A stretch of DNA of 42,686 nt, taken from Escherichia phage PGT2. Below, one piece after another: positions 1 to 42,686 of the stretch. The translations under genes were made by a program, and so were the position numbers. The DNA is taken from the sequence record NC_047890.1; one strand, 5' to 3'. Every line of letters starts with the position of its first letter. Positions within the stretch are counted from its first letter, which is position 1. A model generated the notes under the pieces. The model saw only the letters and a list, made by a program, of their open reading frames with translations, did no database searches and had not been told where the DNA came from.

Positions 1-260
1 TCCAACACAAATGAGGTCGCGTTTCCCCCGTAGGCCCGGCCTTCTGGATGGCTAAATGGCTGGATGGATGGATGGCTGGACGGCTAGACGTTTAGACGGC
101 TAAATGGCCAAATGACCGTAAAAAGGGCCGTGGGCACTGATAGGGTCAATCGGGCTGTAAGCCACGCCAACCGGGGTTTCCGCACATTACTTTATAAGAG
201 AGCTTGTAAGGTGTCTGGCGGCGATCCGTCTACGACGGGAGAAGGAAAGAGACGTGGGGT
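1..260. repeat. Left direct terminal repeat (DTR), 260 bp
   Basis: Bases 1-260 are identical to 42427-42686, checked block by block. The repeat runs to the window edge, so 260 bp is a minimum length. Confidence 0.9.
48..118. repeat. Array of short imperfect ~8-bp repeats (CTRRAYGG-like) inside the terminal repeat
   Basis: ggctaaatgg ctggatgg atggatgg ctggacgg ctagacgt ttagacgg ctaaatgg ccaaatga read directly. Resembles the short repeat series in T7 terminal repeats. Confidence 0.6.
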
Positions 261-316
261 ATCTATCTTTTTGGATACGCCTATCTTTTTCTAGTCATCT
301 ATCTTCTTACGATGAG

Positions 317-336
317 CTATCTATCTATCTATCTAT
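317..336. repeat. (CTAT)5 microsatellite flanked by TATCT-TTTTT iterons
   Basis: ctatctatctatctatctat at 317-336; ctatcttttt recurs at about 263-273 and 284-294, just inside the left terminal repeat. Confidence 0.6.
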
Positions 337-383
337 CCAGCTATCCGATTATCTTCGCTTCGACGGATCGGCTATCGCCTTTC

Positions 384-413
384 TTGTCTCCGCTACGATA
401 AGGGAGCTATACT
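384..413 (+). promoter_or_regulatory. Candidate sigma70-type promoter (TTGTCT-18-TATACT)
   Basis: -35 ttgtct at 384-389, -10 tatact at 408-413, 18-bp spacer; lies upstream of the strong RBS of ORF 453. Confidence 0.3.
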
Positions 414-452
414 AAGGATTGTGTTATTGCTCTTTAAGAATGAGGTGAGATT

Positions 453-656
453 ATGGCTATACGTAATTGGGCGGCGGTGCTGGCCATTGTGGATAGTGTG
501 GGGACTGAAGCGGCGTTATCCTTGCCGTATGTTCCGGCTGATGCTAACACTATGCCGGACCGGGCCAAAAGATATGCAATTGAGTACAACATACAACGGG
601 GGAAGTATGGCGAGACCTTGCCGGAAGTACCGACGTCGTGCACTTATCGGGATTGA
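453..656 (+). CDS. Hypothetical early protein (67 aa)
   Basis: ATG at 453 preceded by SD gaggtgag with 7-nt spacing; first ORF after the terminal repeat. Confidence 0.45.
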   Translation: MAIRNWAAVLAIVDSVGTEAALSLPYVPADANTMPDRAKRYAIEYNIQRGKYGETLPEVPTSCTYRD

Positions 657-1047
657 TGTATCCGGGTATCATCCGCCGGCTGTGGTCCGGAACTGGTTAA
701 GGGATACTTTAAGGGATGAATCCAAGGGACTAGCCGATCAGCTTATTTGTAAGCCGTGGGCTGTCTGGTTAGTTTGGGCGCATGATGAGATAGATAGTAA
801 GCGGGTCAGTCTTCTGTGCTGTGTAGGGGAGCGGCAAGCCTTAACTATTATGGATAACGCGGCCCGGCTTGACGGGTATCTGTGCCGGCTGTATCAGTCC
901 GATGGCGATGCGGTCGATATTAGTCATCTGTCCGAGTATAAATCGGTGCATAACTGGACCGGATACTGGAAGCATGTACACGGTGAGGATATGCCGATGA
1001 CGATTAGTGATGACGGATTGAGAAAGCTGCGGGAGATGATAGCATGA
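607..1047 (+). CDS. Hypothetical early protein (146 aa); possibly the C-terminal part of a frameshifted product with ORF 453-656
   Basis: ATG at 607 follows a G5 run (598-602); frame is +1 relative to ORF 453 and overlaps its 3' end; a strong terminator follows the stop. Confidence 0.35.
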   Translation: MARPCRKYRRRALIGIDVSGYHPPAVVRNWLRDTLRDESKGLADQLICKPWAVWLVWAHDEIDSKRVSLLCCVGERQALTIMDNAARLDGYLCRLYQSDGDAVDISHLSEYKSVHNWTGYWKHVHGEDMPMTISDDGLRKLREMIA

Positions 1048-1051
1048 TGAT

Positions 1052-1088
1052 AAGGGGCGGGGAGTGTATCCTTGCCCCTTTCTTTTTG
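1052..1088 (+). terminator. Rho-independent terminator
   Basis: 12-bp stem aaggggcgggga / tccttgcccctt (two G-U pairs), loop gtgta, then tctttttgt. Confidence 0.6.
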
Positions 1089-1217
1089 TATTGTGGATCC
1101 CTGACGTTCTCCTGATCGGGCTTATGCACTCATGGCTGTGCGTTGGCTTGTCTTACGTGTGATTAGGTGTCTGGTGAGAACGTGGGAGATTATTTTCGAT
1201 TATTTTTAAAATATCGC

Positions 1218-1246
1218 TTGCATAGTTCGTGAGGAGGCTATATAGT
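1218..1246 (+). promoter_or_regulatory. Candidate sigma70 early promoter (TTGCAT-17-TATAGT) with AT-rich upstream region
   Basis: -35 ttgcat at 1218-1223, -10 tatagt at 1241-1246, preceded by tatttttaaaatat. Confidence 0.4.
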
Positions 1247-1442
1247 TAATTTCAACGGCGGGGTAGTGGGAAGACAAGCCGATAAAATAGGATTCCCTCC
1301 ACATGGTCAGTTACCATAGGTCATCCGAGACACCAAACGGAATAACTAACAAGTAGTAACACCGGGGCAAGGAGGCCGCCTCGAAAGAGGAAAGTAGCTG
1401 GTAATGGCGTATGAAGCATTACCCCGGTGAGAAAGAAAGAGA

Positions 1443-1471
1443 TTGACAAGTTCAGAAGTAAGCAGTAAGAT
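1443..1471 (+). promoter_or_regulatory. Candidate sigma70 early promoter (TTGACA-17-TAAGAT)
   Basis: Consensus -35 ttgaca at 1443-1448; -10 taagat at 1466-1471; shares the upstream 18-mer aagaaagagattgacaag with the promoter at 1639. Confidence 0.45.
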
Positions 1472-1638
1472 GTAAATCAAGCAGTACGGGAGGAGGCGCA
1501 ACGGAAGGCGCGACACGGCGGGGAGTGATACAAGGACGCGCCAAAGGGAGAACGGATAGGAACTGCGAACCCTTCCGGATACCCGCTACGGATAGCACAG
1601 TTTGCCGGAGTATGCAGACACGGTAAGCAAGAAAGAGA

Positions 1639-1667
1639 TTGACAAGCTGGACAAGTTACCCGATAAT
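1639..1667 (+). promoter_or_regulatory. Candidate sigma70 early promoter (TTGACA-17-GATAAT)
   Basis: Consensus -35 ttgaca at 1639-1644; -10 gataat at 1662-1667; an RBS and small ORF follow. Confidence 0.55.
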
Positions 1668-1698
1668 AAGCTCAACGAATCGCAACGAGGAGAGAGAA

Positions 1699-1857
1699 AT
1701 GACTTACTACGAATCAGCAGAGAACGAGATGATCACCGCAGCACGCGCAGAAAAAGAAGTGCGCCGCCACGGTTGCAGCGTAGCAGAATTTTACGCAGAC
1801 TGCGGTACTCATGAGGAGTACGACGCACAAGCTGTGTTAGAATGGTTAGGGTACTAA
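1699..1857 (+). CDS. Small acidic early protein (52 aa)
   Basis: ATG at 1699 preceded by SD aggagag; lies downstream of the promoter at 1639; 11 acidic versus 4 K/R residues. Confidence 0.45.
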   Translation: MTYYESAENEMITAARAEKEVRRHGCSVAEFYADCGTHEEYDAQAVLEWLGY

Positions 1858-1878
1858 CAGAAAGTTTGAAGAAATAGG

Positions 1879-1907
1879 TTGACAAGTTAAGCAGTAAGCA
1901 GTAACCT
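1879..1907 (+). promoter_or_regulatory. Candidate sigma70 early promoter (TTGACA-17-TAACCT, weak -10)
   Basis: -35 ttgaca at 1879-1884; the spacer carries two AAGCAGTA copies, paralogous to the promoter at 1443. Confidence 0.35.
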
Positions 1908-2122
1908 AGAAAGCAAGCAGTACAGCAGTATCACAGCAGCCTAGAATAGGTTGAGTCGCACTCGGTGTGAATAGCTGACCTGACAGCGATATGGTTCAGG
2001 GGGGCCGGAGGATAGACAGTGACGTCGCCAATAAGCCCAACAAACGAAAGGTTTGTTAGTGTATCCTCACAGTAGGGTACAGCAACAAACTAACCGTAAA
2101 CGCAACGTAAACGAGGCGCACC

Positions 2123-2362
2123 ATGACTACACGTACAGAATACAACGGACACAAAAACAAAACTCACTGGAATGTAAGCCTTTGGATTAATAACGATGAG
2201 GCACTTTACCAGTTGGCAAGAGAATTTATCAACGATAACAATAACCGTAATGATGCGGCCCGCGCTATGGCGTTATTTTTAGCACAGTTGGGACAAGATA
2301 AAACGCCGGACGGATTCAAATACAGCGCTACGGCGATCCGCGCCGCTATGGTTGAGATGTAA
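2123..2362 (+). CDS. Hypothetical early protein (79 aa)
   Basis: ATG with SD acgagg at 6-nt spacing; first of a run of tightly packed same-strand early ORFs. Confidence 0.55.
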   Translation: MTTRTEYNGHKNKTHWNVSLWINNDEALYQLAREFINDNNNRNDAARAMALFLAQLGQDKTPDGFKYSATAIRAAMVEM

Positions 2363-2373
2363 GGAGGCACAGC

Positions 2374-2640
2374 ATGAAACTTTCAAAACAGACCGCGACC
2401 GATATTAGAAGCGCACTCATTGGCAAGGACGTGCCAGCTATCGCAAAGGCTTATCAGGAAAAAGGTTTATCATTCACTCGCTTCATATGGGACGCGTATC
2501 ACTCTATCGGCCACGCTAAGACCAACGAGATACTGACAGCTAACAACAAGCTGACAGTTATTGGTGGCTATGTAACCGATATTAATGACAGCCATATTGA
2601 AACAATGCTAAAACTAGCGTTCAAAGATTGTAAGTTTTAA
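2374..2640 (+). CDS. Hypothetical early protein (88 aa)
   Basis: ATG preceded by strong SD aaggagg. Confidence 0.6.
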   Translation: MKLSKQTATDIRSALIGKDVPAIAKAYQEKGLSFTRFIWDAYHSIGHAKTNEILTANNKLTVIGGYVTDINDSHIETMLKLAFKDCKF

Positions 2641-2682
2641 GATAGCGGCATACAAATAAACGCAACGTAAATGAGGCGCACC

Positions 2683-3177
2683 ATGAAAGTATTAATTTCT
2701 GCATTCCGTAAAGAAAACGATCTGTTAACCCATATCAATAATCACGCGGAATTATTCGACCGCATCACCGCATTAGGATTGACGCCGCAGCCCGTCGATG
2801 GCGTGTGGAAAGGTGTATCGGAGTTTTCTTACATGGTACACGGTGTTACCACAGCGATGCTCAAAGCGTTTTATGCAATGGCCCGCGACTACAATCAGGA
2901 GGCTATCTTGCTTGTTGCTGATGATAACCGTGCCGCAGTAGTGCCCACCGATGGCCCGGTGATGGCCCCGATGATTGACGTTGGCGACTGGAGGGAAGTA
3001 AGCAAAGAGATCGCGATACAATTTGACGGATACACCAAGACACGCGACGGCCGCTATTTTGTCGCCGCCACTCGTGAGCAGTTCGGCCTCGCCACTCGTC
3101 GGCTGTTAGCCACACAGATGGGCGTAATCGCTGCTAACGAATATGCAGCACGTGTAAACGCAGTGGGAGGATTATAA
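2683..3177 (+). CDS. Hypothetical early protein (164 aa)
   Basis: Start at the second ATG (2683), chosen because the 28-nt block before it is 27/28 identical to the leader of ORF 2123; the provided ORF track begins at the in-frame ATG at 2671. Confidence 0.55.
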   Translation: MKVLISAFRKENDLLTHINNHAELFDRITALGLTPQPVDGVWKGVSEFSYMVHGVTTAMLKAFYAMARDYNQEAILLVADDNRAAVVPTDGPVMAPMIDVGDWREVSKEIAIQFDGYTKTRDGRYFVAATREQFGLATRRLLATQMGVIAANEYAARVNAVGGL

Positions 3178-3178
3178 A

Positions 3179-3427
3179 ATGCGCAAACTTAGTGAAATTG
3201 TACATCATACCAACGTATTCTATAACAGCAAGGGTTATCTGTGGATAACCCTGAAGGACGTGCGACCTGACGGGCGTCATCGTGTGGTAGTACGTAAAAT
3301 GTACAGCAAATACGTTAGTAATTGGTCATTGGATACAGTACGCATTAATAACGAGACTTTTCAGATTGACTCACAGATTGACCTACAACCAACGGCAAGC
3401 CATTCCGCACCATATTTTTCTAACTGA
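3179..3427 (+). CDS. Hypothetical early protein (82 aa)
   Basis: ATG preceded by SD gggagg; overlaps the stop of the upstream gene. Confidence 0.55.
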   Translation: MRKLSEIVHHTNVFYNSKGYLWITLKDVRPDGRHRVVVRKMYSKYVSNWSLDTVRINNETFQIDSQIDLQPTASHSAPYFSN

Positions 3428-3504
3428 ATCCGGGCCTATGCCGCGCACTCATGGGCGGCATACACACGCAGTCAGATCACTCCCATTAAATGAGGACACA
3501 GAGC

Positions 3505-3618
3505 ATGAACACAATAACATCCGGCCTTGCACTCATCGGCGCGATTATCGGCGTCGCTGTGTTTAACGCATTACCCTTGATTATTGGCGTGGCGGTCCTC
3601 AGTTGGTGGCTGTCATAA
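3505..3618 (+). CDS. Small hydrophobic peptide (37 aa), probable single-pass membrane protein
   Basis: ATG with SD gagga at 8-nt spacing; translation MNTITSGLALIGAIIGVAVFNALPLIIGVAVLSWWLS; below the 60-aa cutoff of the ORF track. Confidence 0.4.
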   Translation: MNTITSGLALIGAIIGVAVFNALPLIIGVAVLSWWLS

Positions 3619-3682
3619 TCCACGCACTCATAGCCACACTGTACGTTTCCCAATCGCATAAATCATTTTGAGATATACGCAT

Positions 3683-3862
3683 ATGAATATCAAAGAATCC
3701 GTATCCACAGAACGCGCCGCCGCCATACAGTACGCGCACGATAACCTATCACCGGATGCCTACTGGCTGTTCTGTGACCGCCTGCGAGAAACAGAAGACC
3801 TATCCCCGGATAATATCCACGCCCTTATTGTCGCAGTAGCGCAGGAGGTATCTAATGTTTGA
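3683..3862 (+). CDS. Small acidic early protein (59 aa)
   Basis: ORF track starts at TTG 3668; first in-frame ATG is 3683; weak RBS. Confidence 0.4.
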   Translation: MNIKESVSTERAAAIQYAHDNLSPDAYWLFCDRLRETEDLSPDNIHALIVAVAQEVSNV

Positions 3863-4103
3863 GGCAGCGAACGACGACCATTACAACGAAAAAACAGCGG
3901 TGGAAGAGGCACAGAAGCGCCAGCGGGATATAAATATGGCCTACTATACACGCGTGCCGCCGTTTTACGTGTTCCAGCAAGGCGCTGGCGTAGGCGTATC
4001 CTTCGGTTATGTCACGAGATACGGTTACTCCCGTGTAGGTTATGCCAGCTATTCAGATGCGGCAGAGGCGGCAGAGGCTTATTCCAGTGAGGTAGAAAGA
4101 TGA
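3855..4103 (+). CDS. Hypothetical early protein (82 aa), Tyr/Gly-rich
   Basis: ATG preceded by SD aggagg. Confidence 0.55.
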   Translation: MFEAANDDHYNEKTAVEEAQKRQRDINMAYYTRVPPFYVFQQGAGVGVSFGYVTRYGYSRVGYASYSDAAEAAEAYSSEVER

Positions 4104-4288
4104 CACAGCCTGTATATAACGTGTACCGGGGTACGGGCGTATGCGTCCGGATGACATACCGGGCTGTTCCGGGGGCCACAGTGTCCCAATTCCTCACTGA
4201 CTCCGGCTGGCAGGATAGTCTAGTGACTGAACGCACTATTCGCGCCAGTCTCCCACTCGTGGCTAAAAACGTGAGGTTCAAGGCATGA
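4100..4288 (+). CDS. Hypothetical early protein (62 aa)
   Basis: ATG preceded by SD gtgaggtag; overlaps the upstream stop. Confidence 0.5.
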   Translation: MTQPVYNVYRGTGVCVRMTYRAVPGATVSQFLTDSGWQDSLVTERTIRASLPLVAKNVRFKA

Positions 4289-4620
4289 AAATCATTAATC
4301 CGTTACATCTCATCCAGTTCGTGGTGGTTTACTTGTACACGTGGTACGCCCTACGCAGTGCGCCGCGTGTAGAAGGCTTTAACGTCGGCTGGAGTAGTCC
4401 GCACGATGACTTTCAGGTGTACTATAACGCGCAGGTCAACGTGTTAGGCGTAATCACACCAGCGCAGGACACTACATGGCAACCAGTCGGCTGGCGTGCG
4501 TGGTTCAACCTTGTCCGGGCATACGATGACCTGCTCGAACAGACCACAGCGGCGTTCATTGAAGCGTATCTCCCAGACTTCGCAGATGACATCAACGAAT
4601 CAGACACAGAGGACAAATAA
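4285..4620 (+). CDS. Hypothetical early protein (111 aa)
   Basis: ATG preceded by SD gtgagg at 8-nt spacing. Confidence 0.55.
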   Translation: MKIINPLHLIQFVVVYLYTWYALRSAPRVEGFNVGWSSPHDDFQVYYNAQVNVLGVITPAQDTTWQPVGWRAWFNLVRAYDDLLEQTTAAFIEAYLPDFADDINESDTEDK

Positions 4621-4622
4621 TT

Positions 4623-5132
4623 ATGACAAGCATCAATCCGGTAGACCTGACCACTTTAGGCGCACGAGTAACCGACCCGGCACAGTTGACAGAAGGCCGC
4701 TGGTATGTGGTCCGCGTTAACTGTAGAGGCTATACCCCACTGGTACACGCCAAATACTTGGGTATGAAAGGGCGCGCCTCACATGCGTTTGAGGTGTGCG
4801 ATGAGGATCATCTCGCGTTAAAGCGTTCTCTGGGCCTCGCCAAGCGCATCCACCGCGACAACGGTAGTATCCGCTCAGGGAAGATTGATGGCGGCGGTAT
4901 CTGCGAGATATTCAAGTTTAAGCAGGCGACAGCTACCCGATCCAATGCGCCGCAGCCCACCGCAACCTTATCCACAGTGGACCAATTCAAATCAGAGATT
5001 GACGCGTTACGTGCCAAGGCTACACAGAAGCGCGACCAGATTGCTCAGCTCTCAGAAGAGATTGCCGGGATTAACATCGCTATCTACGACACACGCAAGA
5101 AACTCAAAGCCAGCTTAGAGGGTTACATCTAA
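4623..5132 (+). CDS. Hypothetical early protein (169 aa)
   Basis: ATG two bases after the upstream stop; long ORF in the gene-dense early block. Confidence 0.55.
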   Translation: MTSINPVDLTTLGARVTDPAQLTEGRWYVVRVNCRGYTPLVHAKYLGMKGRASHAFEVCDEDHLALKRSLGLAKRIHRDNGSIRSGKIDGGGICEIFKFKQATATRSNAPQPTATLSTVDQFKSEIDALRAKATQKRDQIAQLSEEIAGINIAIYDTRKKLKASLEGYI

Positions 5133-5150
5133 TGCTTGAAGGTGACAAAC

Positions 5151-5462
5151 ATGAAACCGAATCAAAAGAAAATCCCCGCGCTCCTGCTATGCTCAGTCGG
5201 CCTGTTATGGGCGGTGGCGGGGGTCAATCAGGCGTATGCTTCGACCCATATGCAGCGGGAGACAGTGACGTTCAACAGTCTTTTCAAGTCGGATGGGATG
5301 ACTATCAGTGAGTATTGTTCTGTGACATTGCAGGGCAATACACAGATTGTTGAAGCATCCTGCTACGGCATACTGAAACCCACAGTGACGGACTTACAAC
5401 GCCGCTATCCACTCGTGGCCTTCCACGTGATTATCAATGGCGAGTCACTGAACACTATTTGA
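5151..5462 (+). CDS. Predicted secreted/periplasmic early protein (103 aa) with N-terminal signal peptide
   Basis: N-terminus MKPNQKKIPALLLCSVGLLWAVAGVNQAYAS has a basic n-region, hydrophobic core and AxA-like cleavage site; two Cys in the mature part; ORF track start 5136 is a TTG. Confidence 0.55.
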   Translation: MKPNQKKIPALLLCSVGLLWAVAGVNQAYASTHMQRETVTFNSLFKSDGMTISEYCSVTLQGNTQIVEASCYGILKPTVTDLQRRYPLVAFHVIINGESLNTI

Positions 5463-5470
5463 GGTGTATC

Positions 5471-5761
5471 ATGGAATTATCTGATGATGAACTGCGCCTG
5501 ATTCGTCGGGCGCTGGCGTTCGCAGTCCGTCACCTGCATGTATGTGCCGATGAAGCACGAGACAACCACCGCATTAAAGAGAAGCTCGACTGTCAGGTCG
5601 AAGCAGCACGGTTAACCACACTATCGGAGAAACTCCATGGGCAAATCATCAAACAACTCAAAGCCAAATCTCAAAACACTACACGAGGAACTGAGGGATG
5701 CGGAGCCAGATGCACTAATCTCTGTGCGGCAGGCGCGTGTCCTAATCGCCAGTCTGATTAA
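5471..5761 (+). CDS. Hypothetical early protein (96 aa)
   Basis: ATG with SD gagg at 6-nt spacing; its 3' part overlaps ORF 5637 in another frame. Confidence 0.4.
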   Translation: MELSDDELRLIRRALAFAVRHLHVCADEARDNHRIKEKLDCQVEAARLTTLSEKLHGQIIKQLKAKSQNTTRGTEGCGARCTNLCAAGACPNRQSD

Positions 5762-5963
5762 CCTCCAGAATGTTGTGGTGTCATTGATGGACACCATGGA
5801 CCATAACACCAAAATCATGAACGACTCCCACGCAGCGACGAATGAGAATTTCATCGGGCTGTTAGGCATCTGTAAGGTGCTGGGCCGGGAGTTAAACGTC
5901 GAGATTAACGGCATCAACGAGGCCACCACAGGCTCCCCATACAACAACAAAACGAGGCACTAA
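5637..5963 (+). CDS. Hypothetical early protein (108 aa)
   Basis: ATG with SD ggag at 7-nt spacing; overlaps ORF 5471 by about 125 nt. Confidence 0.4.
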   Translation: MGKSSNNSKPNLKTLHEELRDAEPDALISVRQARVLIASLINLQNVVVSLMDTMDHNTKIMNDSHAATNENFIGLLGICKVLGRELNVEINGINEATTGSPYNNKTRH

Positions 5964-5964
5964 T

Positions 5965-6270
5965 ATGAGCGAACGTATCTGCGTACCATATGCACGTAAA
6001 GGCAATCCAGACGTACACACTATCGTAATCCCAGCAGGCTTTATCAGTCTGGAAGACCTCTTGTCCCATGTCGGCTTCCAGCTTGGCATGGGCGACCAGT
6101 TGCTGGATGAGATTAACGGCCTTCTGGCACAGGAATACACAGCAGGCAAGCGCGCGCTGGCTGAAGTCCTGAGCCGGGCTACTCATAGCGCGACGTACAC
6201 TCCCAACATGGAGGATGCGCACCGTATCCTGACGGCTGAAGAATTGGGGTATGCAAATGACCGTGAGTAA
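5965..6270 (+). CDS. Hypothetical early protein (101 aa)
   Basis: ATG preceded by acgaggc-type SD. Confidence 0.55.
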   Translation: MSERICVPYARKGNPDVHTIVIPAGFISLEDLLSHVGFQLGMGDQLLDEINGLLAQEYTAGKRALAEVLSRATHSATYTPNMEDAHRILTAEELGYANDRE

Positions 6271-6361
6271 AGCCATTGGCTGGCTGATAGCCTACGCAGT
6301 GTTTTCTATAGTCGCCAACATCATCGGCGGCATCTCGTTAATTTTGTTCCTGCTCAAGTGA
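6251..6361 (+). CDS. Small hydrophobic peptide (36 aa), possible membrane protein
   Basis: Translation MQMTVSKAIGWLIAYAVFSIVANIIGGISLILFLLK; overlaps the end of ORF 5965 in another frame; weak RBS. Confidence 0.3.
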   Translation: MQMTVSKAIGWLIAYAVFSIVANIIGGISLILFLLK

Positions 6362-6369
6362 GGTAATTA

Positions 6370-6645
6370 ATGTCTGAGTTCCAGAAGAAACTTAAACAGG
6401 CGTTTTACGCTAACTTCTCCCGGCAGCGGACCGATAAAGAGGGTGTTATCTCTTACCGGACCTATTTTGGCACGTCCCTACCAACCACGCGGTACGTAGA
6501 GACGCTGGTGGATGAGAAGAAGTCTGCGACGGAAGGCGTGGACACAGTGGCGATTGTTGATCAGATTCGTGTGCACCATTTCAACGAAATCATGGGATAC
6601 ATCGACAACGAACTGCGCAAGGTTCTCAAATTGCAGGAGGGATAA
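6370..6645 (+). CDS. Hypothetical protein (91 aa)
   Basis: ATG preceded by SD gtgaggtaa; immediately upstream of primase. Confidence 0.55.
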   Translation: MSEFQKKLKQAFYANFSRQRTDKEGVISYRTYFGTSLPTTRYVETLVDEKKSATEGVDTVAIVDQIRVHHFNEIMGYIDNELRKVLKLQEG

Positions 6646-7466
6646 TGAACTACCGTGATTCCGATTGGTATTTGGCTATAAAAGACCATCCGGTCGGTAC
6701 TCGGCTGCGTATGGCACACGATGGCTGCTCCACGAGTGAGGCACTCATCGTCACAAAACAGGATTCCGGGGTAAGCGCGTATTGCTTCCGTTGCAAATGG
6801 AACGGATTCGTTGGCGCGCCTCCTGAATCGTTGGCCCAAAAGTTAGAGCGTAAATCTCGTGAGAAGCTCGCCAGCAAGGTGATGAAGGATAGTAAGGCGT
6901 TACCATCCCCCAAGTGCGAAAACATCGCTGAGTGGCCGCTAGAAGCGCGGATTTGGCTCTATAAAGCTGGACTTAATAACCATGACATATCTGAAGCTGG
7001 TATTTATTATCATGGAGGCAGTAATCGTGTGGTCATCCCTATATTTGATGGTGACGCGCTGGTGTATTGGCAAGCCCGTGGATTTGACCCTGAAGCGCCT
7101 AAGTACCTCAATCCGTCGGTGGTGGACCGGACTGCTCTTGTCGCCAACTGGTACGGCTCTGAAAGATGCCTTGTTCTTACAGAGGACTGGCTATCAGGCT
7201 ACCGGGTACATCGGGCCACAGGCTTCCAAGTCTATGCCCTCCTTGGGACAACACTCACGGACGCAATCGCGGCCCAAATCGTCTACAACCGTGTACCAGT
7301 GGCCATATGGCTCGACCCGGATTCGGCGGGCCAGACTGCGGCGCGGAAGATTATTGCTAAACTCAGTGCGCTGAACCACCCGGTTAAAAACATCGTCACT
7401 GAGCGGGATCCTAAACTTTACAGTGACGCAGAAATCCGGGAGGTGTTACGATGCGACCCACAGTGA
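6645..7466 (+). CDS. DNA primase (zinc-binding and TOPRIM domains)
   Basis: Cys cluster HDGC...CFRC near the N-terminus; TOPRIM-like LVLTEDWLSGYR and IWLDPDSAGQTAARK; strong SD aggaggg. Confidence 0.8.
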   Translation: MNYRDSDWYLAIKDHPVGTRLRMAHDGCSTSEALIVTKQDSGVSAYCFRCKWNGFVGAPPESLAQKLERKSREKLASKVMKDSKALPSPKCENIAEWPLEARIWLYKAGLNNHDISEAGIYYHGGSNRVVIPIFDGDALVYWQARGFDPEAPKYLNPSVVDRTALVANWYGSERCLVLTEDWLSGYRVHRATGFQVYALLGTTLTDAIAAQIVYNRVPVAIWLDPDSAGQTAARKIIAKLSALNHPVKNIVTERDPKLYSDAEIREVLRCDPQ

Positions 7467-7852
7467 TGGAGAGTTGTTGCATCTGCCATACGCAGAAAGG
7501 TCCCTATAATCAGGCAGGCCGTGCAACATACAAGGGCCGGATGGTGGGGTTACACAGGCTTATCTTCTTTAAGGAGTTCGGTTACTGGCCGGAAGTTGTC
7601 CTGCACCTCTGCGACAACCAGCGCTGTATAAATCCTGAACATCTGGTAGGAGGTACACAGGCAGACAACATCCGAGATGCAGTAGAGAAAGGGCGGTGGG
7701 TAAGAAATTTCCCTAATAAGTTATCCGCAGACACTGTTCGGGCCATACGAAGCGCGGTAGGCACAAACAAGCAGATAGCACAACAGTTTAATATAGACCC
7801 GGCGCATGTAAGCCGTATCAAAAATGGTATTGCTTATAAGGAGGTCACATAA
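7451..7852 (+). CDS. HNH homing endonuclease
   Basis: HNH core LHRLIF...HLCDNQRCINPEHL...N with a C-terminal helix-turn-helix-like segment; sits between primase and helicase. Confidence 0.7.
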   Translation: MRPTVMESCCICHTQKGPYNQAGRATYKGRMVGLHRLIFFKEFGYWPEVVLHLCDNQRCINPEHLVGGTQADNIRDAVEKGRWVRNFPNKLSADTVRAIRSAVGTNKQIAQQFNIDPAHVSRIKNGIAYKEVT

Positions 7853-7923
7853 GCCTCGATAGTGAATTTCTCCGTAGTATCCGACACCGCTCTAAGTTCA
7901 AAGAGCGTATAGGAACTACCCCC

Positions 7924-9132
7924 TTGTATTTGTTCGAAGAGAAGACACGCGACCTGATAAAGCTCATGTCACGTTATTTTAAGACTTACAAGGCGGCAGA
8001 CGTCATCCTAAAAGATGACTTCATAACTTGGCTGAATGAACTAAAGGGAGACAAACTAACAGAGTCTGACAGCATACTGTTTCAGGCACTCATGGAAGAT
8101 TTTGAGTATGACCTGTCTGCCGCCGCCGAGCAGTTCCTGACCGAGCGTTTGCAGGAATCCGATTTAGTCTACAAAACCGCAGACCTGATTGAGAAATGGT
8201 CGAACGGTGATGAGATTGAAATCATTGAGCAAATGAAAATCGTCACCGACAAAGCGGCATTTGGCCGTGCTGACCGGGACGGTATTAAAGTAGTCACAGA
8301 GTCGATTGAGGAGATTCTGGAGCACGCCGGGAGCAAGTGGGGATTCGAGTGGTCATTGCCAATATTAGCTAAGGCCATGCGACCCGCACAGCCGGGAGAC
8401 ATGATTCTCATAGCTGCCCGACCGGACCAAGGGAAGACTACATTCATCGGTAACATTGTCCGGCCTTGGCTGGCACAACTGGATGAAATATTCCCCGATG
8501 AAGAACGCTGCATTCTCTGGCTCAATAACGAGGGACCGGGTACTCGTATCAAGCTCCGAAATTACCAATCGGCCCTCGGCCTGACTATCCCAGAAGTGGA
8601 CCAGATGGCTCATACTCGTGGGATGCTGGACGAGGAATACAGGAAGGTGGTAGCCAATGCCGACCGCCTTATTATCCTCGACGTCCACGGCAAGAACACG
8701 GCACAGATTGAGCGGAAGATTGCTGAATTGAAGCCGGGTGTCATTGTCTGGGACATGCTGGATAAGGTGAAGTATGTTACAGAAGACGCTTTTAGGAATA
8801 CACGTACGGATGAGTATCTTGAAGGCTTGTACTCGTGGGTACGAGAATCCGGTGTCATATATGACTGCGTTAACGTCGTATCAACCCAGTTATCCGGTGA
8901 TGCTGAGAACATGCAGTATCCGCACCTCGGAATGCTCAAAGACTCAAAAACGGGCAAACAGGGTACGGCTGATGCCATCATTACGTTCGGGTCGGTTGAC
9001 ACTTACCCCCGTACACGATTCATTGGTCTTACTAAAAATAAGCTCAATATGGGCCGCGCTACGAGTCGCCTAGGCGAAGTCGTATTCGACGGTGCCCGTG
9101 GCTTAATCACTATGCCAGAGGTAGAGAAATGA
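7924..9132 (+). CDS. Replicative DNA helicase (DnaB/T7 gp4 helicase-domain type)
   Basis: Walker A ARPDQGKTT; the frame is closed upstream so the start is TTG 7924 or the internal ATG at 7966. Confidence 0.8.
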   Translation: MYLFEEKTRDLIKLMSRYFKTYKAADVILKDDFITWLNELKGDKLTESDSILFQALMEDFEYDLSAAAEQFLTERLQESDLVYKTADLIEKWSNGDEIEIIEQMKIVTDKAAFGRADRDGIKVVTESIEEILEHAGSKWGFEWSLPILAKAMRPAQPGDMILIAARPDQGKTTFIGNIVRPWLAQLDEIFPDEERCILWLNNEGPGTRIKLRNYQSALGLTIPEVDQMAHTRGMLDEEYRKVVANADRLIILDVHGKNTAQIERKIAELKPGVIVWDMLDKVKYVTEDAFRNTRTDEYLEGLYSWVRESGVIYDCVNVVSTQLSGDAENMQYPHLGMLKDSKTGKQGTADAIITFGSVDTYPRTRFIGLTKNKLNMGRATSRLGEVVFDGARGLITMPEVEK

Positions 9133-9716
9133 TTGATACAGTAGTTTTAACAGCATCCGGCCAATACGTGAATATCCTTGCACCAACCGAGGATGAGATT
9201 GACATCCACGACATTGCTCATGCACTGGCTAATATCAATCGGTTCAACGGTCACACCGCTGTACCCTACACGGTAGCAGAGCACTCATTGCGCTGTTCAG
9301 CCTTGCTTAAGGCGTGGGGATACACTCCCTCATCTCAGTTGGCTGGCCTGCTGCATGATGCTACCGAGGCGTATATCGGCGACGTGGCTACCCCACTCAA
9401 ACAACTGCTGCCAGAGTTCAGAGTCATTGAGAAGAATCTGGAAAAGGTTATTGAGAAGAAGTTCGACATTATCATTAATGACCGTCCAGAAGTCCATTAC
9501 GCAGACCTCCAGCTACTGGCATCCGAACGCAAGTACCTGATGCCGGAAACGCCTGAGTATGTTTGGGAGATTATCGACGGGATTGGCCCGACGACCTACT
9601 CCACAGTGACTGGCAACAATCCTAAGTGGGGTGGTCGGACGCATAAGGAACTGGTCGGCTGGTTCATTAAACGCTTTGAGCAACTTATCAACGAGGTTCA
9701 CAATGTTAAAAATTGA
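9129..9716 (+). CDS. HD-domain phosphohydrolase (5'-deoxynucleotidase-like)
   Basis: HD motifs NINRFNGH...EHS and LLHDATEAYIGD. Confidence 0.65.
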   Translation: MIDTVVLTASGQYVNILAPTEDEIDIHDIAHALANINRFNGHTAVPYTVAEHSLRCSALLKAWGYTPSSQLAGLLHDATEAYIGDVATPLKQLLPEFRVIEKNLEKVIEKKFDIIINDRPEVHYADLQLLASERKYLMPETPEYVWEIIDGIGPTTYSTVTGNNPKWGGRTHKELVGWFIKRFEQLINEVHNVKN

Positions 9717-9996
9717 CCTGACTATCGGCGCATTTAGGATAACCTCTGATGAACACAATTACATTCTGCACCAGTGCAAGCCTAAGACCAAGGGTAAGGA
9801 CGTAGGAACTTTACATTGGGCGGTGATCGGGTACTACAGCAGTCTGGAGCACGTCGCTGGTAATATCGCAAAGTGTGCCGCAGACGGCGTTACCGAAGGC
9901 TTCCCTATCTACCAACTCGACGACCTGAAGAAAGTAGAACGGGCTATCTCAGAGGTAGGCACGGAACTGGTTAAGGCAATACAGGAGAAAGTTTAA
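9703..9996 (+). CDS. Hypothetical protein (97 aa)
   Basis: In-frame ATG at 9703 with SD acgagg at 6-nt spacing; the ORF track starts further upstream (9631) inside the HD gene. Confidence 0.5.
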   Translation: MLKIDLTIGAFRITSDEHNYILHQCKPKTKGKDVGTLHWAVIGYYSSLEHVAGNIAKCAADGVTEGFPIYQLDDLKKVERAISEVGTELVKAIQEKV

Positions 9997-12389
9997 TGTC
10001 CTATGTAACGTTCGATTTGGAGACAACGGTCAAATCCTTGGCTAAACGCAAGGCCAGCCCGTTCCACCCGAACAATTTCATAGTGGCGATTGGTTGGAAA
10101 CGACAAAACTGCTCTGTTCAGGGTAGTTACAGTAAAACGGGCGAGCACCATCCCAATTGGTTCGAAGGTCTTTTGGCAGGTACTAAATTACTTGTCGGCC
10201 AGAATATCAAATTTGACATTCTCTATGCTATAACCCGGTCCGAATCGGCATACGCCGCTTGGATGAACTGGGTAGAGGCCGGAGGAAATGTTTGGGATTG
10301 CCAGCTTGCCGAGTATTTACTGCGAGGTCAGGAACAATCAGCCCACATGTTGTCGATGGATGAGATGGTCGAGGAGTACGGCGGGAACACGAAGGTGGAT
10401 GAAGTCAAAGCCATGTGGGAAGCAGGCTACGATACACCGGAGATTCCTGAAGACTTGCTGATGCGTTATCTCTGCGGTGAGACAAGGGATGATGGTACTC
10501 GCGTGTTCGGCGACATTGAGAACACCGAAGCAATCTTCCTCGGTCAATTGAAGAAGGCACGTAAGCGCGGCCACCTGAAGTCCATCATGCTTAACATGGG
10601 GAGCCTGTTGGCCTCCATAGAGATGGAAAAGAACGGTATGGCCGTTGACCTGAAACTGGGCTTAGAGCAAGCCGAGAAGTTGAAGGTAGCGTGCAACGAA
10701 CTCCGCGAGAAAATGCAGCAGTACCTGCCAAGTGACCTACCGTGTGAGTTTAACTGGGGTTCCGGGCACCACTTATCGGCCCTTATCTTCGGCGGCGCGA
10801 TTAAGTACAAGCAGAAAGCCGAGATTCTGGATGACGAAGGCAACAACGTTTACCCACAGATTAAGGCCGTAGGCTACGAGACAGTAACCGGGGACTTCGT
10901 GGTGCCGGGCCACGGTATCTCTGAAGAGCGTTTTCAGGAGATGGTTGAGGCCGGGAACATTGCCACGTACAAGGCCGGGAAGAAGAAGGGCCAGTTCCGG
11001 TCCAAGCAGGTTAACGTTGATGACCTGTCCCGTCCTAAGACGAAGATAATGGAGTTCCGGTACAACATGCCGGGGTTCACGGAGCCGGACCCGAAGTGGG
11101 AGACGAAGCACGAAGGCGTTTACGCCACTAATGCGGACGTCATTGAGGAATTAGGAACACGCGACGTACCGTTCCTGAAAGACCTCACCAAGCTCAACAA
11201 AATGGATAAAGACCTGACGACATACTATATCTGCGAAGACCCTAAGAAAGAGGGGATGTTCAAAGGTATGTTGACGCTGGTCGGCGATGACGGCATTATC
11301 CACGGCAGCATTAACCACACCTCCACAGTGACCGGGCGATTCTCTGCGAGCAACCCTAACCTCCAGAACATCCCCCGTGCGGACACTTCTGAAGTTAAGA
11401 AGCTGTTCATCTCGCGCTTCGGCGACGACGGCCAGATTATTCAGTCTGACTTCTCGTCTCTGGAGATTTACGTTCAGGCATTACTCACAGGTGACAAGCA
11501 ATTGCTGGCAGACCTGAAGAAAGGTCTGGACATGCACTGCGTTCGCGTCGCCAGTAAATTCGGGGTGCCCTATGAGGAAGCAGTCAAACGTTGTAAGAAG
11601 GATGTTGACGCGCCGGACTACAAGCTATGGAAGTCTCGCAGGACTGGATGTAAGGAATTTTCATTCCAACGAGCATACGGCGCTGGAGCGGCAGCAGTGG
11701 CGAACTCTACGGGGATGTCTATTGAAGACGTGCAGGACCTTATCAAGTTAGAGGACGAACGTTACCCGGAGATTGAACCATTCTATGCAAGAGTTACAGC
11801 AGCAATTAACGAAAGCCGAGTACCAACAAGTCTGTATGTACATCATCCAGAGATACGGGGACTGTCTGTCTGCATCGGCAAAGGATTTTATAGAACGCCT
11901 GATGGGAAGAAATACACTTACCGAGAGTACCCTGCTCCGGCTGGTTTTATCAAACGCGGGGGTGCACACGCCTCCTTCTCGCCTCCTGAAATTAAGAACT
12001 ACATTGTGCAGGGTACAGGTGGCGAGTGGGCGAAAGCTGCGATGTGGCTTGCAGTCCGCACATTCTATCGTTTCAACAACTTCGGAGGAAAGGCGCTCTT
12101 AGTGAATATGGTGCACGATGCGCAATACGTCGATGCTCACAATGACGTGCTGTTCGAAGCCTGCGTAGCGTTACATGCTGCAATGGAAGCGGCCAGCGAG
12201 TTCATGGAGTACCGATTCGATTGGCAGGTCGATGCCCCGGTCCCTTCAGAAACAACCTTTGGCCCAGCGATGTACTACGAGACTGGTGCCGACACCCTGC
12301 CGGGATTCGCCGAAGCAGTGCGTGCTGAACGTCTCAAAATCCGTAAGCTGTACATGAACGACTACCAACCATCATTCGAGGGTAATTAA
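9996..12389 (+). CDS. Family A DNA polymerase with 3'-5' exonuclease domain
   Basis: Exo I motif FDLETT; polymerase motif A DFSSLEIYV, motif B RTGCKEFSFQRAYG, motif C VHDA. Confidence 0.9.
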   Translation: MSYVTFDLETTVKSLAKRKASPFHPNNFIVAIGWKRQNCSVQGSYSKTGEHHPNWFEGLLAGTKLLVGQNIKFDILYAITRSESAYAAWMNWVEAGGNVWDCQLAEYLLRGQEQSAHMLSMDEMVEEYGGNTKVDEVKAMWEAGYDTPEIPEDLLMRYLCGETRDDGTRVFGDIENTEAIFLGQLKKARKRGHLKSIMLNMGSLLASIEMEKNGMAVDLKLGLEQAEKLKVACNELREKMQQYLPSDLPCEFNWGSGHHLSALIFGGAIKYKQKAEILDDEGNNVYPQIKAVGYETVTGDFVVPGHGISEERFQEMVEAGNIATYKAGKKKGQFRSKQVNVDDLSRPKTKIMEFRYNMPGFTEPDPKWETKHEGVYATNADVIEELGTRDVPFLKDLTKLNKMDKDLTTYYICEDPKKEGMFKGMLTLVGDDGIIHGSINHTSTVTGRFSASNPNLQNIPRADTSEVKKLFISRFGDDGQIIQSDFSSLEIYVQALLTGDKQLLADLKKGLDMHCVRVASKFGVPYEEAVKRCKKDVDAPDYKLWKSRRTGCKEFSFQRAYGAGAAAVANSTGMSIEDVQDLIKLEDERYPEIEPFYARVTAAINESRVPTSLYVHHPEIRGLSVCIGKGFYRTPDGKKYTYREYPAPAGFIKRGGAHASFSPPEIKNYIVQGTGGEWAKAAMWLAVRTFYRFNNFGGKALLVNMVHDAQYVDAHNDVLFEACVALHAAMEAASEFMEYRFDWQVDAPVPSETTFGPAMYYETGADTLPGFAEAVRAERLKIRKLYMNDYQPSFEGN

Positions 12390-12391
12390 TA

Positions 12392-13330
12392 ATGGCTAAG
12401 CAATTTTCCGTACTGAAGAAGAAAGAACTGCTCGTAGACCAGACCAAAGCAAGCACTGGTGGTGACTATACGCCGCCAGCGGAAGGTCTGGCCCGTGCCC
12501 GACTCGTCGCCTACGTCGAGGTCGGCAAGCATGAGAAGGTCAGTAAGCAATACGGCACCAAGGTCCAGAGCATGGTGCATCTGACCTTCGAACTGTCCGG
12601 TCCGAAGTGGGAGCCGAAGAAGCTGGATGATGGTACTCTGATTCCGCAGCGTATCACCCTGAAAGAGAACCTGTCCACTAACACCAAGGCGCGATTCTAC
12701 AAGCTGTTCCTGAAGCTCCGCGATGGTCGTGAGGACATTACTCACTTCGCCGAAATGCTGGGTGAAGCCTGCCTCATCCGTATCAAGCACCGTGAGTACG
12801 AGGTGGATGCTGGCGGTAAGAAAGAGAAGCGCGTTGCGGTCGATGTGTACTCTCCAGACAGTGGTTGGTCAATCACTCCTCCGTACATCCTGAAAGATAT
12901 TATGGATGAGAACGACGAACCGACTGGCGAGCAAGAGAAGAAGCACGTCACCGTCTCCGACCCGGTTAGTGACCTCCGCCTGTTCATCTGGGATTGCGCG
13001 GACAAAGAGCAGTGGGACAGCCTGTACATCGAGCCGGGTGACGGCGACCGCAGCAAGAACGTGTTCCAAGAACTGATTGTCAACGCGAAGAACTTTATCG
13101 GTTCCCCGGCTGAAGCAGCGGCACACGGCTCTGAATCTCTGGAGGCCATTCTGAAGGGTGGTAAGGGTTCAACCGAGCCTGCCACTGACGATGACGATGA
13201 TGATGGCTCAGAAGGCGTTGTAGAGGATAAGAGCAGCAAGAAAGCTACCTCTGTTGTGAAGAAGGTCGTTAAGAAGACGGTAGAGGCTGAAAAGCCTGCT
13301 GACGAAGATGACTTAGGGGATATTGACTAA
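12392..13330 (+). CDS. Hypothetical protein with acidic C-terminal tail; possible ssDNA-binding protein (T7 gp2.5-like)
   Basis: C-terminus DDDDDDGSEG...ADEDDLGDID; position between polymerase and exonuclease. No sequence-level match verified. Confidence 0.35.
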   Translation: MAKQFSVLKKKELLVDQTKASTGGDYTPPAEGLARARLVAYVEVGKHEKVSKQYGTKVQSMVHLTFELSGPKWEPKKLDDGTLIPQRITLKENLSTNTKARFYKLFLKLRDGREDITHFAEMLGEACLIRIKHREYEVDAGGKKEKRVAVDVYSPDSGWSITPPYILKDIMDENDEPTGEQEKKHVTVSDPVSDLRLFIWDCADKEQWDSLYIEPGDGDRSKNVFQELIVNAKNFIGSPAEAAAHGSESLEAILKGGKGSTEPATDDDDDDGSEGVVEDKSSKKATSVVKKVVKKTVEAEKPADEDDLGDID

Positions 13331-13331
13331 C

Positions 13332-14282
13332 ATGACAAAGTTCAAGCTGCCTAAAGACCTCAGTTCGATGGTGCAGCCTGAACCTGTTAGCATTGTCCCT
13401 CCCCAAGTTCCGGGGAGGGTCTGCCATGTTGATGCGGACTTCTTAGCTTACTTCGCCGCTGGCGGTGAGAATATGCCTATTAGCATATGCCGCCAAGTGG
13501 TTAAGGAACGCGTCGAGAAGTTCCGCGTCATGACAGGATCAGAATCTGTACTCCTGCACCTGACGGACAGCCGCTCAACAAAAGGCGACAGATACCTCGT
13601 AGGTGCTACCGTACCATATCAGGGTCAACGTCTCTCTGGTAAGAAACCCGGTAACTGGGCGGCTACCCGAGAGTATATCGAATCAGGTACTCATGGCCTC
13701 CCCATGAAGTTCTGGAAGACGAGGGAGGCGGATGATGGGGTCGCATATTGTGCAGAACGCAGTGGTGGGGTTGACGCTATATGCACAAAAGATAAGGACT
13801 TTCGGATGTTCTCCGGGCTGCATTGCTTATGGGATACGTTCCAATTGGTGCAGGTTAATCCCGGTGATTTTCGTGTGGATGGTCCTGCTCCTGCCAAGGG
13901 CAAAGTACAGAAGTATTACGGCCACTTCTTCTTCTGGCAGCAGATGTTGTACGGAGATACTGCGGATAACATCCCCGGTATACATGGGATTGGCGAGGCC
14001 ACTGCCGCCCAACTTCTGCTTGATTGTACTAATAACGCCGAAGCATTCGATGTTGTCGCTGATATTTACAGGAAAAAGAAACGGGAGGGGTGGTCTGATT
14101 ATATGGTTGAGCAGGCTGCGCTTCTATGGATGCGAACTGACCGACACGCAGACCTGCTGGATTTCCTCAAGATATTCCCGGAAGATGAGGAAATTATCAT
14201 TGCTGCGGAGAAGATGAGGCAGCGGGTTCTCGAAGATAAGGCTACCTTAGAGAGCATACTCAAAGGTTACTCACATAAATAG
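13332..14282 (+). CDS. 5'-3' exonuclease / flap endonuclease (T7 gp6-like)
   Basis: H3TH-type motif GDTADNIPGIHGIGEATAAQLL; ORF track start 13323 is a TTG, ATG at 13332 has better SD spacing. Confidence 0.8.
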   Translation: MTKFKLPKDLSSMVQPEPVSIVPPQVPGRVCHVDADFLAYFAAGGENMPISICRQVVKERVEKFRVMTGSESVLLHLTDSRSTKGDRYLVGATVPYQGQRLSGKKPGNWAATREYIESGTHGLPMKFWKTREADDGVAYCAERSGGVDAICTKDKDFRMFSGLHCLWDTFQLVQVNPGDFRVDGPAPAKGKVQKYYGHFFFWQQMLYGDTADNIPGIHGIGEATAAQLLLDCTNNAEAFDVVADIYRKKKREGWSDYMVEQAALLWMRTDRHADLLDFLKIFPEDEEIIIAAEKMRQRVLEDKATLESILKGYSHK

Positions 14283-14295
14283 AGGGTATTCCGTG

Positions 14296-14775
14296 ATGAT
14301 GAAATTAACCCAATCCCTAATTCCCGTAGTAAGACGCAAGATGGCAGCAGAGCAAGGGAACCTGTGCCTATTATGCAGGGAACATATGGAAGATAAGCAA
14401 ATGGTGCTGGACCACGACCATGATACAGGCCACTGTCGCGGGGTTCTCCACAGAGGCTGTAATGCCATGCTCGGACATCTGGAAAACAACCGTGCCCGTC
14501 ACCTGCTGAAAGACGACGACAAGTTCGCTACGTTCCTCTCGAACATCATGGAATACATCAACATGGACTGCTCGCACCAGCCACTGCACAGCACTCATAA
14601 GAACACTGCGGAGAAGAAAGCGGCATCTTATGAGAAGTCCCGGAAGAAGTTAGTAGCTTCCCGGATTGCAGCCAACCCAACCGCCGCCGACGCTATCAAA
14701 GCGAAGGAAAAAGCATTGCGTAAAGTACGCGCCGACCGTAACCGTCCATCTGTTAAATCAAGCAAAGACATTTGA
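14296..14775 (+). CDS. Recombination endonuclease VII (Holliday junction resolvase)
   Basis: Zinc/catalytic motif CLLCREH...LDHDHDTGHCRGVLHRGCN, typical of T4 endo VII family. Confidence 0.8.
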   Translation: MMKLTQSLIPVVRRKMAAEQGNLCLLCREHMEDKQMVLDHDHDTGHCRGVLHRGCNAMLGHLENNRARHLLKDDDKFATFLSNIMEYINMDCSHQPLHSTHKNTAEKKAASYEKSRKKLVASRIAANPTAADAIKAKEKALRKVRADRNRPSVKSSKDI

Positions 14776-14782
14776 GGATATT

Positions 14783-15772
14783 ATGCCAAAGACTAATCTC
14801 ATTGCACTATTCACCAAGGAACAGCACCAGAACATCCTCGGCAAGCACCCCGACAACACGGCTGCTGCCAAGGCGTACAACGAACTGCTGGGCTGGAATA
14901 GTCCGGTAGTCTACCGCCAAGTGGTGGCGTACTGGCGCAAGATTTATATCGACCACGGTGGTAAGAAAGGCGAGGCTATTCGTGAAGAGAAACAAGCTGT
15001 TAAGCTGGTTCAGCCATCACCAAGTGACGATATTGGTAACACTGACGTCCCTGACGTGTGTCGCCGTATCCTTGTGGTTGGTGATTTACATGCTCCTTAT
15101 ACTCATCCCGACGCTATTGCTTTCCTTCGCCATGTCCGAGACAGTTATGTTCCTGACATGGTTGTTCAGGTAGGCGATGAGACGGACGGCCACGCAATCA
15201 GCTTCCACGACTCGGACCCGAATCTGGATAGCGCCGGGGTCGAATTAGAGAAAGCCAAAGCCGTACTGGAGCAATTACATGACCTGTTCCCGAACCTTCT
15301 GGTATGTGACTCCAATCACGGCAGTCTTGTGTATCGCCGCGCAAAGGCTCACGGTCTACCAGTGCAATTTATCAAGAAGTACCGTGATATTCTTTTCCCT
15401 GAGCACGGTGCTAAGAAGTGGTCATGGGCTGACGCATGGGTACTCAATACCCCGCTTGGCCAAGTTCGATTCCAACATCAAGTGTCGGGCGACTTCATGC
15501 TTAACGCCAGCCATGAGAGAACCTCGCTTGTCTTGGGTCACGAGCATGGTCGCTTTGAAGTGCAGTACGCAGCAAGCTCAACAGCTTTGTACTTTGGTGC
15601 ATACGCTGGGTGTCTGATTGACCGTAAGTCTCTGGCCTTTGCCTACGGCAAGTTGCACCGCAAGAAACCAATCCTCGGCGTGATGGTAATCACCGATGGT
15701 TGTCCGCAGTTAATCCCTATGCTGATGGATGAAAACGGGAGGTGGTGTGCGCGAGATAAAACCAAAGGTTGA
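14783..15772 (+). CDS. Calcineurin-like metallophosphoesterase
   Basis: Motifs VVGDLHAPY, VQVGDETDGH, CDSNHG, GHEH; in-frame ATG 14783 with upstream SD (ORF track start 14666 overlaps the endo VII gene). Confidence 0.65.
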   Translation: MPKTNLIALFTKEQHQNILGKHPDNTAAAKAYNELLGWNSPVVYRQVVAYWRKIYIDHGGKKGEAIREEKQAVKLVQPSPSDDIGNTDVPDVCRRILVVGDLHAPYTHPDAIAFLRHVRDSYVPDMVVQVGDETDGHAISFHDSDPNLDSAGVELEKAKAVLEQLHDLFPNLLVCDSNHGSLVYRRAKAHGLPVQFIKKYRDILFPEHGAKKWSWADAWVLNTPLGQVRFQHQVSGDFMLNASHERTSLVLGHEHGRFEVQYAASSTALYFGAYAGCLIDRKSLAFAYGKLHRKKPILGVMVITDGCPQLIPMLMDENGRWCARDKTKG

Positions 15773-15794
15773 TACAGGGAAGAGATTCCGGGGT

Positions 15795-16292
15795 ATGGTG
15801 GTGTACACTTGGGACTGCCCTTACTGTGGTAGAGAGTTTGAGGCTATACGGACTAAGCTCTTCAATACAAGTAAGCGAGGTGGTGCAGGGCATTGTGGGT
15901 GTCAGACTAAGGTTCGACAGTCACAAAGAAATGCAGGGCGTACACCGCCTAATAAGCTGGACGATTTGACAGCCTCCGCTAACAAGGTGTGGCAGTACAG
16001 TACCAAACTAGGCCGGAGCATTACTAAAGAGGATGCCAAAGCCTTAGTAAGTGCAAACTGTTACTACTGCGGGGCAGCGCCCAGCACCTACCGAGAGATT
16101 GGTGGAGGTCGCTGGTCGCGCAAGTCCGAAATACCCACAAACGGAATCGACAGAAAGGATTCATCTGTAGGTTATCACGTACATAATTGTGTACCTTGCT
16201 GCCCTACGTGCAACTACATGAAGTCCGATATGCACCACGACGACTTCTTGGAGTTGTGTAGTAAAATAGCCGACCGTTGGGCCGGTCGCTAA
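15795..16292 (+). CDS. HNH endonuclease (second free-standing copy)
   Basis: N-terminal CPYCG zinc motif and C-terminal HVHNCVPCCPTCNYMKSD HNH motif; start could also be ATG 15729. Confidence 0.65.
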   Translation: MVVYTWDCPYCGREFEAIRTKLFNTSKRGGAGHCGCQTKVRQSQRNAGRTPPNKLDDLTASANKVWQYSTKLGRSITKEDAKALVSANCYYCGAAPSTYREIGGGRWSRKSEIPTNGIDRKDSSVGYHVHNCVPCCPTCNYMKSDMHHDDFLELCSKIADRWAGR

Positions 16293-16332
16293 TTATACCG
16301 GGCACGGACGCCCATTCAATTGAGGATAATAT

Positions 16333-17052
16333 ATGTTGTTAATGCTCTCTGGCGCGATTGGCGCTGGCAAAGATACCTTCGGTGAGTTCCTGTACGACTC
16401 ATTCGACAAGTTCGGCTACAGCGTGGAAGTGGTGAAGTTTGCCGACCCCATTCGTGAAGCTGCATTTAAGCTCGGATTCAATCCAGATGACCGGGCAACC
16501 AAGGAAGTCCCTGCAATACGCCATTATAAACTCTCAGAACTTGATGAGGCCATTTTTACTACTCATACCTGCCTGACACCTTACGAGCGCCGAATGGTCG
16601 CTGTACGAGTTCACCAGAGATTAATTAACATTCGCAAGGAGAAACATGATGGCATCTACAAGCCTGTCGTCAGTACGCGAGAATTTATGCAGGTCGTCGG
16701 TGGGACTGTACGAGACGCTAAAGAAGATTATTACATCCAGCACATGCTTCTCAATACACCAGAATCACGCGTTAACATCTGCACTGATACTCGGTTCATC
16801 AACGAGCAGCGAATTGGGGATTATTCGGTCTACGTTGAGCGCCCAAACAACCCGTTGGCGGTTCATACCCGCGACGCGTCGGAAGCAGCACAAGCGTTGC
16901 TCCGGGGGGCGGCGAAGAAAGTAATCCTGAACAACAGCACTCTGGATAATCTGGCTGAAGAAGCCGATTACGTGGCTACAACATTAATTTCAAAAGGGTA
17001 TTGTGATGACGCAGTTAAAGACGCAGGCGGAACTGGAATCTTTATCGAGTGA
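16333..17052 (+). CDS. P-loop deoxynucleoside monophosphate kinase-like protein
   Basis: N-terminal P-loop MLLMLSGAIGAGKDT resembles T4 dNMP kinase MKLIFLSGVKRSGKDT; strong SD tgagga. Confidence 0.6.
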   Translation: MLLMLSGAIGAGKDTFGEFLYDSFDKFGYSVEVVKFADPIREAAFKLGFNPDDRATKEVPAIRHYKLSELDEAIFTTHTCLTPYERRMVAVRVHQRLINIRKEKHDGIYKPVVSTREFMQVVGGTVRDAKEDYYIQHMLLNTPESRVNICTDTRFINEQRIGDYSVYVERPNNPLAVHTRDASEAAQALLRGAAKKVILNNSTLDNLAEEADYVATTLISKGYCDDAVKDAGGTGIFIE

Positions 17053-18976
17053 GCGCGGTCTTGCCAAGCTGATGGCCGAGTGTGAGCAGGCTGAATCAGC
17101 GGGGCGTGCATCCGGCGCGTTTTATGCCAAGCAGTTGTTAGAGCGTTTTGTTAACCGTATGGCCGAACGTATTGACCACGAGATGGCGAATCCGGGTGCT
17201 GGCCGCGCGAAAGCGCATAAGAAACTGGTCGCTGTGTTTGACTCCAAAGTCACTGCGTTTATTTCTGTATCAACCACATTGAACATGCTGATGGTCAACG
17301 AGCAGACACCGGGCACCAGCCTTAGTCGCGCCCTCGGCAATGCAATGTATAACGAACTGTTCTGTACCACATTCGACGATGCCAACCCGGACCTGTTTCA
17401 CACCATCTGCAAGGACTTGGATAAGCGCCAGAGCAAATCCAGCCGCCACCGCATGACGGTACTGAAGAATCAGGCAGCGAAGAAGGGTATCGCGTGGGAG
17501 AACTGGACCGTCACCGAAATCCTTCAGGTCGGTGAGTGGTGTCTGGATAATCTGGTGTCAGTTGGTCTGTGCGAAACGCATACCGAGGTGTCTCGCGGTA
17601 AGGCGAAGATGTACGTGGAACTGTCCGACGAGGCGCTGGGAATGATTGAGGATACCAAACGTCTGGTGTCCTTCTTCCGGCCCCAGCGCCTCCCGTTCGT
17701 AGAGAAGCCTCTGGACTGGACCGGGATTGTTGGTGGTGGCTACCATACTGCTCGTATGCAGAGTACGATGCCTCGTTGCATCAAAGCCAGCCCGACCCAG
17801 ATGGATGTACTCATAAAGCACCGTGACGACTACAAGGATACGGTGGTGGCGTGCATTAACACTCTGCAATCGGTAGAGTGGCGTATCAACAAGCGTATTC
17901 TGGAAGTGCAGCAGCAGATGTTCCGAGGCTTTGAGCCGAAGAACAAGCCTGATGCTCTGGAGTGTCATAGCAAGGACGTTGAAGAGTGGACCGAGGCAGA
18001 TAAATCTCTACACAGCCACTGGAAGAAGGAAATGGCTCGCTGGTACACAGAGCAGCGTGCAGAGCGTTATGCCGCTTCACGACATGCCTACACGTTGTCA
18101 GTGGCACGAGAGTTCGCTGACTACCCGCGTATCTGGTTCATGTACTTCGCCGACTGGCGCGGGCGTTATTACCCGGCCACCACAGGCATCTCGCCGCAGG
18201 GGACCGACATCTCTAAATCCATGCTGGAGTTCGCCAATGGCAAGCCCATCTCTGACCCAATCGCAGAACAGTTCTTCTTCCTCCTTGGTTCAACTAAATT
18301 CGGATTCGACAAAGGCTCTATATCCGAACGAGTTCAGTGGGTTCACAAGAATCACGACCTTATCTTGGCGTGTGCCGACGAACCGCTACTACATACTGAT
18401 TTCTGGTACAGAGAAGCAGATAAGAAGACCCGCTACCAATTTCTGGCATGGTGTTTTGAATATGCTGAATACACGCGGTTCCCAGCTGGATTTGTATCAC
18501 GACTTCCGGTGTCTCTTGATGGCACATGTAATGGCCTACAACACTATTCGGCGATGCTACGAGATTCGGTTGGTGCTAAGGCTACCAACCTGTTACCTGC
18601 TAACCGACCAAACGATATTTACGCGCAAGTCGCAGGCGTTGTCACCAACCTTCTTGAAAGCATGTCACCTGCCGACTTCCCGGCACTGACACGCGAATCT
18701 AAGCCTCTCAGCGTCTATGAGGTGGACTTCTTCCGTAGGGCATGGTTACACCACGGTATCAGCCGTAGCCTCGTTAAACGGTGCGTTATGACGTTACCTT
18801 ACGGGTCCAAGAAGTTCAGCATGGGTCGCTTCATCAAAGGCGACTACATGATGGACATTCACCCGGAAGAGTTCGACACCGACGACTACACCGACGCAAA
18901 GTATGTTCCCGCCAGACCAGAGTTCGGTGACCTCGATTTAGAGCAGGTCAATCACTCCGAATACTTCTTCCTGTAG
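17006..18976 (+). CDS. T7-like single-subunit RNA polymerase, apparently lacking the C-terminal ~190 aa (motif C and C-terminus)
   Basis: PLDWTGIVGGGY, DWRGRYY...PQGTD, FLAWCFEYA, LDGTCNGLQHYSAMLRD (motif A) and VMTLPYGSKKF (motif B) align with T7 RNAP; the ORF stops about 50 residues after motif B. Confidence 0.85.
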   Translation: MTQLKTQAELESLSSERGLAKLMAECEQAESAGRASGAFYAKQLLERFVNRMAERIDHEMANPGAGRAKAHKKLVAVFDSKVTAFISVSTTLNMLMVNEQTPGTSLSRALGNAMYNELFCTTFDDANPDLFHTICKDLDKRQSKSSRHRMTVLKNQAAKKGIAWENWTVTEILQVGEWCLDNLVSVGLCETHTEVSRGKAKMYVELSDEALGMIEDTKRLVSFFRPQRLPFVEKPLDWTGIVGGGYHTARMQSTMPRCIKASPTQMDVLIKHRDDYKDTVVACINTLQSVEWRINKRILEVQQQMFRGFEPKNKPDALECHSKDVEEWTEADKSLHSHWKKEMARWYTEQRAERYAASRHAYTLSVAREFADYPRIWFMYFADWRGRYYPATTGISPQGTDISKSMLEFANGKPISDPIAEQFFFLLGSTKFGFDKGSISERVQWVHKNHDLILACADEPLLHTDFWYREADKKTRYQFLAWCFEYAEYTRFPAGFVSRLPVSLDGTCNGLQHYSAMLRDSVGAKATNLLPANRPNDIYAQVAGVVTNLLESMSPADFPALTRESKPLSVYEVDFFRRAWLHHGISRSLVKRCVMTLPYGSKKFSMGRFIKGDYMMDIHPEEFDTDDYTDAKYVPARPEFGDLDLEQVNHSEYFFL

Positions 18977-19062
18977 TACCCGGCCAAGGATGGCTACCTT
19001 CCCTCTCTATTTCGTCACCTACAATAGCACACAATACCCTCAAACTGTTCTTCTTGAACACT

Positions 19063-19095
19063 AGCCTTGGCCTCTTTGGTCAGGGCTATTTTTTC
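19063..19095 (+). terminator. Rho-independent terminator downstream of the RNA polymerase ORF
   Basis: 10-bp stem agccttggcc / ggtcagggct (two G-U pairs), loop tcttt, then attttttc. Confidence 0.65.
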
Positions 19096-19139
19096 TGATT
19101 TAGGGTATTTGTTAAATATGGCTTGAAGCCTTGATATAT

Positions 19140-19169
19140 GGGGTTTCCGCACATTATTTTAATAAGGGG
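19140..19169 (+). promoter_or_regulatory. Conserved 28-bp element GGGGTTTCCGCACATTAYTTTA(A)TAAGRG; candidate phage promoter or other regulatory site
   Basis: Near-identical copies at 173-200 and 42599-42626 (inside the terminal repeats); first 17 nt identical, then 1 mismatch and 1 indel. Confidence 0.4.
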
Positions 19170-19509
19170 TCCGGAGGGTGTTAAAATGTTCCTTAAATTT
19201 TACTTTGGTTAATTTCTAAGTTAAGCGAAAGCCAACTTAGTAAGGTAAGAGATTATTACCGGATTAGTGGTCCATACCGTAGTGAGTTAGAAAGACTACA
19301 TTCCCGGATTAGTGAGTTAGAGGGTGCTCTTTCCTCCTCAGAGTCTGTACCAGAACCTGTTACAGAAATATTCAGTAGAATGAACTATGAGGTGTACGAA
19401 TACTTTGAGCGTACAGTAAGTAATACTTCTGTAGCTAGTTCTACTACTGATTTAGAAGCTGGGTTTAAATTAGGTGTCCAGCATGTTCTCGCCAAGTTGA
19501 GGAATGGGT

Positions 19510-19938
19510 ATGTCACACCGCGAAGTCTCTGATTCTGATTGGGTAGCTAGTGTTCCTAAGTTGGTTGAGGCTATTTGCAACTCACCCAGCAGGATGATAT
19601 GTGATATTGACGTAGAGGCTACTCTGGCTCATTTTATGGCCGTAGCCACTCGTGGTGGTGCGTATATTGTCAAGGAGAAGTATCTGGTCGTATTCGACCG
19701 CTACAAGCTCTGGTATGCACCTACCAAGGATATTATCGAAGAGAAGATTGTCCTGTGTATTTACCCAGAAAATCCCGGCTCAATGTTCGATGTTGTCCGA
19801 TTTCTAATTGAACAACGTGATTACCTTGAAGCGAATCACTTGGTCATAGGTGACTTCCTGCACACTAATCAGGAAAAGTATGGTCGAGTCCTAACTAAAT
19901 TAGGGTTGACCAAAATCAACTCAGTTTACGCATGTTAG
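19510..19938 (+). CDS. Hypothetical protein (143 aa) in a compositionally atypical region
   Basis: SD gagga 6 nt before ATG 19510 (ATG 19504 is too close to the SD); no recognisable motif; region is more AT-rich than neighbours. Confidence 0.5.
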   Translation: MSHREVSDSDWVASVPKLVEAICNSPSRMICDIDVEATLAHFMAVATRGGAYIVKEKYLVVFDRYKLWYAPTKDIIEEKIVLCIYPENPGSMFDVVRFLIEQRDYLEANHLVIGDFLHTNQEKYGRVLTKLGLTKINSVYAC

Positions 19939-19948
19939 GAGGTTCCCA

Positions 19949-20551
19949 ATGGGAGGCTTACTCGGTGGCGGCGATAACGGTAAATCTCAAGCAAAGGCTA
20001 CCCGTGAAGCTGCCGAACGTCAGGCACAGGCAACATTGCAGGCCGCACGGGAGCAGATAGAGGCTCAGAACCGTCAGGCGGCTGCACAGCAACAATGGTC
20101 CAGTCAACAGGCCGCGCAACAGCGTGAGTTTGAGGCCCAGCTAAATCAGACCAATCAAGAATACCAATCAACCCTACAGGCACAACAGCTTGCTCAGCAG
20201 AAAGCACTCACTGAACAGACTAACGCCATTAACAAGGCGTATCAGGACAAGATGGCTAGTCTGCAACAGCAGGCCAACGAACAGCAGCAGTTTGAGTACA
20301 CCCAGCAGCTTTTACAGTCTTCCGCAGACGCACAGCGCCAGCAGGCACTGAAGGAAGCGCAGGATGCTACTTGGATGCCGCAGGAACAGGTTGAGGTTAC
20401 TCTGGCCGCAGATAGCTCTACGTATCTGGACGAGCAACGTCGTAGACGTCCCGTGAGCAACCTATACAATGGTGCAGGCAACGTGAACACGGCTTCGGCG
20501 AATGGGCAGTCTACGAGTGGCACAGGGCTTTCTAGTGGATTGAGGATTTAA
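19949..20551 (+). CDS. Gln/Ala-rich coiled-coil protein (200 aa), probable virion or assembly protein
   Basis: Strong SD aggagg; low-complexity Q/A-rich sequence; first gene of the structural block. Confidence 0.55.
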   Translation: MGGLLGGGDNGKSQAKATREAAERQAQATLQAAREQIEAQNRQAAAQQQWSSQQAAQQREFEAQLNQTNQEYQSTLQAQQLAQQKALTEQTNAINKAYQDKMASLQQQANEQQQFEYTQQLLQSSADAQRQQALKEAQDATWMPQEQVEVTLAADSSTYLDEQRRRRPVSNLYNGAGNVNTASANGQSTSGTGLSSGLRI

Positions 20552-20552
20552 T

Positions 20553-21491
20553 ATGACCGATGATGAAGCTCGCCAACTTGCTCAATGGGGCGAGGATGAA
20601 ATTGCCCGGATACTCGGACTGAACAGAAACTCATATTTGTCGGCACAGGGTCAGTCAGTAGCGGATTGGTCCAGCCGCTGGTCTTCCGGTCTAAATGACA
20701 TTTCTGGATATTATGACCAAGGTAAGGCTAACTCCCTGTACGCATCCCTTGGTGGGACTACATCGTCCACGTACCTTAACCAGTTGTCGATGCTGGCAGA
20801 GGAATCCAACAAGCTCTACACCTTAATTAATAACCCTAACGCAGTACACTCCAAGCTCCGGGAAGAGGCCGGGAGGCAAGGCGGTGTCGCGCAGTTCTCT
20901 ATCGGTATGGGTTATCGTACTGAAGGTAACGGTGGTTACGTTTACGACCTGATGGGCAACAGATTCAACGACATAACGATGAGTCCGCTGTACAAATCCT
21001 TGTATAGCATGGTTGATAGTTTTAGCAATCAGCAGGGTAAAATCGTCAATGAGTTGAACGCACAGCAGGGCCGTGAGCAGAACTATATCAGTCAGATTAG
21101 TGGTTTATTGCAGCAGGGTACGTTAGCAAAGACCAAAGCTGAACAGGAAGCTCAGAGGAAGGCGCTTGAAGAGCAGTATGCACAGCAACAGGAAGAATTG
21201 AACAAACAGGCTGCAGAGAATGCACGTATCCTCAAGGAGAAGCAGGAAGCTCAGACCAAGATGTTCAACGAGTCCGCTAAGGTTACGGCGGAATCCAACG
21301 CAGCGACATCCCAGCTTCAACAGGCCAAATCTGCTGCCACTCAGGTAGCCAATGTAGGTTCAGCCCGTGGTGGTGAGGCAATATCCTCAACCAACGCAGC
21401 CGCTAAATCAAAGACCAGACAAACCACGCGTACTGAACGCTGGCAGTCAACCCGCTCCCCAGCCGCTGGCGGTGGCGGCATCAACGTTTAA
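20553..21491 (+). CDS. Hypothetical virion-associated protein (312 aa) with Q/E-rich coiled-coil segment
   Basis: SD gagga; coiled-coil-like segment KTKAEQEAQRKALEEQYAQQQEELNKQAAE; immediately upstream of portal. Confidence 0.55.
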   Translation: MTDDEARQLAQWGEDEIARILGLNRNSYLSAQGQSVADWSSRWSSGLNDISGYYDQGKANSLYASLGGTTSSTYLNQLSMLAEESNKLYTLINNPNAVHSKLREEAGRQGGVAQFSIGMGYRTEGNGGYVYDLMGNRFNDITMSPLYKSLYSMVDSFSNQQGKIVNELNAQQGREQNYISQISGLLQQGTLAKTKAEQEAQRKALEEQYAQQQEELNKQAAENARILKEKQEAQTKMFNESAKVTAESNAATSQLQQAKSAATQVANVGSARGGEAISSTNAAAKSKTRQTTRTERWQSTRSPAAGGGGINV

Positions 21492-21502
21492 CAGGAGCTA
21501 TC

Positions 21503-23056
21503 ATGACCAACGCAGACAACGCTGTACAATCAACCGTTACAGCGCCGTCTCGCTGGACTGAACTTGACGGGCAGAGACGTAGCCTAGTGCGTCGGTGGGA
21601 GTCGTATTCCATCTACACCATCCCCTACATCTGCCCTGATGAGAACTACCAGCAGGACACGGATGAAATGACCCACGACTTCCAAGCAGTGGGCGCACAA
21701 GCCGTGAACAGTCTCGCCAACAAAATCATGTTAGCTCTGTTCGCACCATCCAGACCATTCTTCAAACTCGACCCGGATGATGACACCAAGGAAGAGTTGA
21801 TGAAGGTTGGTATCGACCCAGACGCATTGAAAGATGTGTTCTCATCCTTGGAACTTCAGAGCGCAAAGCTGCTGGATACCAAGAATTTCCGCCCGGTAAT
21901 GTTCGAAATCATCAAGTCACTCATCGTCACTGGCAATAGCCTGATGGACTTAGGTAACGAAGTGGCATATGTCCGGGTACGTGATTTTGTAGTGAAGCGT
22001 GACTACTACGGTCGCCCATGCGAAATCATGATTAAGACCTGCCTCAAATTTGAGCAGTTGACCATGGACGTTCAGGAATCCTGCCAGCAGAAGAAGCCGC
22101 ATGGATACACCCCTGACACGAAGGTGGACGTTTACCGTTGGTACAAAGTGGATGAGACGGGTAAACGTATGAAGATGACTTACTGGATAGATGACCTCTC
22201 TCTGGAAGATGGCAAGTATCAAGGGGATTGGAAGAGGGAAGATTGTCCCGTCCGCCCACTGACTTGGTGTCTTACTGCGAATGCCGACTACGGAACTGGT
22301 CTGGTAGAGGAATACGCTGGCGACTTCGCCGCGCTATCCACGATGTCAACCTCTTTCGTTCAGGGTAGTGTTCTCGCTTCCGAGTTCCGCTGGCTCTCCA
22401 ACCCGGCTGGTATGACCCAACCGGAAGATGTCCGCGACTCAAATAACGGTGCAGTAATTCCCGGCGTCGAAGGCGACCTATCCCTTATCTCTGCTGGTCA
22501 GGGTATGGGGCAGACTCTCCAGATGATGATGAACGGGATGGACATCTACACCCGACGTATCAGTCAAGGATTCTTGATGATGTCCGGTGTTACCCGCGAT
22601 GCAGAACGTGTGACCGCCGAAGAGATTCGGATGCAGGCCAACGAACTGGAGAACTCGCTGGGTGGAGCGTATAGCCGACTGGCTATCGACATGCAGCTTC
22701 CAATTGCCAACTGGCTTCTGGATATGCAAGACCTGTCCATCAAAGGCGTCAAGATGAACGTATCCATCGTGACTGGCCTCAACGCACTGTCTCGTAATGG
22801 CGACCTTGATAATCTCAATGCTGCCGTAGGCAATATCACCGCAATGTACCAGATGCCGCCGTTGGCTATGCGACTGCTCAAAATGGATGCAGTCATCTCC
22901 GACATCATGGCAGGCCACGGCCTGTTGGCAGCCCGGTACGTCAAAACTCAAGCTGAAGTTGCTCAAGAAGAACAGCAGGCTCAACAGCAGGCTCTTGCTC
23001 AACAAGGCGCGGCAAACGTGGTAGACCAAGCCACGATGCCTCAACAACCAATGTGA
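21503..23056 (+). CDS. Portal (head-tail connector) protein
   Basis: AVGAQAVNSLANKIMLALF matches T7 gp8 AVGARGLNNLASKLMLALF; size and position fit. Confidence 0.85.
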   Translation: MTNADNAVQSTVTAPSRWTELDGQRRSLVRRWESYSIYTIPYICPDENYQQDTDEMTHDFQAVGAQAVNSLANKIMLALFAPSRPFFKLDPDDDTKEELMKVGIDPDALKDVFSSLELQSAKLLDTKNFRPVMFEIIKSLIVTGNSLMDLGNEVAYVRVRDFVVKRDYYGRPCEIMIKTCLKFEQLTMDVQESCQQKKPHGYTPDTKVDVYRWYKVDETGKRMKMTYWIDDLSLEDGKYQGDWKREDCPVRPLTWCLTANADYGTGLVEEYAGDFAALSTMSTSFVQGSVLASEFRWLSNPAGMTQPEDVRDSNNGAVIPGVEGDLSLISAGQGMGQTLQMMMNGMDIYTRRISQGFLMMSGVTRDAERVTAEEIRMQANELENSLGGAYSRLAIDMQLPIANWLLDMQDLSIKGVKMNVSIVTGLNALSRNGDLDNLNAAVGNITAMYQMPPLAMRLLKMDAVISDIMAGHGLLAARYVKTQAEVAQEEQQAQQQALAQQGAANVVDQATMPQQPM

Positions 23057-23065
23057 GGGTAATTC

Positions 23066-23986
23066 ATGACCGTATCAACTCCGTCAACTCCGGTACAACA
23101 AGCAGCAGCCCCAGCGGCTGCTCCGGCACCACAAGCTCCGGCACAGAGCGGCATCCCGTATGTTCCGCCTGCCCCTGTAGCTCCGGCTGCTCCGGTGGAA
23201 GCACCGCAAGCAACGCTTGACCCGAATCAATTCGCTAACCCGTCTCAGGCAGGCATCCCCGCCGCCTCGGTACAGCAGCCAGCACCGCAGTCTCCACCGC
23301 AGGCTCCCGTAGAGCCGCCAGCACAGCAGACGCCATCGCAGGCAGAATTAACGCTGACAGAGAAACCGCTGTACAAGCACGAGCCTACTGGCAACGTTGC
23401 TTATGATATGGCTATGAATGCCTTCGCAGCTAAGGGATTCTCCCCGGACCACCCTGCGTTCGTCCCGGCATCCAAAGGTGACTTCTCCGCACTGGAGGCG
23501 TTCGTCAAGGAGCAAGGCATCGACCCGCAATATCTGGCACTGGCTCAACAGGCGTACATCCAGATTTCTGAGCACCACAACGCCACTCATGGCGAGACTA
23601 TCAAGAAAGCATTGGAAGTCGCTGGTGGTCAGGAACGCTGGAACAAGGTGCAGGCGTGGGTGCAGGATGTTGCCAGCCCGGAAGAGATTACTTACTACAA
23701 ACAGCAGCTTGAAGCTGGTGGTGTTGCCACCCTGAAGGCTGTGGAATACCTGTCCGGCCTGTACGGACAACATGCAGAGAATGCCCCGGCCCAGCCGAGT
23801 GAATCACCTGCTACCCCGTTCAATACCAATTCGTCACCTACAATAGCAACTAACGGTGCCCCGATTTCCCCGCAAGAATTTCGGGCAGAACTGTCTCGTC
23901 TCATTGACAAGGTAGGGTACTCCGGTCTGGAAACCTCACCGGAATACAAAGCGTTGCAACAACGTCGTCAGGCGTGGCGCGGGTAA
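23066..23986 (+). CDS. Capsid assembly (scaffolding) protein with Pro/Ala/Gln-rich N-terminal region
   Basis: Located between portal and major capsid, 306 aa; assigned by synteny only. Confidence 0.6.
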   Translation: MTVSTPSTPVQQAAAPAAAPAPQAPAQSGIPYVPPAPVAPAAPVEAPQATLDPNQFANPSQAGIPAASVQQPAPQSPPQAPVEPPAQQTPSQAELTLTEKPLYKHEPTGNVAYDMAMNAFAAKGFSPDHPAFVPASKGDFSALEAFVKEQGIDPQYLALAQQAYIQISEHHNATHGETIKKALEVAGGQERWNKVQAWVQDVASPEEITYYKQQLEAGGVATLKAVEYLSGLYGQHAENAPAQPSESPATPFNTNSSPTIATNGAPISPQEFRAELSRLIDKVGYSGLETSPEYKALQQRRQAWRG

Positions 23987-24035
23987 CATACATCCCTCCC
24001 GTCCTGCCGTAATCTTTGCTTAGAAGGAAACATAA

Positions 24036-25019
24036 ATGGCCTTACCAACTTGGACTCCTACCCGTCCTAACCAACAGAACCAAGCAGGTTCTGTGAATGC
24101 TCTCATCATCGAAGAGTTCACGGGCATCGTTGAGCACACTATTAAGCGTAAGCAGGTGCTGGCCCCGTTTATCCCGATGCGTACCATTCGTGGTACTAAC
24201 ACCCTGACCAACTATGCGGTCGGCAACACCACTCTCGGCACTGTAACCACTGGTACTGAACCAGCGGAAACTTCTGGCCCGGATGTATCCCGCAACTTCT
24301 TGGTTGTGGATACTCACGTCTATGCACGTAACTCCATCGGTCTGCTGGAAACCTTCCAGAGCACCATCGACATCCGTCGTGAGATTGCAATTGAGCATGG
24401 CGAAACCATGTCCAAGTTTACTGACCAAGCCTTCTTCATTCAGGCGGTCAAAGCGGCTCGTGCTGTTCAGAGTTCTTACTCTGGTGGTACTGCTAGTAAA
24501 CCGGGTGGCTTCGGCGTGGGTAACGTCCAGACTCTGGCTGCGGCTGGTGACGAACTGGATGGCACCAAGCTGTACAAAGCAATCAGCAACCTGTTCGTGA
24601 AGATGGAACAGCAGGACGTGCAGCCGAATATGGATGGTATGGTACTTGCTCTGGTTCCGTCTGCGTTCTATGCGCTGCTGGATGCTGAGCAGATTATCAA
24701 CGGTAACTATGTTACTGCTGATGGTACCAGCGTGTCCGGTATGGTGTTTAAGGCGTTCGGTGTGCCTGTTGTTAAATCCAACAACATCCCGACCACCAAC
24801 GTCACCTCTCACCCGCTGGGTGCGAACTACACTGGCGACTTCTCCAAAGTTGTCGGCGTGGTCCTGTCTCCGAAAGCCCTGATGGCTGGTGAGACTATCC
24901 CGCTCCAGAGCGACCTGTTCTACGACAAGCTGCGTAAGACTTGGTACGTGGACTCCGAGCGTGCATTCGGTGTTGCACCGAACCGCAACGAATACGCTGG
25001 CGTTATTGAGAAAGCGTAA
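24036..25019 (+). CDS. Major capsid protein
   Basis: Synteny (after scaffold, followed by a terminator), strong RBS, 327 aa; loose similarity to remembered T7 gp10A. Confidence 0.8.
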   Translation: MALPTWTPTRPNQQNQAGSVNALIIEEFTGIVEHTIKRKQVLAPFIPMRTIRGTNTLTNYAVGNTTLGTVTTGTEPAETSGPDVSRNFLVVDTHVYARNSIGLLETFQSTIDIRREIAIEHGETMSKFTDQAFFIQAVKAARAVQSSYSGGTASKPGGFGVGNVQTLAAAGDELDGTKLYKAISNLFVKMEQQDVQPNMDGMVLALVPSAFYALLDAEQIINGNYVTADGTSVSGMVFKAFGVPVVKSNNIPTTNVTSHPLGANYTGDFSKVVGVVLSPKALMAGETIPLQSDLFYDKLRKTWYVDSERAFGVAPNRNEYAGVIEKA

Positions 25020-25026
25020 TCCAACT

Positions 25027-25059
25027 AGCCTCTACCTTAATTGGTAGGGGCTATTTTTC
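25027..25059 (+). terminator. Rho-independent terminator after the major capsid gene
   Basis: Stem agcctctacc / ggtaggggct (one G-U pair), loop ttaatt, then atttttcc. Confidence 0.65.
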
Positions 25060-25083
25060 CTAAAGTATTCAGAGGAACTTTTC

Positions 25084-25698
25084 ATGGGTAATATCACGAA
25101 GTTGACTGTGGTCAACGAATGCCTGAAGACTATGGGAGAGGTTCCTCTGAATACCTTGGTTAACGAGGACCACCCGTACATTGCAGCGGCATTATCCGCG
25201 CTTGATTTGGCTCTTATCCGAGAACTCTCCTTACCGTGGTGGTTCAATACTGAGTATTGCACCCTGCATCCCGACAGCATCACAAAGAAGATTGTTCTCC
25301 CGCAGAACTGTCTCGACATCGACCCCCGTTCCGGCACCGGGTATCTGGTAGCCCGTGGTCGATACCTCTTTGACCGTATGAAGCAGAGCTACGAGTTCGA
25401 TGGTCCAGAGGAAGTCCGGTACACGTCATTTATTGAGTTTGATGACCTGCCGATGCTGTTCAAGATGTACGTGATGTATTCTGCGGTACTGGACTTCTGT
25501 TCCAGCTTTGATGCAGATGAACAACGCGTACAGGAAGTGAACATGAAATATGCAGCTTCTCGTGTGACCGTGAAGTCAGCCGATACCCGCAACAAGGACA
25601 TCAACATGTTCCAGCAGGTGAGCACTTCTACCAAACTTAACCGTATTGCTTGGCCGGGTACAACCGCTGTCCGAGCACGTAACGCAATGAGACGATAA
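25084..25698 (+). CDS. Tail tubular protein A
   Basis: Synteny with T7 gp11 (directly after capsid and its terminator) and similar size (204 aa). Confidence 0.7.
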   Translation: MGNITKLTVVNECLKTMGEVPLNTLVNEDHPYIAAALSALDLALIRELSLPWWFNTEYCTLHPDSITKKIVLPQNCLDIDPRSGTGYLVARGRYLFDRMKQSYEFDGPEEVRYTSFIEFDDLPMLFKMYVMYSAVLDFCSSFDADEQRVQEVNMKYAASRVTVKSADTRNKDINMFQQVSTSTKLNRIAWPGTTAVRARNAMRR

Positions 25699-25701
25699 TC
25701 T

Positions 25702-28332
25702 ATGGCGCGTGTTGAAGGTTCTTACGAATCAGTAGTTCGGGGCGTCTCTCAGCAGGTGCCACACCAACGTTTCTCAGGTCAGCACACTGACCAAAAAAAC
25801 TTACTTAGTGACCCGGTAGAGGGTCTGGTACGGCGCAGAGGTACTCGCCGCATATCAGAGCATCTTGTTACCCCGTCACTGACTGCCTCCGATATTGCAG
25901 AGATTCAAAAATATCGTACACACAAGTGGAACCCCGGTTCCGCTGGCGAACCCCTACAGGTTGCATATAAGGCCAAGCCCGGTGTTATAGGGGATAGCCG
26001 TCTGCTGTACATCATCAATCAGGTTACTCGGAACCGGGTTAACACTGCTGGTATAGACGCCGAGACTGATACGGTGTATCAGAAAGCGCGCGCTAACGGT
26101 CTGTCCGCCATAACCTCTGTAGGTCGTTACCTGTTCATGGCGGTAAACAATCATGTGGGCAGCGTGGCTGCGTCTCAGGATTACTTAGCAACAGCCAACC
26201 GCAATAAGGTTGTAGCATGGGTCCGTGGTGGGGCATATGCCCGTACATATACCGTGACCCTATTGCTGGATGCTGGTGGTCAATTGAAGTTCAGCTACAC
26301 CACAATGTCCTCGTCATATCCTACCTTGATTGACACCACTGCGGCTGGTAACACCACCGATACGGATTATCAGAATAAGCTGTCCAAGATAGTCGCCGAT
26401 TACAACTCGGCCACTACCAAGTGGATTTCGGACGCAGCCAAGGACATCGACGCGGAGAATATTGCCAACCGCTTATTGAACGGTCCAGCCACATCCGGTA
26501 ATACTGGTACTGGCACGGGTCTTATTGCAGCAAACGCTGCTGCCACTGGAATCAATAAAGTAACCAACCTGACATACGCGCTGGTTAGCTCCACGCTGTA
26601 TATTCAGGGCGACAACATTCGTGAGATAGTTGTTGACGATGGTGGCGACACGACACTGATTCGTGGCGTTGGTAATGAGGTAACGAGCGCGGACTTAGTA
26701 TCCACACGACACTTCTATGACAAGATTGTGAAGGTGCGTGCTAAGAAGTCGGACGACTCTGACGCATACTACCTGAAGGCAGAATCAAAGAACGATTCCA
26801 ATGACCCCGGTGTAACTGACCGTGGGGAGGTGGTCTGGAAAGAGTGTGCTGGATATACTCAGACGTTGACCAACCATTTCCTGTTCGGCTACTACCACAC
26901 CGATGGGGTCGTGTATGTTTCAAGCTCTCTTTCTAAGCTGTCTACTGCGCTTTCAATCACTACCCCGGTTCTCCAACCGAACCTTGCTGGGGATGATTTC
27001 ACCAACCCACCACCTAACTTCGGGACCAAGCAGATTAGTTACTTGGGTATGTTCCAAGACCGTCTTGTCGTGGGTTCGGGGGCAGTTGCTTCGTTCTCGC
27101 GGCCCGGAGATTACCTTAATTTCTTCCGACAATCAGTGCTCACGCTTACTGACACTGACCCGATTGACATGTTCGCACTCGGTGCCGAGGATGATGTTCT
27201 CCGACACTCGGCGTTGTTCGATAAGTCCTTATTCATCTTTGGTGACAAGCGACAATACGTAGTCAATGGGCGTACCGTCCTGACTCCGACCAACCAGAAC
27301 ATGACCGTGGTATCGCAGTTCCCGAACACTACCGGGGCGCAACCACAGGGTTCCGGCAACTTCATCTTCTATACGAAGCCCGGTGACACGAGTTCTCCAG
27401 TTATTACTCTCAACCAGATGCAGTATGGGCAGATTGCAGACTCCACGGAGTCCTATGACCTGTCTCAACAGTTAACTGACTTCTGTGCTGGGGTATGTGC
27501 TGAAATCGTTCCTGTGACCTCTCCAGCGGCTGTGTTGGTTCGTCCAGAGACATCGCAGAACTTGTACGTGTTCCGGTATACCGATGAGGTGGGTACTGGT
27601 CGTCGTATGCAGGCTGCATGGGACCGCTGGGAGTTCGACCCGGCATTCGGGACAATCATCTCTATGGCGACCTACGGCGATGAGATTCTGGCTATGGTTA
27701 TGCGTAGGGCCGAGGATGGTTCGACGTACCTGTGCGTTGAGCAGTTATCGTTACGACCTGCAAAAAGCAACGAACCATATTTCGACTCATATCAGGTGGC
27801 CACTGGTGTAGGTTCCGGGATTACCGTATCCTCTCCGTACCTGTTAGCAAGTCCGAACTTACTTAATCGCTGTTATGTTGCGGTTGTTGGTGGTAGCCAT
27901 GCTTTGACCGGGACCACGTATGAGGATCGTGCAGAACTGACAGCCTCTCAAATTGCCGATGGGACTTTGGCGGCGGGTATCCCGTTCGAATCTTCCTGCA
28001 TCCCAACCAACCCTTATCAGCGCGACCAGAATGGGAACGCTATTCTACAGGGTAGGCTGGTGCTGTCTCAGGTTCAAATATCCGTGCAGGAGACTGGGGC
28101 TATGGACGTATACGTGGCTGACGCTAACCGTGAGTGGTTATCGAAACACTTCAACGGGTTCCGCCTGTCTCGTACCGCATCTATGGTTGGTAGTCAACCT
28201 GTCGTGGACACCTCTATAACAGCATTGATTGGCCGAGAGGTCCGTGAATGCCGTTATCGCATTCAATCCGTTAAATTCCTGCCCATGGTGGTAACAGCCA
28301 TCTCGTGGCAGGGTCAATCATTTAGGAGATAA
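25702..28332 (+). CDS. Tail tubular protein B
   Basis: 876 aa; N-terminus resembles T7 gp12; synteny. Confidence 0.75.
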   Translation: MARVEGSYESVVRGVSQQVPHQRFSGQHTDQKNLLSDPVEGLVRRRGTRRISEHLVTPSLTASDIAEIQKYRTHKWNPGSAGEPLQVAYKAKPGVIGDSRLLYIINQVTRNRVNTAGIDAETDTVYQKARANGLSAITSVGRYLFMAVNNHVGSVAASQDYLATANRNKVVAWVRGGAYARTYTVTLLLDAGGQLKFSYTTMSSSYPTLIDTTAAGNTTDTDYQNKLSKIVADYNSATTKWISDAAKDIDAENIANRLLNGPATSGNTGTGTGLIAANAAATGINKVTNLTYALVSSTLYIQGDNIREIVVDDGGDTTLIRGVGNEVTSADLVSTRHFYDKIVKVRAKKSDDSDAYYLKAESKNDSNDPGVTDRGEVVWKECAGYTQTLTNHFLFGYYHTDGVVYVSSSLSKLSTALSITTPVLQPNLAGDDFTNPPPNFGTKQISYLGMFQDRLVVGSGAVASFSRPGDYLNFFRQSVLTLTDTDPIDMFALGAEDDVLRHSALFDKSLFIFGDKRQYVVNGRTVLTPTNQNMTVVSQFPNTTGAQPQGSGNFIFYTKPGDTSSPVITLNQMQYGQIADSTESYDLSQQLTDFCAGVCAEIVPVTSPAAVLVRPETSQNLYVFRYTDEVGTGRRMQAAWDRWEFDPAFGTIISMATYGDEILAMVMRRAEDGSTYLCVEQLSLRPAKSNEPYFDSYQVATGVGSGITVSSPYLLASPNLLNRCYVAVVGGSHALTGTTYEDRAELTASQIADGTLAAGIPFESSCIPTNPYQRDQNGNAILQGRLVLSQVQISVQETGAMDVYVADANREWLSKHFNGFRLSRTASMVGSQPVVDTSITALIGREVRECRYRIQSVKFLPMVVTAISWQGQSFRR

Positions 28333-28334
28333 CT

Positions 28335-29162
28335 ATGGGGTCTACTGGTGGCGGTGCCTTGGGCGGTGCTGCTGGCGGTGCTGCTGCCGGGTACTCCGTC
28401 GGGGGTCCGTGGGGCGCTGCGATTGGTGGCGCTCTCGGCCTTGTCTCTGGCCTGTTCTCCGGTAACAAAGAGAAAGCTCAGGCCCGGATAGCGAACGCAC
28501 AGCAACAAGCTCAGTACATCGTTCAGAACGCACAGGCTCAGGCTCAGACAATGCTGAGTCAGAACTCTGCGGCTGCTCAAAACTTGGTGGCATCGGGCAA
28601 TAACTTTCTGGCAGCAGCCAATGAAAGCGTTGCCCTGTACACCCAATCTCTAAACAACCAGCGGTCATATAAGGCTACTGGAGAAGCATACAATGCCCTT
28701 CAGGAGTCTATTGGTCGTTACAGCGACGATTACCTTCGTGGCACATTCCAACAGCGCCTACAGGCTTCTGAGATGTTAGGGCGCACAACGGCAGAGTTCG
28801 CTGCTGCCGGGGTTGGTGGTTCTACATCGCAACTCGTTAACCGGACCATGCGTCTTCAGGCTGGTGTGGCAGAAGAAGAGATGCGCATCGGTAATCGCTC
28901 GGCTATGTGGGACTTCGCTAAACAGCGAGGGGCGCTCACTGACCAAGCAGTCGATGGTACGCAGATGCTCGTCCAGCGTGACATGACAGGTTACGACCCG
29001 TCAGCCGGGTTCTACTTCGGTAACACTACGATTGGGCCGCAGGCTCCTGTCGGTACTCAGAACCTTAATAGCTGGAGCAATACACTCGGTTCCGTACTCG
29101 GTTCCGGTATGTCTGCATATAATACCGTCCAAGGTATGAGCGCATTAAGTAAACTCAAATAG
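28335..29162 (+). CDS. Internal virion protein (gp14-like) with Gly/Ala-rich hydrophobic N-terminus
   Basis: Synteny; N-terminus GALGGAAGGAAAGYSVGGPWGAAIGGALGLVSGLFSG. Confidence 0.6.
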   Translation: MGSTGGGALGGAAGGAAAGYSVGGPWGAAIGGALGLVSGLFSGNKEKAQARIANAQQQAQYIVQNAQAQAQTMLSQNSAAAQNLVASGNNFLAAANESVALYTQSLNNQRSYKATGEAYNALQESIGRYSDDYLRGTFQQRLQASEMLGRTTAEFAAAGVGGSTSQLVNRTMRLQAGVAEEEMRIGNRSAMWDFAKQRGALTDQAVDGTQMLVQRDMTGYDPSAGFYFGNTTIGPQAPVGTQNLNSWSNTLGSVLGSGMSAYNTVQGMSALSKLK

Positions 29163-29171
29163 TGAGGCTAT

Positions 29172-31490
29172 ATGGCAGGGCCAGAAACTTATTCAGTGAA
29201 TACGCAGCGGCAACAGGCTGCTGTTGCGCCACAGGGTCAATCTCTGATTCGCTCTACTGGCGCTGCCACTCGTCCCGCTACCGCTGCTCAACAGGGCAGC
29301 ATTTCTTATGTCGGGGCGCAAGTGGCAGAGGAATCCGCCGCGTCCCAATACTCCCGTGCACAGAGTGACAAGACAACGGACTGGCTGTTAAAGGCCGCTT
29401 CCGCCATCATCGAACCAAAGATGCAGGCTCTCCAGTCCCAACAGGTGATGAAGGGTATTCAGGAAGCGGCAGCAGGGAAGTCGATTGATGAGATTAAGGA
29501 CGCACCTCCGTGGTACTCCGCAATCTTCGGCGATAGCGATTTGGTTACTGCTGCCCGTGCTTATCAGGCACAGGCTGCGGTATCTAAGTTCGTAACCCAA
29601 GTACAGCGTGACATTCCGACGATGAACGACATGTCGCCGGAAGAAGCGCGGAACTACATGACCACCAAGTGGCAGGAGTTCCAGACCGGGGACATGATTA
29701 CGGATGCCGTAGCGAACCAACAGTTCCTCAATGCGGCACCGGGCTTGTTTGAACAATACAACAAGCAGAACTACAAGAACTGGCAGGAAACTGCCAAGGT
29801 TGCACAGCAGCAGGCGTACAGTGCCATGTCCGCCAGCTACAACCAGAAAGCCATGAGCTATGCGACGGACGGGACCATCTCCAAAGATGATCTTCTGAAA
29901 TCGCAGGTTGAGCTGATTAACGGTCTGTCCTCGGTTGATGGCCAGACTTTTGAGTCGTGGTCCAGCAACTTGGTATCCGCTGTGCAGGATGCTGTTAACA
30001 ATGGCAACTTCCATTCGGTGACGGCGATAACTTCCTCCGGCTTACTGGACAACTTACCCCCTGACCAACAGTCCGCTATAGGTTCCATGATTCGTGCTGG
30101 TGAAGCCAAATCCATTATGGATGTGAGAATCACTCCAGAATACTCATCTCAGATTGCGGACCTGCAATGGGAACTGCGTACCGGGCAACTCTCCCCGCAG
30201 GATGTATTTCAACGCACTGCGGTAATTAACGCCTCGGCCAAGGCCAAGTACGGGTACACGATGCCTCTAATCGGACCGGATGAGGTTGAGAGTTGGATGG
30301 GGACGTCAATTGGATTGTCGTCCAATGAGGTTAACCAATCCCGTACTCAGGCTATCTCCGACCAGAAACGTCTGGCTCAGAAGACTGCTGATGAGGCTGG
30401 TCGTCAGGATGCGGAACGTCGGGAACTACTGTTGGGTGGGAACCGCTTCTCTTCGGGTGGGCTTATTCCTCCGGGAGAATCCACTGACCCAGTTAAGAAA
30501 GCTGGTGCTGGTATGTTCGACCGTATGGAGAAGGTTAACCCCGGTAGCGGATATACGTCCCTAGTGAACCTCTACGCGAACAATAACGGTCTGGTCATCC
30601 CTACCCTACAGGCTCGCTTTCAGAGTGGCCTACAGACTTCTGACAAGACCGAATGGACGCCTGAGTTTGATGAGTCCACTACCAAGCCGTTTATGCAGAT
30701 GATAGCCCAGCATGGTGGTCATAATGCGGCTGTTCAGTATTTCGGTGCTGACGGCTACAAGAAGATGACCAACTACCTGTCTGCCATGAATAACGGTGTT
30801 CCGCAGCCACTGGCGTATCACGAAGCCTTTGTGGAACCGCAGCGTTTGGGAGATACATCCAACCTGACTAAAGAGGAGCAGAAGCTCTTAGGTAAGGAGT
30901 TGGATGTGGCGTGGTATGAACGTTTCTTCACGGATGGTAAGAGCGCTTCTGCCCGTGCTACCATCATGCACTCAGCCGCTGGTCACTATGCTGACCTGAA
31001 GGCAAACTCGCGGTACACGGATGACGACGAGCGAGCAAAGACAGCACTCAATCTGGCCCTAAATGATGGCAACATTGCCACGTATGGGCGCTGGGCGTGG
31101 GACCGGGATAAGTCTGCAAAACCTCTGCATGAGCAGGTTGGTTTGAGCAGCGACCAGACCTACGGTGTATTGTCTACGCATCTGGAACGTATGCCACAGT
31201 TCAAAGGAACCAATCTTGATAACGCCTCGTTCATTGAGCGGGTTGACTCCGATGGCAACTCAGACCTGCTGGTGTACGTCCCTACTGGGGATGGTAAGTT
31301 CCGCATCGGTAGCGTGTCCGCTGCTGACATCCGGGAAACGGCCAAGAGGATTCGTGATGCAGAACGTGAGAGTCGTATTAAGTTACGCACAGAACTCAAC
31401 AACCCTACCCTGCGCCGTGGTACTGGTGAAGGCTTAATTAATACTGGTGGCGGTACTGGACTATTCTCAGGCGGTACTGGACAACGTTAA
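29172..31490 (+). CDS. Internal virion protein (gp15-like)
   Basis: 772 aa, synteny and size comparable to T7 gp15. Confidence 0.6.
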   Translation: MAGPETYSVNTQRQQAAVAPQGQSLIRSTGAATRPATAAQQGSISYVGAQVAEESAASQYSRAQSDKTTDWLLKAASAIIEPKMQALQSQQVMKGIQEAAAGKSIDEIKDAPPWYSAIFGDSDLVTAARAYQAQAAVSKFVTQVQRDIPTMNDMSPEEARNYMTTKWQEFQTGDMITDAVANQQFLNAAPGLFEQYNKQNYKNWQETAKVAQQQAYSAMSASYNQKAMSYATDGTISKDDLLKSQVELINGLSSVDGQTFESWSSNLVSAVQDAVNNGNFHSVTAITSSGLLDNLPPDQQSAIGSMIRAGEAKSIMDVRITPEYSSQIADLQWELRTGQLSPQDVFQRTAVINASAKAKYGYTMPLIGPDEVESWMGTSIGLSSNEVNQSRTQAISDQKRLAQKTADEAGRQDAERRELLLGGNRFSSGGLIPPGESTDPVKKAGAGMFDRMEKVNPGSGYTSLVNLYANNNGLVIPTLQARFQSGLQTSDKTEWTPEFDESTTKPFMQMIAQHGGHNAAVQYFGADGYKKMTNYLSAMNNGVPQPLAYHEAFVEPQRLGDTSNLTKEEQKLLGKELDVAWYERFFTDGKSASARATIMHSAAGHYADLKANSRYTDDDERAKTALNLALNDGNIATYGRWAWDRDKSAKPLHEQVGLSSDQTYGVLSTHLERMPQFKGTNLDNASFIERVDSDGNSDLLVYVPTGDGKFRIGSVSAADIRETAKRIRDAERESRIKLRTELNNPTLRRGTGEGLINTGGGTGLFSGGTGQR

Positions 31491-31509
31491 TAACACATAG
31501 GAACCTCCG

Positions 31510-34500
31510 ATGAACTATACAGAACTTCGTGGTAAAACCTCCGACGAAATCTTTGAGGCTGTTGCCAAAGACACGGGGGTTCCTACTCAACTGCTGAAGA
31601 ACATGTGGCAGGTAGAATCTGGTGGCGGACAGAATATGAAGTCCCCCGCTGGTGCTGTCGGCCACATGCAAATTATGCCGCGCGAATTGGGCGTAATGCG
31701 TAAGACCTATGGTGAAGACCTCGACCCTATGAATTTGGCTGACTCGGTGTTTATGGCCGGGAAGATGCTCAAAGAAAACATGCAGCACTTTGGGAACATC
31801 CCCGATGCTGTATCCGCCTACAACGGCGGGTGGACTAAATCCCGATGGAGTAACCCAGAGACTTCGGCATACACCCCGAAGGTTCTCGCCGGAACAGGAA
31901 TCACCTTTGATGAACAAGGCACCCCGCACGTCGAGCAACCCTACACAACGAGCCGTGCTCAGATTGATTCGGTTCGTCCTGAACCTGTTGTTCAAGCGAA
32001 AACCTACTTAAATTCTGTAGAGAAGAACGCTATTGAACAGCAGATGTACAATAAGCAGCTTCAGGGTACTGACACCAATGAAGTTGTTAATGAGGCTGTT
32101 CAATTAAGTTTTAACCCGGAGGCTGCATTCGGTCTGGCTGATAGCCTATCCACTACACCTCCGGCAACCTCCTATGACAGCGCCGACCAAGCCATCGCCC
32201 TTGATGTGCAGGCGTCAGTCAAAGAGGCCACCCGTATTGCGAACACTACTGCCGGAGATGCCTTCTCCGCAGCATTCAAGCAATACTCGTTGACGGGTAC
32301 TGCTATGGAGGCGATGGCTAACACCACCGCCGATATAATGGACAAGCGCCAGCAGGTAGACCGGAAGTGGATTGAGGAGTACGAGGCAAAGCGTGAGCAG
32401 ATGATTAAAGGTCTGTCTCCCTATGCCGTTACTCAACTGGACCAAGCCCTTAACGCGCAGGAAGCGAAGGACATCGTGGACCGCGATAAGCGTGACCAAG
32501 TGGTCCAGCAGACTTTGAATGATTCTGGTCATCCAATCCTCTGGGGATTAACCGCAGGTATCCTTGACCCGGCTGGTTGGGTTGTTGGTGGGGGTGTAGG
32601 CAAGGCATTTATGCTTGGTAAAAGCGTCAGCATGGCTGCTCGCATGGGTAAGTTGGCCGCAGGTAACGCCGCAGGTAACGTGGCCGTTACTGGTGCTATG
32701 GATTTGTTGGGTGGCCAGATTACCCCTGACGACTATATCCATGCCGCTGCCTTTGGTTTGGCTACTGGTGCCGCTTTGGGAGCATTCTCTCGTGGCGACC
32801 GGGCGGCTATACAGCAGGCAGCAGCAGATATGCACGAAGCCGCAACAGCGCGTACTCAAGCGACCGTAGAACGCGCGGCGAAAGAGCACTACAAAATGTA
32901 CGCTGGTGTGGACCCGTTCGAAGCCACTGACCCAAATGCAATCGTACAGCTTCATCGTGGGAACACTGACCCTAGTAATGGTCCGGTGTGGTGGACTACC
33001 GACCGGGCTAAGGCCGCTGGGGATGGGGATGTTGACAGTATCTGGGTACGGGCCTCCGATATACAAACTAAGGGAGTGGCTGGTCCTAACGGCCCTGATG
33101 AAGTGGTATTCCAAACTGACCCTCGTTCGTTTGCTGTAGGCGGGCCGAGTGCTGAGGATTTGGCCCAGACAGCAGCTAAGATGTCTGAGCGTGAGATTAT
33201 GGATACTGTTGACCAAGTGCTCACTCAACCTACTGCTGAATCCAAAGTGTTCCAGCCACGGGACATCGACCCGGTAGAGACTGGTCGCCTACAGCAGCAG
33301 TACAGTCTGGATAGTGTAACCGATGAGCATCGCTTGTCATCCATCAACTCCCTGTACAAATCCGCTGAAGACTTCATCGCCGCCAACAAGGATAAGATTC
33401 GTCATACGGCTATTACCAACCAGAAGTACCGTCCCATATCCGATGCTCTCGGCTTTCGTTCCGCTAGTAACGAGTTAATCTCCGATGACAACTATCTGGC
33501 GAAGGTTTTGGGTATGGTGGTAGCTGAGGATACCGCTGGCATTTCTGGTGTCCGTGGGGTTACTGTGGCGATTAAATCTCGCTTACTGAACAACCACGTC
33601 AACCTGAACATTGAACGCGGTATCCACGAGAACTATACCGCTTACCTAAAGGCCAAGGGCGTTGGTCGCGTTAAAGGTGCTTTAGAAACCTACACCACCG
33701 GGAAGAACATTACCGAGTTCTATGCACAGGTTGCAGCAGAGATTCGTAACCGGGCCAACCCGATGTTCGTATCCACTGCACATCGTTCCGTACAGCAAGC
33801 AGCCAACGTACTGGAAGATGGCTTCCAGCGCATGGGTGACCTTCAGCGCATGGCTAAGACTCTGGGGCACGAGTTCATACCAACCAGTTCCCGTGGCTAC
33901 CTGCCGCAGCAACTGAATGGTAAGGCATTCGCCGCATTGTCTGGTGCAGAGAAGCGTCAGGTTCAACAGGAGTTCATCCGACAGGCTACCAAAGATTTTG
34001 GGTGGGATACAGAGTTCGCCTCTAAGAAGGTGGCCGAGTACATGAACCGTGCTGAGGATGCTGCTACGCCTGCTGGCCGGATGAATCCATCTGCTGGTAA
34101 AGACCTGATGGGTATGTTGATGGAAGAGTTGGATAACCCCAATCTGGCCCCTGACCAGTACATGCAGATTCTTGAGCGTCTCCGTTCTGGTGCTGCAAAG
34201 CATACCAACAAACGCCTTGACTGGGATTTGAACGCAACTATCCGTATGGATAACGGTGACATGATTCCTCTGTCCTCCCTGTACAATAACGACGTACTGT
34301 CACTGTACAAAGGGTACGCCAACCGGGTATCCGGTGACGTAGCATTCGCTCATGTAGGAATTTATGGCGACCGTGACATACGTATGATTACCGAGGCACT
34401 CCAGAGGAGCAAAGTTGGCGACCCTACGAAAACCATCCCGGCTTGGCAGCAAGTCGTCAACGAAGTTTACCAGCGCCCTACTGCCACTGACGCTGGTGGT

Positions 34501-35712
34501 AATCTCTCCACTTCTGCTCGTTTTATTCGTCAGTATACTGGCATTCGTTTACTCGGCGGAGTAGCGTTCATGCAGTTAGGGGAGATGGCCAATACCATCT
34601 CTCACTTGGGCGTAGGTGTGTTTATGAAGTTCCTCCCAGCCGTTCCTCGTCTCCTGAAAGAGGCAAAGGCTCTCAAGGCGGGTCAGATACCAGAGAACAG
34701 TGTTATGTGGTCTGTGGACTCCATAGCAGGTTCTCCGTTGGGTGTTGAGCAGTTCCAGATGGTAATGCCGCAGGTTATTGACGAAGGTCTGTCCATTGTG
34801 GACCAGCGTTCATTCAATACTGTGATGCGTGCTATGGGCGGTGCTCAGTTGCTGCATAACAAGTTCTCCTTCATGCGTGCTGTAACGGTGGTGCAGCAGC
34901 GTTTCGTTGGTAATGAAATCGTCATGAAGGCTATGCGCTACATGCGTGATGGTACGGATGACGTGGCTTTACGTGATATGGGTATCACACCAGAACTGGC
35001 AGCTAAGTTCCGTGCAGAGATGGGGAATATTGCCGAGTTCACTGAGAGCGGCCACCTGAAGGCGTTGAACCTCTACCATATGAAGGATATGGATGCTGTG
35101 GCGGAGTTCATTACGGCGGTACGTCGTGGGACCGGGCAAATCATTCAGGATACCTTCCCCGGCGAGACTGGTAAGTGGATGCGTTCGGAGATTGGTCAGT
35201 TACTGATGCAGTTCCGTAAATTCCCTTCCGTAGCCATTGAGAAGCAGTACATGCGTCAGTACGGTAAGTTTGGGTTCACCAAAGCTCTGGGCGGCACACT
35301 AGCTGCTATGGGTATTGGCACCTTTCTTTACTATGGCCGCGCTATGGTTGCTGCATCCTTGCTCGGAGAGAGTGAGCGCGAGAAGTTCTTAGAGGCACGT
35401 CTGGCACCTGCATCCGTAGCGAGTGGGGCGTTGATGTACGTATCCAACTTGGGTATGCTCAGCGACTTCCTACAGCTTGGTAGTGGTGTTGGGAACATGC
35501 TGGACGACTCTATGGACTTAGGCTGGACACACGGGCGGGGTATTCCAGCACAAGGTATCGGTGGGGTAATCCCATCCCTTGGTACGCTGAGCGATGCCTA
35601 CAACCTGACTCAACAACCTTCTGTGAACGGTGCGTTGAAACTACTCCCATTCACAAACTTGCCTATGGTTCTTCCGATAATCAATGCAATCAAGCATTCG
35701 GATGACGACTAA
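31510..35712 (+). CDS. Internal virion protein (gp16-like) with N-terminal lytic transglycosylase domain
   Basis: N-terminal SLT-type motif MWQVESGGGQNMKSPAGAVGHMQIMP; 1400 aa; synteny. Confidence 0.8.
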   Translation: MNYTELRGKTSDEIFEAVAKDTGVPTQLLKNMWQVESGGGQNMKSPAGAVGHMQIMPRELGVMRKTYGEDLDPMNLADSVFMAGKMLKENMQHFGNIPDAVSAYNGGWTKSRWSNPETSAYTPKVLAGTGITFDEQGTPHVEQPYTTSRAQIDSVRPEPVVQAKTYLNSVEKNAIEQQMYNKQLQGTDTNEVVNEAVQLSFNPEAAFGLADSLSTTPPATSYDSADQAIALDVQASVKEATRIANTTAGDAFSAAFKQYSLTGTAMEAMANTTADIMDKRQQVDRKWIEEYEAKREQMIKGLSPYAVTQLDQALNAQEAKDIVDRDKRDQVVQQTLNDSGHPILWGLTAGILDPAGWVVGGGVGKAFMLGKSVSMAARMGKLAAGNAAGNVAVTGAMDLLGGQITPDDYIHAAAFGLATGAALGAFSRGDRAAIQQAAADMHEAATARTQATVERAAKEHYKMYAGVDPFEATDPNAIVQLHRGNTDPSNGPVWWTTDRAKAAGDGDVDSIWVRASDIQTKGVAGPNGPDEVVFQTDPRSFAVGGPSAEDLAQTAAKMSEREIMDTVDQVLTQPTAESKVFQPRDIDPVETGRLQQQYSLDSVTDEHRLSSINSLYKSAEDFIAANKDKIRHTAITNQKYRPISDALGFRSASNELISDDNYLAKVLGMVVAEDTAGISGVRGVTVAIKSRLLNNHVNLNIERGIHENYTAYLKAKGVGRVKGALETYTTGKNITEFYAQVAAEIRNRANPMFVSTAHRSVQQAANVLEDGFQRMGDLQRMAKTLGHEFIPTSSRGYLPQQLNGKAFAALSGAEKRQVQQEFIRQATKDFGWDTEFASKKVAEYMNRAEDAATPAGRMNPSAGKDLMGMLMEELDNPNLAPDQYMQILERLRSGAAKHTNKRLDWDLNATIRMDNGDMIPLSSLYNNDVLSLYKGYANRVSGDVAFAHVGIYGDRDIRMITEALQRSKVGDPTKTIPAWQQVVNEVYQRPTATDAGGNLSTSARFIRQYTGIRLLGGVAFMQLGEMANTISHLGVGVFMKFLPAVPRLLKEAKALKAGQIPENSVMWSVDSIAGSPLGVEQFQMVMPQVIDEGLSIVDQRSFNTVMRAMGGAQLLHNKFSFMRAVTVVQQRFVGNEIVMKAMRYMRDGTDDVALRDMGITPELAAKFRAEMGNIAEFTESGHLKALNLYHMKDMDAVAEFITAVRRGTGQIIQDTFPGETGKWMRSEIGQLLMQFRKFPSVAIEKQYMRQYGKFGFTKALGGTLAAMGIGTFLYYGRAMVAASLLGESEREKFLEARLAPASVASGALMYVSNLGMLSDFLQLGSGVGNMLDDSMDLGWTHGRGIPAQGIGGVIPSLGTLSDAYNLTQQPSVNGALKLLPFTNLPMVLPIINAIKHSDDD

Positions 35713-35714
35713 AT

Positions 35715-35743
35715 GGTGGGCTTCGGCCCACCTCTATTTTATT
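35715..35743 (+). terminator. Rho-independent terminator between the gp16-like gene and the tail fiber gene
   Basis: Perfect 7-bp stem ggtgggc / gcccacc with loop ttcg, then tctattttatt. Confidence 0.6.
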
Positions 35744-35753
35744 GGAGATTTTG

Positions 35754-38516
35754 ATGGCTATTACGTTTTATGCTACCAACAACTTCACTGGTGATGGTAC
35801 TACCGTAAACTGGAATATTAACTTCGCAGACGGTTATATCGACATCACCACCGTGAAGGCGCGGTATCTGGATAATACCGGGAGCTACGTTGACATCGCT
35901 ATTTCAAGCGTGGCAGGAAACGTAGTAACCATTTCCCCGGCTGTGGCGGACGGTCAGGAGTTCCAAATCTATCGTGATACAGAGAAGCGGTTCCCGCTGG
36001 TGGACTTCTCTGACGGTGCAATCCTCAACGAGACTAACCTTGACACGCTGGCTACTCAAGCTGTGATGGTGTCTGCTGAGGCATTCGACCAGTCTAACAA
36101 CGGTGTGCGTATCGCAGGTGATTCCTTGGTTGTTGCACAGGGTATCGACGCCAAGGCACAGGAAGCTCTGGACAACTCCGAGGCTGCTGTAGCTACAGCG
36201 AACGGTATCGACGGTAAAGCGCAGACGGCATTGAATACCGCCGCCGCCGCTGTCGCCACGGCTAATGCTGCCACATCTACTGCTGCTGGTGCTGTATCTA
36301 CGGCCAACACCGCACTGTCTACTGCCCACGATGCCGCCGATGACGCAGCTACCGCTATCACTACCGCTAACGGCGCTGTGATTACGGCCAATGCTGCAAC
36401 CACTACGGCCAACGCCGCTAGTGCTGCCGCCTCTGCTGCAACGACTACTGCGAACAGTGCTGCAAACGACGCTGCTACTGCTGTGTCTACTGCGGGTACG
36501 GCCTTGTCTACTGCGAACACCGCATCTACCAACGCCTCTACCGCTGTGTCCACGGCTAACGGCGCTAAGGCTACTGCTGAGGGTATCGAGGCTAAAGCGG
36601 ATTCTGCTTTGGCAGCCTCTGCTACCGCTGTGTCCACAGCTAACTCAGCCGAGGCTACGGCCAACGCTATCGACGGTAAGGCTACGGACGCATTAGACAC
36701 TGCCGACTCCGCTGTGGCTACGGCTAACGCTGCTGTTTCTACGGCTAACTCTGCTACTGCTACGGCTAATGCTGCCTCTTCTACTGCGAGTTCGGCTGCC
36801 TCTGACGCCAGTACCGCCTTGAGCACAGCTAATGCTATTGACGCAAAGGCACAGACTGCTTTGGATAATACCACGGCTCTGGATGCGGCCACCATGAAGA
36901 AAGCCGCCAACTTATCTGATATTGCGGATAAGGCGGCTGCATGGCTTAACGTCCGTCCTATTGGCTCCACGCCATTGGCAGGCGACCCGGTAGGGGATTA
37001 CGATGCTGTTACTAAGCGTTGGGTAGAGAACCTGATTAACACAGGTACTGTCGGTCCAACCATGAACGGGGTGATGAACTTCGGCGTCGGTGACTTCCAT
37101 CTCCGGGATAGCCGCGCGTACATCCAGCCTTATGAGGTTGTCTCTGACGGTCAGTTACTGAACCGCGCTGACTGGCCTGAACTTTGGGCCTACGCCCAAA
37201 TGCTGTCGCCTATAACGGATGCAGCTTGGTTGGCAGACCCTCTCAAGCGCGGCGCTTACTCTACCGGAAACGGAACCACTACCTTCCGAGTACCGGATAG
37301 GAACGGTGTTCAGTCAGGCTCTGTAAGGGCGCTTTTTGGGCGTGGTGACGGTGGGAACTCTTCTATCGGCAGTACCATCATGGAGTCCTTCGTACCGAAT
37401 ATCACGGCTACGTTAAATATGCACGGTGCTGGTCCCGCATCAGAACCTGCCGCTGGTACTAACGTGGCAGGATTTGGTGGTGCCTTGGTTGCTACGGGAG
37501 AGGCTCTCCCGAGATACCTGCGTGGGGTTACTCTGTTATCTGCTGGTGGTAACTCCTATGGTGGAGCTACCTTCGATGCCTCCCGTTCCAGTGCTGCTTA
37601 TGGTCGTGGTGGTCTGACTACGGATGAGGTTCTGCCGCGTAACTTCACTGGTGTATGGGTAATTCGTGCATCTGGCGGCTTCGTAGCGGCTAATACGCAG
37701 TGGCAGGTTATAAACCAAGATGCGACTAGGCCCGGTAACGGTACTGCCGTCTTAGGTGGTAATATTGTATCTGAGTACCGCGTTGGTGGTGCCTTGGAGG
37801 GTACAGCAAACTTCCGTATGGCGGGTACTATCGATGGTTCGTATGGCGCGCGCATTGCTGTTTATAATGCCACATCTTTAAATGGCGCCAGCTTCGATTT
37901 TACAGAGCACGGGAACATAGAGACTCCCCTTGGTAGGGCTATTGTTATAGGCAACTATGGTATAGGTTCGCAAGCAGATGCTATACCTACTTCGAGGGAT
38001 AACGCATTTATCTCTAACGCTGATAGTAATAGTTCTTGGTCTGCTTCTAACGGGGGTGGCTTTCAAATTACATATGCAGCTAACCGTATCGTCCAGTTCT
38101 GGGTAAGTCAAGGTGGTACTACGGCTTATTTCCGTGCTAATAGCACAGACAGTAACCCCCAACGACCGAAGTCTGCATCTCCTTGGGTCACACTCCAGAA
38201 TGCTGGTACTTCGGACGCTAATGTAAAAACCGTCCTCGGTGACTTAGACTTATCTATACCGTTGAGTAATATCAACGCACTGGAGTTTAAGAAATTCCGC
38301 TACAACAAGGATGGTGAGGATGGCCCGGTTCGACGGGGCATTATCGCGCAGCAGGCGCAGAATGTGGACCCGGAGTACGTACATTCTGCGGATAAGTCCG
38401 GGGTTATGACTCTTGATAGTAACCCGCTGCTGTTGGATGCTCTAGCTGCTGTCAAAGCACTATCTGCTAAAGTGGCCGCTCTGGAAGAGCGTATTGATGA
38501 ACTAACTTCTCAGTAA
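35754..38516 (+). CDS. Tail fiber protein: T7 gp17-like N-terminal adaptor, Ala/Thr/Ser-rich repeat shaft, C-terminal intramolecular chaperone domain
   Basis: N-terminus LVDFSDGAILNETNLDTLATQAVMVSAEA parallels T7 gp17 [29 protein letters not shown]; C-terminus GIIAQQAQ...LAAVKALSAKVAALEERIDELT is chaperone-like; ORF track start 35742 is a TTG. Confidence 0.8.
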   Translation: MAITFYATNNFTGDGTTVNWNINFADGYIDITTVKARYLDNTGSYVDIAISSVAGNVVTISPAVADGQEFQIYRDTEKRFPLVDFSDGAILNETNLDTLATQAVMVSAEAFDQSNNGVRIAGDSLVVAQGIDAKAQEALDNSEAAVATANGIDGKAQTALNTAAAAVATANAATSTAAGAVSTANTALSTAHDAADDAATAITTANGAVITANAATTTANAASAAASAATTTANSAANDAATAVSTAGTALSTANTASTNASTAVSTANGAKATAEGIEAKADSALAASATAVSTANSAEATANAIDGKATDALDTADSAVATANAAVSTANSATATANAASSTASSAASDASTALSTANAIDAKAQTALDNTTALDAATMKKAANLSDIADKAAAWLNVRPIGSTPLAGDPVGDYDAVTKRWVENLINTGTVGPTMNGVMNFGVGDFHLRDSRAYIQPYEVVSDGQLLNRADWPELWAYAQMLSPITDAAWLADPLKRGAYSTGNGTTTFRVPDRNGVQSGSVRALFGRGDGGNSSIGSTIMESFVPNITATLNMHGAGPASEPAAGTNVAGFGGALVATGEALPRYLRGVTLLSAGGNSYGGATFDASRSSAAYGRGGLTTDEVLPRNFTGVWVIRASGGFVAANTQWQVINQDATRPGNGTAVLGGNIVSEYRVGGALEGTANFRMAGTIDGSYGARIAVYNATSLNGASFDFTEHGNIETPLGRAIVIGNYGIGSQADAIPTSRDNAFISNADSNSSWSASNGGGFQITYAANRIVQFWVSQGGTTAYFRANSTDSNPQRPKSASPWVTLQNAGTSDANVKTVLGDLDLSIPLSNINALEFKKFRYNKDGEDGPVRRGIIAQQAQNVDPEYVHSADKSGVMTLDSNPLLLDALAAVKALSAKVAALEERIDELTSQ
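36100..36900. repeat. Imperfect tandem codon repeats (STAN/ATAN units) inside the tail fiber gene
   Basis: About 16 copies of nCyACnGCnAAy (encoding x-T-A-N) at roughly 7-, 11- and 14-residue spacing. Confidence 0.7.
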
Positions 38517-38525
38517 GGAGAGCCG

Positions 38526-38897
38526 ATGTCCGACTTCGAAGAAGAGGATGTCACACAGGAAGAGAACGGGTCTTCGGACCTGTTCAAACCCTTAGAGACT
38601 ATCCCCGGCGCTACCGCCAACCGGGACCAGATGGCAGAGCTACACCAGCTTATCTGCATCGCCCTGTCCGCACGTATCCGGGCAGGTATCTGGTCCTCCG
38701 GCGATATTGCCGCAGCTACAAAGTTCCTGAAGGACAACAACGTTACTGCCGATGTTGGCGACAACAAGGCACTCCAGAAACTACGCGATGAGATGGAAAC
38801 TAAGCAGAAGGCACGTCGTGAAGAACGGACGTATCTCTCTGAGCAAGAACTCGTCAAACTCGCAACGGAAGAACTGAATAACGAGATATGGCACTAA
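38526..38897 (+). CDS. Terminase small subunit (putative)
   Basis: Small acidic protein directly upstream of and overlapping the large terminase gene; strong SD aaggagag; assigned by synteny. Confidence 0.55.
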   Translation: MSDFEEEDVTQEENGSSDLFKPLETIPGATANRDQMAELHQLICIALSARIRAGIWSSGDIAAATKFLKDNNVTADVGDNKALQKLRDEMETKQKARREERTYLSEQELVKLATEELNNEIWH

Positions 38898-40696
38898 GAG
38901 AATCAGCAGAAAGAGAAGAACAGCGGTTACTTGAACTCGCAGCACTGCGGGACATGTACCCCACGTTCCTACCGTTTCTGATTGATTTCATGGTGATGCT
39001 CGGATTCTTCGTCACCCCGGTACAGAAGCTCATTGCTCAATTCCTTGAGTACGGGCCTCTGTACCGGATGGTGCAGGCCCAGCGTGGCCAAGCGAAGACT
39101 ACCATCACAGCCGCATATGCAATCTGGCGACTTATCCACGATACCAACCTTGCCGTGTTAATCGTCTCGGCAGGGGGCAAGCAGGCGAACGAGATTTCAA
39201 CCCTCATCGTCCGCTCATTCAAAACGTGGGATAAGCTGGCCTGCATGTGTCCTGACGCCTCTATGGGCGACCGTGAGTCAGTCGAAGCATTCGACGTTCA
39301 CTACAACTTAAAGAGGCTGAATAAATCTCCGTCCGTGGCCTGTACTGGCATCACGGGTAACTTGCAGGGTAAACGTGCGGGTCTGCTTATCGCGGACGAC
39401 GTTGAGTCCCAGAAGAACTCCCTGACTGCGGTCATGCGTGAGAACCTTCTGAACCTGACTCGTGACTTTACCTCCATCTGCTCCACCGGGGATATTATCT
39501 ACCTCGGTACACCGCAGACTACAGAATCAATTTATAACACCCTGCCGGGGCGTGGCTTTACTGTCCGCATCTGGCCGGGACGTTTCCCTACCGCAGAGCA
39601 GGTGGAAGCCTACGGCGACCAGCTATGCCCTGTCTTTAGGATGAAGATTGCTTCACGCCCTGACCTGACTACAGGCTACGGGCCGGATGGGCTTCAGGGT
39701 GCTCCGGTTGACCCTGTAATCCTCGGCGAAGCCTTCCTGAACAAGAAAGAGATTGACCAAGGAACTGCATACTTCCAGTTGCAGCACATGCTTCAGACGC
39801 GCCTGATGGATGCTATGCGCAAGCCATTACACGCAGAGAAGCTGATTGTGGCCCAACTGCCGAAGCGTGACGGTCTGTTCCCTATCACCATTACGCGAGA
39901 AATCTCTGTACAAGCCTACATGCGCCGAAACGTCCTGAGCAAGCCTCTGGTATTCGGTGTGCCCGGTAGCGTGTCTAAGGACGTCGCTACGCTTCAGGGC
40001 GTATGCTTCTACATCGACCCTGCTGGTGGTGGTAAGAACGCGGATGAAACTGCATTCGCTTGTACCGGGTTCCTGAACTCCAATATCTTCCTACTGGATT
40101 GGGGCGGCTTACCGGGCGGATATGCCCCGGATGTTATGTCCGCTCTCGCTCAACGTGTGTTTGATGTACGGCCCAATGTTGTCAAAATCGAAAAGAACTT
40201 CGGTTACGGCGCATTCCGCGAAGTATGGTTGCCGTACCTCTGGGCCATTTATGATAAAGCTGGTGTTAACCGTCCCGGCGTAGAGGACGATATGGTACAC
40301 GGCCAGAAGGAGAAGCGAATCATTGATACGCTTGAGCCTGTAATGGGTCGTGGCTCGCTTATTGTTGACGAGCGTCTCATCAAGGAAGACGAAGACCAAA
40401 CCATGCGGTACAGCGCACAAATGCGTGTGACGTACTCCGGGTTCCTACAGATGGTTAATATCTCCTACGACAAAGATGCGTTGGTGCATGATGACCGACT
40501 GGATGCTTTGGAAGGAGCGGTTCGTCATTGGCAGGATTGGCTTGCCAAGAACCAAGAGAAGGCCATTCAGGCTCAACGGAAACGTGAGTTCGAAGAGTGG
40601 CAGAAAGACCCTATGATGAAGAAGCGTTGTCAGTCCGTGAAGGAATACAATGCTGGTCGTCGTGGTAAAACCATGTTTGATAAGAGAAAACGCTAA
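38888..40696 (+). CDS. Terminase large subunit
   Basis: LAVLIVSAGGKQ, SPSVACTGITGNLQGKRAGLLIADDVESQKNS, IIYLGTPQT and ALVHDDRLDALEGA match the corresponding T7 gp19 segments. Confidence 0.9.
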   Translation: MALRESAEREEQRLLELAALRDMYPTFLPFLIDFMVMLGFFVTPVQKLIAQFLEYGPLYRMVQAQRGQAKTTITAAYAIWRLIHDTNLAVLIVSAGGKQANEISTLIVRSFKTWDKLACMCPDASMGDRESVEAFDVHYNLKRLNKSPSVACTGITGNLQGKRAGLLIADDVESQKNSLTAVMRENLLNLTRDFTSICSTGDIIYLGTPQTTESIYNTLPGRGFTVRIWPGRFPTAEQVEAYGDQLCPVFRMKIASRPDLTTGYGPDGLQGAPVDPVILGEAFLNKKEIDQGTAYFQLQHMLQTRLMDAMRKPLHAEKLIVAQLPKRDGLFPITITREISVQAYMRRNVLSKPLVFGVPGSVSKDVATLQGVCFYIDPAGGGKNADETAFACTGFLNSNIFLLDWGGLPGGYAPDVMSALAQRVFDVRPNVVKIEKNFGYGAFREVWLPYLWAIYDKAGVNRPGVEDDMVHGQKEKRIIDTLEPVMGRGSLIVDERLIKEDEDQTMRYSAQMRVTYSGFLQMVNISYDKDALVHDDRLDALEGAVRHWQDWLAKNQEKAIQAQRKREFEEWQKDPMMKKRCQSVKEYNAGRRGKTMFDKRKR

Positions 40697-40920
40697 TGAC
40701 TATTGCTGCACAACTCCCAGACCCGAAGCTCGACGTTAAGGGCGACCGACTGCGTTTCCTGTTGGCCGCTTGTATCAGCGAGTGTAATATCCAAGCAGAC
40801 AACGGTGCGTATGATAAAGGCACCAGCTTCAAAGCCCTGCTTACTGCCGCTGCTGCACTCGTGAAGGTAGCTCCGGTAGAACCTGAAGACCCGGAAGACC
40901 CTGAAAACCCGGGAGAATAA
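40696..40920 (+). CDS. Hypothetical protein (74 aa)
   Basis: ATG overlapping the terminase stop; acidic Pro/Glu-rich C-terminus. Confidence 0.45.
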   Translation: MTIAAQLPDPKLDVKGDRLRFLLAACISECNIQADNGAYDKGTSFKALLTAAAALVKVAPVEPEDPEDPENPGE

Positions 40921-40957
40921 TACAATTGGCCAAGGACGGCTATTGAGGAACCTATTT

Positions 40958-41245
40958 ATGCGTATCGACGACATCTGTTCACCCGGTTTTGTACCTAACT
41001 CCCACCGCCTTCGTCAGGAGACTGTCCGGGCTATTGCTTTCTGTGAAACCATAGGAAGCGCTGAGAAGGCCGTAGAGCTACAAAAATACTTTCGTGAGGC
41101 TATCGAATACCTTGACCGAGAAATCGTCTCCAGCGGCTTGCCAGAGAGCGAGAAGCCTATTGTGGATGCTGATGCTGTGTCACCATTCGCTGAGGAAGAA
41201 GTTGTGGCCGAACCGAAACCTAAAGCCAAAGGAGGCAAGAAGTGA
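40958..41245 (+). CDS. Hypothetical protein (95 aa)
   Basis: ATG at 40958 with SD gaggaa at 8-nt spacing (ORF track start 40943 is a TTG). Confidence 0.5.
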   Translation: MRIDDICSPGFVPNSHRLRQETVRAIAFCETIGSAEKAVELQKYFREAIEYLDREIVSSGLPESEKPIVDADAVSPFAEEEVVAEPKPKAKGGKK

Positions 41246-41694
41246 ATCTGACCGCAGCGGAGAAGTTAGTTCGACATTTTGAGGGTCTGAAGTTGGAATC
41301 GTACCTGTGTCCTGCTGGTATATGGACTATCGGGTACGGGCAGACCAAGGGTATTAAGAAAGGCATGGTGTGGACCAAGGCTCAGGCCGAGGCAGATATG
41401 TCTGCCACTGTCCGGCGCTTTGCCGAAGAAGTACGTCAACTGGTCCGCAAGGATACGACCGACGCTGAACTGAGCGCATTCACATCTCTGGCCTATAACA
41501 TCGGTACTCCGAACTTTAAGACGTCCTCTGCTCTGCGTTGGCATAATGCCCGTGAGTCCGCGTCCAAGGTATGTGCTGGTATCCGTATGTGGAACAAGGC
41601 CACCGTCAATGGCAAGAAGATTATCCTGAAAGGTCTGGTACGTCGCCGAGAGGCTGAATGCTCCGTATATACAACTGGAGACTTTAATGAATAA
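41242..41694 (+). CDS. Endolysin, phage lysozyme family (GH24 / T4-lysozyme-like)
   Basis: Motif EGLKLESYLCPAGIWTIGYGQT (Glu-8aa-Cys-5aa-Thr arrangement); GTG start with SD ggagg at 6-nt spacing; no N-terminal hydrophobic segment. Confidence 0.75.
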   Translation: MNLTAAEKLVRHFEGLKLESYLCPAGIWTIGYGQTKGIKKGMVWTKAQAEADMSATVRRFAEEVRQLVRKDTTDAELSAFTSLAYNIGTPNFKTSSALRWHNARESASKVCAGIRMWNKATVNGKKIILKGLVRRREAECSVYTTGDFNE

Positions 41695-41857
41695 ATTTAA
41701 GCAATATCTGGGTGCCGCATGGGATTTCACCAAGGAACATGGTGTTACTATCCTGCGTGGTGTGGCTGTCCTCCTTGTAGGTCGTAAGGTTGGTCGCGTT
41801 GCCAACCAGTCCGCCGATGTACTTGATACGGTCATCAAAGGGACTAAGAAGAATTAA
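41687..41857 (+). CDS. Small protein (56 aa) with one short hydrophobic segment; possible lysis accessory protein
   Basis: ATG overlaps the endolysin stop; translation MNKFKQYLGAAWDFTKEHGVTILRGVAVLLVGRKVGRVANQSADVLDTVIKGTKKN; below the 60-aa ORF cutoff. Confidence 0.3.
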   Translation: MNKFKQYLGAAWDFTKEHGVTILRGVAVLLVGRKVGRVANQSADVLDTVIKGTKKN

Positions 41858-41866
41858 AGGATAGCC

Positions 41867-42250
41867 ATGTTCGAAGGCACCGGGAACTACGGTTCCCTTG
41901 TGACCACCCTCCTTACGGGAGCAGTGGCGGCTCAAACCTCTTATCAGGTATCCCGTATAGTCACACATGATTCTCTGTTATTAGTTGGCATCCTCTGCGT
42001 CATCGGTATCGTGGTAGGTCTGGGTCATGCTCTCTCAAGCAAGTCCCCTCTCCCATTCCGCCGTATCGTAGGCAAGGTGCTTATGTCTACTGGCGTGGCC
42101 GTTACAGCCGCTGCTGTTTATTACTTCAAACCAAGTACCGACCCGTTAGTCGTCATTGCCATTGGCGCTGGGTTAAGCGTCATGGGTTCTGGCTGGCTGG
42201 AAGAGTTCGTCCGTAACAGAACAGGAACCAAGAAGGATGATGGTAGTTAA
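41867..42250 (+). CDS. Multi-pass membrane protein, putative holin
   Basis: Three to four hydrophobic segments and a charged C-terminal tail EEFVRNRTGTKKDDGS; SD aagga at 6-nt spacing; adjacent to endolysin. Confidence 0.55.
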   Translation: MFEGTGNYGSLVTTLLTGAVAAQTSYQVSRIVTHDSLLLVGILCVIGIVVGLGHALSSKSPLPFRRIVGKVLMSTGVAVTAAAVYYFKPSTDPLVVIAIGAGLSVMGSGWLEEFVRNRTGTKKDDGS

Positions 42251-42402
42251 AAGCTCTCACAAGCTCTACAACGCTCTCAAGGACGAGAGCAGTACGATGT
42301 TACCACCTGACCCTGATTAGATGCCTGATGACTTCATTAGCACGTTTTAAGTTGATTCCTGATTACGTGGTTAGCTAGTCCACAGAGGGCAGTCCTAAAA
42401 TT

Positions 42403-42411
42403 TGATATAAT
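42403..42411 (+). promoter_or_regulatory. Extended -10 promoter element (TGaTATAAT) facing the right terminal repeat
   Basis: tg at 42403-42404 and perfect tataat at 42406-42411; no good -35, which extended -10 promoters can lack. Confidence 0.35.
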
Positions 42412-42426
42412 TTTGTGAGGGGGCAG

Positions 42427-42686
42427 TCCAACACAAATGAGGTCGCGTTTCCCCCGTAGGCCCGGCCTTCTGGATGGCTAAATGGCTGGATGGATGGATG
42501 GCTGGACGGCTAGACGTTTAGACGGCTAAATGGCCAAATGACCGTAAAAAGGGCCGTGGGCACTGATAGGGTCAATCGGGCTGTAAGCCACGCCAACCGG
42601 GGTTTCCGCACATTACTTTATAAGAGAGCTTGTAAGGTGTCTGGCGGCGATCCGTCTACGACGGGAGAAGGAAAGAGACGTGGGGT
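42427..42686. repeat. Right direct terminal repeat (DTR), 260 bp
   Basis: Exact copy of 1-260. Confidence 0.9.

What the first reader, a model, noticed from the sequence alone, without database searches (positions are those of the whole stretch)
5151..5462. Early gene encoding a secreted or periplasmic small protein
The product starts with a classical Sec-type signal peptide (MKPNQKKIPALLLCSVGLLWAVAGVNQAYAS), and the mature ~70-aa part has two cysteines that could form a disulfide. Exported early proteins are uncommon in T7-type phages and could act in superinfection exclusion or on periplasmic or envelope host targets.
Basis: partly seen in the sequence, partly recalled or inferred. Interest (0 to 1): 0.5.

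Follow-up and report, generated by a model that had tools for sequence, protein, structure and literature searches.

The report
Exported small early phage protein family
This early gene of coliphage PGT2 very probably encodes a small protein that is exported to the space between the host's two membranes and held together by one disulfide bond; it founds an undescribed family shared by several short-tailed phages of enteric bacteria, and its function is untested (most likely an accessory role at the cell envelope).

Summary
Window 5151-5462 (+) is a real gene, PGT2_g00012 of Escherichia phage PGT2 (Autographiviridae, Ermolevavirus), annotated only as hypothetical. It has a Shine-Dalgarno site, and its mature part is under purifying selection (dN/dS 0.10-0.27).

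The N-terminus has the three parts of a Sec signal peptide: MKPNQKK, an 18-residue hydrophobic core, then AYA|S. No SignalP-type predictor was available, so the support comes from about 35 homologues. All 21 long forms keep a hydrophobic core and an AxA-type site (20 of 21 also a basic N-region), although the signal sequences themselves are unrelated. All keep exactly two cysteines in the mature part.

An AlphaFold model of the 73-residue mature domain (pLDDT 90.7) is a small beta3-alpha-beta2 fold. It has no convincing match in PDB, Pfam, PHROGs, NCBIfam or PADLOC.

The family occurs in early regions of Ermolevavirus, Waewaevirus, Bonnellvirus, Citrovirus (Zobellviridae) and Xuquatrovirus, whose representatives I take to be podoviruses. 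A remote homologue, PTXU04 gp62, was "Not Fit" in a published CRISPRi screen, meaning dispensable in the laboratory.

Export is well supported. Superinfection exclusion is a reasonable hypothesis but has not been tested.

The parts
5139..5144 (+). Shine-Dalgarno site AAGGTG, 6 nt upstream of the ATG
   Evidence: Read directly from the sequence.
5151..5462 (+). CDS PGT2_g00012, a 103-aa preprotein plus stop codon
   Evidence: ORF list and translation. 100% match to the NCBI PGT2 protein. 95% identical but unannotated copy in phiKT. Overall dN/dS 0.17-0.42 against four relatives.
5151..5240 (+). Predicted Sec signal peptide, residues 1-30: MKPNQKK / IPALLLCSVGLLWAVAGV / NQAYA, with predicted cleavage A30|S31
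   Evidence: Three-part architecture. All 21 long homologues keep a hydrophobic core and an AxA-type site, and 20 of 21 a basic n-region, with unrelated sequences. In L002 the 5' part was replaced next to an HNH insertion, yet the segment is still signal-like. Sequence constraint is relaxed, dN/dS 0.6-2.6 on few sites.
5241..5459 (+). Mature 73-aa domain, predicted fold beta1-beta2-beta3-alpha1-beta4-beta5
5316..5318 (+). Codon of Cys56 (mature C26, in strand beta2)
   Evidence: Invariant in alignments A1, A2 and A3. Also present in the Xuquatrovirus homologues.
5361..5363 (+). Codon of Cys71 (mature C41, at the start of helix alpha1), proposed disulfide partner of Cys56
   Evidence: Invariant in A1-A3. 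The Cys-Cys spacing is 14-18 residues, and the variation lies in the beta2-beta3 hairpin. The disulfide itself is inferred.
5433..5459 (+). Conserved C-terminal motif INGESLNTI; family pattern (I/L)NGxx(L/I)Nx(I/V/T)-COOH
   Evidence: N66, G67 and N71 (mature numbering) are invariant across 13 sequences down to 14% identity.
1443..1471 (+). Context: first of three tandem sigma-70-like early promoters (TTGACA-17-TAAGAT) that probably drive the early block containing the gene
   Evidence: Consensus scan, 10 of 12 matches. Part of a repeated 26-60-nt promoter module (families D6 and D8). Consensus match only.
1639..1667 (+). Context: second sigma-70-like early promoter (TTGACA-17-GATAAT)
   Evidence: Consensus scan, 11 of 12 matches. 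Repeat family D8. Consensus match only.

Best explanation
PGT2_g00012 is an early gene read by the host RNA polymerase. Its 103-aa product is targeted to the Sec translocon by a classical type I signal peptide (residues 1-30). The long, very hydrophobic core may favour the co-translational SRP route. Signal peptidase I cuts after A28-Y29-A30. This releases a 73-aa soluble periplasmic domain (three strands, a helix, then a C-terminal hairpin ending in the conserved INGxxLNxI tail) that is locked by a DsbA-made disulfide between C56 and C71.

It is a founding member of an undescribed family confined, as far as found, to short-tailed phages of Enterobacterales. It is an accessory factor, not needed for a single round of lytic growth.

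My best guess for its role is that it binds a component in the periplasm so as to protect the already infected cell. The most likely form is superinfection exclusion: interference with the periplasm-spanning ejection machinery of a second incoming podovirus, for example its SLT-bearing gp16-like protein. This would be analogous in logic, not in ancestry, to T4 Spackle.

Shown: the gene, selection on it, conservation of the signal architecture and the cysteines, a confident fold model, and dispensability of a remote homologue. Inferred: export, cleavage site, disulfide, early timing. Speculative: the target and exclusion.

My probabilities: exported, about 0.85. Cleaved and soluble, given export, about 0.75. 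Exclusion or protection role, about 0.3.
For: - Gene reality: SD site and ORF. Purifying selection on the mature part, dN/dS 0.10-0.27, and 27 of 39 substitutions at third codon positions in codons 54-103 against L003.
- Export: basic n-region, 18-aa hydrophobic core, AYA|S site. All 21 long homologues from at least four genera have a signal-like N-terminus with an AxA-type site (AYA, ATA, AFA, VFA, VHA, AKA, ALA, AMA, ASA, VKA) although the signal sequences cannot be aligned with each other. In L002 an HNH gene was inserted upstream and the 5' part of the signal was replaced, yet the new N-terminus is again basic and hydrophobic, followed by SRA|H.
- Disulfide: there are exactly two cysteines in every mature domain, and both are invariant. 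This pattern is expected for a periplasmic disulfide and not for a cytoplasmic protein.
- No twin-arginine motif and no lipobox.
- Fold: pLDDT 90.7. The same fold is predicted for homologues in PTXU04, LIMEzero and Lidtsur, with TM 0.72-0.83.
- Early position: promoters at 1443 and 1639, and no terminator-like site between about 3560 and the gene. The LIMEzero homologue ORF11 lies in that phage's annotated host-promoter block.
- Accessory role: PTXU04_00062, a remote homologue (hhalign probability 92%, Foldseek E 1e-5), is 'Not Fit' in CRISPRi-ART (PMC11879866, supplementary file 16).
- A plausible periplasmic phage target exists: the 1400-aa internal virion protein has an N-terminal SLT domain.
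- The family was found only in podovirus lineages (PMC11990801).
Against: - No signal-peptide predictor and no experiment were available.
- The hydrophobic core (18-19 aa in the Ermolevavirus clade, up to about 20 elsewhere) is longer than the typical 10-15 aa of E. coli signal peptides. It is long enough to span a membrane.
- The short forms (75-79 aa; Citrovirus and some metagenomic phages) have a hydrophobic N-terminus without any basic residue and without a clear AxA site.
- Nothing links the protein to exclusion. There is no homology or fold similarity to Spackle, Imm, Sim, Llp or Cor, no conserved neighbouring partner gene, and no phenotype.
- Dispensability in one screen of a 10%-identical homologue is weak evidence.
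Confidence: 0.35

Rival explanations
1. The N-terminal segment is not cleaved. It acts as a signal anchor or a signal-arrest-release (SAR) domain. The protein would then be a type II inner-membrane protein with its small domain in the periplasm, working at the membrane surface. Examples of such roles are an antiholin like T4 RI or an Imm-like block of DNA entry.
For: The uncharged hydrophobic run is 18-19 aa in the close clade, and the summed Hessa-type insertion energy is down to -2.4 in P0002. The run contains three Gly and three Ala, as SAR domains do. The short forms lack a recognisable cleavage site. T4 RI is likewise a small early exported protein (my own knowledge).
Against: An AxA-type site directly follows the hydrophobic core in all 21 long forms, despite otherwise unrelated signal sequences. 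That conservation is hard to explain without cleavage. The core is leucine-rich rather than weakly hydrophobic. There is no sequence or fold similarity to RI or any PDB chain. Presence of the family does not follow lysis-cassette type, since PGT2 and phiKT use holin, endolysin and disruptin.
Confidence: 0.15
2. It is exported and cleaved as in the best explanation, but it serves the phage's own infection rather than exclusion. It would bind and neutralise a host periplasmic or envelope factor, such as a protease, a peptidoglycan enzyme, the Tol-Pal or TonB system, or an envelope-based defence system.
Confidence: 0.25
3. The signal-like N-terminus is incidental and the protein stays in the cytoplasm. 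Alternatively, the selected product of this stretch is the overlapping +2-frame ORF 5132-5311.
For: The 59-codon alternative ORF starts at an ATG overlapping the upstream stop (TAATG). It is open in five close relatives. Substitutions in codons 1-53 of the main frame are spread evenly over codon positions, and synonymous divergence there is low.
Against: The signal architecture and both cysteines are conserved in homologues where the alternative frame is unrelated. The alternative product is low-complexity (a GGGGG run) and is no better conserved than the main frame: 14 of 59 versus 11 of 53 amino-acid changes against L003. The drop in divergence does not coincide with the end of the alternative ORF in L008, so it looks like recombination mosaicism. 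In L002 the alternative frame is merely the tail of an inserted HNH gene.
Confidence: 0.04

Closest known systems
PTXU04 gp62 (PTXU04_00062, Xuquatrovirus) and Bas95_0068 of phage HelliStehle
   Same: Remote homologues. hhalign probability is 92% and 97.7%, and Foldseek TM is 0.83. Same layout: signal peptide ending VAHA|N, two cysteines 14 residues apart, C-terminal xNG/DGxExxKS tail, early-region position.
   Different: About 10-35% identity, in a 56-62-kb podovirus group outside Autographiviridae. gp62 is the only member with any experimental datum ('Not Fit' in CRISPRi-ART). It was left 'unknown' there even after HHpred and AlphaFold searches.
LIMEzero ORF11 (Waewaevirus) and Lidtsur gp13 / glasur_11 (Bonnellvirus)
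   Same: Same family: Foldseek TM 0.72-0.75, aligned in A3. Same length (103-104 aa), classical signal peptide (VHA|A, ALA|A), two cysteines, C-terminal INGxxINL(I/T), and a position a few genes upstream of primase.
   Different: 14-21% identity to PGT2. The Cys-Cys spacing is 18, not 14. In these genera a conserved roughly 110-aa gene lies 2-3 nt upstream. PGT2 has an unrelated 169-aa gene there.
T4 Spackle (Sp, gp61.3)
   Same: A small early phage protein exported by a cleavable signal peptide to the periplasm, where it blocks superinfection by inhibiting the incoming phage's cell-wall-degrading enzyme (my own knowledge). PGT2 has an analogous candidate target, an SLT domain on its gp16-like ejection protein.
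T5 Llp and T1/phi80 Cor (lipoprotein exclusion factors)
   Same: Small exported phage proteins that act at the envelope to block the phage's own receptor (PMC11990801; my own knowledge).
   Different: Those are lipoproteins. That cysteine is not conserved. No sequence or fold match.
T4 RI antiholin
   Same: A roughly 100-aa early protein with an N-terminal export segment and a small periplasmic domain (my own knowledge).
   Different: RI uses an uncleaved SAR domain and binds the holin T. Here a conserved AxA site argues for cleavage. No similarity was detected.

Membership tests
Sec-type (signal peptidase I) signal peptide | Positively charged n-region | tested here: met
   MKPNQKK, net +3. 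20 of 21 long homologues have at least one K or R.
Sec-type (signal peptidase I) signal peptide | Uninterrupted hydrophobic h-region, typically about 7-15 aa | tested here: met
   I8-V25, 18 aa, mean Kyte-Doolittle 2.2. This is at or above the usual upper limit, which keeps the signal-anchor rival alive.
Sec-type (signal peptidase I) signal peptide | Polar c-region with small neutral residues at -3 and -1 | tested here: met
   NQAYA|S. An AxA-type site follows the core in all 21 long homologues.
Sec-type (signal peptidase I) signal peptide | Positive call by a trained predictor (SignalP, Phobius, DeepTMHMM) | not testable with these tools
   No such predictor was available. Only rule-based scripts were run.
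Sec-type (signal peptidase I) signal peptide | Demonstrated export and cleavage | not testable with these tools
   Needs PhoA fusions, cell fractionation and N-terminal mass spectrometry.
Lipoprotein signal peptide (as in T5 Llp and Cor) | Lipobox [LVI][ASTVI][GAS]C at the end of the h-region | tested here: not met
   The residues before C14 are L-L-L, and the cysteine is not conserved across the family. L002 has LVAC by chance, followed by a further hydrophobic stretch.
Tat signal peptide | Twin-arginine motif (S/T)RRxFLK in the n-region | tested here: not met
   There is no RR in residues 1-30.
T4 Spackle (gp61.3) family | Sequence or fold homology to Spackle | tested here: not met
T4 Spackle (gp61.3) family | Inhibits the incoming phage's cell-wall hydrolase and excludes superinfection | not testable with these tools
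   Only the existence of a possible target was shown: an SLT domain in ORF 31510-35712.
SAR-domain or signal-anchor exported proteins (T4 RI type) | Uncleaved, weakly hydrophobic Gly/Ala-rich N-terminal membrane segment | tested here: inconclusive
   The core has three Gly and three Ala but also six Leu. Its length of 18-19 aa is compatible with a membrane span. The conserved AxA site argues against this reading.
PGT2_g00012-like family (defined here) | N-terminal export segment, then C-x14-18-C, then C-terminal (I/L)NGxx(L/I)Nx(I/V/T), in a total of 75-105 aa | tested here: met
   C26, C41, N66, G67 and N71 are invariant in A3. 33 database clusters at E<=0.01, all unnamed. The shared fold has TM 0.72-0.83.

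The most novel reading that the evidence does not exclude
The family is a new class of periplasmic superinfection-exclusion or anti-competitor factor specific to podoviruses. It would be a Sec-exported, disulfide-locked mini-protein that jams assembly or function of the periplasm-spanning ejection channel (gp14/15/16-type proteins, including the SLT domain) of a second incoming short-tailed phage. It would be shared across Autographiviridae, Zobellviridae and Xuquatrovirus by horizontal transfer.
Probability: 0.25. Interest if true: 0.6.

Novelty: new variant of a known kind. Interest (0 to 1): 0.4.

Why it matters
Small proteins that lytic phages export early are the classic means by which an infected cell is closed to competitors (T4 Spackle and Imm, T5 Llp). 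As far as I know, no such factor has been described for T7-like or other coliphage podoviruses.

This work turns a single 'hypothetical protein' into a defined family. The family has a confident fold model and a clear sequence signature (signal peptide, C-x14-18-C, INGxxLNxI tail). It occurs in five phage genera infecting E. coli, Klebsiella, Pantoea, Cronobacter, Kosakonia and Erwinia, and there is evidence of dispensability.

That makes it a cheap and direct candidate to test for exclusion, or for a new periplasmic host target. This is relevant to the design of phage cocktails, where mutual exclusion matters. If it proves to be an ordinary accessory protein with a minor role, the gain is only better annotation.

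Tried and rejected
- Pfam, PHROGs, NCBIfam and PADLOC scans of PGT2_g00012 and its homologues: no significant hits.
- PDB sequence-profile searches with A1 and A3: nothing relevant.
- Foldseek against the PDB with the first, single-sequence model (pLDDT 65, signal helix included): only spurious hits. That model was discarded.
- The AFDB50 fold library was not available.
- An IMG/VR scan found only PGT2 and phiKT themselves. The A3 alignment was too divergent for that tool.
- Lipoprotein and Tat readings were rejected on sequence.
- Overlapping +2-frame ORF 5132-5311: considered because it is open in five relatives and the codon-position pattern is flat there. Judged unlikely, since it is low-complexity, no better conserved than the main frame, and the pattern is explained by mosaicism plus a relaxed signal region.
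- Rfam scan of 1-9000: no RNA family. Base composition is unremarkable.
- The upstream in-frame ATG in Pecta would give a basic n-region, but it was rejected because the SD site sits before the annotated ATG.
- Literature searches for a characterised exported early protein of T7-like phages, or any mention of this gene in phiKT, PGT2 or LIMEzero papers, found nothing.

Full report
**Identity of the window and the gene**

The ATG is at 5151, the stop at 5460-5462, and there are 103 codons. An AAGGTG Shine-Dalgarno site ends 6 nt upstream.

The product is 100% identical to NCBI 'hypothetical protein PGT2_g00012 [Escherichia phage PGT2]', found on a contig of 42,686 bp, which is the length of the window. 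PGT2 is a horse-faeces coliphage closely related to phiKT and 'very distantly related to T7' (PMC5773715). phiKT is classified as Autographiviridae, genus Ermolevavirus.

phiKT carries a 95% identical copy at 446-754 of NC_019520. That copy is not annotated, and neither is any other ORF upstream of the phiKT primase gene.

**Is it a real gene?**

Comparison with four relatives (phiKT and three metagenomic phage contigs, L003, L004 and L008) gives dN/dS of 0.10-0.27 for the mature part. dS there reaches 1.0-1.1. In codons 54-103, 27 of 39 substitutions (L003) and 22 of 34 (L008) fall on third codon positions.

The first 30 codons behave differently. There dN/dS is 0.6-2.6, on few sites. All five amino-acid differences between PGT2 and phiKT lie in that segment, while the mature parts are identical. 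This is the usual behaviour of signal peptides, which are constrained in physical character but not in sequence.

**The signal peptide**

Residues 1-30 divide into three regions:
- n-region MKPNQKK, net charge +3.
- An uncharged hydrophobic run IPALLLCSVGLLWAVAGV, 18 aa.
- c-region NQAYA, with Ala at -3 and -1, followed by Ser31.

There is no twin-arginine motif and no lipobox, since the residues before Cys14 are L-L-L.

I could not run SignalP, so the stronger argument comes from comparison across homologues. Three rounds of sequence search, a structural search of viral models and tblastn searches of phage genomes recovered about 35 relatives. All 21 full-length forms have a hydrophobic core and an AxA-type site directly after it, and 20 of 21 have a basic n-region. 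The sites seen are AYA|S, ATA|S, AFA|D, VFA|A, VHA|A, AKA|S, ALA|A, AMA|G, ASA|V, VKA|E and SRA|H. The signal sequences themselves cannot be aligned between clades.

In contig L002 a homing-endonuclease (HNH) gene has been inserted immediately upstream. The 5' part of the signal has been replaced, yet the new N-terminus (MKRNKLLLLSGVILVACLVVGTSRA|H, GTG start behind GAGGTGG) is again signal-like.

In a scan of every + strand ORF of the window, this is the only plausible gene with the full n/h/AxA pattern.

The main caveat is the length of the core (18-19 aa, longer in some clades). It is above the typical range for E. coli signal peptides and could span the membrane. A group of short forms (75-79 aa; Erwinia phage Pecta, Klebsiella phage Klyazma and metagenomic contigs) has a hydrophobic N-terminus with no basic residue and no clear cleavage site. 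Their start codons are fixed by SD sites or by upstream stop codons.

**The mature domain**

An AlphaFold2 model built on a 13-sequence alignment is confident, with mean pLDDT 90.7 and pTM 0.76. It shows strands at 5-17, 22-30 and 33-37, a helix at 41-55, and a C-terminal hairpin at 59-65 and 68-70.

Across 13 sequences down to 14% identity, five columns are invariant: C26, C41, N66, G67 and N71 in mature numbering. Every member has exactly two cysteines in the mature part. Their spacing varies only from 14 to 18 residues, within the beta2-beta3 hairpin.

Two invariant cysteines in a protein that also carries an export signal is the expected signature of a periplasmic, DsbA-made disulfide. I could not read the model coordinates, so the bond itself is inferred. 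The other invariant residues form a C-terminal (I/L)NGxx(L/I)Nx(I/V/T) tail.

**What it resembles**

It resembles nothing characterised.
- Pfam, PHROGs, NCBIfam and PADLOC give no significant hit for PGT2_g00012 or its homologues.
- Profile searches of all PDB sequences give nothing relevant.

Against predicted viral structures, the model matches four uncharacterised proteins apart from itself:
- Escherichia phage PTXU04, TM 0.83.
- An unnamed 79-aa protein, TM 0.79.
- Pantoea phage LIMEzero, TM 0.72.
- Escherichia phage Lidtsur, TM 0.75.

Reading those genes shows the same layout in each: signal peptide, two cysteines, and an INGxxINL(I/T) or DGLELSKS tail. hhalign confirms the Xuquatrovirus proteins as remote homologues, at 97.7% and 92% probability.

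**Distribution and context**

The family occurs in these groups:
- Ermolevavirus: PGT2, phiKT and metagenomic relatives.
- Waewaevirus: LIMEzero.
- Bonnellvirus and relatives: Lidtsur, glasur, usur, forsur, Cronobacter RZ4, Pantoea ROV85, Kosakonia Kc261.
- Citrovirus (Zobellviridae): Pecta, Klyazma, VR7901, Asterion.
- Xuquatrovirus: PTXU04, Pondi, Bas95.

The Xuquatrovirus phages are described as podoviruses (PMC11990801), and I take the Autographiviridae and Zobellviridae to be podoviruses from my own knowledge. The hosts are all Enterobacterales. All 33 database clusters are unnamed. Bacterial labels such as 'Cutibacterium acnes' sit on phage-sized contigs of about 42 kb.

In every genome examined the gene lies among small early genes. 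In PGT2 that block follows three tandem sigma-70-like promoters (1443, 1639 and a third repeat copy near 1879) and precedes primase at 6645. In LIMEzero the homologue lies between the annotated host promoters and the terminator/phage promoter before primase.

There is no conserved neighbouring partner gene across genera. Bonnellvirus and Waewaevirus share a tightly abutting upstream gene of about 110 aa. PGT2 instead has an unrelated 169-aa gene there.

**Functional evidence**

The only experiment touching the family is the CRISPRi-ART screen of PTXU04. PTXU04_00062 (gp62) was scored 'Not Fit', with a fitness value of -2.05, like its non-essential neighbours. Its annotation remained 'unknown' after HHpred and AlphaFold searches by those authors (PMC11879866). 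The family is therefore probably accessory, as exclusion genes are. But this is one screen of a very distant homologue.

PGT2 does have a periplasm-acting virion enzyme that an exclusion factor could target. That enzyme is an SLT transglycosylase domain at the N-terminus of the 1400-aa gp16-like protein. This only shows that the hypothesis is possible.

**Most likely mechanism and its rivals**

I think it most likely that the protein is:
- made early and exported through Sec (probability about 0.85);
- cleaved after A30, given export (about 0.75);
- oxidised by DsbA;
- active as a soluble periplasmic binder that protects the infected cell, most plausibly by excluding a second incoming podovirus (about 0.3).

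The rivals are:
- An uncleaved signal-anchor or SAR topology, 0.15.
- A periplasmic inhibitor of a host envelope factor that benefits the phage's own infection, 0.25.
- A cytoplasmic protein, or a functional overlapping ORF, 0.04.

The overlapping +2-frame ORF (5132-5311) was examined because it is open in five relatives and the codon-position pattern is flat there. It is low-complexity and no better conserved than the main frame. The pattern is better explained by recombination mosaicism plus a relaxed signal region.

**Verdict**

Its structural interpretation (an exported, disulfide-bonded small early protein) is well supported by comparative evidence. Its functional suggestion remains a hypothesis.

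The finding is not a surprise in kind, because phages are known to export small early proteins. It does define a previously undescribed family that is easy to test, in phages where no such factor is known. I rate interest at 0.4 and novelty as a new variant of a known kind.

Noticed in passing
window 5132-5311 (+), +2 frame relative to the gene: A 59-codon ORF (MLEGDKHETESKENPRAPAMLSRPVMGGGGGQSG...) starts at an ATG overlapping the stop of the upstream gene (TAATG). It is open in PGT2, phiKT, L003, L004 and L008. In the overlap the main-frame substitutions are spread evenly over codon positions and dS is low. It is probably not coding: it is low-complexity, no better conserved than the main frame, and the pattern fits mosaicism.
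   Followed up: partly
L001 (phiKT NC_019520) 1-2104: The phiKT record annotates no CDS upstream of primase, although at least six ORFs there are conserved with PGT2. These include the 95%-identical homologue of this gene at 446-754. The record also starts about 4.7 kb later than PGT2 relative to the shared sequence.
   Followed up: partly
window 7451-7852 (+); L002 4039-4659: An HNH-type ORF of 133 aa sits between primase and helicase in PGT2 but is absent from phiKT, where primase ends at 2923 and helicase starts at 3027. In contig L002 a different HNH_3 gene is inserted directly upstream of the family gene. It overlaps the gene and has replaced the 5' part of its signal peptide.
   Followed up: partly
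window 4623-5132 (+): The upstream 169-aa gene looks modular. Its N-terminus and its C-terminal coiled-coil-like tail (…TLSTVDQFKSEIDALRAK…GYI) are shared with a 246-aa version in L002 that has an extra middle segment. Genes of 270-440 aa occupy the same position in L008, L005 and L003. Function unknown.
   Followed up: partly
window 3505-3618 (+) and 6251-6361 (+): Two very small ORFs (37 and 36 aa) in the early block are almost entirely hydrophobic: MNTITSGLALIGAIIGVAVFNALPLIIGVAVLSWWLS and MQMTVSKAIGWLIAYAVFSIVANIIGGISLILFLLK. They are possible membrane peptides. A 37-aa gene is called at a comparable place in several relatives.
   Followed up: no
window 1425-1492, 1621-1667, 1869-1928 (+); 1052-1080 (+): There are three tandem copies of a conserved promoter module (AAGAAAGAGATTGACAAG…), with sigma-70-like -35 and -10 hexamers in the first two, reminiscent of T7 A1-A3. 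A strong terminator-like hairpin (12 pairs plus a T-run) lies just upstream at 1052-1080.
   Followed up: no
window 148-194, 19115-19161, 42574-42620 (+): A 47-nt element ending GGGGTTTCCGCACATTAYTTTA occurs in the 260-bp terminal repeat (both ends) and once at 19.1 kb, at the start of the structural region. It may be a phage RNA polymerase promoter.
   Followed up: no
window 36244-36829 (+): A long run of imperfect 21-nt-periodic repeats (Ala/Thr/Ser-rich heptads) lies inside the 924-aa tail-fibre gene. That gene has a T7 tail-fibre N-terminal domain and a C-terminal Peptidase_S74 chaperone domain.
   Followed up: no
protein P0031: A family member is named 'hypothetical protein ABEQ23_12230 [Cutibacterium acnes]', but it lies on a 42.6-kb contig seen in 65 assemblies. 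This is probably an enterobacterial podovirus genome carried as a contaminant or mis-binned sequence.
   Followed up: no
window 4253-4281 vs 5409-5437 (+): A 29-nt direct similarity (72%) links the 3' end of the small ORF 4100-4288 (…LPLVAKNVRFKA) and the region of this gene that encodes PLVAFHVIIN. It is probably chance.
   Followed up: no

What the first reader, a model, noticed from the sequence alone, without database searches (positions are those of the whole stretch)
5471..5963. Two early ORFs overlapping by about 125 nt, each with its own RBS
ORF 5471-5761 and ORF 5637-5963 both have plausible SD sequences and protein-like translations in the overlap. This could be a genuine overlapping gene pair, a programmed frameshift product, or one ORF being shorter than drawn.
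Basis: seen in the sequence. Interest (0 to 1): 0.35.

Follow-up and report, generated by a model that had tools for sequence, protein, structure and literature searches.

The report
Conserved overlapping early phage gene pair
Two small early genes of coliphage PGT2 really do share 125 bases read in two different frames, and relatives show that both readings are kept by selection, so this is a true (and so far unannotated) overlapping gene pair rather than a frameshift or a mis-drawn ORF.

Summary
ORF A is 5471-5761 (96 aa) and ORF B is 5637-5963 (108 aa). Both have an ATG and a Shine-Dalgarno site, and they share 125 nt, with B in the +1 frame of A.

The window is Escherichia phage PGT2. Its record annotates A only; phiKT annotates neither ORF.

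Seven further diverged relatives keep both ORFs, both ribosome-binding sites, and a constant 166 nt between the two starts. Their overlaps run from 125 to 197 nt.

Both frames are constrained in the shared segment:
- **A frame:** silent changes collapse in the overlap (window vs L008: 23/33 outside, 1/21 inside).
- **B frame:** the third base is invariant in 13 of 19 columns over A's GCGAxCTN[LK]CxxGxCP motif, even where B's amino acid changes. It is invariant in 0 of 15 columns just past A's stop.
- **Cysteines:** all four A-frame Cys are kept in every lineage.

In one sub-lineage an HNH homing-endonuclease gene sits inside the overlap. Its cassette supplies a recoded A C-terminus and a new B N-terminus, so both proteins are preserved when separated.

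I found no frameshift signal, RNA structure or family match. What the two proteins do is unknown. I rate this a new member of a known kind, of moderate interest.

The parts
5461..5466 (+). Shine-Dalgarno site of ORF A (GAGGTG)
   Evidence: Read directly. A purine-rich SD (GAGGTG, GGAGGTG, GGGGG or AAGGAG) sits at the same distance in all relatives.
5471..5761 (+). ORF A, 96 aa. It has a helical-hairpin N-domain (residues ~5-71) and a Cys-rich C-terminal tail. It is annotated in PGT2 as hypothetical protein g00013.
   Evidence: P0001 is 100% identical. Silent third-position changes against phiKT and L018 mark 5471-5636 as coding. The single-sequence AlphaFold2 model has pLDDT above 90 for residues 11-50 and 44-68 in the tail. 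Homologues of 96-120 aa occur in 9 lineages.
5626..5629 (+). Shine-Dalgarno site of ORF B (GGAG, 7-nt spacer), lying inside A's conserved codons S-E-K-L-H
   Evidence: GGAG is present in 8 of 9 overlapped lineages; L019 has AAGGA.
5637..5963 (+). ORF B, 108 aa, with a low-complexity N-terminus followed by two long predicted helices. It is not annotated in PGT2 or phiKT.
   Evidence: none of 8 start variants of B is in the protein collection, which includes NCBI; the phiKT early region carries no CDS. Homologues of 103-141 aa are listed. The AlphaFold2 model has helices at 24-63 and 69-98 with mean pLDDT 62.
5637..5761 (+). Dual-coding segment of 125 nt: A codons 56-96 plus stop, and B codons 1-42 in the +1 frame
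   Evidence: Window vs L004 nucleotide identity is 76% here against 53% (A-only) and 58% (B-only). A-frame silent changes are suppressed in 13 of 15 lineage pairs. All indels between lineages are multiples of 3 and keep both frames open.
5696..5749 (+). A-frame motif GCGARCTNLCAAGACPNR, with four invariant Cys codons at 5699, 5711, 5723 and 5738. In the B frame the same bases encode (D)AEPDALISVRQARVLIA.
   Evidence: The motif GCGAxCTN[LK]CxxGxCP is found in all lineages. The B codon before each Cys always ends in T although B's amino acid varies (D/V/G; D/T/N; Ser TCT/AGT; R/L). Under B-only coding the probability is 0.007-0.026 per lineage.
5728..5729 (+). Position where relatives L011-L013 and L015 carry a ~490-nt insert containing an HNH_3 homing-endonuclease gene. 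There is no insert in this window.
   Evidence: The alignment shows left homology ending at 5727/5728 and right homology resuming at 5730. The Pfam match to HNH_3 has E = 2e-7.

Best explanation
This is a genuine same-strand, out-of-frame overlapping gene pair in the early region of an Ermolevavirus-type podophage (PGT2).

**How it works (partly inferred).** Both proteins are made from one rightward early transcript by separate initiation.
- A starts at ATG 5471 and B starts at ATG 5637.
- B's ATG and Shine-Dalgarno site are written inside A's conserved codons Ser-Glu-Lys-Leu-His-(Gly/Asp/Glu).
- Ribosomes translating A run on for 125 nt into B and stop at TAA 5759-5761.

**What is shown.** The shared 125 nt encode A's C-terminal tail, which carries a four-cysteine motif (C-x3-C-x3-C-x4-C followed by Pro), and B's N-terminal 42 residues, including the first turns of its conserved helix (QARVLIASLI). 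Both readings are under purifying selection.

**What is inferred.**
- The two products are small early (host-takeover type) proteins that probably act together.
- A's Cys4 tail is probably a small metal-binding (most likely zinc) or disulfide module appended to a helical hairpin.
- Codon usage suggests that B is the older reading in the overlap and that A's tail was overprinted on it.
For: 1. **Both ORFs are kept in relatives.** The ORFs, both SD+ATG pairs and the 166-nt start-to-start distance are conserved in W, phiKT, L018, L004, L019, L017, L007, L016 and L008-10. Amino-acid identity falls to ~50-58%, and overlaps are 125, 146, 179, 185, 191 and 197 nt.

2. **The B frame is constrained in the overlap.** An A-frame silent change alters B's second codon base. 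In amino-acid-identical codons, these changes occur as follows:

| Pair | A-only region | Overlap | p |
|---|---|---|---|
| W vs L004 | 17/26 | 5/26 | 0.0017 |
| W vs L008 | 23/33 | 1/21 | 2.5e-6 |

   Thirteen of 15 pairs are significant.

3. **The A frame is constrained in the overlap.**
   - Across 8 lineages B's third base is invariant in 13 of 19 columns of 5694-5750, including six columns where B's amino acid changes. It is invariant in 0 of 15 non-Met columns in 5760-5810, just after A's stop.
   - All four Cys codons are kept because the preceding B codon always ends in T.
   - B's V/A polymorphisms at the Cys3 and Cys4 positions are TGT/TGC, which is silent in A.
   - A residue 57 varies only among Gly, Asp and Glu. 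All three have codons starting with G, which keeps B's ATG.

4. **A natural experiment separates the two genes.** In L011-13 and L015 an HNH gene is inserted between Cys3 and Cys4.
   - The insert carries a recoded A end: GGT AAC TGC CCC ACA AGG, where the window has GGC GCG TGT CCT AAT CGC. Gly, Cys, Pro and Arg are kept through silent changes.
   - It also carries a new SD, ATG and B head (MKQPKNLTNLLTEISAQGANQPITTA) that rejoins B at QARV.
   - In that right-hand copy the A frame has decayed to NLCTGC followed by a stop.

5. **The two halves look like typical overlap content.** A's tail and B's N-terminus are the low-confidence parts of the structure models.
Against: - There is no transcript or protein evidence for either product.
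- Over the whole overlap, suppression of B-frame silent changes is weak. Only W vs L004 reaches p = 0.01. The signal for A is concentrated in the Cys-motif block.
- Between close relatives (W vs L018) the overlap changes slightly faster than its flanks: 17/125 against 13/166 and 20/202. Much of it is therefore only loosely constrained in both proteins.
- One ENA variant (P0012) has Cys4 replaced by Arg.
- The most distant A homologue (P0029, 46% identity) has a tail with a single Cys, and its +1 frame cannot encode B's core.
- In the overlap, codon usage favours B (+0.15 bits per codon) over A (-0.24).
- No Pfam, PHROG, PDB-sequence or fold match gives any function, so the metal-binding idea is untested.
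Confidence: 0.88

Rival explanations
1. Only B is functional across the shared segment. A is a ~60-residue helical protein whose ORF happens to run on until the first stop codon, and its tail is a tolerated by-product.
For: - Codon usage in the overlap fits B better than A.
- A's tail has low pLDDT.
- The tail's length and linker vary widely, and A's stop moves between lineages.
- P0012 has lost Cys4 and P0029 lacks the motif.
Against: - With B's protein fixed, the A frame would stay open only ~1% of the time, yet it is open in all 9 lineages across overlaps of up to 197 nt.
- B's third bases are frozen exactly where they form A's Cys, Gly, Thr-Asn and Pro codons, even when B's own residue changes.
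- When the HNH insertion separates the genes, the A end is kept (G-x-C-P-x-R) through silent recoding.
Confidence: 0.05
2. A programmed +1 ribosomal frameshift (or transcriptional slippage) joins A to B into one fusion protein.
For: The A and B frames are both open over 125 nt and the +1 relationship is conserved. This is the geometry a fusion would need.
Against: - There is no slippery heptamer and no homopolymer of 5 or more bases. The sequence at A's stop (GAT TAA C) offers no re-pairing for tRNA-Asp.
- B has its own conserved SD and ATG in every lineage.
- In the HNH lineage A and B are separated by a 126-codon gene and are still both kept.
- This does not exclude a low level of fusion product alongside the two separate proteins.
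Confidence: 0.03
3. The extra conservation of 5690-5760 reflects a nucleic-acid element (an RNA structure, a promoter, or a protein or endonuclease recognition site) rather than a second reading frame.
For: - Nucleotide identity in the distal 75 nt is 84% against 53-58% in the flanks.
- An HNH endonuclease gene has inserted exactly here. Such enzymes recognise conserved DNA.
Against: - The RNA fold is no better than shuffled sequence (z = -0.29). Rfam gives no hit.
- No promoter or terminator signal exceeds the shuffled expectation.
- The pattern of allowed and forbidden changes is codon-periodic. It preserves A-frame amino acids (TGT/TGC, TCT/AGT before G) rather than the bases themselves.
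- Conservation stops at A's stop codon.
Confidence: 0.04

Closest known systems
[quoted passage not shown]
   Same: Both are same-strand pairs in a dsDNA phage with the second gene in the +1 frame of the first. In both, one gene's flexible region shares DNA with the other's functional region. The same family occurs in overlapped and separated architectures, and gene callers routinely miss one partner (PMC6139136).
   Different: This pair lies in the early region, not the lysis cassette. Read directly from the sequences, A has no transmembrane segment and B has no lipoprotein signal or lipobox. There is no sequence similarity to spanins. According to the abstract listed, phiKT was chosen as a spanin-less phage. 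This is an analogy of architecture, not family membership.
Overprinted genes of small phages and viruses (phiX174 A/B/K and D/E, Qbeta/MS2 lysis gene). This comparison is from my own knowledge, not tested here.
   Same: Both involve long out-of-frame overlaps, independent initiation from an internal ribosome-binding site, one frame with genome-typical codon usage, and a compositionally odd, poorly structured reading in the other frame.
   Different: Those genomes are tiny and capsid size strongly limits their length. This is a 42.7-kb podophage, where overlaps longer than about 60 nt are unusual and automated annotation suppresses them.
Free-standing HNH homing endonucleases of T7-like and T4-like phages (intronless homing). 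This applies to the relatives, not the window.
   Same: The inserted 126-aa gene matches Pfam HNH_3. It is 40-46% identical to HNH genes of phiKT and T7-type phages. It sits between two genes with an ATGA start/stop overlap, and the flanks diverge from the insert-free allele as expected for co-converted or cleavage-immune flanks.
   Different: Here the insertion point lies inside a dual-coding segment. The cassette therefore has to supply, and does supply, a replacement C-terminus for the upstream gene and a replacement ribosome-binding site and N-terminus for the downstream gene. I know of no described case, but the literature check was limited.
Programmed-frameshift gene pairs of phages (T7 10A/10B, tail-assembly chaperones G/GT)
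   Same: Two frames are open over a shared stretch at the end of an upstream ORF.
   Different: There is no slippery site, the direction needed would be +1, and the downstream ORF has its own conserved start.

Membership tests
Same-strand out-of-frame overlapping (dual-coding) gene pair | Two ORFs open in different frames over the shared segment, each with its own start codon and ribosome-binding site | tested here: met
   for the window. One search shows both SD+ATG pairs in all lineages.
Same-strand out-of-frame overlapping (dual-coding) gene pair | Both ORFs stay open and homologous in diverged relatives, with indels in multiples of three | tested here: met
   9 lineages, overlaps of 125-197 nt, and a constant 166 nt between the two starts.
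Same-strand out-of-frame overlapping (dual-coding) gene pair | Silent-site variation in each frame drops inside the overlap compared with the single-coding flanks | tested here: met
   The A frame is strongly affected (13 of 15 pairs with p < 0.05). For the B frame, the effect over the whole overlap is weak, but it is clear over the Cys-motif block: the third base is invariant in 13 of 19 columns against 0 of 15 (Cys-codon analysis).
Same-strand out-of-frame overlapping (dual-coding) gene pair | Both products are detected in infected cells | not testable with these tools
   No proteomic or ribosome-profiling data for PGT2 or phiKT were available.
Programmed ribosomal frameshift / transcriptional slippage product | A conserved slippery sequence (X XXY YYZ, a homopolymer, or a prfB-like stop-codon context) in the overlap, and no independent start for the downstream frame | tested here: not met
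   no heptamer, no run of 5 or more bases, and the -1 frame is closed; the downstream ORF has a conserved SD+ATG.
Spanin (Rz/Rz1-type) overlapped pair | An i-spanin with an N-terminal transmembrane domain and an o-spanin with a lipoprotein signal, located in the lysis cassette | tested here: not met
   Reading the translations directly, A has no hydrophobic stretch and B has no lipobox. The locus lies upstream of the primase and helicase genes.
Known zinc-finger, zinc-ribbon or Fe-S cluster motifs (for A's tail) | A match to a curated family, or to the canonical CxxC...CxxC or CxxxCxxC spacing | tested here: inconclusive
   The spacing is C-x3-C-x3-C-x4-C. There is no Pfam, PHROG or PDB-sequence hit, and the motif was not found in 100,044 genomes. 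Metal binding was not tested.
HNH_3 free-standing homing endonuclease (insert in relatives L011-L015) | An HNH_3 domain above the Pfam threshold, in a gene present in some relatives and absent from otherwise collinear ones | tested here: met
   30.9 bits against a cut-off of 24.8. Presence and absence are shown. Cleavage activity and target site are not testable here.

The most novel reading that the evidence does not exclude
The dual-coding Cys-motif segment is the most mutation-proof DNA in this early region. That is why an HNH homing endonuclease uses it as a homing site. The endonuclease cassette spreads by carrying its own recoded copies of A's C-terminus and B's N-terminus, so it 'unpacks' an overlapping gene pair into two separate genes without loss of either protein. 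This would be a natural demonstration that both readings are needed, and a way for overlaps to be resolved in evolution.
Probability: 0.4. Interest if true: 0.6.

Novelty: new member of a known kind. Interest (0 to 1): 0.42.

Why it matters
- **Annotation.** It adds a well-supported long (125-197 nt) out-of-frame overlap to the few known in tailed dsDNA phages. It also shows that both published genomes are under-annotated: PGT2 lacks B and phiKT lacks both. The likely cause is that gene callers limit same-strand overlaps, so they called only one partner in every overlapped relative.
- **A clean test case.** The codon-level pattern shows mutual constraint clearly: B's third bases are frozen wherever they begin an A-frame Cys codon. 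This makes the locus a useful test case for tools that detect overlapping genes.
- **A natural control.** The lineage with the HNH insertion offers a ready-made separated version for experiments.
- **Limit.** The biological role of the two early proteins is still unknown, which limits the immediate impact.

Tried and rejected
- **Nucleotide and tblastn searches of the phage collection** found only phiKT.
- **IMG/VR scans** with B and A profiles returned only PGT2 and phiKT.
- **Two genome-collection DNA-pattern scans** found nothing.
It worked only after the third, profile search.
- **A wrong inference, later corrected.** Before DNA was available I inferred from protein pairs alone that A and the 103-aa B' could not overlap. 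I guessed an ATGA junction between them. The DNA showed that the ATGA belongs to an inserted HNH gene.
Single-sequence models gave only generic helical hairpins, and the fold searches were uninformative.
- **Pfam, PHROGs and PDB sequence searches** gave nothing above noise.
- **RNA structure, Rfam and promoter/terminator scans** found nothing.
- **The exhaustive representative search with A** found only L004's A and one more distant homologue, P0029, whose DNA could not be fetched.
- **One script timed out** and was replaced by an analytic calculation.

Full report
**What the window is.** The window is the complete genome of Escherichia phage PGT2 (42,686 bp). ORF A is 100% identical to 'hypothetical protein PGT2_g00013'. 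The only close relative in the phage collection is phiKT (Autographiviridae, Ermolevavirus), at 96% nucleotide identity over this region. The PGT2 genome announcement says nothing about these ORFs (PMC5773715). The phiKT record has no CDS in this part of the genome. None of eight possible start variants of ORF B exists in the 15-billion-protein collection, which includes NCBI, so PGT2's record annotates A but not B.

**Observation.**
- ORF A: ATG 5471 to TAA 5761, 96 aa, with GAGGTG at 5461-5466.
- ORF B: ATG 5637 to TAA 5963, 108 aa, with GGAG at 5626-5629 and a 7-nt spacer.
- The overlap is 5637-5761 (125 nt), and B is in the +1 frame of A.

Within this single genome the evidence is only suggestive. 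With B's protein fixed and its codons resampled, the A frame stays open that far in 1.1% of trials. With A's protein fixed, the +1 frame is open in 24%. Codon usage in the overlap fits B (+0.15 bits per codon) better than A (-0.24). Even so, A scores better there than a typical off-frame does (-0.36 to -0.81).

**Relatives.** phiKT is too close to be informative. There are only five differences in the overlap, and 5673-5963 is identical between the two phages, which marks a recombination mosaic boundary. Protein searches found about 35 relatives in metagenome assemblies. DNA could be retrieved for L004 and for L007-L019.

Eight further lineages, with B identity down to about 50%, all carry both ORFs:

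| Locus | A length (aa) | Overlap (nt) |
|---|---|---|
| L018 | 96 | 125 |
| L004 | 103 | 146 |
| L007 | 114 | 179 |
| L017 | 116 | 185 |
| L019 | 116 | 185 |
| L008-10 | 118 | 191 |
| L016 | 120 | 197 |

Three more features are shared.
- The distance from A's ATG to B's ATG is 166 nt in every lineage, and both Shine-Dalgarno sites are kept.
- Length differences are in-frame indels in the middle of the overlap. They lengthen a low-complexity stretch in both proteins at once.
- Gene callers reported only B in every one of these overlapped contigs. This explains why the first A search found so few homologues.

**Both frames are under selection.** In a +1 overlap, A's third codon base is B's second base, and B's third base is A's first base.

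- *A-frame silent changes.* In codons with identical amino acids, silent changes are frequent in the A-only part and rare in the overlap. For window vs L004 the counts are 17/26 and 5/26. For window vs L008 they are 23/33 and 1/21 (p = 2.5e-6). Thirteen of 15 lineage pairs are significant. This shows that B is read there.
- *B-frame silent changes.* Over the whole overlap, B-frame silent changes are only mildly reduced (window vs L004: 11/30 against 20/28, p = 0.01; other pairs not significant). In the block 5694-5750, however, B's third base is invariant across eight lineages in 13 of 19 columns. Six of those are columns where B's own amino acid changes. In the 15 non-Met columns right after A's stop (NLQNVVVS...), B's third base varies in every column while the amino acids stay fixed.
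- *Which bases are frozen.* The frozen bases are those that make A's motif GCGAxCTN[LK]CxxGxCP. The B codon before each Cys always ends in T whether it encodes D, V or G; D, T or N; Ser as TCT or AGT; or R or L. The probability under B-only coding is 0.007-0.026 per lineage.
- *Polymorphisms among close relatives.* B's V/A polymorphisms at two of these sites are TGT/TGC, which is silent in A.
- *B's start codon.* A residue 57 varies only among Gly, Asp and Glu. All three have codons starting with G, which preserves B's ATG.

**A natural experiment.** In L011-L013 and L015, A (96 aa) and a 103-aa B' are both called by the gene finder, with a 126-aa HNH_3 endonuclease gene between them (Pfam E = 2e-7; nearest phage homologues 40-46% identical). 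The alignment places a ~490-nt insert between window 5727/5728 and 5730, that is, between Cys3 and Cys4. The insert contains four things:
- **A recoded A end.** TCC GGT AAC TGC CCC ACA AGG AAT ACA GTA TGA encodes SGNCPTRNTV followed by a stop. Gly, Cys, Pro and Arg are kept, all through silent changes including a CGC-to-AGG switch.
- **The HNH ORF.** Its ATG overlaps A's stop (ATGA).
- **A new ribosome-binding site.** A strong SD (GGGAGGTG) is followed by an ATG.
- **A diverged B head.** MKQPKNLTNLLTEISAQGANQPITTA rejoins B at QARVLIASLIN.

In this right-hand copy the A frame has decayed to NLCTGC followed by a stop. On the left, the old B start survives as a 46-codon ORF that runs into the HNH gene. 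So when the two genes are physically separated, each protein's share of the overlap is still kept. This argues against both the 'A tail is junk' reading and the 'B starts later' reading.

**Alternatives.**
- *Frameshifting* would have to be +1. There is no slippery heptamer and no run of 5 or more bases, the third frame is full of stops, and B has its own start in every lineage.
- *An RNA or DNA element* is unlikely. The fold z-score is -0.29, Rfam gives no hit, and promoter and terminator matches are at the shuffled expectation. The constraint follows codon logic rather than base identity.

**Caveats.**
- Between close relatives the overlap changes at least as fast as the flanks: 17/125 against 13/166 and 20/202 for window vs L018. 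Outside the motif, both proteins are therefore flexible here.
- One ENA variant (P0012) has Cys4 replaced by Arg.
- The most distant A homologue (P0029) has a different tail with one Cys, and its +1 frame cannot encode B's core. The arrangement may therefore be limited to this clade.
- No expression data exist.

**What the proteins are.**
- *Protein A* is predicted as a confident helical hairpin (residues 5-31 and 35-71, pLDDT above 90 in the core) with a low-confidence Cys-rich tail.
- *Protein B* is predicted to have a disordered N-terminus and two long helices, with mean pLDDT 62.
- Pfam, PHROGs, PDB sequence search and Foldseek gave nothing meaningful for either protein.
- The motif does not occur in 100,044 bacterial and archaeal genomes.

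My inference is that these are two small early proteins, expressed together, and that A's tail is a small metal-binding or disulfide module. This is unproven.

**Comparison and verdict.** The closest known architecture is the Rz/Rz1 spanin pair. It is also a +1 overlap that exists in embedded, overlapped and separated forms, and it is also often missed by annotation (PMC6139136). This pair has none of the spanin-defining features, so it is not a member of that family. It is best filed as a new, unannotated member of the known class of overprinted phage genes. The added curiosity is a homing-endonuclease cassette that splits the overlap in some relatives. Interest is moderate.

Noticed in passing
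L011 540-1029; L013 ~2089-2578; equivalent to window 5728-5729: In some relatives an HNH_3 homing-endonuclease gene is inserted inside the A/B overlap. The insert carries a recoded A C-terminus and a new SD, ATG and N-terminus for B. The old B start is left as a 46-codon ORF that reads into the HNH gene.
   Followed up: yes
window 5530-5672 versus 5673-5963: Against phiKT the first stretch differs at about 15% of bases (21 differences), while the next 291 nt are identical. This sharp recombination mosaic boundary falls inside the overlap.
   Followed up: partly
window 1-4926: This stretch matches the right end of the phiKT record (37842-42586), so the two deposited genomes are circularly permuted by about 4.7 kb. 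[quoted passage not shown]
   Followed up: partly
window 5151-5462 (ATG at 5151 within ORF 5136-5462): The gene just upstream encodes a ~100-aa protein with a signal-peptide-like N-terminus (MKPNQKKIPALLLCSVGLLWAVAGVNQAYAS). It is conserved in the same position in L004, L007 and L008, and looks like a possible exported early protein.
   Followed up: no
window 5626-5636: B's SD (GGAG) can pair with CUCC immediately before the ATG, forming a GGAG-AAA-CUCC mini-hairpin that appears in the MFE fold. This might couple B's initiation to translation of A. The stem is only 4 bp and is weaker in L004.
   Followed up: no
L008 2868-3065, L009 2417-2614, L010 539-736; L011 1265-1465: Some relatives carry an extra small gene between B and the conserved downstream gene. 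In L008-10 it is a 65-aa protein with CxxC...CxxC pairs (MADFCKGCAVEHF...CEGCGAGY). In L011 it is an unrelated 66-aa ORF. The window has neither.
   Followed up: no
protein P0029 (no DNA available): The most distant A homologue (103 aa, 46% identity over residues 4-72) has a non-homologous-looking tail with one Cys. It has no possible ATG at the position of B's start, so the overlap may have arisen after this lineage split off.
   Followed up: partly
L007 vs L017: The A-only region is nearly identical between these two loci (1 silent change in 54 codons), whereas the overlap and B are well diverged (16/35 silent changes in B-only). This is another mosaic boundary near B's start.
   Followed up: no

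Follow-up and report, generated by a model that had tools for sequence, protein, structure and literature searches.

A conserved small open reading frame between gp14 and gp15 of Escherichia phage PGT2 is likely to encode a single-pass membrane peptide

Introduction

Does the short gap between gp14 and gp15 in the early region of Escherichia phage PGT2 contain a gene of its own, and if so, what kind of product would it encode? PGT2 (Autographiviridae, Ermolevavirus) has a complete genome of 42,686 bp, and this whole stretch of DNA is the window analysed here. The locus tags of the two flanking genes are consecutive, PGT2_g00014 and PGT2_g00015, and the 99 nt between the annotated genes are filled by a small ORF that is unannotated in PGT2. 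In the annotation of phiKT, which is 96% identical to PGT2 at this locus, there is no CDS upstream of the primase, and the small ORF is unannotated there too. No deposited protein corresponds to the peptide discussed below, be it in its 36-aa or its 34-aa form.

Small hydrophobic ORFs are common in phage genomes, i.e., the ORF is of an expected kind. Such peptides are routinely missed, and the bacterial ones are often specific regulators of membrane proteins. We are highly confident that the small ORF is a real membrane-peptide gene. The overall statement, to which we assign a probability of about 0.75, is that it is a genuine PGT2 gene encoding a 34-36-residue peptide with a single transmembrane (TM) helix that is a putative partner binder; the mechanistic part of this statement is tentative.

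Results

The small ORF and its surroundings

The features of the locus are listed in Table 1. The small ORF shares its strand with its neighbours, and the genes are closely packed. It belongs to an early/DNA-metabolism block and precedes the genes of the primase, helicase, DNA polymerase and phage RNA polymerase, the last of which is found at ~17.0-19.0 kb of PGT2; a DnaB-like helicase gene is among the genes that surround it. The stop codon of gp15 overlaps the primase start at 6645. The upstream neighbour, gp14, has no family in Pfam, PHROG or NCBIfam. Its AlphaFold2 model is weak (pLDDT 60), and when this model was searched with Foldseek against PDB all matches had E>3, so there is no meaningful fold match. 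Elsewhere in the early region, a second TM micropeptide candidate is located at 3490..3618, and the protein encoded at 5136..5462 has a signal-peptide-like N-terminus.

Table 1. Positions in the PGT2 window of the small ORF, its signals, its neighbours and the lysis genes.
Feature	Coordinates	Strand	Remarks
gp14, PGT2_g00014, hypothetical protein, 101 aa	5965..6270	+	Upstream neighbour; identical to YP_009795446
GGGGT, Shine-Dalgarno-like	6246..6250	+	6 nt upstream of ATG 6257; inside gp14 codons Leu-Gly-Tyr
Maximal small ORF, 36 codons and TGA	6251..6361	+	Encodes MQMTVSKAIGWLIAYAVFSIVANIIGGISLILFLLK (36 aa)
Most likely true CDS, 34 aa	6257..6361	+	MTVSKAIGWLIAYAVFSIVANIIGGISLILFLLK; ATG 6257 invariant, better Shine-Dalgarno element, gene call in P0001
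TM-helix coding region (predicted)	6272..6355	+	AIGWLIAYAVFSIVANIIGGISLILFLL; Kyte-Doolittle, AlphaFold2, alignments, codon-position and pN/pS analyses
TGAGGT, small-ORF stop fused to the Shine-Dalgarno element (GAGGT) of the next gene	6359..6364	+	In all PGT2-type loci
gp15, PGT2_g00015, hypothetical protein, 91 aa	6370..6645	+	Downstream neighbour
Primase	6645..7466	+	Toprim domains
HNH endonuclease	7451..7852		Among the surrounding genes
Endolysin, Phage_lysozyme	41242..41694		Lysis cassette
phiKT gp28 disruptin homolog, 56 aa	41687..41857		Lysis cassette
Holin, Phage_holin_3_2	41867..42250		Lysis cassette

One alternative is that no gene exists here and that the 99 nt are a non-coding spacer, holding a promoter, a terminator or a small RNA, with an ORF that is open by chance. 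The empty annotation of PGT2 and phiKT would agree with this, as would a weak sigma-70-like match (9/12) at 6284..6312. However, the -10 hexamer of this match, TATAGT, is TGTAGT in most relatives. No terminator-like site is found on the + strand of the interval, an Rfam search of it gives no match at E<=1, and the RNA of 6240-6385 does not fold better than its shuffles (z=+1.17). On these searches a sigma-70 promoter, a terminator, an Rfam RNA and an RNA structure are all rejected as the role of the interval.

Start codon and ribosome-binding site

The original prediction placed a 36-aa hydrophobic peptide at 6251-6361, overlapping the end of the ORF that starts at 5965, i.e., gp14. The translation of this interval agrees with it and includes the hydrophobic stretch that was quoted, and the overlap amounts to 20 nt, with the small ORF in the +1 frame relative to gp14. 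Its stop codon is the TGA at 6359-6361. The ribosome-binding site had been described as weak. This is correct for ATG 6251, where the anti-Shine-Dalgarno (anti-SD) duplex reaches -2.0 kcal/mol against a background mean of -2.7, but it does not apply to the in-frame ATG 6257, where the value of -6.0 kcal/mol equals the median of 23 long PGT2 genes. In close relatives the Gly codon within the SD-like element varies (GGT/GGC/GGA) and the anti-SD value drops to -4.0.

The two candidate starts also differ in conservation. ATG 6251 is replaced by ACG in two relatives (L004 and L005), a change that is synonymous in gp14 (TAT to TAC), while ATG 6257 is invariant across the PGT2-type group. Since the latter also has the better SD element, the start at 6257 is favoured. 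The sequence data thus indicate that ATG 6257 is probably the true start, with a product of 34 aa (MTVSKAIGW...), in preference to ATG 6251. Among gene callers, the 34-aa product is called in P0001 (an ENA gene call) and the 36-aa product in L018, and these two calls are independent; most other callers placed no gene there and left a gap of 98-115 nt.

In every lineage that we recovered, the small ORF starts before gp14 has ended. PGT2-type loci have overlaps of 14 or 20 nt, and in the distant lineages the overlap takes the form GTGA, GTGATTAG or ATGGGCGTTGA. In these distant lineages the SD of the small ORF is at background level (-1.5 to -3.9 kcal/mol) and the downstream SD, GGAGG, is part of the final codons of the small ORF. 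All lineages offer in-frame starts, either ATG or GTG.

The overlap, together with the fact that the ORF always accompanies gp14, would also be expected if the hydrophobic segment were a C-terminal extension of gp14, made by programmed frameshifting to give a membrane-anchored isoform. But the shift would have to be +1 in the PGT2-type loci (6251-5965=286) and -1 in L029 (1803-1501=302), and other overlaps are found in L049 and L050. Moreover, no slippery heptamer or stimulatory structure is evident, and every lineage has its own in-frame start codons. As the frame relation to gp14 varies between lineages, a conserved programmed frameshift is excluded, and we give the whole idea practically no weight.

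Homologous loci

Relatives were gathered through the members of the gp15 cluster, the homologs of gp14 and a gp14 profile search, and one further relative, the metagenome contig L040, came from a degenerate DNA pattern for the peptide core. In all of the ~35 related loci, which form six lineages, a small hydrophobic ORF follows directly after the gp14 homolog. The identity of gp14 across these lineages ranges from 96% down to 45%, with the five divergent lineages at 45-61%. Conservation, which the original prediction had named as a check, thus speaks for the ORF: it is intact in every relative recovered, in all six lineages and over the whole 45-96% range of gp14 identity.

There are 26 PGT2-type loci, namely 22 that include the window and its own IMG/VR copy (L002), plus L025-L028. 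Each of them has an intact ORF of exactly 111 nt. The 22 loci correspond to 10 distinct nucleotide sequences, to which L025-L028 add more, and all amino-acid changes in the PGT2-type group are conservative (T/S, V/L, I/V, S/A, L/M, L/F). The products of the other lineages are 37 aa long in L029/L030/L031/L040 (VTFSAGNAMTALIVYLIFSFVANIIGGIAIICVIAGG), 41 aa in L049 (VISFGADVVVKLVIAYIVFSFIANIVGGIAIVTAILGGTCG), 45 aa in L052 (VKDFSAATLIKLVVAYVVFSFIANIVGGIAIVAAVLGGSTCSLLN) and 38 aa in L050/L051 (MGVDTVIRFVIGYVIVSTVSSLIGSYFIIQAVIGAFHG), while that of L032 is cut by the contig end (VISFGADVVVKLVIAYVVFSFIANIIGGIAIV...).

Other searches returned few relatives. When the peptide and its two neighbours were searched by tblastn and blastn in 50,697 phage records, only phiKT was found. 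A peptide-pattern scan of IMG/VR combined with gp15 returned only the PGT2 window and phiKT, and a degenerate DNA pattern for FSxxANIIGGI returned only the PGT2 window from IMG/VR. The same DNA pattern gives 15 matches in the JGI metagenomes, which equals the chance number as estimated by hand from the degeneracy of the pattern and an assumed collection size; 14 of these are chance matches in unrelated long ORFs, and one, L040, is a true homolog.

The junction 3' of the small ORF is a mosaic hot spot, which is occupied by gp15, by an HNH endonuclease of 153 aa or by unrelated ORFs (80-106 aa). In the PGT2-type loci the next gene begins 7-9 nt past the conserved TGAGGT, whichever gene it is, and in the distant lineages the next gene overlaps the GGAGG-containing last codons of the small ORF. 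Gene insertions are always located just past the stop of the small ORF and never within it, and the small ORF always stays with gp14.

Evolution of the reading frame

Size and hydrophobicity do not by themselves identify a gene. The PGT2 window contains 353 ORFs of 28-70 aa in its six frames, and in six of these the best 19-residue Kyte-Doolittle window reaches 2.5 or more. Of the six, four are out of frame or antisense inside long genes, so that size and hydrophobicity alone are not strong evidence. Shuffled sequences give no such hydrophobic ORFs, but the alternative frames of real long genes give four, and because of this the shuffle null is uninformative.

The comparison between lineages is more informative. 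All figures on selection come from a gap-free alignable core of 20 codons in the six lineages, with synonymous sites near saturation. The variable sites are distributed 11/3/16 over codon positions 1/2/3 (four lineages, chi-square P=0.014), and the pooled pN/pS is 0.42 in the frame of the ORF versus 0.84 and 1.73 in the other two sense frames. Between lineages, the Nei-Gojobori method gives pS of 0.52-0.93, i.e., near saturation, and pN of 0.10-0.47. Jukes-Cantor-corrected dN/dS is 0.08-0.20 for the window against L029, the window against L032 and L029 against L032. In a Fisher test of synonymous against non-synonymous differences, P is 8e-5 for the window versus L029 and 7e-5 for L049 versus L052. 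Furthermore, a conserved Ser is encoded by TCT/TCC in most lineages and by AGC in L052, so the residue is preserved despite a switch of codon family, and all other frames, sense and antisense, gain a stop in at least one lineage.

The signal among the PGT2-type loci alone is weak (codon positions 8/2/7, P=0.16; dN/dS ~0.5), and the case for coding therefore rests on the deeper comparisons. From these, six phage lineages very probably keep the peptide under purifying selection. The original prediction had staked itself on selection acting on this frame in relatives, and such selection is seen: pS is 0.5-0.9, and the non-synonymous differences are few and conservative.

The idea of a non-coding spacer can now be judged. 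Spurious hydrophobic small ORFs do occur in PGT2, as the four of the six strongest illustrate. However, none of the six lineages interrupts the frame, for which the chance is ~3e-5 with independent random sequence, and substitutions are distributed as in a coding frame. We regard a non-coding spacer as very improbable; at the level of sequence, the comparative evidence puts the small ORF beyond chance.

A second possibility is that the ORF is translated but that its product does not matter, i.e., ribosomes traverse it only to couple gp14 to the downstream gene and the peptide itself is functionless. Such a translation relay would account for the architecture in all lineages, with the start within the end of gp14 and the stop fused to or overlapping the next SD or start, and it would fit the weak SDs of the distant lineages. 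Yet a relay needs only an open frame, whereas here the amino acids are conserved, with pN/pS of 0.16-0.5 at saturated synonymous sites. The codon-family switch of the Ser, the core that is invariant in five of the six lineages and the hydrophobic helix that is kept in L050 also argue against it, and strong SDs are present at the downstream genes themselves (-8.9 kcal/mol for gp15). A mere relay is thus improbable, and we continue with the reading in which the peptide itself is selected.

Structure of the predicted peptide

A probable single TM helix had been proposed from the sequence, and the predictions agree with this. The best 19-aa Kyte-Doolittle window scores 2.51 in PGT2 and 2.46-2.65 across three lineages, the GRAVY of the peptide is 1.76, and AlphaFold2 predicts one uninterrupted helix from residue 5 to 35 with a mean pLDDT of 90. 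The hydrophobic single-helix character is retained even in L050, the most divergent lineage. The C-terminus has a single Lys in PGT2 and is Gly-Gly or uncharged in the relatives. In most lineages there is a Lys or Arg ahead of the helix, from which the predicted topology is N-in/C-out.

In the alignment of all lineages Tyr15, Ser19 and Gly26 are invariant, and F18, A22, N23 and G27 are kept in five of the six. The core FSxxANI(I/V)GGI is invariant in five of the six lineages, and in PGT2 the TM-helix region contains it as Y-x-x-F-S-x-x-A-N-I-I-G-G-I. With a spacing of i, i+4, i+8 and i+12, residues 15, 19, 23 and 27 line up as a Tyr-Ser-Asn-Gly stripe, with A22 and G26 alongside. In L050 the stripe is Tyr-Ser-Ser-Ser, as Asn23 is replaced by Ser.

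An Asn in the middle of the bilayer and a small-xxx-small spacing are known drivers of the association of TM helices, and it is because of these two features that we propose the stripe as a contact surface. The one-sided clustering of the invariant residues on a helical face is not significant in a permutation test (P=0.41), and for this reason the contact surface is something that we infer.

The peptide and the lysis cassette

The same features allow another reading, in which the peptide acts on the bilayer itself. It would form a homo-oligomer via the Asn/Gly-Gly motif and build a small pore or a perturbing assembly, similar to a viroporin, a pinholin or a type I toxin, that partially depolarises or permeabilises the inner membrane early in infection. 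In size and hydrophobicity the peptide is comparable to type I toxins and pinholin-like peptides, and a mid-membrane Asn and small-xxx-small motifs (A22-G26, G27) drive self-association. In addition, the phiKT-type phages already use an unconventional membrane-active peptide, the gp28 disruptin.

Several findings are difficult to reconcile with this reading. The small ORF is located in the early/replication block, ~35 kb from the endolysin, disruptin and holin genes at 41242..42250, and an early depolarisation would harm the energy supply that the phage needs. The peptide matches no holin or toxin family and is without the charged C-terminal tail typical of holins, and there is neither an antisense-RNA-like structure nor a conserved antisense promoter at the locus. 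An action on the bilayer is therefore unlikely in our view. The peptide is not part of the lysis cassette, and a role as a membrane protein of this cassette is rejected on the distance.

Family assignment

The peptide belongs to no described family in the databases searched. The best PHROG matches have E-values of 0.047-0.5, which are due to hydrophobic composition. There is no match in Pfam or among the PDB sequences, and none that is significant in NCBIfam (best E 0.19). A profile HMM of the peptide against 1.84 billion representative proteins found only P0001 from its own lineage; for this large database six native in-frame upstream residues were added to the query as padding.

With at most 50 aa, its own start, one predicted bilayer-spanning helix and constraint on its amino acids, the peptide has the features that define a small single-pass membrane protein. 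Judged from its predicted properties, it is a new orphan family within this generic class. The assignment goes to the generic class only, because the peptide lacks those features tested here that define holins, type I toxins and Imm.

Proposed mechanism

We suggest the following mechanism. Given the gene arrangement, the small ORF is probably translated from a shared polycistronic mRNA, for the most part by termination-reinitiation coupling, i.e., by ribosomes that reach it directly after completing gp14, and in PGT2 the moderate SD would assist. The weak SDs and the overlap of the start with the end of gp14 in the distant lineages fit such a translational coupling. The peptide, to judge from its hydrophobicity and from known small single-pass proteins, would then probably insert in the host inner membrane early in infection. 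There, the Tyr15-Ser19-Asn23-Gly27 stripe, with Ala22 and Gly26 alongside, may serve as a putative helix-helix contact surface through which the peptide could bind a host inner-membrane protein or a phage membrane protein, compare AcrZ, MgrB, MgtS and T4 Imm. Such binding might serve host takeover or superinfection exclusion.

It can be speculated further that gp14 and the micropeptide belong together as a conserved early module of two genes, with the peptide as its specific membrane effector. The target would be either the genome entry of superinfecting podophages at the inner membrane, which the peptide would block in an Imm-like manner but with only one helix of 34 aa, or a host inner-membrane protein, which it would inhibit. 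This specific proposal is rather doubtful; if true, it would define a new family of phage 'protein antibiotic' micropeptides that act through the Tyr-Ser-Asn-Gly stripe.

Discussion

With the small ORF, the reference annotations of PGT2 and phiKT would each gain one gene. This gene would represent an orphan family of membrane micropeptides, so far found only in Ermolevavirus-like coliphages and always paired with gp14. As a conserved early phage micropeptide, it is a compact candidate for host takeover or exclusion.

How does the predicted peptide compare with known systems? Holins, pinholins and phiKT gp28 are small membrane-active phage peptides, as the PGT2 peptide is predicted to be. A holin is rejected, as the peptide has no holin match in Pfam or PHROG and no charged C-terminal cytoplasmic tail. 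The disruptin gp28 of phiKT is a 56-aa peptide for outer-membrane disruption (bioRxiv 10.1101/515445); unlike gp28, the PGT2 peptide is not amphipathic-cationic.

The type I toxins (Hok, Ldr, Ibs, TisB, DinQ) are, like the PGT2 peptide, hydrophobic single-helix peptides, with lengths of 19-60 aa. In contrast to them, the PGT2 peptide has no NCBIfam match and is encoded in a phage operon with probable co-translation. The hallmarks of type I toxin loci, an antisense RNA or a structured leader, were not detected here by Rfam, folding and promoter scans. A type I toxin-antitoxin peptide is therefore rejected, as there is neither a family match nor an associated antisense or structured RNA.

T4 Imm is a protein of 83 aa with two TM segments. 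The PGT2 peptide has one predicted TM helix, not two, and no match in Pfam or PHROG at a significant E-value, i.e., it is not Imm-like by sequence or by architecture. Furthermore, neither PGT2 nor phiKT is known to have an exclusion phenotype. The resemblance is rather one of setting. Imm is a superinfection-exclusion membrane protein that binds the tape measure protein (bioRxiv 10.64898/2026.03.06.709160), and Spackle is a periplasmic superinfection-exclusion protein (PMC7677548). Both are early, envelope-located small proteins of a virulent coliphage, and the early region of PGT2 likewise encodes products that are predicted to be directed to the envelope. We would use this resemblance as a lead, not as a test.

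A further comparison is with the bacterial small single-pass proteins that tune larger membrane proteins, such as AcrZ with AcrB, MgrB with PhoQ, MgtS and KdpF (PMC12648545), of which AcrZ has a known structure (PMC7267776). Searches of NCBIfam, Pfam and PDB reveal no sequence relationship between the PGT2 peptide and these proteins, and unlike them it is the product of a virulent-phage gene in an early operon, with putative coupling to gp14. What they share are traits of another kind: fewer than 50 aa, a single TM helix, almost no soluble part and, often, no annotation. Conserved polar or small residues within the helix are found both in the AcrZ/MgrB-type proteins and in the PGT2 peptide, and the action proposed for these proteins, binding to the TM region of a partner, is also the one that we propose for the PGT2 peptide.

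Insertion site downstream of the small ORF

The junction immediately 3' of the small ORF, which encodes the hydrophobic 6251 peptide, is an insertion hot spot. Between this ORF and gp15 the relatives differ: some have an HNH endonuclease of 153 aa, others unrelated ORFs 80-106 aa long, and each inserted gene starts 7-9 nt past a conserved TGAGGT. The equivalent junction was taken from the related loci L006-L012, L015, L019-L021, L023, L026-L030 and L040.

The next interval, from gp15 to the primase, holds an additional small transmembrane (TM) ORF in the distant relatives L049 and L040. In the window no ORF lies here, since the stop of gp15 and the start of the primase overlap at 6645. At its other end the primase overlaps an HNH ORF that lies ahead of the helicase; phiKT is without this ORF at the matching site, where the helicase, at 3027, comes next after the primase (2105..2923).

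Features of the window and its relatives
Feature	Sequence	Coordinates	Strand	Remark
Insertion hot spot	window	6362..6369		directly 3' of small ORF
Extra small TM ORF, 40 aa, MGASSNKAVATGIGLLGLYFFLVLAFWVGVIFAIWKFVFA	L049	4686..4808	+	between gp15 and primase
56-aa ORF similar to L049 small TM ORF	L040	7768..7938	-	gp15-primase interval
Cys-rich ORF, 55 aa	phiKT (L001)	1938..2105	+	gp15-primase interval
HNH_3 / zf-His_Me_endon homing-endonuclease ORF	window	7451..7852	+	Pfam E=1.4e-10
3505 peptide, second small hydrophobic ORF	window	3490..3618	+	probable start ATG 3505
Early ORF, 108 aa	window	5136..5462	+	signal-peptide-like N-terminus
Homolog of early ORF	L040	9619..10053	-	
Phage RNA polymerase ORF	window	17003..18976	+	RNA_pol domain match
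Matching stretch, first	window / phiKT NC_019520	3300..3800 / 40373..41463		
Matching stretch, second	window / phiKT	5400..7500 / 695..2908		

Other ORFs of the window

The 3505 peptide has no sequence relationship to the 6251 peptide. Its ORF encodes 42 aa, or 37 aa when counted from ATG 3505, with a best 19-aa Kyte-Doolittle window of 2.55. The anti-SD duplex energy is -6.0 kcal/mol at ATG 3505 versus +0.4 at 3490, and the former is the probable start.

The 108-aa early ORF found no match in NCBIfam. Read from an internal ATG, its N-terminus (MKPNQKKIPALLLCSVGLLWAVAGVNQAYA|S) resembles a Sec signal peptide, and such an N-terminus is also present in the distant L040 homolog; together, these N-termini suggest a secreted or periplasmic early protein.

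In the mechanical ORF list the RNA polymerase ORF has only 657 aa and a GTG start, and of the 448 positions in the RNA_pol model its match covers only 16-183. The actual gene may have another start, be split or extend beyond what is listed.

Comparison with the phiKT record

The GenBank record of phiKT is permuted relative to the window: the early genes at the left end of PGT2 have their counterparts at the right end of that record, as seen in the two matching stretches. Within the ~2.1 kb upstream of the phiKT primase the record has no annotated CDS, and all ORFs in this region are conserved with PGT2.

What the first reader, a model, noticed from the sequence alone, without database searches (positions are those of the whole stretch)
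7451..7852. Free-standing HNH homing endonuclease between the primase and helicase genes
The HNH motif and a C-terminal helix-turn-helix-like segment are typical of intron-less homing endonucleases, which in T7-like phages sit between essential replication genes and act as selfish mobile elements. The gene marks a likely variable site between related genomes.
Basis: partly seen in the sequence, partly recalled or inferred. Interest (0 to 1): 0.4.

Follow-up and report, generated by a model that had tools for sequence, protein, structure and literature searches.

The report
Selfish nuclease gene at helicase start
This is an ordinary free-standing HNH homing-endonuclease gene of a T7-like coliphage (PGT2), but it sits exactly on the translation start of the essential helicase gene, which in carriers begins with the non-standard codon ATA.

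Summary
ORF 7451-7852 (+, 133 aa) is a His-Me/HNH nuclease (Pfam HNH_3, 41 bits against a cut-off of 24.8) with a C-terminal three-helix HTH. It lies between the primase (6645-7466) and the DnaB-like helicase.

The window is Escherichia phage PGT2, whose record already names this gene "HNH endonuclease". The homing reading is well supported by comparison.
- The closest relative, phiKT (about 95% nt), lacks the gene: 403 nt replace 4 nt.
- Eight of twelve related junction types are empty, including four distant outgroups.
- Other relatives carry a different HNH (38% identity), or a nonsense-mutated one, at the same junction.
- The only other copy of this gene, in an 1.8-kb faecal contig, is much less diverged (dS 0.12, dN/dS 0.13) than its flanks (dS 0.25-1.9).

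One detail is new. The insert took over the helicase's Shine-Dalgarno and start position and supplies a new SD (AAGGAGGT) in its last codons. The helicase's conserved first codon (ATG or GTG in nine relatives) is ATA in both carriers and overlaps the HNH stop (ATAA). Cleavage activity and actual ATA initiation were not tested.

Verdict: a new member of a known kind, of modest interest.

The parts
6645..7466 (+). DNA primase (Toprim). Its last 6 codons (…REVL-RCDPQ*) are rewritten by the insert; phiKT ends …REVL-GESG*.
   Evidence: Pfam Toprim_4/2 and PHROG 47 at 1.6e-37. C-termini compared.
7439..7444 (+). GGAGGT Shine-Dalgarno inside the primase 3' end. In HEG-less phiKT it lies 5 nt before the helicase GTG. 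Here it lies 6 nt before the HNH ATG, so the helicase initiation region has been captured by the HEG.
   Evidence: Junction alignments.
7449..7851 (+). Inserted segment relative to phiKT: 403 nt replace phiKT 2909-2912 (GGTG, which includes the helicase GTG start).
   Evidence: blastn break points W 7448/7852 against phiKT 2908/2913; alignment A1.
7451..7852 (+). HNH (His-Me finger) homing endonuclease gene 'HEG-A', 133 aa. It is identical to ATS92435.1 / YP_009795449.1 of Escherichia phage PGT2.
   Evidence: dN/dS is 0.13 against the L003 copy.
7547..7669 (+). Nuclease core, residues 33-73. Proposed catalytic H52 and metal-binding N73. Proposed Zn ligands C54, C59 and H64, plus C10 at 7478-7480. 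R36, N61 and D76 are also invariant.
   Evidence: Invariant columns in the 16-sequence alignment A5. Profile alignment to I-PpoI H98/C100/C105/H110/N119.
7718..7828 (+). C-terminal helix-turn-helix DNA-binding module, residues about 90-126.
   Evidence: PHROG 517 and 3642 HTH hits. AF2 helices 93-101, 106-113 and 117-124. The paralog phiKT ORF6 hits Pfam HTH_7 at 3e-5.
7838..7845 (+). AAGGAGGT: a new, near-perfect Shine-Dalgarno encoded by the last HNH codons (…K-E-V-T*). It lies 3 nt upstream of helicase codon 1.
   Evidence: Sequence. Identical in L003.
7849..7851 (+). ATA at the position of the helicase start codon. It overlaps the HNH stop TAA (7850-7852), giving an 'ATAA' 4-nt overlap.
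   Evidence: Nine relatives have ATG or GTG here and the N-terminus M-S-L-D is conserved out to Caulobacter phage Cd1. Only the two HEG-A carriers have ATA.
7849..9132 (+). DnaB-like replicative helicase, full-length frame of 427 codons. The next canonical in-frame starts are TTG 7924 (CTG in relatives) and ATG 7966 (the start annotated in phiKT).
   Evidence: Pfam DnaB_C and PHROG 19. Protein alignment A4. Homologs are called at 427 aa.

Best explanation
ORF 7451-7852 is a free-standing HNH (His-Me finger) homing endonuclease gene of the T7 gp7.7 type, with an N-terminal Zn-stabilised nuclease core and a C-terminal HTH. Inferred mechanism: during mixed infection the protein binds and nicks or cuts the HEG-less primase/helicase junction of a related phage. 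The likely target is a phiKT-type sequence around GGGAGGTGTTAGGTGAGTCTGGATAGTGAATTTCTCCGT. Recombinational repair from the HEG-bearing genome then copies the gene together with short flanks. Shown by comparison: the element is a 403-nt, ORF-only cassette inserted exactly between the helicase's Shine-Dalgarno and its second codon. Its own ATG uses the original helicase SD. Its last codons carry a replacement SD (AAGGAGGT) for the helicase. In this cassette the helicase start codon is ATA and overlaps the HNH stop (ATAA). Inferred: the full-length helicase is still made by initiation at AUA, helped by the strong SD and by ribosomes terminating on the overlapping HNH stop. I put that sub-claim at about 0.55.
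For: Domain identity:
- Pfam HNH_3 scores 41 bits (cut-off 24.8) and PHROG 59 scores 7.5e-23.
- C10, R36, H52, C54, C59, N61, H64, N73 and D76 are invariant in 16 homologs. They align to the I-PpoI active-site and Zn residues.
- The AF2 model has pLDDT 80.5. Its five best PDB matches are all the homing endonucleases I-HmuI and I-PpoI.
- Identity to T7 gp7.7 is 36%, E 7e-22.

Insertion polymorphism:
- The gene is absent from phiKT, with flanks 95-97% identical.
- The junction is empty in L015, L017/18, L019, L020, Cd1 and BC.
- The same junction holds a different HNH in L009-L014 (126 aa, 38% identity) and a nonsense-truncated one in L016.

Horizontal movement:
- Between the two carriers (window and L003) the HEG has 17 mismatches in 435 nt, against about 26-33% in adjacent gene segments (Fisher P 6e-17 and 4e-29).
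- dS is 0.12 for the HEG, 0.25 for the proximal primase, 1.9 for the distal primase and 0.92 for the helicase 5' part.
- The L003 backbone is L017-like and the window backbone is phiKT-like.

Functional constraint: dN/dS is 0.13.

Start-codon anatomy:
- The N-terminus MSLD… is conserved as far as Cd1 and BC.
- Nine relatives have ATG or GTG; both HEG-A carriers, from independent sources (454 isolate and Illumina metagenome), have ATA.
- Neighbouring replication genes use ATGA or TAATG overlaps.
- AUA can initiate in E. coli at about 1-2% of AUG in reporters (10.1101/063800). Reported values reach about 7.5-15%, or AUG-like in an optimised initiation region in vitro (PMC5499595).
- 4-nt overlaps support termination-reinitiation coupling that depends on an intragenic SD (PMC6728339).
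Against: - No cleavage assay and no cross data exist, so mobility is inferred from comparative patterns only.
- Only two copies of this HEG are known, and one lies on an 1.8-kb contig.
- These phage genomes are mosaic in general. Nine low-homology regions are noted in PMC5773715, so low divergence of one segment could reflect ordinary recombination.
- The structural match to solved HNH enzymes is weak (Foldseek E 0.045-0.06, TM 0.3-0.4), and plain sequence search of the PDB finds nothing.
- For the AUA sub-claim, AUA is normally a poor initiator. The helicase could instead start at TTG 7924 or ATG 7966.
- A predicted hairpin that sequesters the SD is not significant (z -1.5).
Confidence: 0.85

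Rival explanations
1. The gene is ancestral to this phage group and was deleted in phiKT and the others. On this reading the polymorphism reflects loss, not insertion or homing.
For: GGAGGT occurs on both sides of the segment (7439-7444 and 7840-7845), which could mediate deletion. phiKT shares the right-flank codon choices (GAT AGT GAA TTT CTC CGT) with the two carriers.
Against: All four distant outgroups (L019, L020, Cd1, BC) have a direct primase/helicase overlap with no HNH. Deletion between the GGAGGT repeats would yield GGAGGTCACATAAGC, not the phiKT sequence GGAGGTGTTAGGTGAGT. The HEG is far less diverged than its flanks between carriers.
Confidence: 0.05
2. The gene is a nuclease with another role, or a remnant that no longer homes. 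Candidate roles are a terminase-associated HNH, host-DNA degradation, or exclusion of competitors without self-propagation.
For: Many phage HNH genes annotated as HEGs have never been shown to home. T7 gp7.7, the closest named homolog, has no function given in its record beyond the name. The sister element in L016 is visibly decaying.
Against: All catalytic and Zn residues are intact and dN/dS is 0.13. The gene lies in the replication module, far from the maturase genes. Related genomes carry family members at different sites: after pol in phiKT, before pol in L015 and before primase in L017. That is the behaviour of mobile elements, not of a fixed accessory function.
Confidence: 0.1
3. Sub-rival on helicase expression: the ATA is not used. 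In HEG-A carriers the helicase starts at TTG 7924 or ATG 7966 and lacks its first 25-39 residues.
For: The public phiKT annotation starts the helicase at the equivalent of ATG 7966. The window alone has TTG at 7924 where L003 and phiKT have CTG, which could be a compensatory new start. AUA gives only 1-2% of AUG in reporter assays.
Against: The 39 upstream codons are conserved in protein sequence out to Caulobacter and Brevundimonas phages, including invariant S2, L3, D4, L8, R9, R14, F17, P25, E31, T33, R34 and K38. Almost all changes against phiKT in those codons are synonymous. Neither TTG 7924 nor ATG 7966 has a convincing SD, whereas AAGGAGGT sits 3 nt before the ATA. L003 lacks the TTG. 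ATA has persisted while the two HEG copies accumulated dS 0.12, although a single A>G change would restore ATGA.
Confidence: 0.4

Closest known systems
T7 gene 7.7 protein (NP_041994.1, annotated HNH endonuclease) and its relatives in Klebsiella and Salmonella T7-like phages
   Same: 36% identity over 105 aa, E 7e-22, and about 42% to Klebsiella phage HNH genes. Size is similar (about 130 aa) and the layout is the same: HxCDNxRCxNxxHL core followed by a C-terminal HTH. All are free-standing small ORFs squeezed between genes of an Autographiviridae genome.
   Different: The genomic position differs: in T7 the gene lies between 7.3 and 8. No experimental homing data for gp7.7 were found here. 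T7 gp3.8, which sits just before gene 4, and gp5.3 show no detectable similarity to this protein.
phiKT ORF6 (AEZ65089.1) and the HNH genes of L009, L016, L015 and L017
   Same: Same family (33-42% identity to the window protein). Same insertion style: the start overlaps the upstream gene's 3' end and the stop overlaps or abuts the next gene's start. HEG-B in L009 also uses the old helicase SD position and brings a replacement SD plus ATG.
   Different: These are different alleles or sites. phiKT ORF6 lies after DNA pol and is absent from the window. HEG-B and HEG-C at the same junction keep a canonical ATG for the helicase, while HEG-A has ATA.
I-HmuI (SPO1 intron-encoded HNH homing endonuclease, PDB 1U3E)
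   Same: It is the best Foldseek match to the model. From established knowledge, it is a monomeric, modular enzyme with an HNH core and a C-terminal HTH.
   Different: Only 14% identity, with a weak match (E 0.045, TM 0.40). I-HmuI is intron-encoded and nicks one strand. Whether the window protein nicks or makes a double-strand cut is unknown.
I-PpoI (His-Cys box homing endonuclease, PDB 1A73/1EVW)
   Same: It is the only solved structure found by sequence profile (E 3e-4). The motif SH-L-C-H-N-T-R-C-H-N-P-L-H-L…DN aligns to LH-L-C-D-N-Q-R-C-I-N-P-E-H-L…DN, matching the general-base His, three Zn ligands and the metal-binding Asn.
   Different: The window protein has no equivalent of the second I-PpoI zinc site: there is no Cys after N73. 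It has no I-PpoI-like C-terminal dimerisation region and carries an HTH instead. It is of phage origin and free-standing rather than in a nuclear rDNA intron.
T4 MobE and other free-standing phage HEGs; nuclease genes at recombination boundaries
   Same: Free-standing HNH genes lying between essential nucleotide or replication genes. They mobilise themselves and flanking DNA and mark boundaries of exchange between related phages (PMC2790892 and PMC10448857, listed).
   Different: They belong to different sequence families and different hosts. No case known to me leaves the downstream essential gene with an AUA start; that statement rests on my own knowledge, not on a search result.

Membership tests
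HNH / His-Me finger nucleases (Pfam PF13392 HNH_3) | Sequence score above the curated family threshold | tested here: met
   HNH_3 scores 41 bits against a cut-off of 24.8. zf-His_Me_endon scores 29.5 against 27. PHROG 59 scores 7.5e-23.
HNH / His-Me finger nucleases (Pfam PF13392 HNH_3) | General-base His, metal-binding Asn and structural Zn ligands are present and conserved | tested here: met
   H52, N73, C10, C54, C59 and H64 are invariant in 16 homologs. They align to I-PpoI H98, N119, C100, C105 and H110. The C10 to C41 equivalence is inferred, not aligned.
HNH / His-Me finger nucleases (Pfam PF13392 HNH_3) | Beta-beta-alpha-metal fold | tested here: inconclusive
   The AF2 model has pLDDT 80.5, with strands 49-52 and 65-68 followed by helix 70-79. 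The top five Foldseek PDB hits are I-HmuI and I-PpoI, but at E 0.045-0.12 and TM 0.3-0.4.
Homing endonuclease gene (functional class) | Presence/absence polymorphism at one precise site among closely related genomes | tested here: met
   403 nt in the window replace 4 nt in phiKT, with flanks 95-97% identical. Empty sites occur in L015, L017-L020, Cd1 and BC.
Homing endonuclease gene (functional class) | Evidence of horizontal spread: the element is younger than its flanks, with co-converted flanking tracts | tested here: met
   Window against L003: HEG dS is 0.12, against 0.25 (proximal primase), 1.9 (distal primase) and 0.92 (helicase 5' part). Fisher P is 6e-17 and 4e-29. The sharp right boundary lies at about 7884.
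Homing endonuclease gene (functional class) | Site-specific cleavage of the HEG-less allele near the insertion site | not testable with these tools
   This needs an in vitro cleavage assay on phiKT junction DNA.
Homing endonuclease gene (functional class) | Super-Mendelian inheritance with flanking-marker co-conversion in mixed infection | not testable with these tools
   This needs phage crosses. PGT2 and phiKT have non-overlapping hosts (PMC5773715).
Free-standing (not intron- or intein-encoded) HEG | No self-splicing intron or intein around the ORF | tested here: met
   The insert (7449-7851) is essentially the ORF alone. Rfam finds 0 families at gathering score in the whole window. The primase and helicase are separate genes in all relatives.
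His-Cys box homing endonucleases (I-PpoI family) | Two zinc sites, with the second C/H cluster after the metal-binding Asn, and a dimeric architecture | tested here: not met
   There is no Cys or His cluster downstream of N73. The C-terminal half is an HTH. Similarity is restricted to about 40 residues of the core. I therefore do not file it as a His-Cys box enzyme.
Terminase-associated HNH (HK97 gp74-type packaging factor) | Gene adjacent to terminase or portal genes and universally present in the phage group | tested here: not met
   The gene lies in the replication module, and by phiKT synteny the maturase is about 27 kb downstream. Presence is variable.

The most novel reading that the evidence does not exclude
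The HEG-A cassette may have made the essential helicase translationally dependent on the selfish gene. With AUA as first codon, overlapping the HNH stop (AUAA) and placed just after an SD encoded inside the HNH, efficient helicase synthesis might need ribosomes that have translated the HNH ORF to its end (termination-reinitiation). Nonsense or frameshift decay of the HEG, or its imprecise deletion, would then starve the phage of helicase. That would be a 'translational addiction' slowing the usual HEG degeneration cycle. Two observations are consistent with it. The sister element in L016, whose helicase keeps SD plus ATG, has already acquired a nonsense mutation. HEG-A is intact in both known copies with dN/dS 0.13.
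Probability: 0.15. Interest if true: 0.6.

Novelty: new member of a known kind. Interest (0 to 1): 0.3.

Why it matters
HNH homing endonuclease genes in T7-like phages are routine, and this one is already labelled "HNH endonuclease" in the PGT2 record. The identification itself therefore adds little. The comparative picture has some value.
- One junction between two essential replication genes is occupied in nature by an intact HEG, a second unrelated allele, a decaying allele, or nothing. That gives a compact natural series of the HEG life cycle in a coliphage group that can be grown in the lab.
- The exact anatomy shows how a selfish gene can insert into a translationally coupled operon without polar damage: it captures the helicase SD and supplies a replacement SD.
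- The ATA first codon gives a directly testable case of non-canonical or coupled initiation of an essential phage gene.
- It also corrects the helicase start in the public phiKT annotation, which is 39 codons too short.

Tried and rejected
- **PDB by plain sequence:** no hit. Only the profile of alignment A5 reached I-PpoI.
- **NCBIfam:** no family.
- **E. coli genomes:** no copy of the insert DNA in 5,426 complete genomes.
- **IMG/VR scan with the helicase:** returned only the window itself and phiKT.
- **Metagenome DNA-pattern scan with the conserved right flank:** returned one contig (L008). It is a chance 20-mer match with no blastn or tblastn similarity.
- **Exact-protein contig look-up for the window HNH:** nothing on record.
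- **HNH-helicase fusion by -1 frameshift:** rejected. There is no slippery heptamer around GGT CAC ATA A, the helicase frame is open only from 7840, and tRNA re-pairing is impossible (and my own reading).
- **Intron-encoded HEG:** rejected (the insert is the ORF alone).
- **RNA hairpin masking the new SD** (7840-7848 pairing with 7862-7873): predicted but not significant, z -1.49.
- **Foreign base composition:** none. HEG GC is 49.0% against a genome value of 51.6 ± 3.1%.
- **Internal sigma-70 promoter or terminator flanking the gene:** the counts are not above shuffles.
- **Similarity to T7 gp3.8 or gp5.3:** none.

Full report
**Identity of the window**

The window is the complete 42,686-bp genome of Escherichia phage PGT2 (MG201401).
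- The HNH protein is 100% identical to ATS92435.1 / YP_009795449.1, "HNH endonuclease [Escherichia phage PGT2]", on a 42,686-bp contig.
- IMG/VR holds the same contig.
- The 260-bp terminal repeat stated in the genome announcement is present (PMC5773715).
- PGT2 is a viable podovirus from horse faeces. It was sequenced on a 454 Junior and is related to phiKT (genus Ermolevavirus, Autographiviridae).

**Observation**

The ORF at 7451-7852 (+), 133 codons from ATG to TAA, is real.
- It exceeds Pfam's curated thresholds for HNH_3 (41 bits against 24.8, residues 33-73) and zf-His_Me_endon (29.5 against 27).
- It matches PHROG 59 "HNH endonuclease" at 7.5e-23, and its C-terminal third matches HTH PHROGs.
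- An alignment of 16 homologs leaves C10, R36, H52, C54, C59, N61, H64, L65, N73 and D76 invariant.
- A profile of that alignment finds I-PpoI in the PDB (E 3e-4). It aligns H52/C54/C59/H64/N73 with the I-PpoI general base H98, Zn ligands C100/C105/H110 and metal-binding N119.
- An AlphaFold2 model (pLDDT 80.5) shows a small sheet, a beta-beta-alpha unit and a C-terminal three-helix bundle.
- Its five best PDB matches are I-HmuI and I-PpoI, but with weak statistics (E 0.045-0.12).
- The closest named protein is T7 gp7.7 (36% identity, E 7e-22). T7 gp3.8 and gp5.3 are not detectably similar.
- Upstream lies a Toprim primase (6645-7466) and downstream a DnaB-like helicase.

**Is it a variable, mobile element?**

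Whole-genome blastn against phiKT is collinear at 85-97% identity. It breaks exactly here: window 7449-7851 (403 nt) replaces phiKT 2909-2912. Conversely, phiKT carries a paralogous HNH (ORF6, about 40-45% identity depending on the alignment) after its DNA polymerase gene. The window lacks that gene, and the polymerase C-terminal tail differs there.

I used helicase homologs to fetch related contigs. The primase/helicase junction falls into four states.

| State | Genomes |
|---|---|
| Empty, with primase and helicase directly overlapping | phiKT, L015, L017/L018, L019, L020, Caulobacter phage Cd1, Brevundimonas phage BC |
| This gene, "HEG-A" | The window and L003, an 1.8-kb contig from run SRR17497126 |
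| A different family member, "HEG-B" (126 aa, 38% identical) | L009-L014, whose helicase is 99% identical to the window's |
| "HEG-C", related to HEG-B but cut by an in-frame TAA inside its HTH, with the remainder still readable after the stop | L016 |

Family members also sit before the polymerase gene in L015 and before the primase gene in L017.

Between the two HEG-A carriers the element is the least diverged segment.
- There are 17 mismatches in 435 nt, against about 26% just downstream (from about 7884) and about 33% in the distal primase (Fisher P 6e-17 and 4e-29).
- Synonymous divergence is 0.12 in the HEG, 0.25 in the proximal primase half, 1.9 in the distal half and 0.92 in the helicase 5' part.
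- The L003 backbone resembles empty-site L017, while the window's resembles phiKT.
- Within the HEG, dN/dS is 0.13.

Taken together, the outgroups lack the gene, the element is younger than its flanks, divergence is graded on the left with a sharp boundary on the right, and the ORF is under purifying selection. This is the expected footprint of a functional homing element moving between diverged genomes. It is not direct proof, because these phages are mosaic in general.

The public phiKT annotation starts the helicase at 3027, but the frame upstream is clearly coding.
- Window/phiKT differences there are almost all synonymous.
- The protein N-terminus M-S-L-D…L-R…R…F…P…E-x-T-R…K is conserved as far as Cd1 and BC. 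In those phages the annotated helicase start overlaps the primase stop by 11 nt.
- The true phiKT start is therefore GTG 2910, 5 nt after GGAGGT, overlapping the primase stop by 14 nt.

In the window the same GGAGGT (7439-7444) is followed 6 nt later by the HNH ATG. The HEG has taken over the helicase's initiation region and rewritten the last residues of the primase (…REVLRCDPQ* against …REVLGESG*).

The last HNH codons (AAG GAG GTC ACA TAA) contain a near-perfect SD, AAGGAGGT (7838-7845). Three nucleotides later, at the position of helicase codon 1, comes ATA (7849-7851). It overlaps the HNH stop as ATAA.

Nine relatives have ATG or GTG at this codon. Only the window and L003 have ATA. L003 was sequenced independently, so this is not a 454 error.

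A single A>G change would give the canonical ATGA overlap (TGA stop plus ATG start). ATA has nevertheless persisted while the two copies diverged by dS 0.12. HEG-B shows the same design, with the old SD position used by the HEG and a new SD before the helicase, but it keeps ATG. Neighbouring replication genes use TAATG or ATGA overlaps, so tight translational coupling is the norm in this operon.

**How the helicase is probably made**

No in-frame ATG, GTG or TTG lies between the frame's opening at 7840 and TTG 7924. TTG 7924 is CTG in L003 and phiKT. Neither it nor ATG 7966 has a good SD.

AUA can initiate in E. coli. Reported efficiencies are:
- 1-2% of AUG in reporters (10.1101/063800);
- about 15% in T4 rIIB and 7.5% in another construct;
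- equivalent to AUG in an optimised initiation region in vitro (PMC5499595).

Four-nucleotide overlaps support termination-reinitiation that depends on an intragenic SD in E. coli (PMC6728339).

I therefore favour initiation at AUA 7849, assisted by the strong SD and by the overlapping HNH stop, at about 0.55. A truncated helicase from 7924 or 7966 is the alternative, at about 0.4. A frameshift fusion is rejected because there is no slippery site. A predicted hairpin pairing the SD with 7862-7873 is not significant.

**Comparison with known systems**

This is a member of the HNH_3 / T7 gp7.7-like group of phage HNH nucleases. By comparative criteria it is a free-standing homing endonuclease gene. 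It works like I-HmuI-type modular HNH enzymes, with a nuclease core plus an HTH. Its active-site loop resembles that of I-PpoI, but it is not a His-Cys box enzyme: there is no second zinc cluster, and the C-terminus is an HTH. It is not intron-encoded and not terminase-associated. Free-standing HNH genes between essential replication or nucleotide-metabolism genes, and nuclease genes at boundaries of exchange, are well described (PMC2790892, PMC10448857, PMC3943268).

**Verdict**

The finding is an ordinary, already annotated HNH gene. Its status as a recently mobile HEG is now well supported by comparison, though not shown biochemically. The modest added interest lies in three points:
- the multi-allelic occupancy of one junction;
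- the "capture the SD, bring a new SD" insertion design;
- the conserved ATA first codon of an essential helicase, which allows a testable but unproven idea of translational dependence on the selfish gene.

Noticed in passing
window 17003-18976 (junction at 18897/18898): The phage RNA polymerase ORF is only 657 aa. Relative to phiKT it lacks 167 codons in frame (phiKT 13788-14289), including the palm motif C 'MIHDDYGTH' that holds the catalytic Asp. There is no microhomology at the junction. All 34 close homologs are 798-866 aa. In a viable isolate this is either an assembly or record error (454/Newbler) or a real deletion that would need explaining.
   Followed up: partly
window 15729-16292 (+): A 187-aa ORF lies within a 547-bp segment absent from phiKT, between the SRPBCC-like gene and the dNMP kinase gene. 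It matches PHROG 1035 'endonuclease VII' (2e-25) and several HNH PHROGs but no Pfam family above threshold. It is probably a second free-standing nuclease or HEG insert.
   Followed up: partly
window 12297-12389; L002 (phiKT) 7358-7821: phiKT carries an HNH gene (ORF6, 128 aa) overlapping the 3' end of DNA polymerase I, and the window lacks it. The last 25 or so residues of the polymerase are homologous but strongly diverged between the two phages, as expected for co-converted flanks of a HEG.
   Followed up: yes
L002 (phiKT) 2910-3026: The public phiKT helicase annotation (start 3027) is 39 codons too short. The conserved N-terminus MSLD… starts at GTG 2910, overlapping the primase stop, as in Caulobacter phage Cd1 and Brevundimonas phage BC.
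   Followed up: yes
L016 2137-2500: The HNH at the primase/helicase junction of this relative has an in-frame TAA inside its HTH. The rest of the HTH (…GVHQSVVSRIRAGRSHVTRF*) is still readable after the stop. It is a decaying homing endonuclease gene.
   Followed up: yes
helicase codons 2-10: window 7852-7878; L015 1205-1231; L009 2504-2530: Two codon 'dialects' encode the same peptide SLDSEFLRS. phiKT, the window and L003 use AGT/AGC CTG/CTC GAT AGT GAA TTT CTC CGT AGT. L015 and L009 use TCA/TCG TTA GAT TCG GAA TTT TTA AGG AGT. That is 8 or more synonymous differences in about 27 nt, including AGT against TCG for serine. The pattern may reflect target-site variants for different HEGs. Not tested.
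   Followed up: no
window 37356-38477 and 1631-2656: The tail-fibre C-terminal region and part of the early region have no nucleotide match to phiKT. The tail-fibre difference is the host-range swap already described in the genome announcement. The early-region block was not examined.
   Followed up: no

What the first reader, a model, noticed from the sequence alone, without database searches (positions are those of the whole stretch)
9129..9716. HD-domain hydrolase between the helicase and DNA polymerase genes
The H...HD...D signature matches 5'-deoxynucleotidase-type HD enzymes. It could hydrolyse dNMPs or signalling nucleotides and is separate from the kinase/phosphoesterase pair.
Basis: partly seen in the sequence, partly recalled or inferred. 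Interest (0 to 1): 0.35.

Follow-up and report, generated by a model that had tools for sequence, protein, structure and literature searches.

The report
Phage YfdR-like HD nucleotide phosphohydrolase gene
This is a real and intact gene for a small metal-dependent HD phosphohydrolase of the YfdR/YfbR 5'-deoxynucleotidase type, sitting in the replication gene block of a phiKT/PGT2-type coliphage; it is already annotated as such in public records and is ordinary, although no phage member has had its substrate or role tested.

Summary
The ORF at 9129..9716 (+, 195 aa) is real. Its ATG overlaps the helicase stop codon (ATGA) and follows a GAGG ribosome-binding site.

The window appears to be the whole genome of Escherichia phage PGT2: 42,686 bp, 260-bp terminal repeat, about 95% identical to phiKT. 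The protein is 99.5% identical to phiKT gp03, which is already annotated 'deoxyribonucleoside 5' monophosphate phosphatase'.

- **Family:** it passes the Pfam YfbR-like cut-off and hits phrog_318 at 1.5e-66.
- **Catalytic residues:** every metal and catalytic residue (R38, H52, H76, D77, E80, D85, D126) is invariant in 109 homologues.
- **Closest studied relative:** the E. coli prophage protein YfdR (35% identity, full length), a weak dNMPase that also binds DnaA.
- **T5 Dmp:** this phage enzyme, which has the activity named in the product label, is an unrelated HAD-type protein.

Best reading: a two-metal HD phosphohydrolase acting on deoxynucleotide 5'-phosphates, co-expressed with the replisome. 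The substrate is inferred, not shown. Cyclic-nucleotide or alarmone hydrolysis is not supported. This is already known and of low interest.

The parts
9129..9716 (+). CDS of the 195-aa YfdR/Atu1052-type HD phosphohydrolase (stop codon included)
9118..9132 (+). Translation start region: GAGG Shine-Dalgarno at 9118-9121, then ATG 9129-9131 overlapping the helicase stop TGA 9130-9132 (ATGA), which suggests translational coupling
   Evidence: Read directly from the sequence.
9141..9185 (+). N-terminal beta-hairpin segment (residues 5-19) with the subfamily motif [IV]-L-T-x-[ST]-G-x-x-[FV]...P. It is shared with YfdR and Atu1052 and absent from YfbR.
   Evidence: Strands at residues 5-7 and 13-15 in the model. 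T8, G11 and P19 are kept in more than 90% of sequences. Aligns to YfdR and Atu1052.
9240..9245 (+). R38-F39, counterpart of YfbR R18-W19 and DatZ R19-W20 (phosphate contact and base stacking)
   Evidence: R38 is invariant and position 39 is F or Y in all 109 sequences. The mapping rests on motif spacing and on the DatZ paper PMC8065100, so it is an inference.
9282..9284 (+). H52, first metal-A ligand (the 'EHS' motif)
   Evidence: Invariant. Aligns to YfbR H33.
9354..9383 (+). H76-D77-A-T-E80-A-Y-I-G-D85: the HD dyad (metal A) and the E/D pair (metal B, catalytic)
   Evidence: Invariant H, D, A, E, A and D. Aligns to YfbR H68, D69, E72 and D77. Residue roles are taken from PMC8065100.
9504..9506 (+). 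D126, last metal-A ligand. It is followed by the subfamily-specific L-A-[TS]-E133 motif.
   Evidence: D126 and E133 are invariant.
7966..9132 (+). Upstream DnaB-like replicative helicase gene (the mechanical ORF starts at TTG 7924; the phiKT-equivalent start is 7966)
   Evidence: Pfam DnaB_C and AAA_25. phiKT gp02 annotation. Equal-length alignment to the phiKT gene.
9703..9996 (+). 97-aa ORF overlapping the HD gene's 3' end by 14 nt (phrog_154 'replication initiation protein'); it lies between the HD gene and the polymerase gene
9996..12389 (+). Family A DNA polymerase gene
   Evidence: phiKT gp05 annotation. The syntenic genes in relatives carry PF00476.

Best explanation
The gene encodes a catalytically competent, divalent-metal-dependent HD phosphohydrolase of the YfdR/Atu1052 branch of the YfbR-like (COG1896, PF12917) small nucleotide phosphohydrolases.

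Proposed mechanism:
- H52, H76, D77 and D126 hold metal A.
- E80 and D85 hold metal B and a water molecule.
- R38 contacts the 5'-phosphate and F39 stacks on the base.
- The enzyme removes the 5'-phosphate from 2'-deoxynucleoside 5'-monophosphates, giving deoxynucleoside plus Pi.

It is made together with the helicase, with which it is translationally coupled, and with the rest of the replication operon. In that setting it trims or sanitises the deoxynucleotide pool that the phage builds from host DNA breakdown through its exonuclease, endonuclease VII and dNMP kinase.

Shown here: the ORF, the fold, conservation of the active site, family placement and conserved synteny. Inferred: the substrate (dNMPs), the metal, and the physiological role.
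For: Family membership:
- Pfam YfbR-like 31.7 bits against a cut-off of 25.9.
- phrog_318 at 1.5e-66.
- PDB sequence hits to Atu1052 (6.6e-14) and YfbR (0.017).
- 35% identity over the full length (E 2e-32) to E. coli YfdR, which RefSeq names 5'-deoxynucleotidase.

Active site: R38, H52, H76, D77, E80, D85, E101 and D126 are invariant, and K91 is kept in 108 of 109 homologues. These map one-to-one on the catalytic residues described for YfbR and DatZ.

Genomic context:
- The order helicase-HD-polymerase is kept in metagenomic relatives whose HD protein is only 63% and 50% identical.
- A YfdR-like HD domain is fused to a dATP/dGTP diphosphohydrolase N-terminal domain on two independent contigs.
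- That same domain is encoded in the same prophage operon as another family member.
- Both observations link the family to deoxynucleotide breakdown.
Against: - No member from a lytic phage has been assayed.
- YfdR, the closest studied relative, is reported to bind nucleotides much more weakly than YfbR, and its function was called elusive (PMC4776307).
- The YfbR equivalog model is far from met: 18.3 bits against 122.
- About 60 residues have no counterpart in YfbR: the N-terminal hairpin, the C-terminal helices, and the invariant E133 and W146. They could define another substrate.
- A general dNMP phosphatase would work against the phage's own dNMP kinase.
- Position 123 is H here, where the family and YfbR/DatZ have K.
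Confidence: 0.55

Rival explanations
1. It is a deoxynucleoside tri- or diphosphate hydrolase like DatZ (dATP to dA) or OxsA. It would lower the level of one canonical or unwanted dNTP rather than act on dNMPs.
Against: YfbR, a monophosphatase, carries the same lysines, so they do not discriminate between the two activities. The DatZ gamma-phosphate lysine (K116) is H123 here. No purZ-type or base-modification gene is annotated in phiKT that would call for removing a canonical dNTP. Sequence similarity is to YfdR, for which dNMPase activity was reported.
Confidence: 0.15
2. Its main role is protein binding, as for its homologue YfdR. It would bind host DnaA domain I (around Phe46), compete with DiaA and DnaB, and shut off initiation at oriC so that precursors and replication factors go to the phage. 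Catalysis would be secondary.
For: [quoted passage not shown] The window protein is 35% identical to YfdR over its full length. It sits inside the replication module, coupled to the helicase gene.
Against: - The YfdR surface that binds DnaA is unknown, so its conservation cannot be checked.
- The YfdR effect in vivo needed co-overexpression of YfdQ plus YfdS or YfdT, and the authors themselves allow that it may be an overexpression artefact.
- No YfdQ-type (DUF2303) hit appeared among the neighbouring ORFs that were scanned.
- The full catalytic set is invariant across 109 homologues from very different hosts, which indicates that selection acts on enzyme activity.
Confidence: 0.1
3. It degrades signalling nucleotides (cyclic oligonucleotides, c-di-GMP, cGAMP, (p)ppGpp or (p)ppApp), for example to disarm CBASS, type III CRISPR or the stringent response.
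Against: These folds score far below the YfbR-like tier. There is no GYP motif and no Rel/SpoT-type HDxxED motif; the sequence reads HDATEA. No Pfam family of that kind is hit, and there is no PADLOC hit.
Confidence: 0.04

Closest known systems
Escherichia phage phiKT gp03 (YP_007006586 / UniProt H6VU98), annotated 'deoxyribonucleoside 5' monophosphate phosphatase'
   Same: 194 of 195 residues identical. Same position after the helicase and before the small phrog_154 ORF and the DNA polymerase. Predicted structures superpose at TM 0.96.
   Different: One substitution, G153D. The function of phiKT gp03 has never been tested; its name is an annotation by similarity.
E. coli K-12 YfdR (b2361, cryptic prophage CPS-53) and its SfV orf30 homologue
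   Same: 35% identity over the whole length (E 2e-32), including the N-terminal hairpin motif and all catalytic residues. Both are phage-borne early genes. RefSeq names YfdR a 5'-deoxynucleotidase.
   Different: YfdR lies in a temperate-phage early operon, yfdQRST. Here the gene is in a lytic podophage replication module, and the neighbouring ORFs that were scanned gave no YfdQ (DUF2303) or YfdS (DUF551) hit. DnaA binding by YfdR (PMC4776307) is untested for this protein.
Atu1052 of Agrobacterium tumefaciens (PDB 2gz4, structural-genomics protein of unknown function)
   Different: 26% identity. No biochemical data are available, and no paper in the searchable library mentions it.
E. coli YfbR (5'-deoxynucleotidase / dCMP phosphohydrolase; PDB 2paq, 2par, 2pau)
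   Different: Only about 125 residues align, at about 22% identity. YfbR lacks the N-terminal hairpin and the L-A-T-E motif. The NCBIfam equivalog scores 18.3 against a cut-off of 122, so this protein is not an orthologue.
Cyanophage S-2L DatZ (dATP triphosphohydrolase; PDB 6zpa)
   Different: 20% identity. DatZ works together with PurZ in Z-genome phages, and no purZ is annotated in phiKT. DatZ K116 corresponds to H123 here.
Phage T5 Dmp (deoxynucleoside-5'-monophosphatase)
   Same: Dmp has the enzymatic activity that the product name of phrog_318 describes, and it acts on dNMPs released from degraded host DNA (T5 record annotation).
   Different: No sequence relationship: BLASTP E = 4 and no HD Pfam hit. 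Dmp carries a DxDGT HAD-type motif and belongs to phrog_415. The two are analogous at most, not homologous.

Membership tests
HD superfamily (PF01966) | H...HD...D metal-binding signature | tested here: met
   H52, H76-D77 and D126 are present and invariant in 109 homologues.
HD superfamily (PF01966) | Pfam HD model at or above its gathering score | tested here: inconclusive
   21.3 bits against a cut-off of 22 (E 3.4e-4), so just below. The more specific PF12917 model passes.
HD superfamily (PF01966) | All-alpha HD fold | tested here: met
YfbR-like small nucleotide phosphohydrolases (PF12917 / COG1896) | Pfam model above its gathering score | tested here: met
   31.7 bits against 25.9, E 1.5e-7, residues 32-128.
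YfbR-like small nucleotide phosphohydrolases (PF12917 / COG1896) | Catalytic and substrate residues of YfbR: R18, W19, H33, H68, D69, E72, D77, D137 | tested here: met
   The counterparts are R38, F39 (W to F), H52, H76, D77, E80, D85 and D126. All are invariant except position 39, which is F or Y. The R38/F39 mapping rests on motif spacing.
YfbR-like small nucleotide phosphohydrolases (PF12917 / COG1896) | Metal-dependent hydrolysis of 2'-deoxynucleoside 5'-monophosphates | not testable with these tools
   Needs an enzyme assay.
YfbR orthologues (NCBIfam NF003009 equivalog, 5'-deoxynucleotidase) | Score at or above the curated equivalog cut-off | tested here: not met
   18.3 bits against 122. 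The protein is not filed as a YfbR orthologue.
YfdR/Atu1052 branch (phrog_318) | Full-length similarity to YfdR or Atu1052, including the N-terminal T-x-S-G...P hairpin and the A-D-x-x-x-L-A-T-E motif | tested here: met
YfdR/Atu1052 branch (phrog_318) | Binding to DnaA domain I, as reported for YfdR | not testable with these tools
   The binding surface on YfdR is not known (PMC4776307).
T5 Dmp-type deoxynucleoside-5'-monophosphatase | Homology to T5 Dmp (HAD-type DxDGT phosphatase) | tested here: not met
   BLASTP E = 4. Different PHROG family, 415. Dmp has a DLDGT motif and no HD hit.
DatZ-type dATP triphosphohydrolase | Two-metal site plus phosphate-binding R19, K81 and K116; co-occurrence with purZ | tested here: inconclusive
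   The metal site, R and first K are kept, while K116 corresponds to H123. No purZ is annotated in phiKT, and the window's other ORFs were not all scanned.
HD-GYP / cyclic-nucleotide phosphodiesterases and Rel/SpoT-type alarmone hydrolases | GYP motif or HDxxED motif, and close fold match | tested here: not met

The most novel reading that the evidence does not exclude
The enzyme may not be a bulk dNMP phosphatase. It could be a selective eraser of host-derived modified deoxynucleotides, for example m6-dAMP or 5-methyl-dCMP released when the phage degrades Dam/Dcm-methylated host DNA. Removing them would deprive dNMP-sensing abortive-infection systems, such as the recently described PUA-Calcineurin-CE-HAD filament (bioRxiv 10.64898/2026.01.15.699771), of their trigger, and would keep such bases out of phage DNA. 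It might also bind DnaA as YfdR does.

Nothing here excludes this reading:
- The substrate of the YfdR/Atu1052 branch is unknown.
- YfdR handles canonical dNMPs poorly.
- Family members often sit beside DNA methyltransferase genes in phages and prophages.
- The branch has its own invariant residues, E133 and W146.

There is no direct evidence for it either.
Probability: 0.08. Interest if true: 0.6.

Novelty: already known. Interest (0 to 1): 0.13.

Why it matters
As found, it matters little. It is a catalogued phage gene family: phrog_318, PF12917, 333 phage records, and the same annotation on phiKT gp03.

Two points give it modest value.

1. The widely copied product name has no tested basis for phages. 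The name describes the activity of T5 Dmp, which is unrelated in sequence. The closest studied homologue, YfdR, is a poor dNMPase that also binds DnaA.
2. A dNMP phosphatase encoded next to a phage's own dNMP kinase and host-DNA-degrading nucleases is a small paradox. Resolving it could show how podophages curate their precursor pool, through substrate selectivity, timing, or removal of modified or danger-signal nucleotides.

Tried and rejected
- **Link to T5 Dmp as the source of the product name: rejected.** There is no similarity, and Dmp has a HAD-type DxDGT motif.
- **Defence or anti-defence family (PADLOC):** no hit.
- **An RNA element or tRNA in or near the gene:** no Rfam family reaches its gathering score and no tRNA is found in the whole window.
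- **An internal promoter or terminator:** consensus matches are at or below the number expected from shuffles.
- **Foreign origin by base composition:** GC is about 0.50 across the gene, like its neighbours and the window average of 0.516.
- **Profile-profile alignment to YfbR:** it aligned only the HD...E...D...K segment with confidence. The R38/F39 mapping therefore rests on motif spacing and the MAFFT and Pfam alignments.
- **Literature on Atu1052/2GZ4, COG1896 in phages, and phage HD deoxynucleotidases:** nothing found in the searchable library. The Zimmerman 2008 YfbR/YfdR paper could not be opened, so YfdR kinetics are cited second-hand from PMC4776307.
- **Modelling a complex with DnaA domain I: considered and not run.** The structure tool returns neither coordinates nor interface scores, so the result could not be judged.
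- **The whole-library representative search: not used.** The size of the family was not in question.

Full report
**What is there.** The + strand carries an ORF from ATG 9129 to a stop at 9714-9716, encoding 195 aa. Its ATG overlaps the stop codon of the upstream DnaB-like helicase gene (ATGA at 9129-9132), and a GAGG lies 7 nt upstream. The next gene is a 97-aa ORF at 9703..9996 (phrog_154, labelled 'replication initiation protein'). It overlaps the 3' end of the HD gene by 14 nt and is followed at once by the family A DNA polymerase gene, 9996..12389. No promoter-like or terminator-like site exceeds the shuffled expectation in 6000-13000, and GC is flat at about 0.50. The gene is thus an internal cistron of the replication operon: primase, HNH, helicase, HD, phrog_154, polymerase, phrog_862, 5'-3' exonuclease, endonuclease VII.

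**Where the window comes from.** The region 7900-12400 is 95.1% identical to Escherichia phage phiKT (Autographiviridae, Ermolevavirus). The window is 42,686 bases long and has an exact 260-bp direct terminal repeat. These are the figures published for the sister phage PGT2 (PMC5773715). I therefore take the window to be the PGT2 genome, which is an inference. The HD protein is 99.5% identical to phiKT gp03: 9 of 588 nt differ, 7 at third codon positions, with one amino-acid change, G153D. The phiKT protein is already annotated 'deoxyribonucleoside 5' monophosphate phosphatase'.

**Family and fold.**
- Pfam PF12917 (YfbR-like 5'-deoxynucleotidase) scores 31.7 bits, above its curated cut-off of 25.9. 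The generic HD model scores 21.3, just below its cut-off of 22.
- PHROG 318 matches at 1.5e-66 over residues 3-193.
- The NCBIfam YfbR equivalog is far from met, at 18.3 against 122 bits, so this is not a YfbR orthologue.
- Among solved structures the best sequence match is Atu1052 (2gz4, 6.6e-14), with YfbR at 0.017.
- An AlphaFold2 model built from a 109-sequence alignment has mean pLDDT 96.1 and pTM 0.92.
- The protein therefore belongs to a distinct YfdR/Atu1052 branch of the YfbR-like group. It shares a core of about 125 residues with that group and has its own N-terminal beta-hairpin and C-terminal helices.

**Active site.** In the 109-sequence alignment (36-92% identity to the query), R38, G41, H52, H76, D77, E80, D85, P89, E101, D126 and E133 are invariant. 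K91 is kept in 108 of 109 sequences, and position 39 is always F or Y. Alignment with YfbR and the residue roles described for DatZ, YfbR and OxsA (PMC8065100) give this mapping:

| This protein | YfbR | DatZ | Role |
|---|---|---|---|
| H52, H76, D77, D126 | H33, H68, D69, D137 | H34, H66, D67, D119 | metal A |
| E80, D85 | E72, D77 | E70, D75 | metal B, catalysis |
| R38, F39 | R18, W19 | R19, W20 | phosphate contact, base stacking |
| K91 | K83 | K81 | phosphate contact |

Position 123 is H here, where most of the family and YfbR/DatZ have K. The protein has everything needed to be an active two-metal HD phosphohydrolase. The invariance across hosts as different as Escherichia, Bacillus, Caulobacter and Cellulophaga phages indicates that selection acts on catalysis.

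**Closest characterised relative.** The query is 35% identical over its full length (E 2e-32) to E. coli K-12 YfdR, which is encoded by the cryptic prophage CPS-53 and named 5'-deoxynucleotidase in RefSeq. The SfV orf30 homologue lies in the same yfdQRST-like operon. According to Noguchi and Katayama (PMC4776307), YfdR is a structural homologue of YfbR with much lower nucleotide affinities. It also binds DnaA directly in a Phe46-dependent way and moderately inhibits DiaA-DnaA and DnaB-DnaA binding. The authors caution that the in vivo effects needed overexpression of several genes. The primary YfdR kinetics paper could not be opened.

**Origin of the product name.** The name 'deoxyribonucleoside 5' monophosphate phosphatase' describes the activity of the classical T5 enzyme Dmp. 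T5 Dmp, however, is unrelated:
- BLASTP E = 4.
- No HD Pfam hit.
- A DLDGT HAD-type motif.
- A different PHROG family, 415.

The label on phrog_318 proteins is therefore an inference from YfbR/YfdR-type similarity. It does not come from any tested phage enzyme.

**Context in relatives.** In metagenomic contigs of 45-46 kb whose HD protein is 63% and 50% identical, the order primase, helicase, HD, (small ORFs), polymerase A, phrog_862-like, exonuclease, endonuclease VII is kept. At 43% identity the context is different.

Elsewhere the family sits in early operons of temperate phages and prophages, next to a YfdQ (DUF2303) protein, DNA methyltransferases, integrases or a Toprim primase-type gene. 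Two chromosomal members that were inspected are both inside prophages.

One 330-aa protein, seen on two contigs beside an SSB gene, fuses a YfdR-like HD domain to a dATP/dGTP diphosphohydrolase N-terminal domain, PF18909. A separate PF18909 gene lies in the same prophage operon as another member. These links point to deoxynucleotide catabolism, though the number of cases is small.

**Most likely mechanism.** The protein is a metal-dependent phosphohydrolase that removes the 5'-phosphate from deoxynucleoside monophosphates. It is made with the replisome proteins and adjusts or cleans the pool generated from host DNA by the phage exonuclease and endonuclease and re-phosphorylated by the phage dNMP kinase at 16333..17052. 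Confidence is about 0.9 that it is an active YfbR-like HD phosphohydrolase. It is about 0.55 that dNMPs are the physiological substrate.

The main caveats:
- YfdR's poor activity on dNMPs.
- The branch-specific invariant residues E133 and W146.
- The apparent futility of pairing a general dNMP phosphatase with a dNMP kinase.

**Rivals.**
- **A DatZ/OxsA-like dNTP or dNDP hydrolase (0.15).** Fold scores cannot separate it from the main explanation, and YfbR shares the phosphate-binding lysines.
- **A YfdR-like DnaA binder as the main function (0.10).** This is attractive given the replication-module position, but it is untestable here and at odds with the universal conservation of the catalytic set.
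- **Hydrolysis of signalling nucleotides (0.04).** This has no positive support.

**Novelty and interest.** The gene, its family and its annotation are already public, so I rate it 'already known' and of low interest (0.13). The most novel reading still open is that the enzyme selectively destroys modified dNMPs from degraded host DNA, such as the m6-dAMP that triggers the PUA-Cal-HAD abortive-infection filament (bioRxiv 10.64898/2026.01.15.699771), and/or moonlights on DnaA. I give this about 0.08.

**Noticed in passing.**
- The phage RNA polymerase gene (17003..18976) is 657 aa, against 823 aa in phiKT. An in-frame stretch equal to phiKT residues 632-797, part of the polymerase core, is missing.
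- HNH-type endonuclease genes occupy different sites in the two phages.
- The 312-aa phrog_862 protein after the polymerase has a strongly acidic C-terminal tail.

Noticed in passing
window 1-260 and 42427-42686 (whole window): The window has an exact 260-bp direct terminal repeat and is 42,686 bp long. These are the values published for Escherichia phage PGT2 (MG201401), the sister of phiKT, so the window is very probably that complete genome.
   Followed up: yes
window 17003-18976 (junction near 18896-18898): The single-subunit RNA polymerase ORF is 657 aa, against 823 aa in phiKT. phiKT residues 1-631 and 798-823 align contiguously in one frame, so about 166 codons of the polymerase core are missing. 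Pfam RNA_pol covers profile positions 16-183 of 448 here, against 16-374 in phiKT. This is either a real in-frame deletion, which would be surprising for a phage that should depend on this enzyme, or an assembly artefact in the source record.
   Followed up: partly
window 7451-7852: An HNH endonuclease gene (Pfam HNH_3) lies between primase and helicase. phiKT has no gene annotated there. Instead phiKT carries an HNH gene (gp06) just after the DNA polymerase, which is absent from the window (polymerase stop at 12389, next ORF at 12392). This looks like homing-endonuclease turnover between the two phages.
   Followed up: partly
window 15729-16292 (and 15026-16281): An extra 187-aa ORF, similar to endonuclease VII and HNH families, lies between the metallophosphoesterase and dNMP kinase genes, which are adjacent in phiKT. 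The stretch 15026-16281 is about 83% identical at the nucleotide level to Klebsiella phages such as VLCpiA1j, which suggests a mosaic or recombinant segment.
   Followed up: partly
window 12392-13330: The 312-aa protein encoded just after the DNA polymerase (phrog_862, unknown function, no Pfam hit) ends in a very acidic tail (...DDDDDDGSEG...ADEDDLGDID). This recalls the C-terminal tail of T7 gp2.5-type single-stranded DNA-binding proteins.
   Followed up: no
L013 5001-5993 and L014 5001-5993 (protein P0022); L016 2867-3379: A natural fusion of a YfdR-like HD domain with a dATP/dGTP diphosphohydrolase N-terminal domain (PF18909) occurs next to an SSB gene on two metagenomic contigs. A stand-alone PF18909 gene shares a prophage operon with another family member. 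This is a recurrent link worth a systematic co-occurrence test.
   Followed up: partly
L010 3498-6193; L016 1750-5429: Family members in Pseudomonas phage Presto and in a Methyloversatilis prophage lie beside or near DNA methyltransferase genes (C-5 cytosine and N6-adenine types). This may simply reflect clustering of early accessory genes, or it may hint at a link with modified nucleotides.
   Followed up: no

What the first reader, a model, noticed from the sequence alone, without database searches (positions are those of the whole stretch)
12392..13330. 312-aa protein with a poly-Asp acidic C-terminal tail after the polymerase gene
The C-terminal tail (DDDDDDGSEG...ADEDDLGDID) recalls the polymerase/helicase-interacting tail of T7 gp2.5 SSB, but the body is longer (312 versus 232 aa) and I see no clear sequence match. 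It may be a divergent SSB or a different replisome-interacting factor.
Basis: inference. Interest (0 to 1): 0.35.

Follow-up and report, generated by a model that had tools for sequence, protein, structure and literature searches.

The report
Likely single-stranded DNA-binding protein of phage
The gene after the phage DNA polymerase most likely encodes the phage's own single-stranded-DNA-binding protein, a divergent type that databases still label 'hypothetical', so the finding is real but largely ordinary.

Summary
The ORF (12392-13330, +, 312 aa) and its acidic tail are exactly as described. The window is a close relative of Escherichia phage phiKT, and the gene equals phiKT ORF7 ('hypothetical').

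It belongs to a large family (PHROG 862; 1,228 representatives at 50% identity) that sits between DNA polymerase and 5'-3' exonuclease in phiKMV-type phages.

AlphaFold2 gives a confident model: an N-terminal helix, a basic OB-fold core, a conserved C-terminal subdomain and a disordered acidic tail. Structure searches return almost only OB-fold ssDNA binders, at weak scores, plus phage DUF669 proteins.

It is not a T7 gp2.5 relative by profile or by fold ranking. Its architecture is collinear with a model of the validated phage N4 SSB, with a weak but above-null profile signal.

The conserved tail element is the C-terminal tip (DDLxDID here; DPLxG[ILV] in most members), not the poly-Asp run. 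In 12% of members, scattered across the family, the tip is DDDIPF, the bacterial SSB tip.

No other SSB candidate was found in the genome.

Verdict: a probable replicative SSB, a new member of a known kind. ssDNA binding is untested.

The parts
12392..13330 (+). Complete gene, 312 aa plus stop; probable phage SSB (orthologue of phiKT ORF7; PHROG 862)
12378..12382 (+). GAGGG Shine-Dalgarno-like site 9 nt upstream of the ATG, inside the 3' end of the polymerase gene
   Evidence: read directly from the sequence
12407..12430 (+). Predicted N-terminal helix (aa 6-13), followed by a Gly-containing low-confidence linker (aa 14-31). Possible self-association or cooperativity element (inferred).
   Evidence: a helix at the same position in the N4 SSB model; PrgE uses an N-terminal tail for oligomerisation
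12485..12844 (+). Predicted OB-fold core (aa 32-151): beta1 32-51, beta2 55-69, beta3 87-93, helix 101-110, beta4 126-140, beta5 143-151. Basic region (aa 31-160: pI 9.3, 11 aromatic residues). Invariant residues G32, R37, Y41, E43, G45, E67, G70, G81.
   Evidence: NCBIfam NF046043 hit on aa 25-136, E 5.4e-9
12884..13156 (+). Conserved C-terminal subdomain (aa 165-255): beta-hairpin 165-185 plus four short helices. Holds several of the family's near-invariant residues (F198, W200, W208, N223, Q226, N234, S238). Role unknown.
13166..13327 (+). Low-confidence, presumably disordered tail (aa 259-312; pLDDT below 50 over 272-298), net acidic. Built as acidic patch, then Lys-rich segment, then acidic tip.
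13187..13204 (+). Poly-Asp run DDDDDD (aa 266-271). The acidic character recurs in close relatives, but the run itself is not conserved.
13229..13276 (+). Lys-rich segment of the tail (aa 280-295, KSSKKATSVVKKVVKK)
13301..13327 (+). Conserved C-terminal tip DEDDLGDID (aa 304-312). D-D-L-x-D-I-D in most of the closest relatives; DPLxG[ILV] in most of the family; DDDIPF in 12%. Probable partner-docking peptide (inferred).
9996..12389 (+). Upstream neighbour: family A DNA polymerase (797 aa)
13332..14282 (+). Downstream neighbour: 5'-3' exonuclease. The start is probably the ATG at 13332, by analogy with phiKT ORF8; the ORF listing gives a TTG at 13323.
6645..9132 (+). Primase (6645-7466), an inserted HNH endonuclease (7451-7852) and DnaB-like helicase (7924-9132): the rest of the replisome, and candidate partners of the tail

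Best explanation
The gene most likely encodes the phage's replicative single-stranded-DNA-binding protein.

Shown by computation:
- a confidently predicted basic OB-fold core (aa 32-151);
- a conserved C-terminal subdomain (aa 165-255);
- a disordered, net-acidic tail (aa 259-312) ending in a conserved short motif;
- a fixed position between DNA polymerase and 5'-3' exonuclease.

Inferred:
- The OB core coats ssDNA exposed at the phage replication fork and during recombination.
- The acidic tail ends in a docking peptide (DDLxDID). It may recruit a phage replisome protein (polymerase, helicase or primase) and may fold back on the basic DNA-binding surface until ssDNA displaces it. From my own knowledge, this is how the tails of T7 gp2.5 and E. 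coli SSB work.
- In relatives whose tip is DDDIPF, the same position would instead engage the host's SSB-interacting proteins.

In evolutionary terms it is a divergent OB-fold SSB lineage. It is closest in structure and architecture to the N4-SSB/DUF669 group, not to T7 gp2.5.
For: Fold:
- AF2 model with pLDDT 84 overall and above 90 for aa 30-255, in OB strand order.
- By my count, 46 of the top 50 Foldseek PDB hits are SSB, RPA, editosome, telomere-protein or PriB OB folds.
- BFVD hits to DUF669 proteins at E 2e-5 to 6e-4.

Link to validated SSBs:
- DUF669 includes the in-vitro-validated HK620 SSB and is linked to N4 SSB (PMC5928155; PMC4889955). My own control reproduced that link (N4 family vs HK620 family, probability 90.6%).
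- The N4 SSB model is collinear with this one: helix at 6-13, first strand at residue 32, helix near 100, two hairpins, C-terminal helices, disordered tail.
- hhalign with secondary structure gives 36-39% probability (score 29) against a maximum of 3.3% (score 23.9) in 22 nulls.

Architecture:
- Core pI 9.3 and tail pI 4.15.
- 99% of 113 family tails are net negative, median net charge -7.
- The tip motif is conserved while the linker varies.
- 29 of 246 members end in DDD[IV]P[FY]. E. coli SSB ends in DDDIPF (full-length sequence matched to PDB 1EQQ).
- The DDDIPF members are scattered over 11 of 41 clusters.

Context:
- The order primase, helicase, polymerase, this gene, exonuclease, endonuclease VII is seen here, in phiKT, in LUZ19, in Xp10 and in a metagenomic DDDIPY-tipped member, and is described in PMC9145550.
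- No other ORF in the window matches an SSB family, and phiKT's annotation lists no SSB.

Experiment on a homologue: LUZ19 Gp21 is one of the most abundant late-early proteins of infection (PMC3604761).
Against: - No biochemical evidence exists for any member of this family.
- Plain profile comparisons with gp2.5, E. coli SSB, the N4-SSB family and the HK620-DUF669 family are not significant.
- No Pfam SSB or DUF669 hit in 257 members. However, NCBI-labelled DUF669 proteins also fail that scan.
- The acidic tail is not universal. LUZ19 Gp21 has an A/V/P/Q-rich, non-acidic tail, and N4 SSB ends in SLFGKK.
- In LUZ19, ectopic Gp21 arrested growth and lowered transcription and translation by 20-25% without affecting DNA synthesis. 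An SSB does not obviously predict this.
- NCBIfam's nearest model is named 'replication initiation protein'.
Confidence: 0.75

Rival explanations
1. The protein is mainly a single-strand annealing or recombination mediator rather than the fork SSB. It would work with the adjacent 5'-3' exonuclease and endonuclease VII to process and join replication intermediates.
For: It lies immediately upstream of the 5'-3' exonuclease and endonuclease VII. DUF669-type SSBs partner the Sak4 annealase in other phages. From my own knowledge, T7 gp2.5 itself anneals DNA.
Against: No similarity to any SSAP family was found in Pfam, PHROG or PDB searches. No Sak4 or other recombinase gene is nearby. The two roles are not exclusive, so this is more an added activity than a true alternative.
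Confidence: 0.1
2. The protein is a host-takeover factor. Its main job would be to shut down host processes, with the acidic tail acting as a decoy for host proteins.
For: LUZ19 Gp21 alone arrests P. aeruginosa growth immediately and lowers transcription and translation by 20-25% (PMC3604761). 12% of family members carry the host SSB tip DDDIPF, which could titrate host SSB partners.
Against: Host-takeover genes are usually small, poorly conserved and lie in the early region (my own knowledge). This gene is conserved across hosts from Pseudomonas to Vibrio to Rhizobium and is fixed inside the replication module. Toxicity of an over-expressed ssDNA binder is unsurprising. LUZ19 Gp21 is toxic yet lacks the acidic tail.
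Confidence: 0.06
3. The protein is a replication initiation protein, as the name of the nearest NCBIfam model (NF046043, NGO0469 family) suggests.
For: NF046043 matches aa 25-136 at E 5.4e-9. It also matches relatives: P0068 at 8.6e-16, Xp10 37L at 7e-8, LUZ19 Gp21 at 6e-4.
Against: All scores are below the curated cutoff (35.9 against 75 bits). The name traces to a 2007 in-silico annotation based on 26% identity over 109 aa to a nanovirus Rep and 32% over 87 aa to a phage primase, with no experiment (PMC1931599). The fold is OB with no nuclease or origin-binding domain detected. The window already has a separate ORF matching a 'replication initiation protein' PHROG (9631-9996, phrog_154).
Confidence: 0.03
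4. The protein is a polymerase accessory or processivity subunit that binds the DNA polymerase but does not coat ssDNA.
For: It is tightly coupled to the polymerase gene (2-nt gap), and the acidic tail could bind basic patches on the polymerase.
Against: The fold class and basic aromatic-rich core point to nucleic-acid binding. In phiKT an HNH endonuclease gene separates the two genes, and in LUZ19 gp20 and a promoter do, so the coupling is not conserved. The high abundance of LUZ19 Gp21 suits a stoichiometric DNA coat better than a polymerase subunit.
Confidence: 0.05

Closest known systems
Phage N4 SSB (gp45) and the DUF669 group, which includes the in-vitro-validated HK620 SSB (HkaK)
   Same: - Predicted OB-type core, with secondary-structure elements collinear with the N4 SSB model: helix 6-13, first strand at residue 32, helix near 100, two hairpins, C-terminal helices, disordered tail.
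- Foldseek matches to DUF669 phage proteins at E 2e-5 to 6e-4.
- A weak, above-null profile signal to the N4 family.
- Occurs in a genome with no other recognisable SSB, as reported for DUF669.
- PMC9145550 already calls the gene at this position in some phiKMV-type and Xp10-type phages 'DUF669-containing'.
   Different: - Plain profile-profile comparison is not significant (1-5%), whereas N4 against HK620-DUF669 gives 90.6%.
- No Pfam DUF669 hit.
- Not next to a sak4 gene; it lies between the polymerase and the exonuclease.
- The tip is acidic (DDLxDID), whereas N4 ends in SLFGKK and HK620 in DYPPF.
T7 gp2.5 SSB (PDB 1JE5)
   Same: An analogous layout: an OB-type body plus an acidic C-terminal tail, encoded by an Autographiviridae phage that also encodes its own helicase and family A polymerase. 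From my own knowledge, the gp2.5 tail contacts the polymerase and helicase.
   Different: - No sequence or profile similarity (probability 0.1%).
- The body is 80 aa longer, with an extra conserved C-terminal subdomain.
- The tail ends in Asp, not the terminal Phe of gp2.5.
- The gene sits after the polymerase.
Bacterial SSB (E. coli SSB, Pfam PF00436)
   Same: OB core, then a disordered linker, then a short acidic-hydrophobic tip. Bacterial SSBs dominate the Foldseek PDB list. 29 of 246 family members end in the bacterial tip DDD[IV]P[FY].
   Different: No Pfam SSB hit. hhalign probability is 2%. TM-scores are only 0.25-0.36 relative to the target. This protein's own tip is DEDDLGDID. It has an extra N-terminal helix and C-terminal subdomain. 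Its oligomeric state is unknown.
PrgE of plasmid pCF10 (PDB 8S4S)
   Different: 11% identity. PrgE is 128 residues in the solved chain and binds dsDNA as well as ssDNA. It is a plasmid protein, not a phage replisome protein.
LUZ19 Gp21 / PHROG 862 / NCBIfam NF046043 (NGO0469 family)
   Same: True sequence relatives: PHROG 862 at E 9.6e-72, LUZ19 Gp21 at 29% identity and E 5e-18 over the core, NF046043 at E 5.4e-9. LUZ19 Gp21 holds the same genomic position.
   Different: None of these has an established function. LUZ19 Gp21 has a non-acidic A/V/P/Q-rich tail. The NF046043 score is below its cutoff, and its name has no experimental basis.

Membership tests
PHROG 862 (phiKMV-type conserved protein, function unknown) | Significant full-length match to the family profile | tested here: met
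   E 9.6e-72, aa 9-307 against profile positions 12-272 of 276
T7 gp2.5-like SSB | Sequence or profile similarity to gp2.5 | tested here: not met
   hhalign of the family profile against gp2.5: probability 0.1%. The gp2.5 sequence was verified against 1JE5. The template was a single sequence, so this is a weak test.
T7 gp2.5-like SSB | Structure closer to 1JE5 than to other OB folds | tested here: not met
T7 gp2.5-like SSB | Acidic C-terminal tail ending in an aromatic residue | tested here: not met
   The tail is acidic but ends in ...DLGDID. Only 9 of 120 relatives have an aromatic residue in the last 5 positions.
Bacterial SSB (PF00436) | Match to the Pfam SSB model | tested here: not met
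   No hit in the query or in 257 family members at E up to 1. hhalign against E. coli SSB: 2%.
Bacterial SSB (PF00436) | OB fold superposable on bacterial SSB | tested here: inconclusive
   Bacterial SSBs fill most of the Foldseek PDB list, but at E 1.6e-2 or worse and target-normalised TM 0.25-0.36
Bacterial SSB (PF00436) | Disordered linker ending in the D-D-D-I-P-F tip | tested here: not met
   A disordered linker is present, but the tip is DEDDLGDID. The bacterial tip does occur in 29 of 246 other family members.
Bacterial SSB (PF00436) | Homotetramer that wraps ssDNA | not testable with these tools
   Only single-chain prediction was available
N4 SSB / DUF669 group | Profile similarity to the N4 SSB family | tested here: inconclusive
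   3-5% without secondary structure. 36-39% with AF2-derived secondary structure, against 3.3% or less in 22 nulls.
N4 SSB / DUF669 group | Profile similarity to the validated HK620 DUF669 SSB family | tested here: not met
   Probability 0.9-1.6%. The positive control (N4 family against HK620 family) gave 90.6%.
N4 SSB / DUF669 group | Match to Pfam DUF669 (PF05037) | tested here: inconclusive
   One of 257 members hit, at E 0.083. But the HK620 SSB and an NCBI-labelled DUF669 protein also fail this scan, so the test is insensitive.
N4 SSB / DUF669 group | Structural similarity to DUF669 or N4-type proteins | tested here: met
   Foldseek BFVD hits to three DUF669-labelled proteins at E 2.1e-5, 9.4e-5 and 6.5e-4. 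Secondary-structure order is collinear with the N4 SSB model. No direct superposition was possible.
N4 SSB / DUF669 group | Genome lacks any other recognisable SSB | tested here: met
   26 ORFs scanned against PHROGs, none SSB-like. No SSB in phiKT's annotation.
N4 SSB / DUF669 group | Binds ssDNA | not testable with these tools
   Needs EMSA or anisotropy with purified protein
NCBIfam NF046043 (NGO0469 family 'replication initiation protein') | Score at or above the curated cutoff (75 bits) | tested here: not met
   35.9 bits, E 5.4e-9, aa 25-136. It is a relative, not a member. The name has no experimental basis.

The most novel reading that the evidence does not exclude
This family could be a distinct SSB lineage whose C-terminal tip is an interchangeable adaptor. 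Most members would carry a phage-specific docking peptide (DPLxG[ILV] or DDLxDID) for a partner that is still unknown, possibly their own polymerase or helicase. Lineages scattered across the family have independently added or swapped in the bacterial SSB tip DDDIPF, sometimes in tandem with the phage tip, to tap the host's SSB-interaction network. If so, tip identity would report whether a phage replisome is self-contained or borrows host repair and replication factors. The DPLxG[ILV] peptide would be a new replisome interaction motif.
Probability: 0.3. Interest if true: 0.55.

Novelty: new member of a known kind. Interest (0 to 1): 0.35.

Why it matters
phiKMV-type podophages include many therapeutic candidates against Klebsiella, Pseudomonas and Acinetobacter, all of which appear among the 877 matching records. 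These phages encode their own primase, helicase and polymerase, yet no SSB is annotated. Nearly all of the listed records call this gene 'hypothetical', a few carry wrong labels ('Fe-S oxidoreductase', 'DNA polymerase'), and NCBI's nearest model says 'replication initiation protein'.

Assigning it as the probable SSB would:
- complete the replisome parts list for this phage group;
- offer an explanation for why LUZ19 Gp21 is so abundant and so toxic;
- give a concrete, cheap experiment to run.

The tip variation, including repeated appearance of the host SSB tip, is a tractable handle on how phage replisomes connect to host factors.

It does not change any general principle. OB-fold SSBs with acidic tails are textbook, and a DUF669/N4-type SSB had already been predicted for related phages.

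Tried and rejected
- **PDB sequence searches.** Searches with the protein and with the family profile found nothing.
- **Pfam.** Scans of the protein and of 257 relatives gave only noise, such as PLN_propep and Trypan_PARP.
- **gp2.5 and E. coli SSB kinship.** Rejected by hhalign. gp2.5 is also absent from the structural hit lists.
- **Bridging to a named family.** The exhaustive profile search lists only its best 150 hits, all clear family members, so no bridge was visible.
- **A retracted reading.** I first took the BFVD hits from Achromobacter phage Axy21 and Pseudomonas phage P3_CHA as N4-SSB orthologues. I withdrew this: from my own knowledge P3_CHA is a PAK_P3-type myovirus, the 379-aa Axy21 protein is too long, and neither was shown to be an N4-SSB orthologue. 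tblastn with N4 SSB shows the true orthologues.
- **Sequence link to the validated SSBs.** hhalign against the N4-SSB and HK620-DUF669 family alignments is not significant without secondary structure.
- **Pfam DUF669 as a membership test.** This proved uninformative, because known DUF669 proteins fail it too.
- **'Replication initiation protein'.** Traced to a weak 2007 BLAST annotation and rejected as a functional reading.
- **Literature.** Supplementary tables of Kazlauskas et al. are not held. Searches found no biochemical study of a phiKMV-type SSB.
- **DNA mimic or anti-restriction protein.** Considered because of the acidic tail and rejected: the tail is predicted disordered with a Lys-rich middle, the body is basic, and the gene is fixed in the replication module.

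Full report
**1. Observation**

It begins 2 nt after the stop of a 797-aa family A DNA polymerase (Pfam DNA_pol_A, E 8e-37). A GAGGG ribosome-binding site lies 9 nt upstream. It ends just before a 5'-3' exonuclease gene, which is followed by an endonuclease VII gene. The quoted tail is present: DDDDDD at aa 266-271 and ADEDDLGDID at aa 303-312.

The gene is real. It is 98% identical in nucleotides to ORF7 ('hypothetical protein') of Escherichia phage phiKT (Autographiviridae, Ermolevavirus). It matches PHROG 862 ('unknown function') at E 9.6e-72. tblastn finds it in 877 phage records. An exhaustive profile search finds 1,228 representatives at 50% identity, 554 of them at E 1e-30 or better.

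**2. The protein**

An AlphaFold2 model built on a 120-sequence alignment is confident (mean pLDDT 84; above 90 for about aa 30-255). Its parts are:
- an N-terminal helix (aa 6-13) on a Gly-containing, low-confidence linker;
- a core with the strand and helix order beta1 (32-51), beta2 (55-69), beta3 (87-93), helix (101-110), beta4 (126-140), beta5 (143-151), which is the OB-fold order;
- a further hairpin (165-185) and four short helices up to aa 255, holding several of the family's near-invariant residues (F198, W200, W208, N223, Q226, N234);
- a low-confidence tail from about aa 259.

The region containing the core (aa 31-160) is basic (pI 9.3, 11 aromatic residues) and the tail is acidic (pI 4.15).

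**3. Fold comparisons**

T7 gp2.5 (1JE5) is not among the listed hits. A profile comparison with the verified gp2.5 sequence gives 0.1% probability.

In the viral structure library the strongest hits are the protein's own family, including Xp10 37L and phiL7 p43. These are followed by several 'DUF669 domain-containing' phage proteins at E 2e-5 to 6e-4.

**4. Link to validated SSBs**

Kazlauskas et al. linked the experimentally characterised N4 SSB to DUF669 at 98% HHsearch probability. They noted acidic tails and weak OB matches, observed that DUF669 phages lack other SSBs, and proposed that these proteins are replicative SSBs with highly evolved OB folds (PMC4889955). Hutinet et al. showed in vitro that the DUF669 protein of HK620 is an SSB (PMC5928155). 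[quoted passage not shown]

I tested the link directly, with mixed results:
- With family alignments for N4 SSB (A2) and HK620 SSB (A3), the literature link is reproduced (90.6% probability, E 1.3e-6).
- This family scores only 1-5% against either.
- No member hits Pfam DUF669 convincingly. Bona fide DUF669 proteins also fail that scan, so it is uninformative.
- An AF2 model of N4 SSB (pLDDT 86) is strikingly collinear with this protein: helix 6-13, first strand at residue 32, helix 98-111, two long hairpins, C-terminal helices and a disordered tail.
- Adding these secondary structures to hhalign raises the probability against the N4 family to 36-39% (score 29). A relaxed alignment runs 1-234 against 1-234. 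Twenty-two reversed or block-shuffled nulls reach at most 3.3% (score 23.9).

I read this as probable but unproven distant homology. What I claim firmly is that the protein works like an SSB of this kind, not that it is a member of the family.

**5. The tail**

Across the 113 A1 relatives with an alignable tail, the tail has a median length of 39 aa, is about half P/G/A/S/T/Q and is net negative in 99% (median net charge -7).

In the closest (enterobacterial-type) relatives the tail is tripartite: an acidic patch, a Lys-rich stretch and an acidic tip.

Across 246 full-length members the tips fall into four classes:
- 114 end in a DPLxG[ILV]-type tip;
- 69 end in a D(D/A)LxG/D-[IV] type, which includes this protein;
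- 29 end in D-D-D-[IV]-P-[FY];
- 34 are other.

The DDDIPF members are scattered over 11 of 41 clusters at about 45% identity, and most have DPLxG-tipped nearest neighbours. Eight carry both motifs in tandem; for example, P0077 ends in DPLAGIDDDIPF. A DDDIPY-tipped member sits in the same primase, helicase, polymerase, gene, exonuclease, endonuclease VII module. Repeated acquisition of the host SSB tip at the same position is, to me, the strongest functional argument that this C-terminus plays the role of an SSB tail.

**6. Context and experiments on homologues**

No other ORF in the window matches an SSB family (26 ORFs scanned), and phiKT's annotation lists none.

LUZ19 Gp21 is the homologue at the same position (29% identity, E 5e-18). 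It is one of the most abundant late-early proteins of infection, and it arrests host growth when expressed alone (PMC3604761). The abundance suits a stoichiometric DNA coat.

There are caveats. In that study DNA synthesis was unaffected while transcription and translation fell by 20-25%. LUZ19 Gp21 also has a long A/V/P/Q-rich tail that is not acidic. The core is therefore family-wide, while the acidic tail is a feature of a large subfamily.

**7. Rival readings**

- **Annealing or recombination mediator.** This is compatible with an SSB role rather than exclusive of it.
- **Host-takeover factor.** It fits the LUZ19 toxicity but not the deep conservation and fixed position.
- **'Replication initiation protein'.** This is the name of the nearest NCBIfam model, NF046043 (E 5.4e-9, 35.9 bits against a cutoff of 75). 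The name rests on a 2007 BLAST guess, 26% identity over 109 aa to a nanovirus Rep, with no experiment. In that gonococcal prophage, NGO0469 lies two genes from a Sfi21-orf157-like gene, a gene type reported next to sak4/SSB modules. That fits an SSB at least as well.
- **Polymerase accessory subunit.** This is unlikely, given the fold and the non-conserved coupling to the polymerase gene.

**8. Verdict**

The gp2.5 comparison holds only as an analogy.

The protein is best described as a probable replicative SSB of a divergent OB-fold lineage, closest in structure and layout to the N4-SSB/DUF669 group, with a modular acidic tail. That makes it a new member of a known kind, in a family databases still call hypothetical.

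The modest novelty lies in the tip motifs and the repeated capture of the host SSB tip. ssDNA binding, oligomeric state and the partner of the tip remain untested. Confidence in the SSB assignment is about 0.75. Interest is 0.35.

Noticed in passing
window 12389-12392; 7451-7852; 15729-16292 (compare phiKT NC_019520 7435-7821): Homing-endonuclease content differs from phiKT. phiKT has an HNH endonuclease (ORF6) between the polymerase and ORF7, and it is absent here. The window instead has an HNH endonuclease between primase and helicase (phrog_59, E 7.5e-23). It also has an endonuclease VII/HNH-like ORF between the metallophosphoesterase and the dNMP kinase (phrog_1035, E 2e-25). phiKT has only short gaps at those two sites.
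   Followed up: partly
L008 (Xp10 NC_004902) locus 6610-7419, minus strand: Xp10 37L, annotated as 201 aa, looks truncated. After in-frame stops the same frame continues and ends in ...GDEPDLDLI, a family-type tip. This suggests a sequencing error or frameshift in the record, or a pseudogene.
   Followed up: no
window 13323-13334: The 5'-3' exonuclease ORF is listed from a TTG at 13323, which overlaps the end of this gene. The ATG at 13332, 2 nt after the stop, matches phiKT's annotated ORF8 start and is the more likely start.
   Followed up: partly
NCBIfam NF046043; Pfam PF05037: Two annotation problems. NF046043 is named 'phage replication initiation protein', and the only basis found is a marginal 2007 BLAST similarity. 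Pfam DUF669 in this library is not hit by the validated HK620 SSB or by a protein NCBI labels DUF669.
   Followed up: partly
L007 (LUZ19 AM910651) locus 3324-4427: LUZ19 gp21 has a phage-specific promoter annotated immediately upstream. Its roughly 90-aa tail is A/V/P/Q-rich with repeated AVP/VPQ units rather than acidic, so tail chemistry differs sharply between subfamilies.
   Followed up: partly
window 1-6645: About 17 small + strand ORFs lie in the presumed early region, which corresponds to the largely unannotated ends of the phiKT record. Most have no PHROG match. A SAM-dependent methyltransferase ORF is at 2671-3177.
   Followed up: no
Records listed (e.g. OP117450, PP889456; Achromobacter phage Axy21): A few public records label homologues of this gene 'Fe-S oxidoreductase' or place them under 'DNA polymerase'. 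Only one listed record (Klebsiella phage AttikonH4) calls it an ssDNA-binding protein. Annotation of this family is inconsistent.
   Followed up: no
window 9631-9996: A 121-aa ORF matches phrog_154 'replication initiation protein' (E 3.4e-19; the counterpart of phiKT ORF4). It overlaps the 3' end of the HD-domain dNMP phosphatase gene (9129-9716) in another frame.
   Followed up: no
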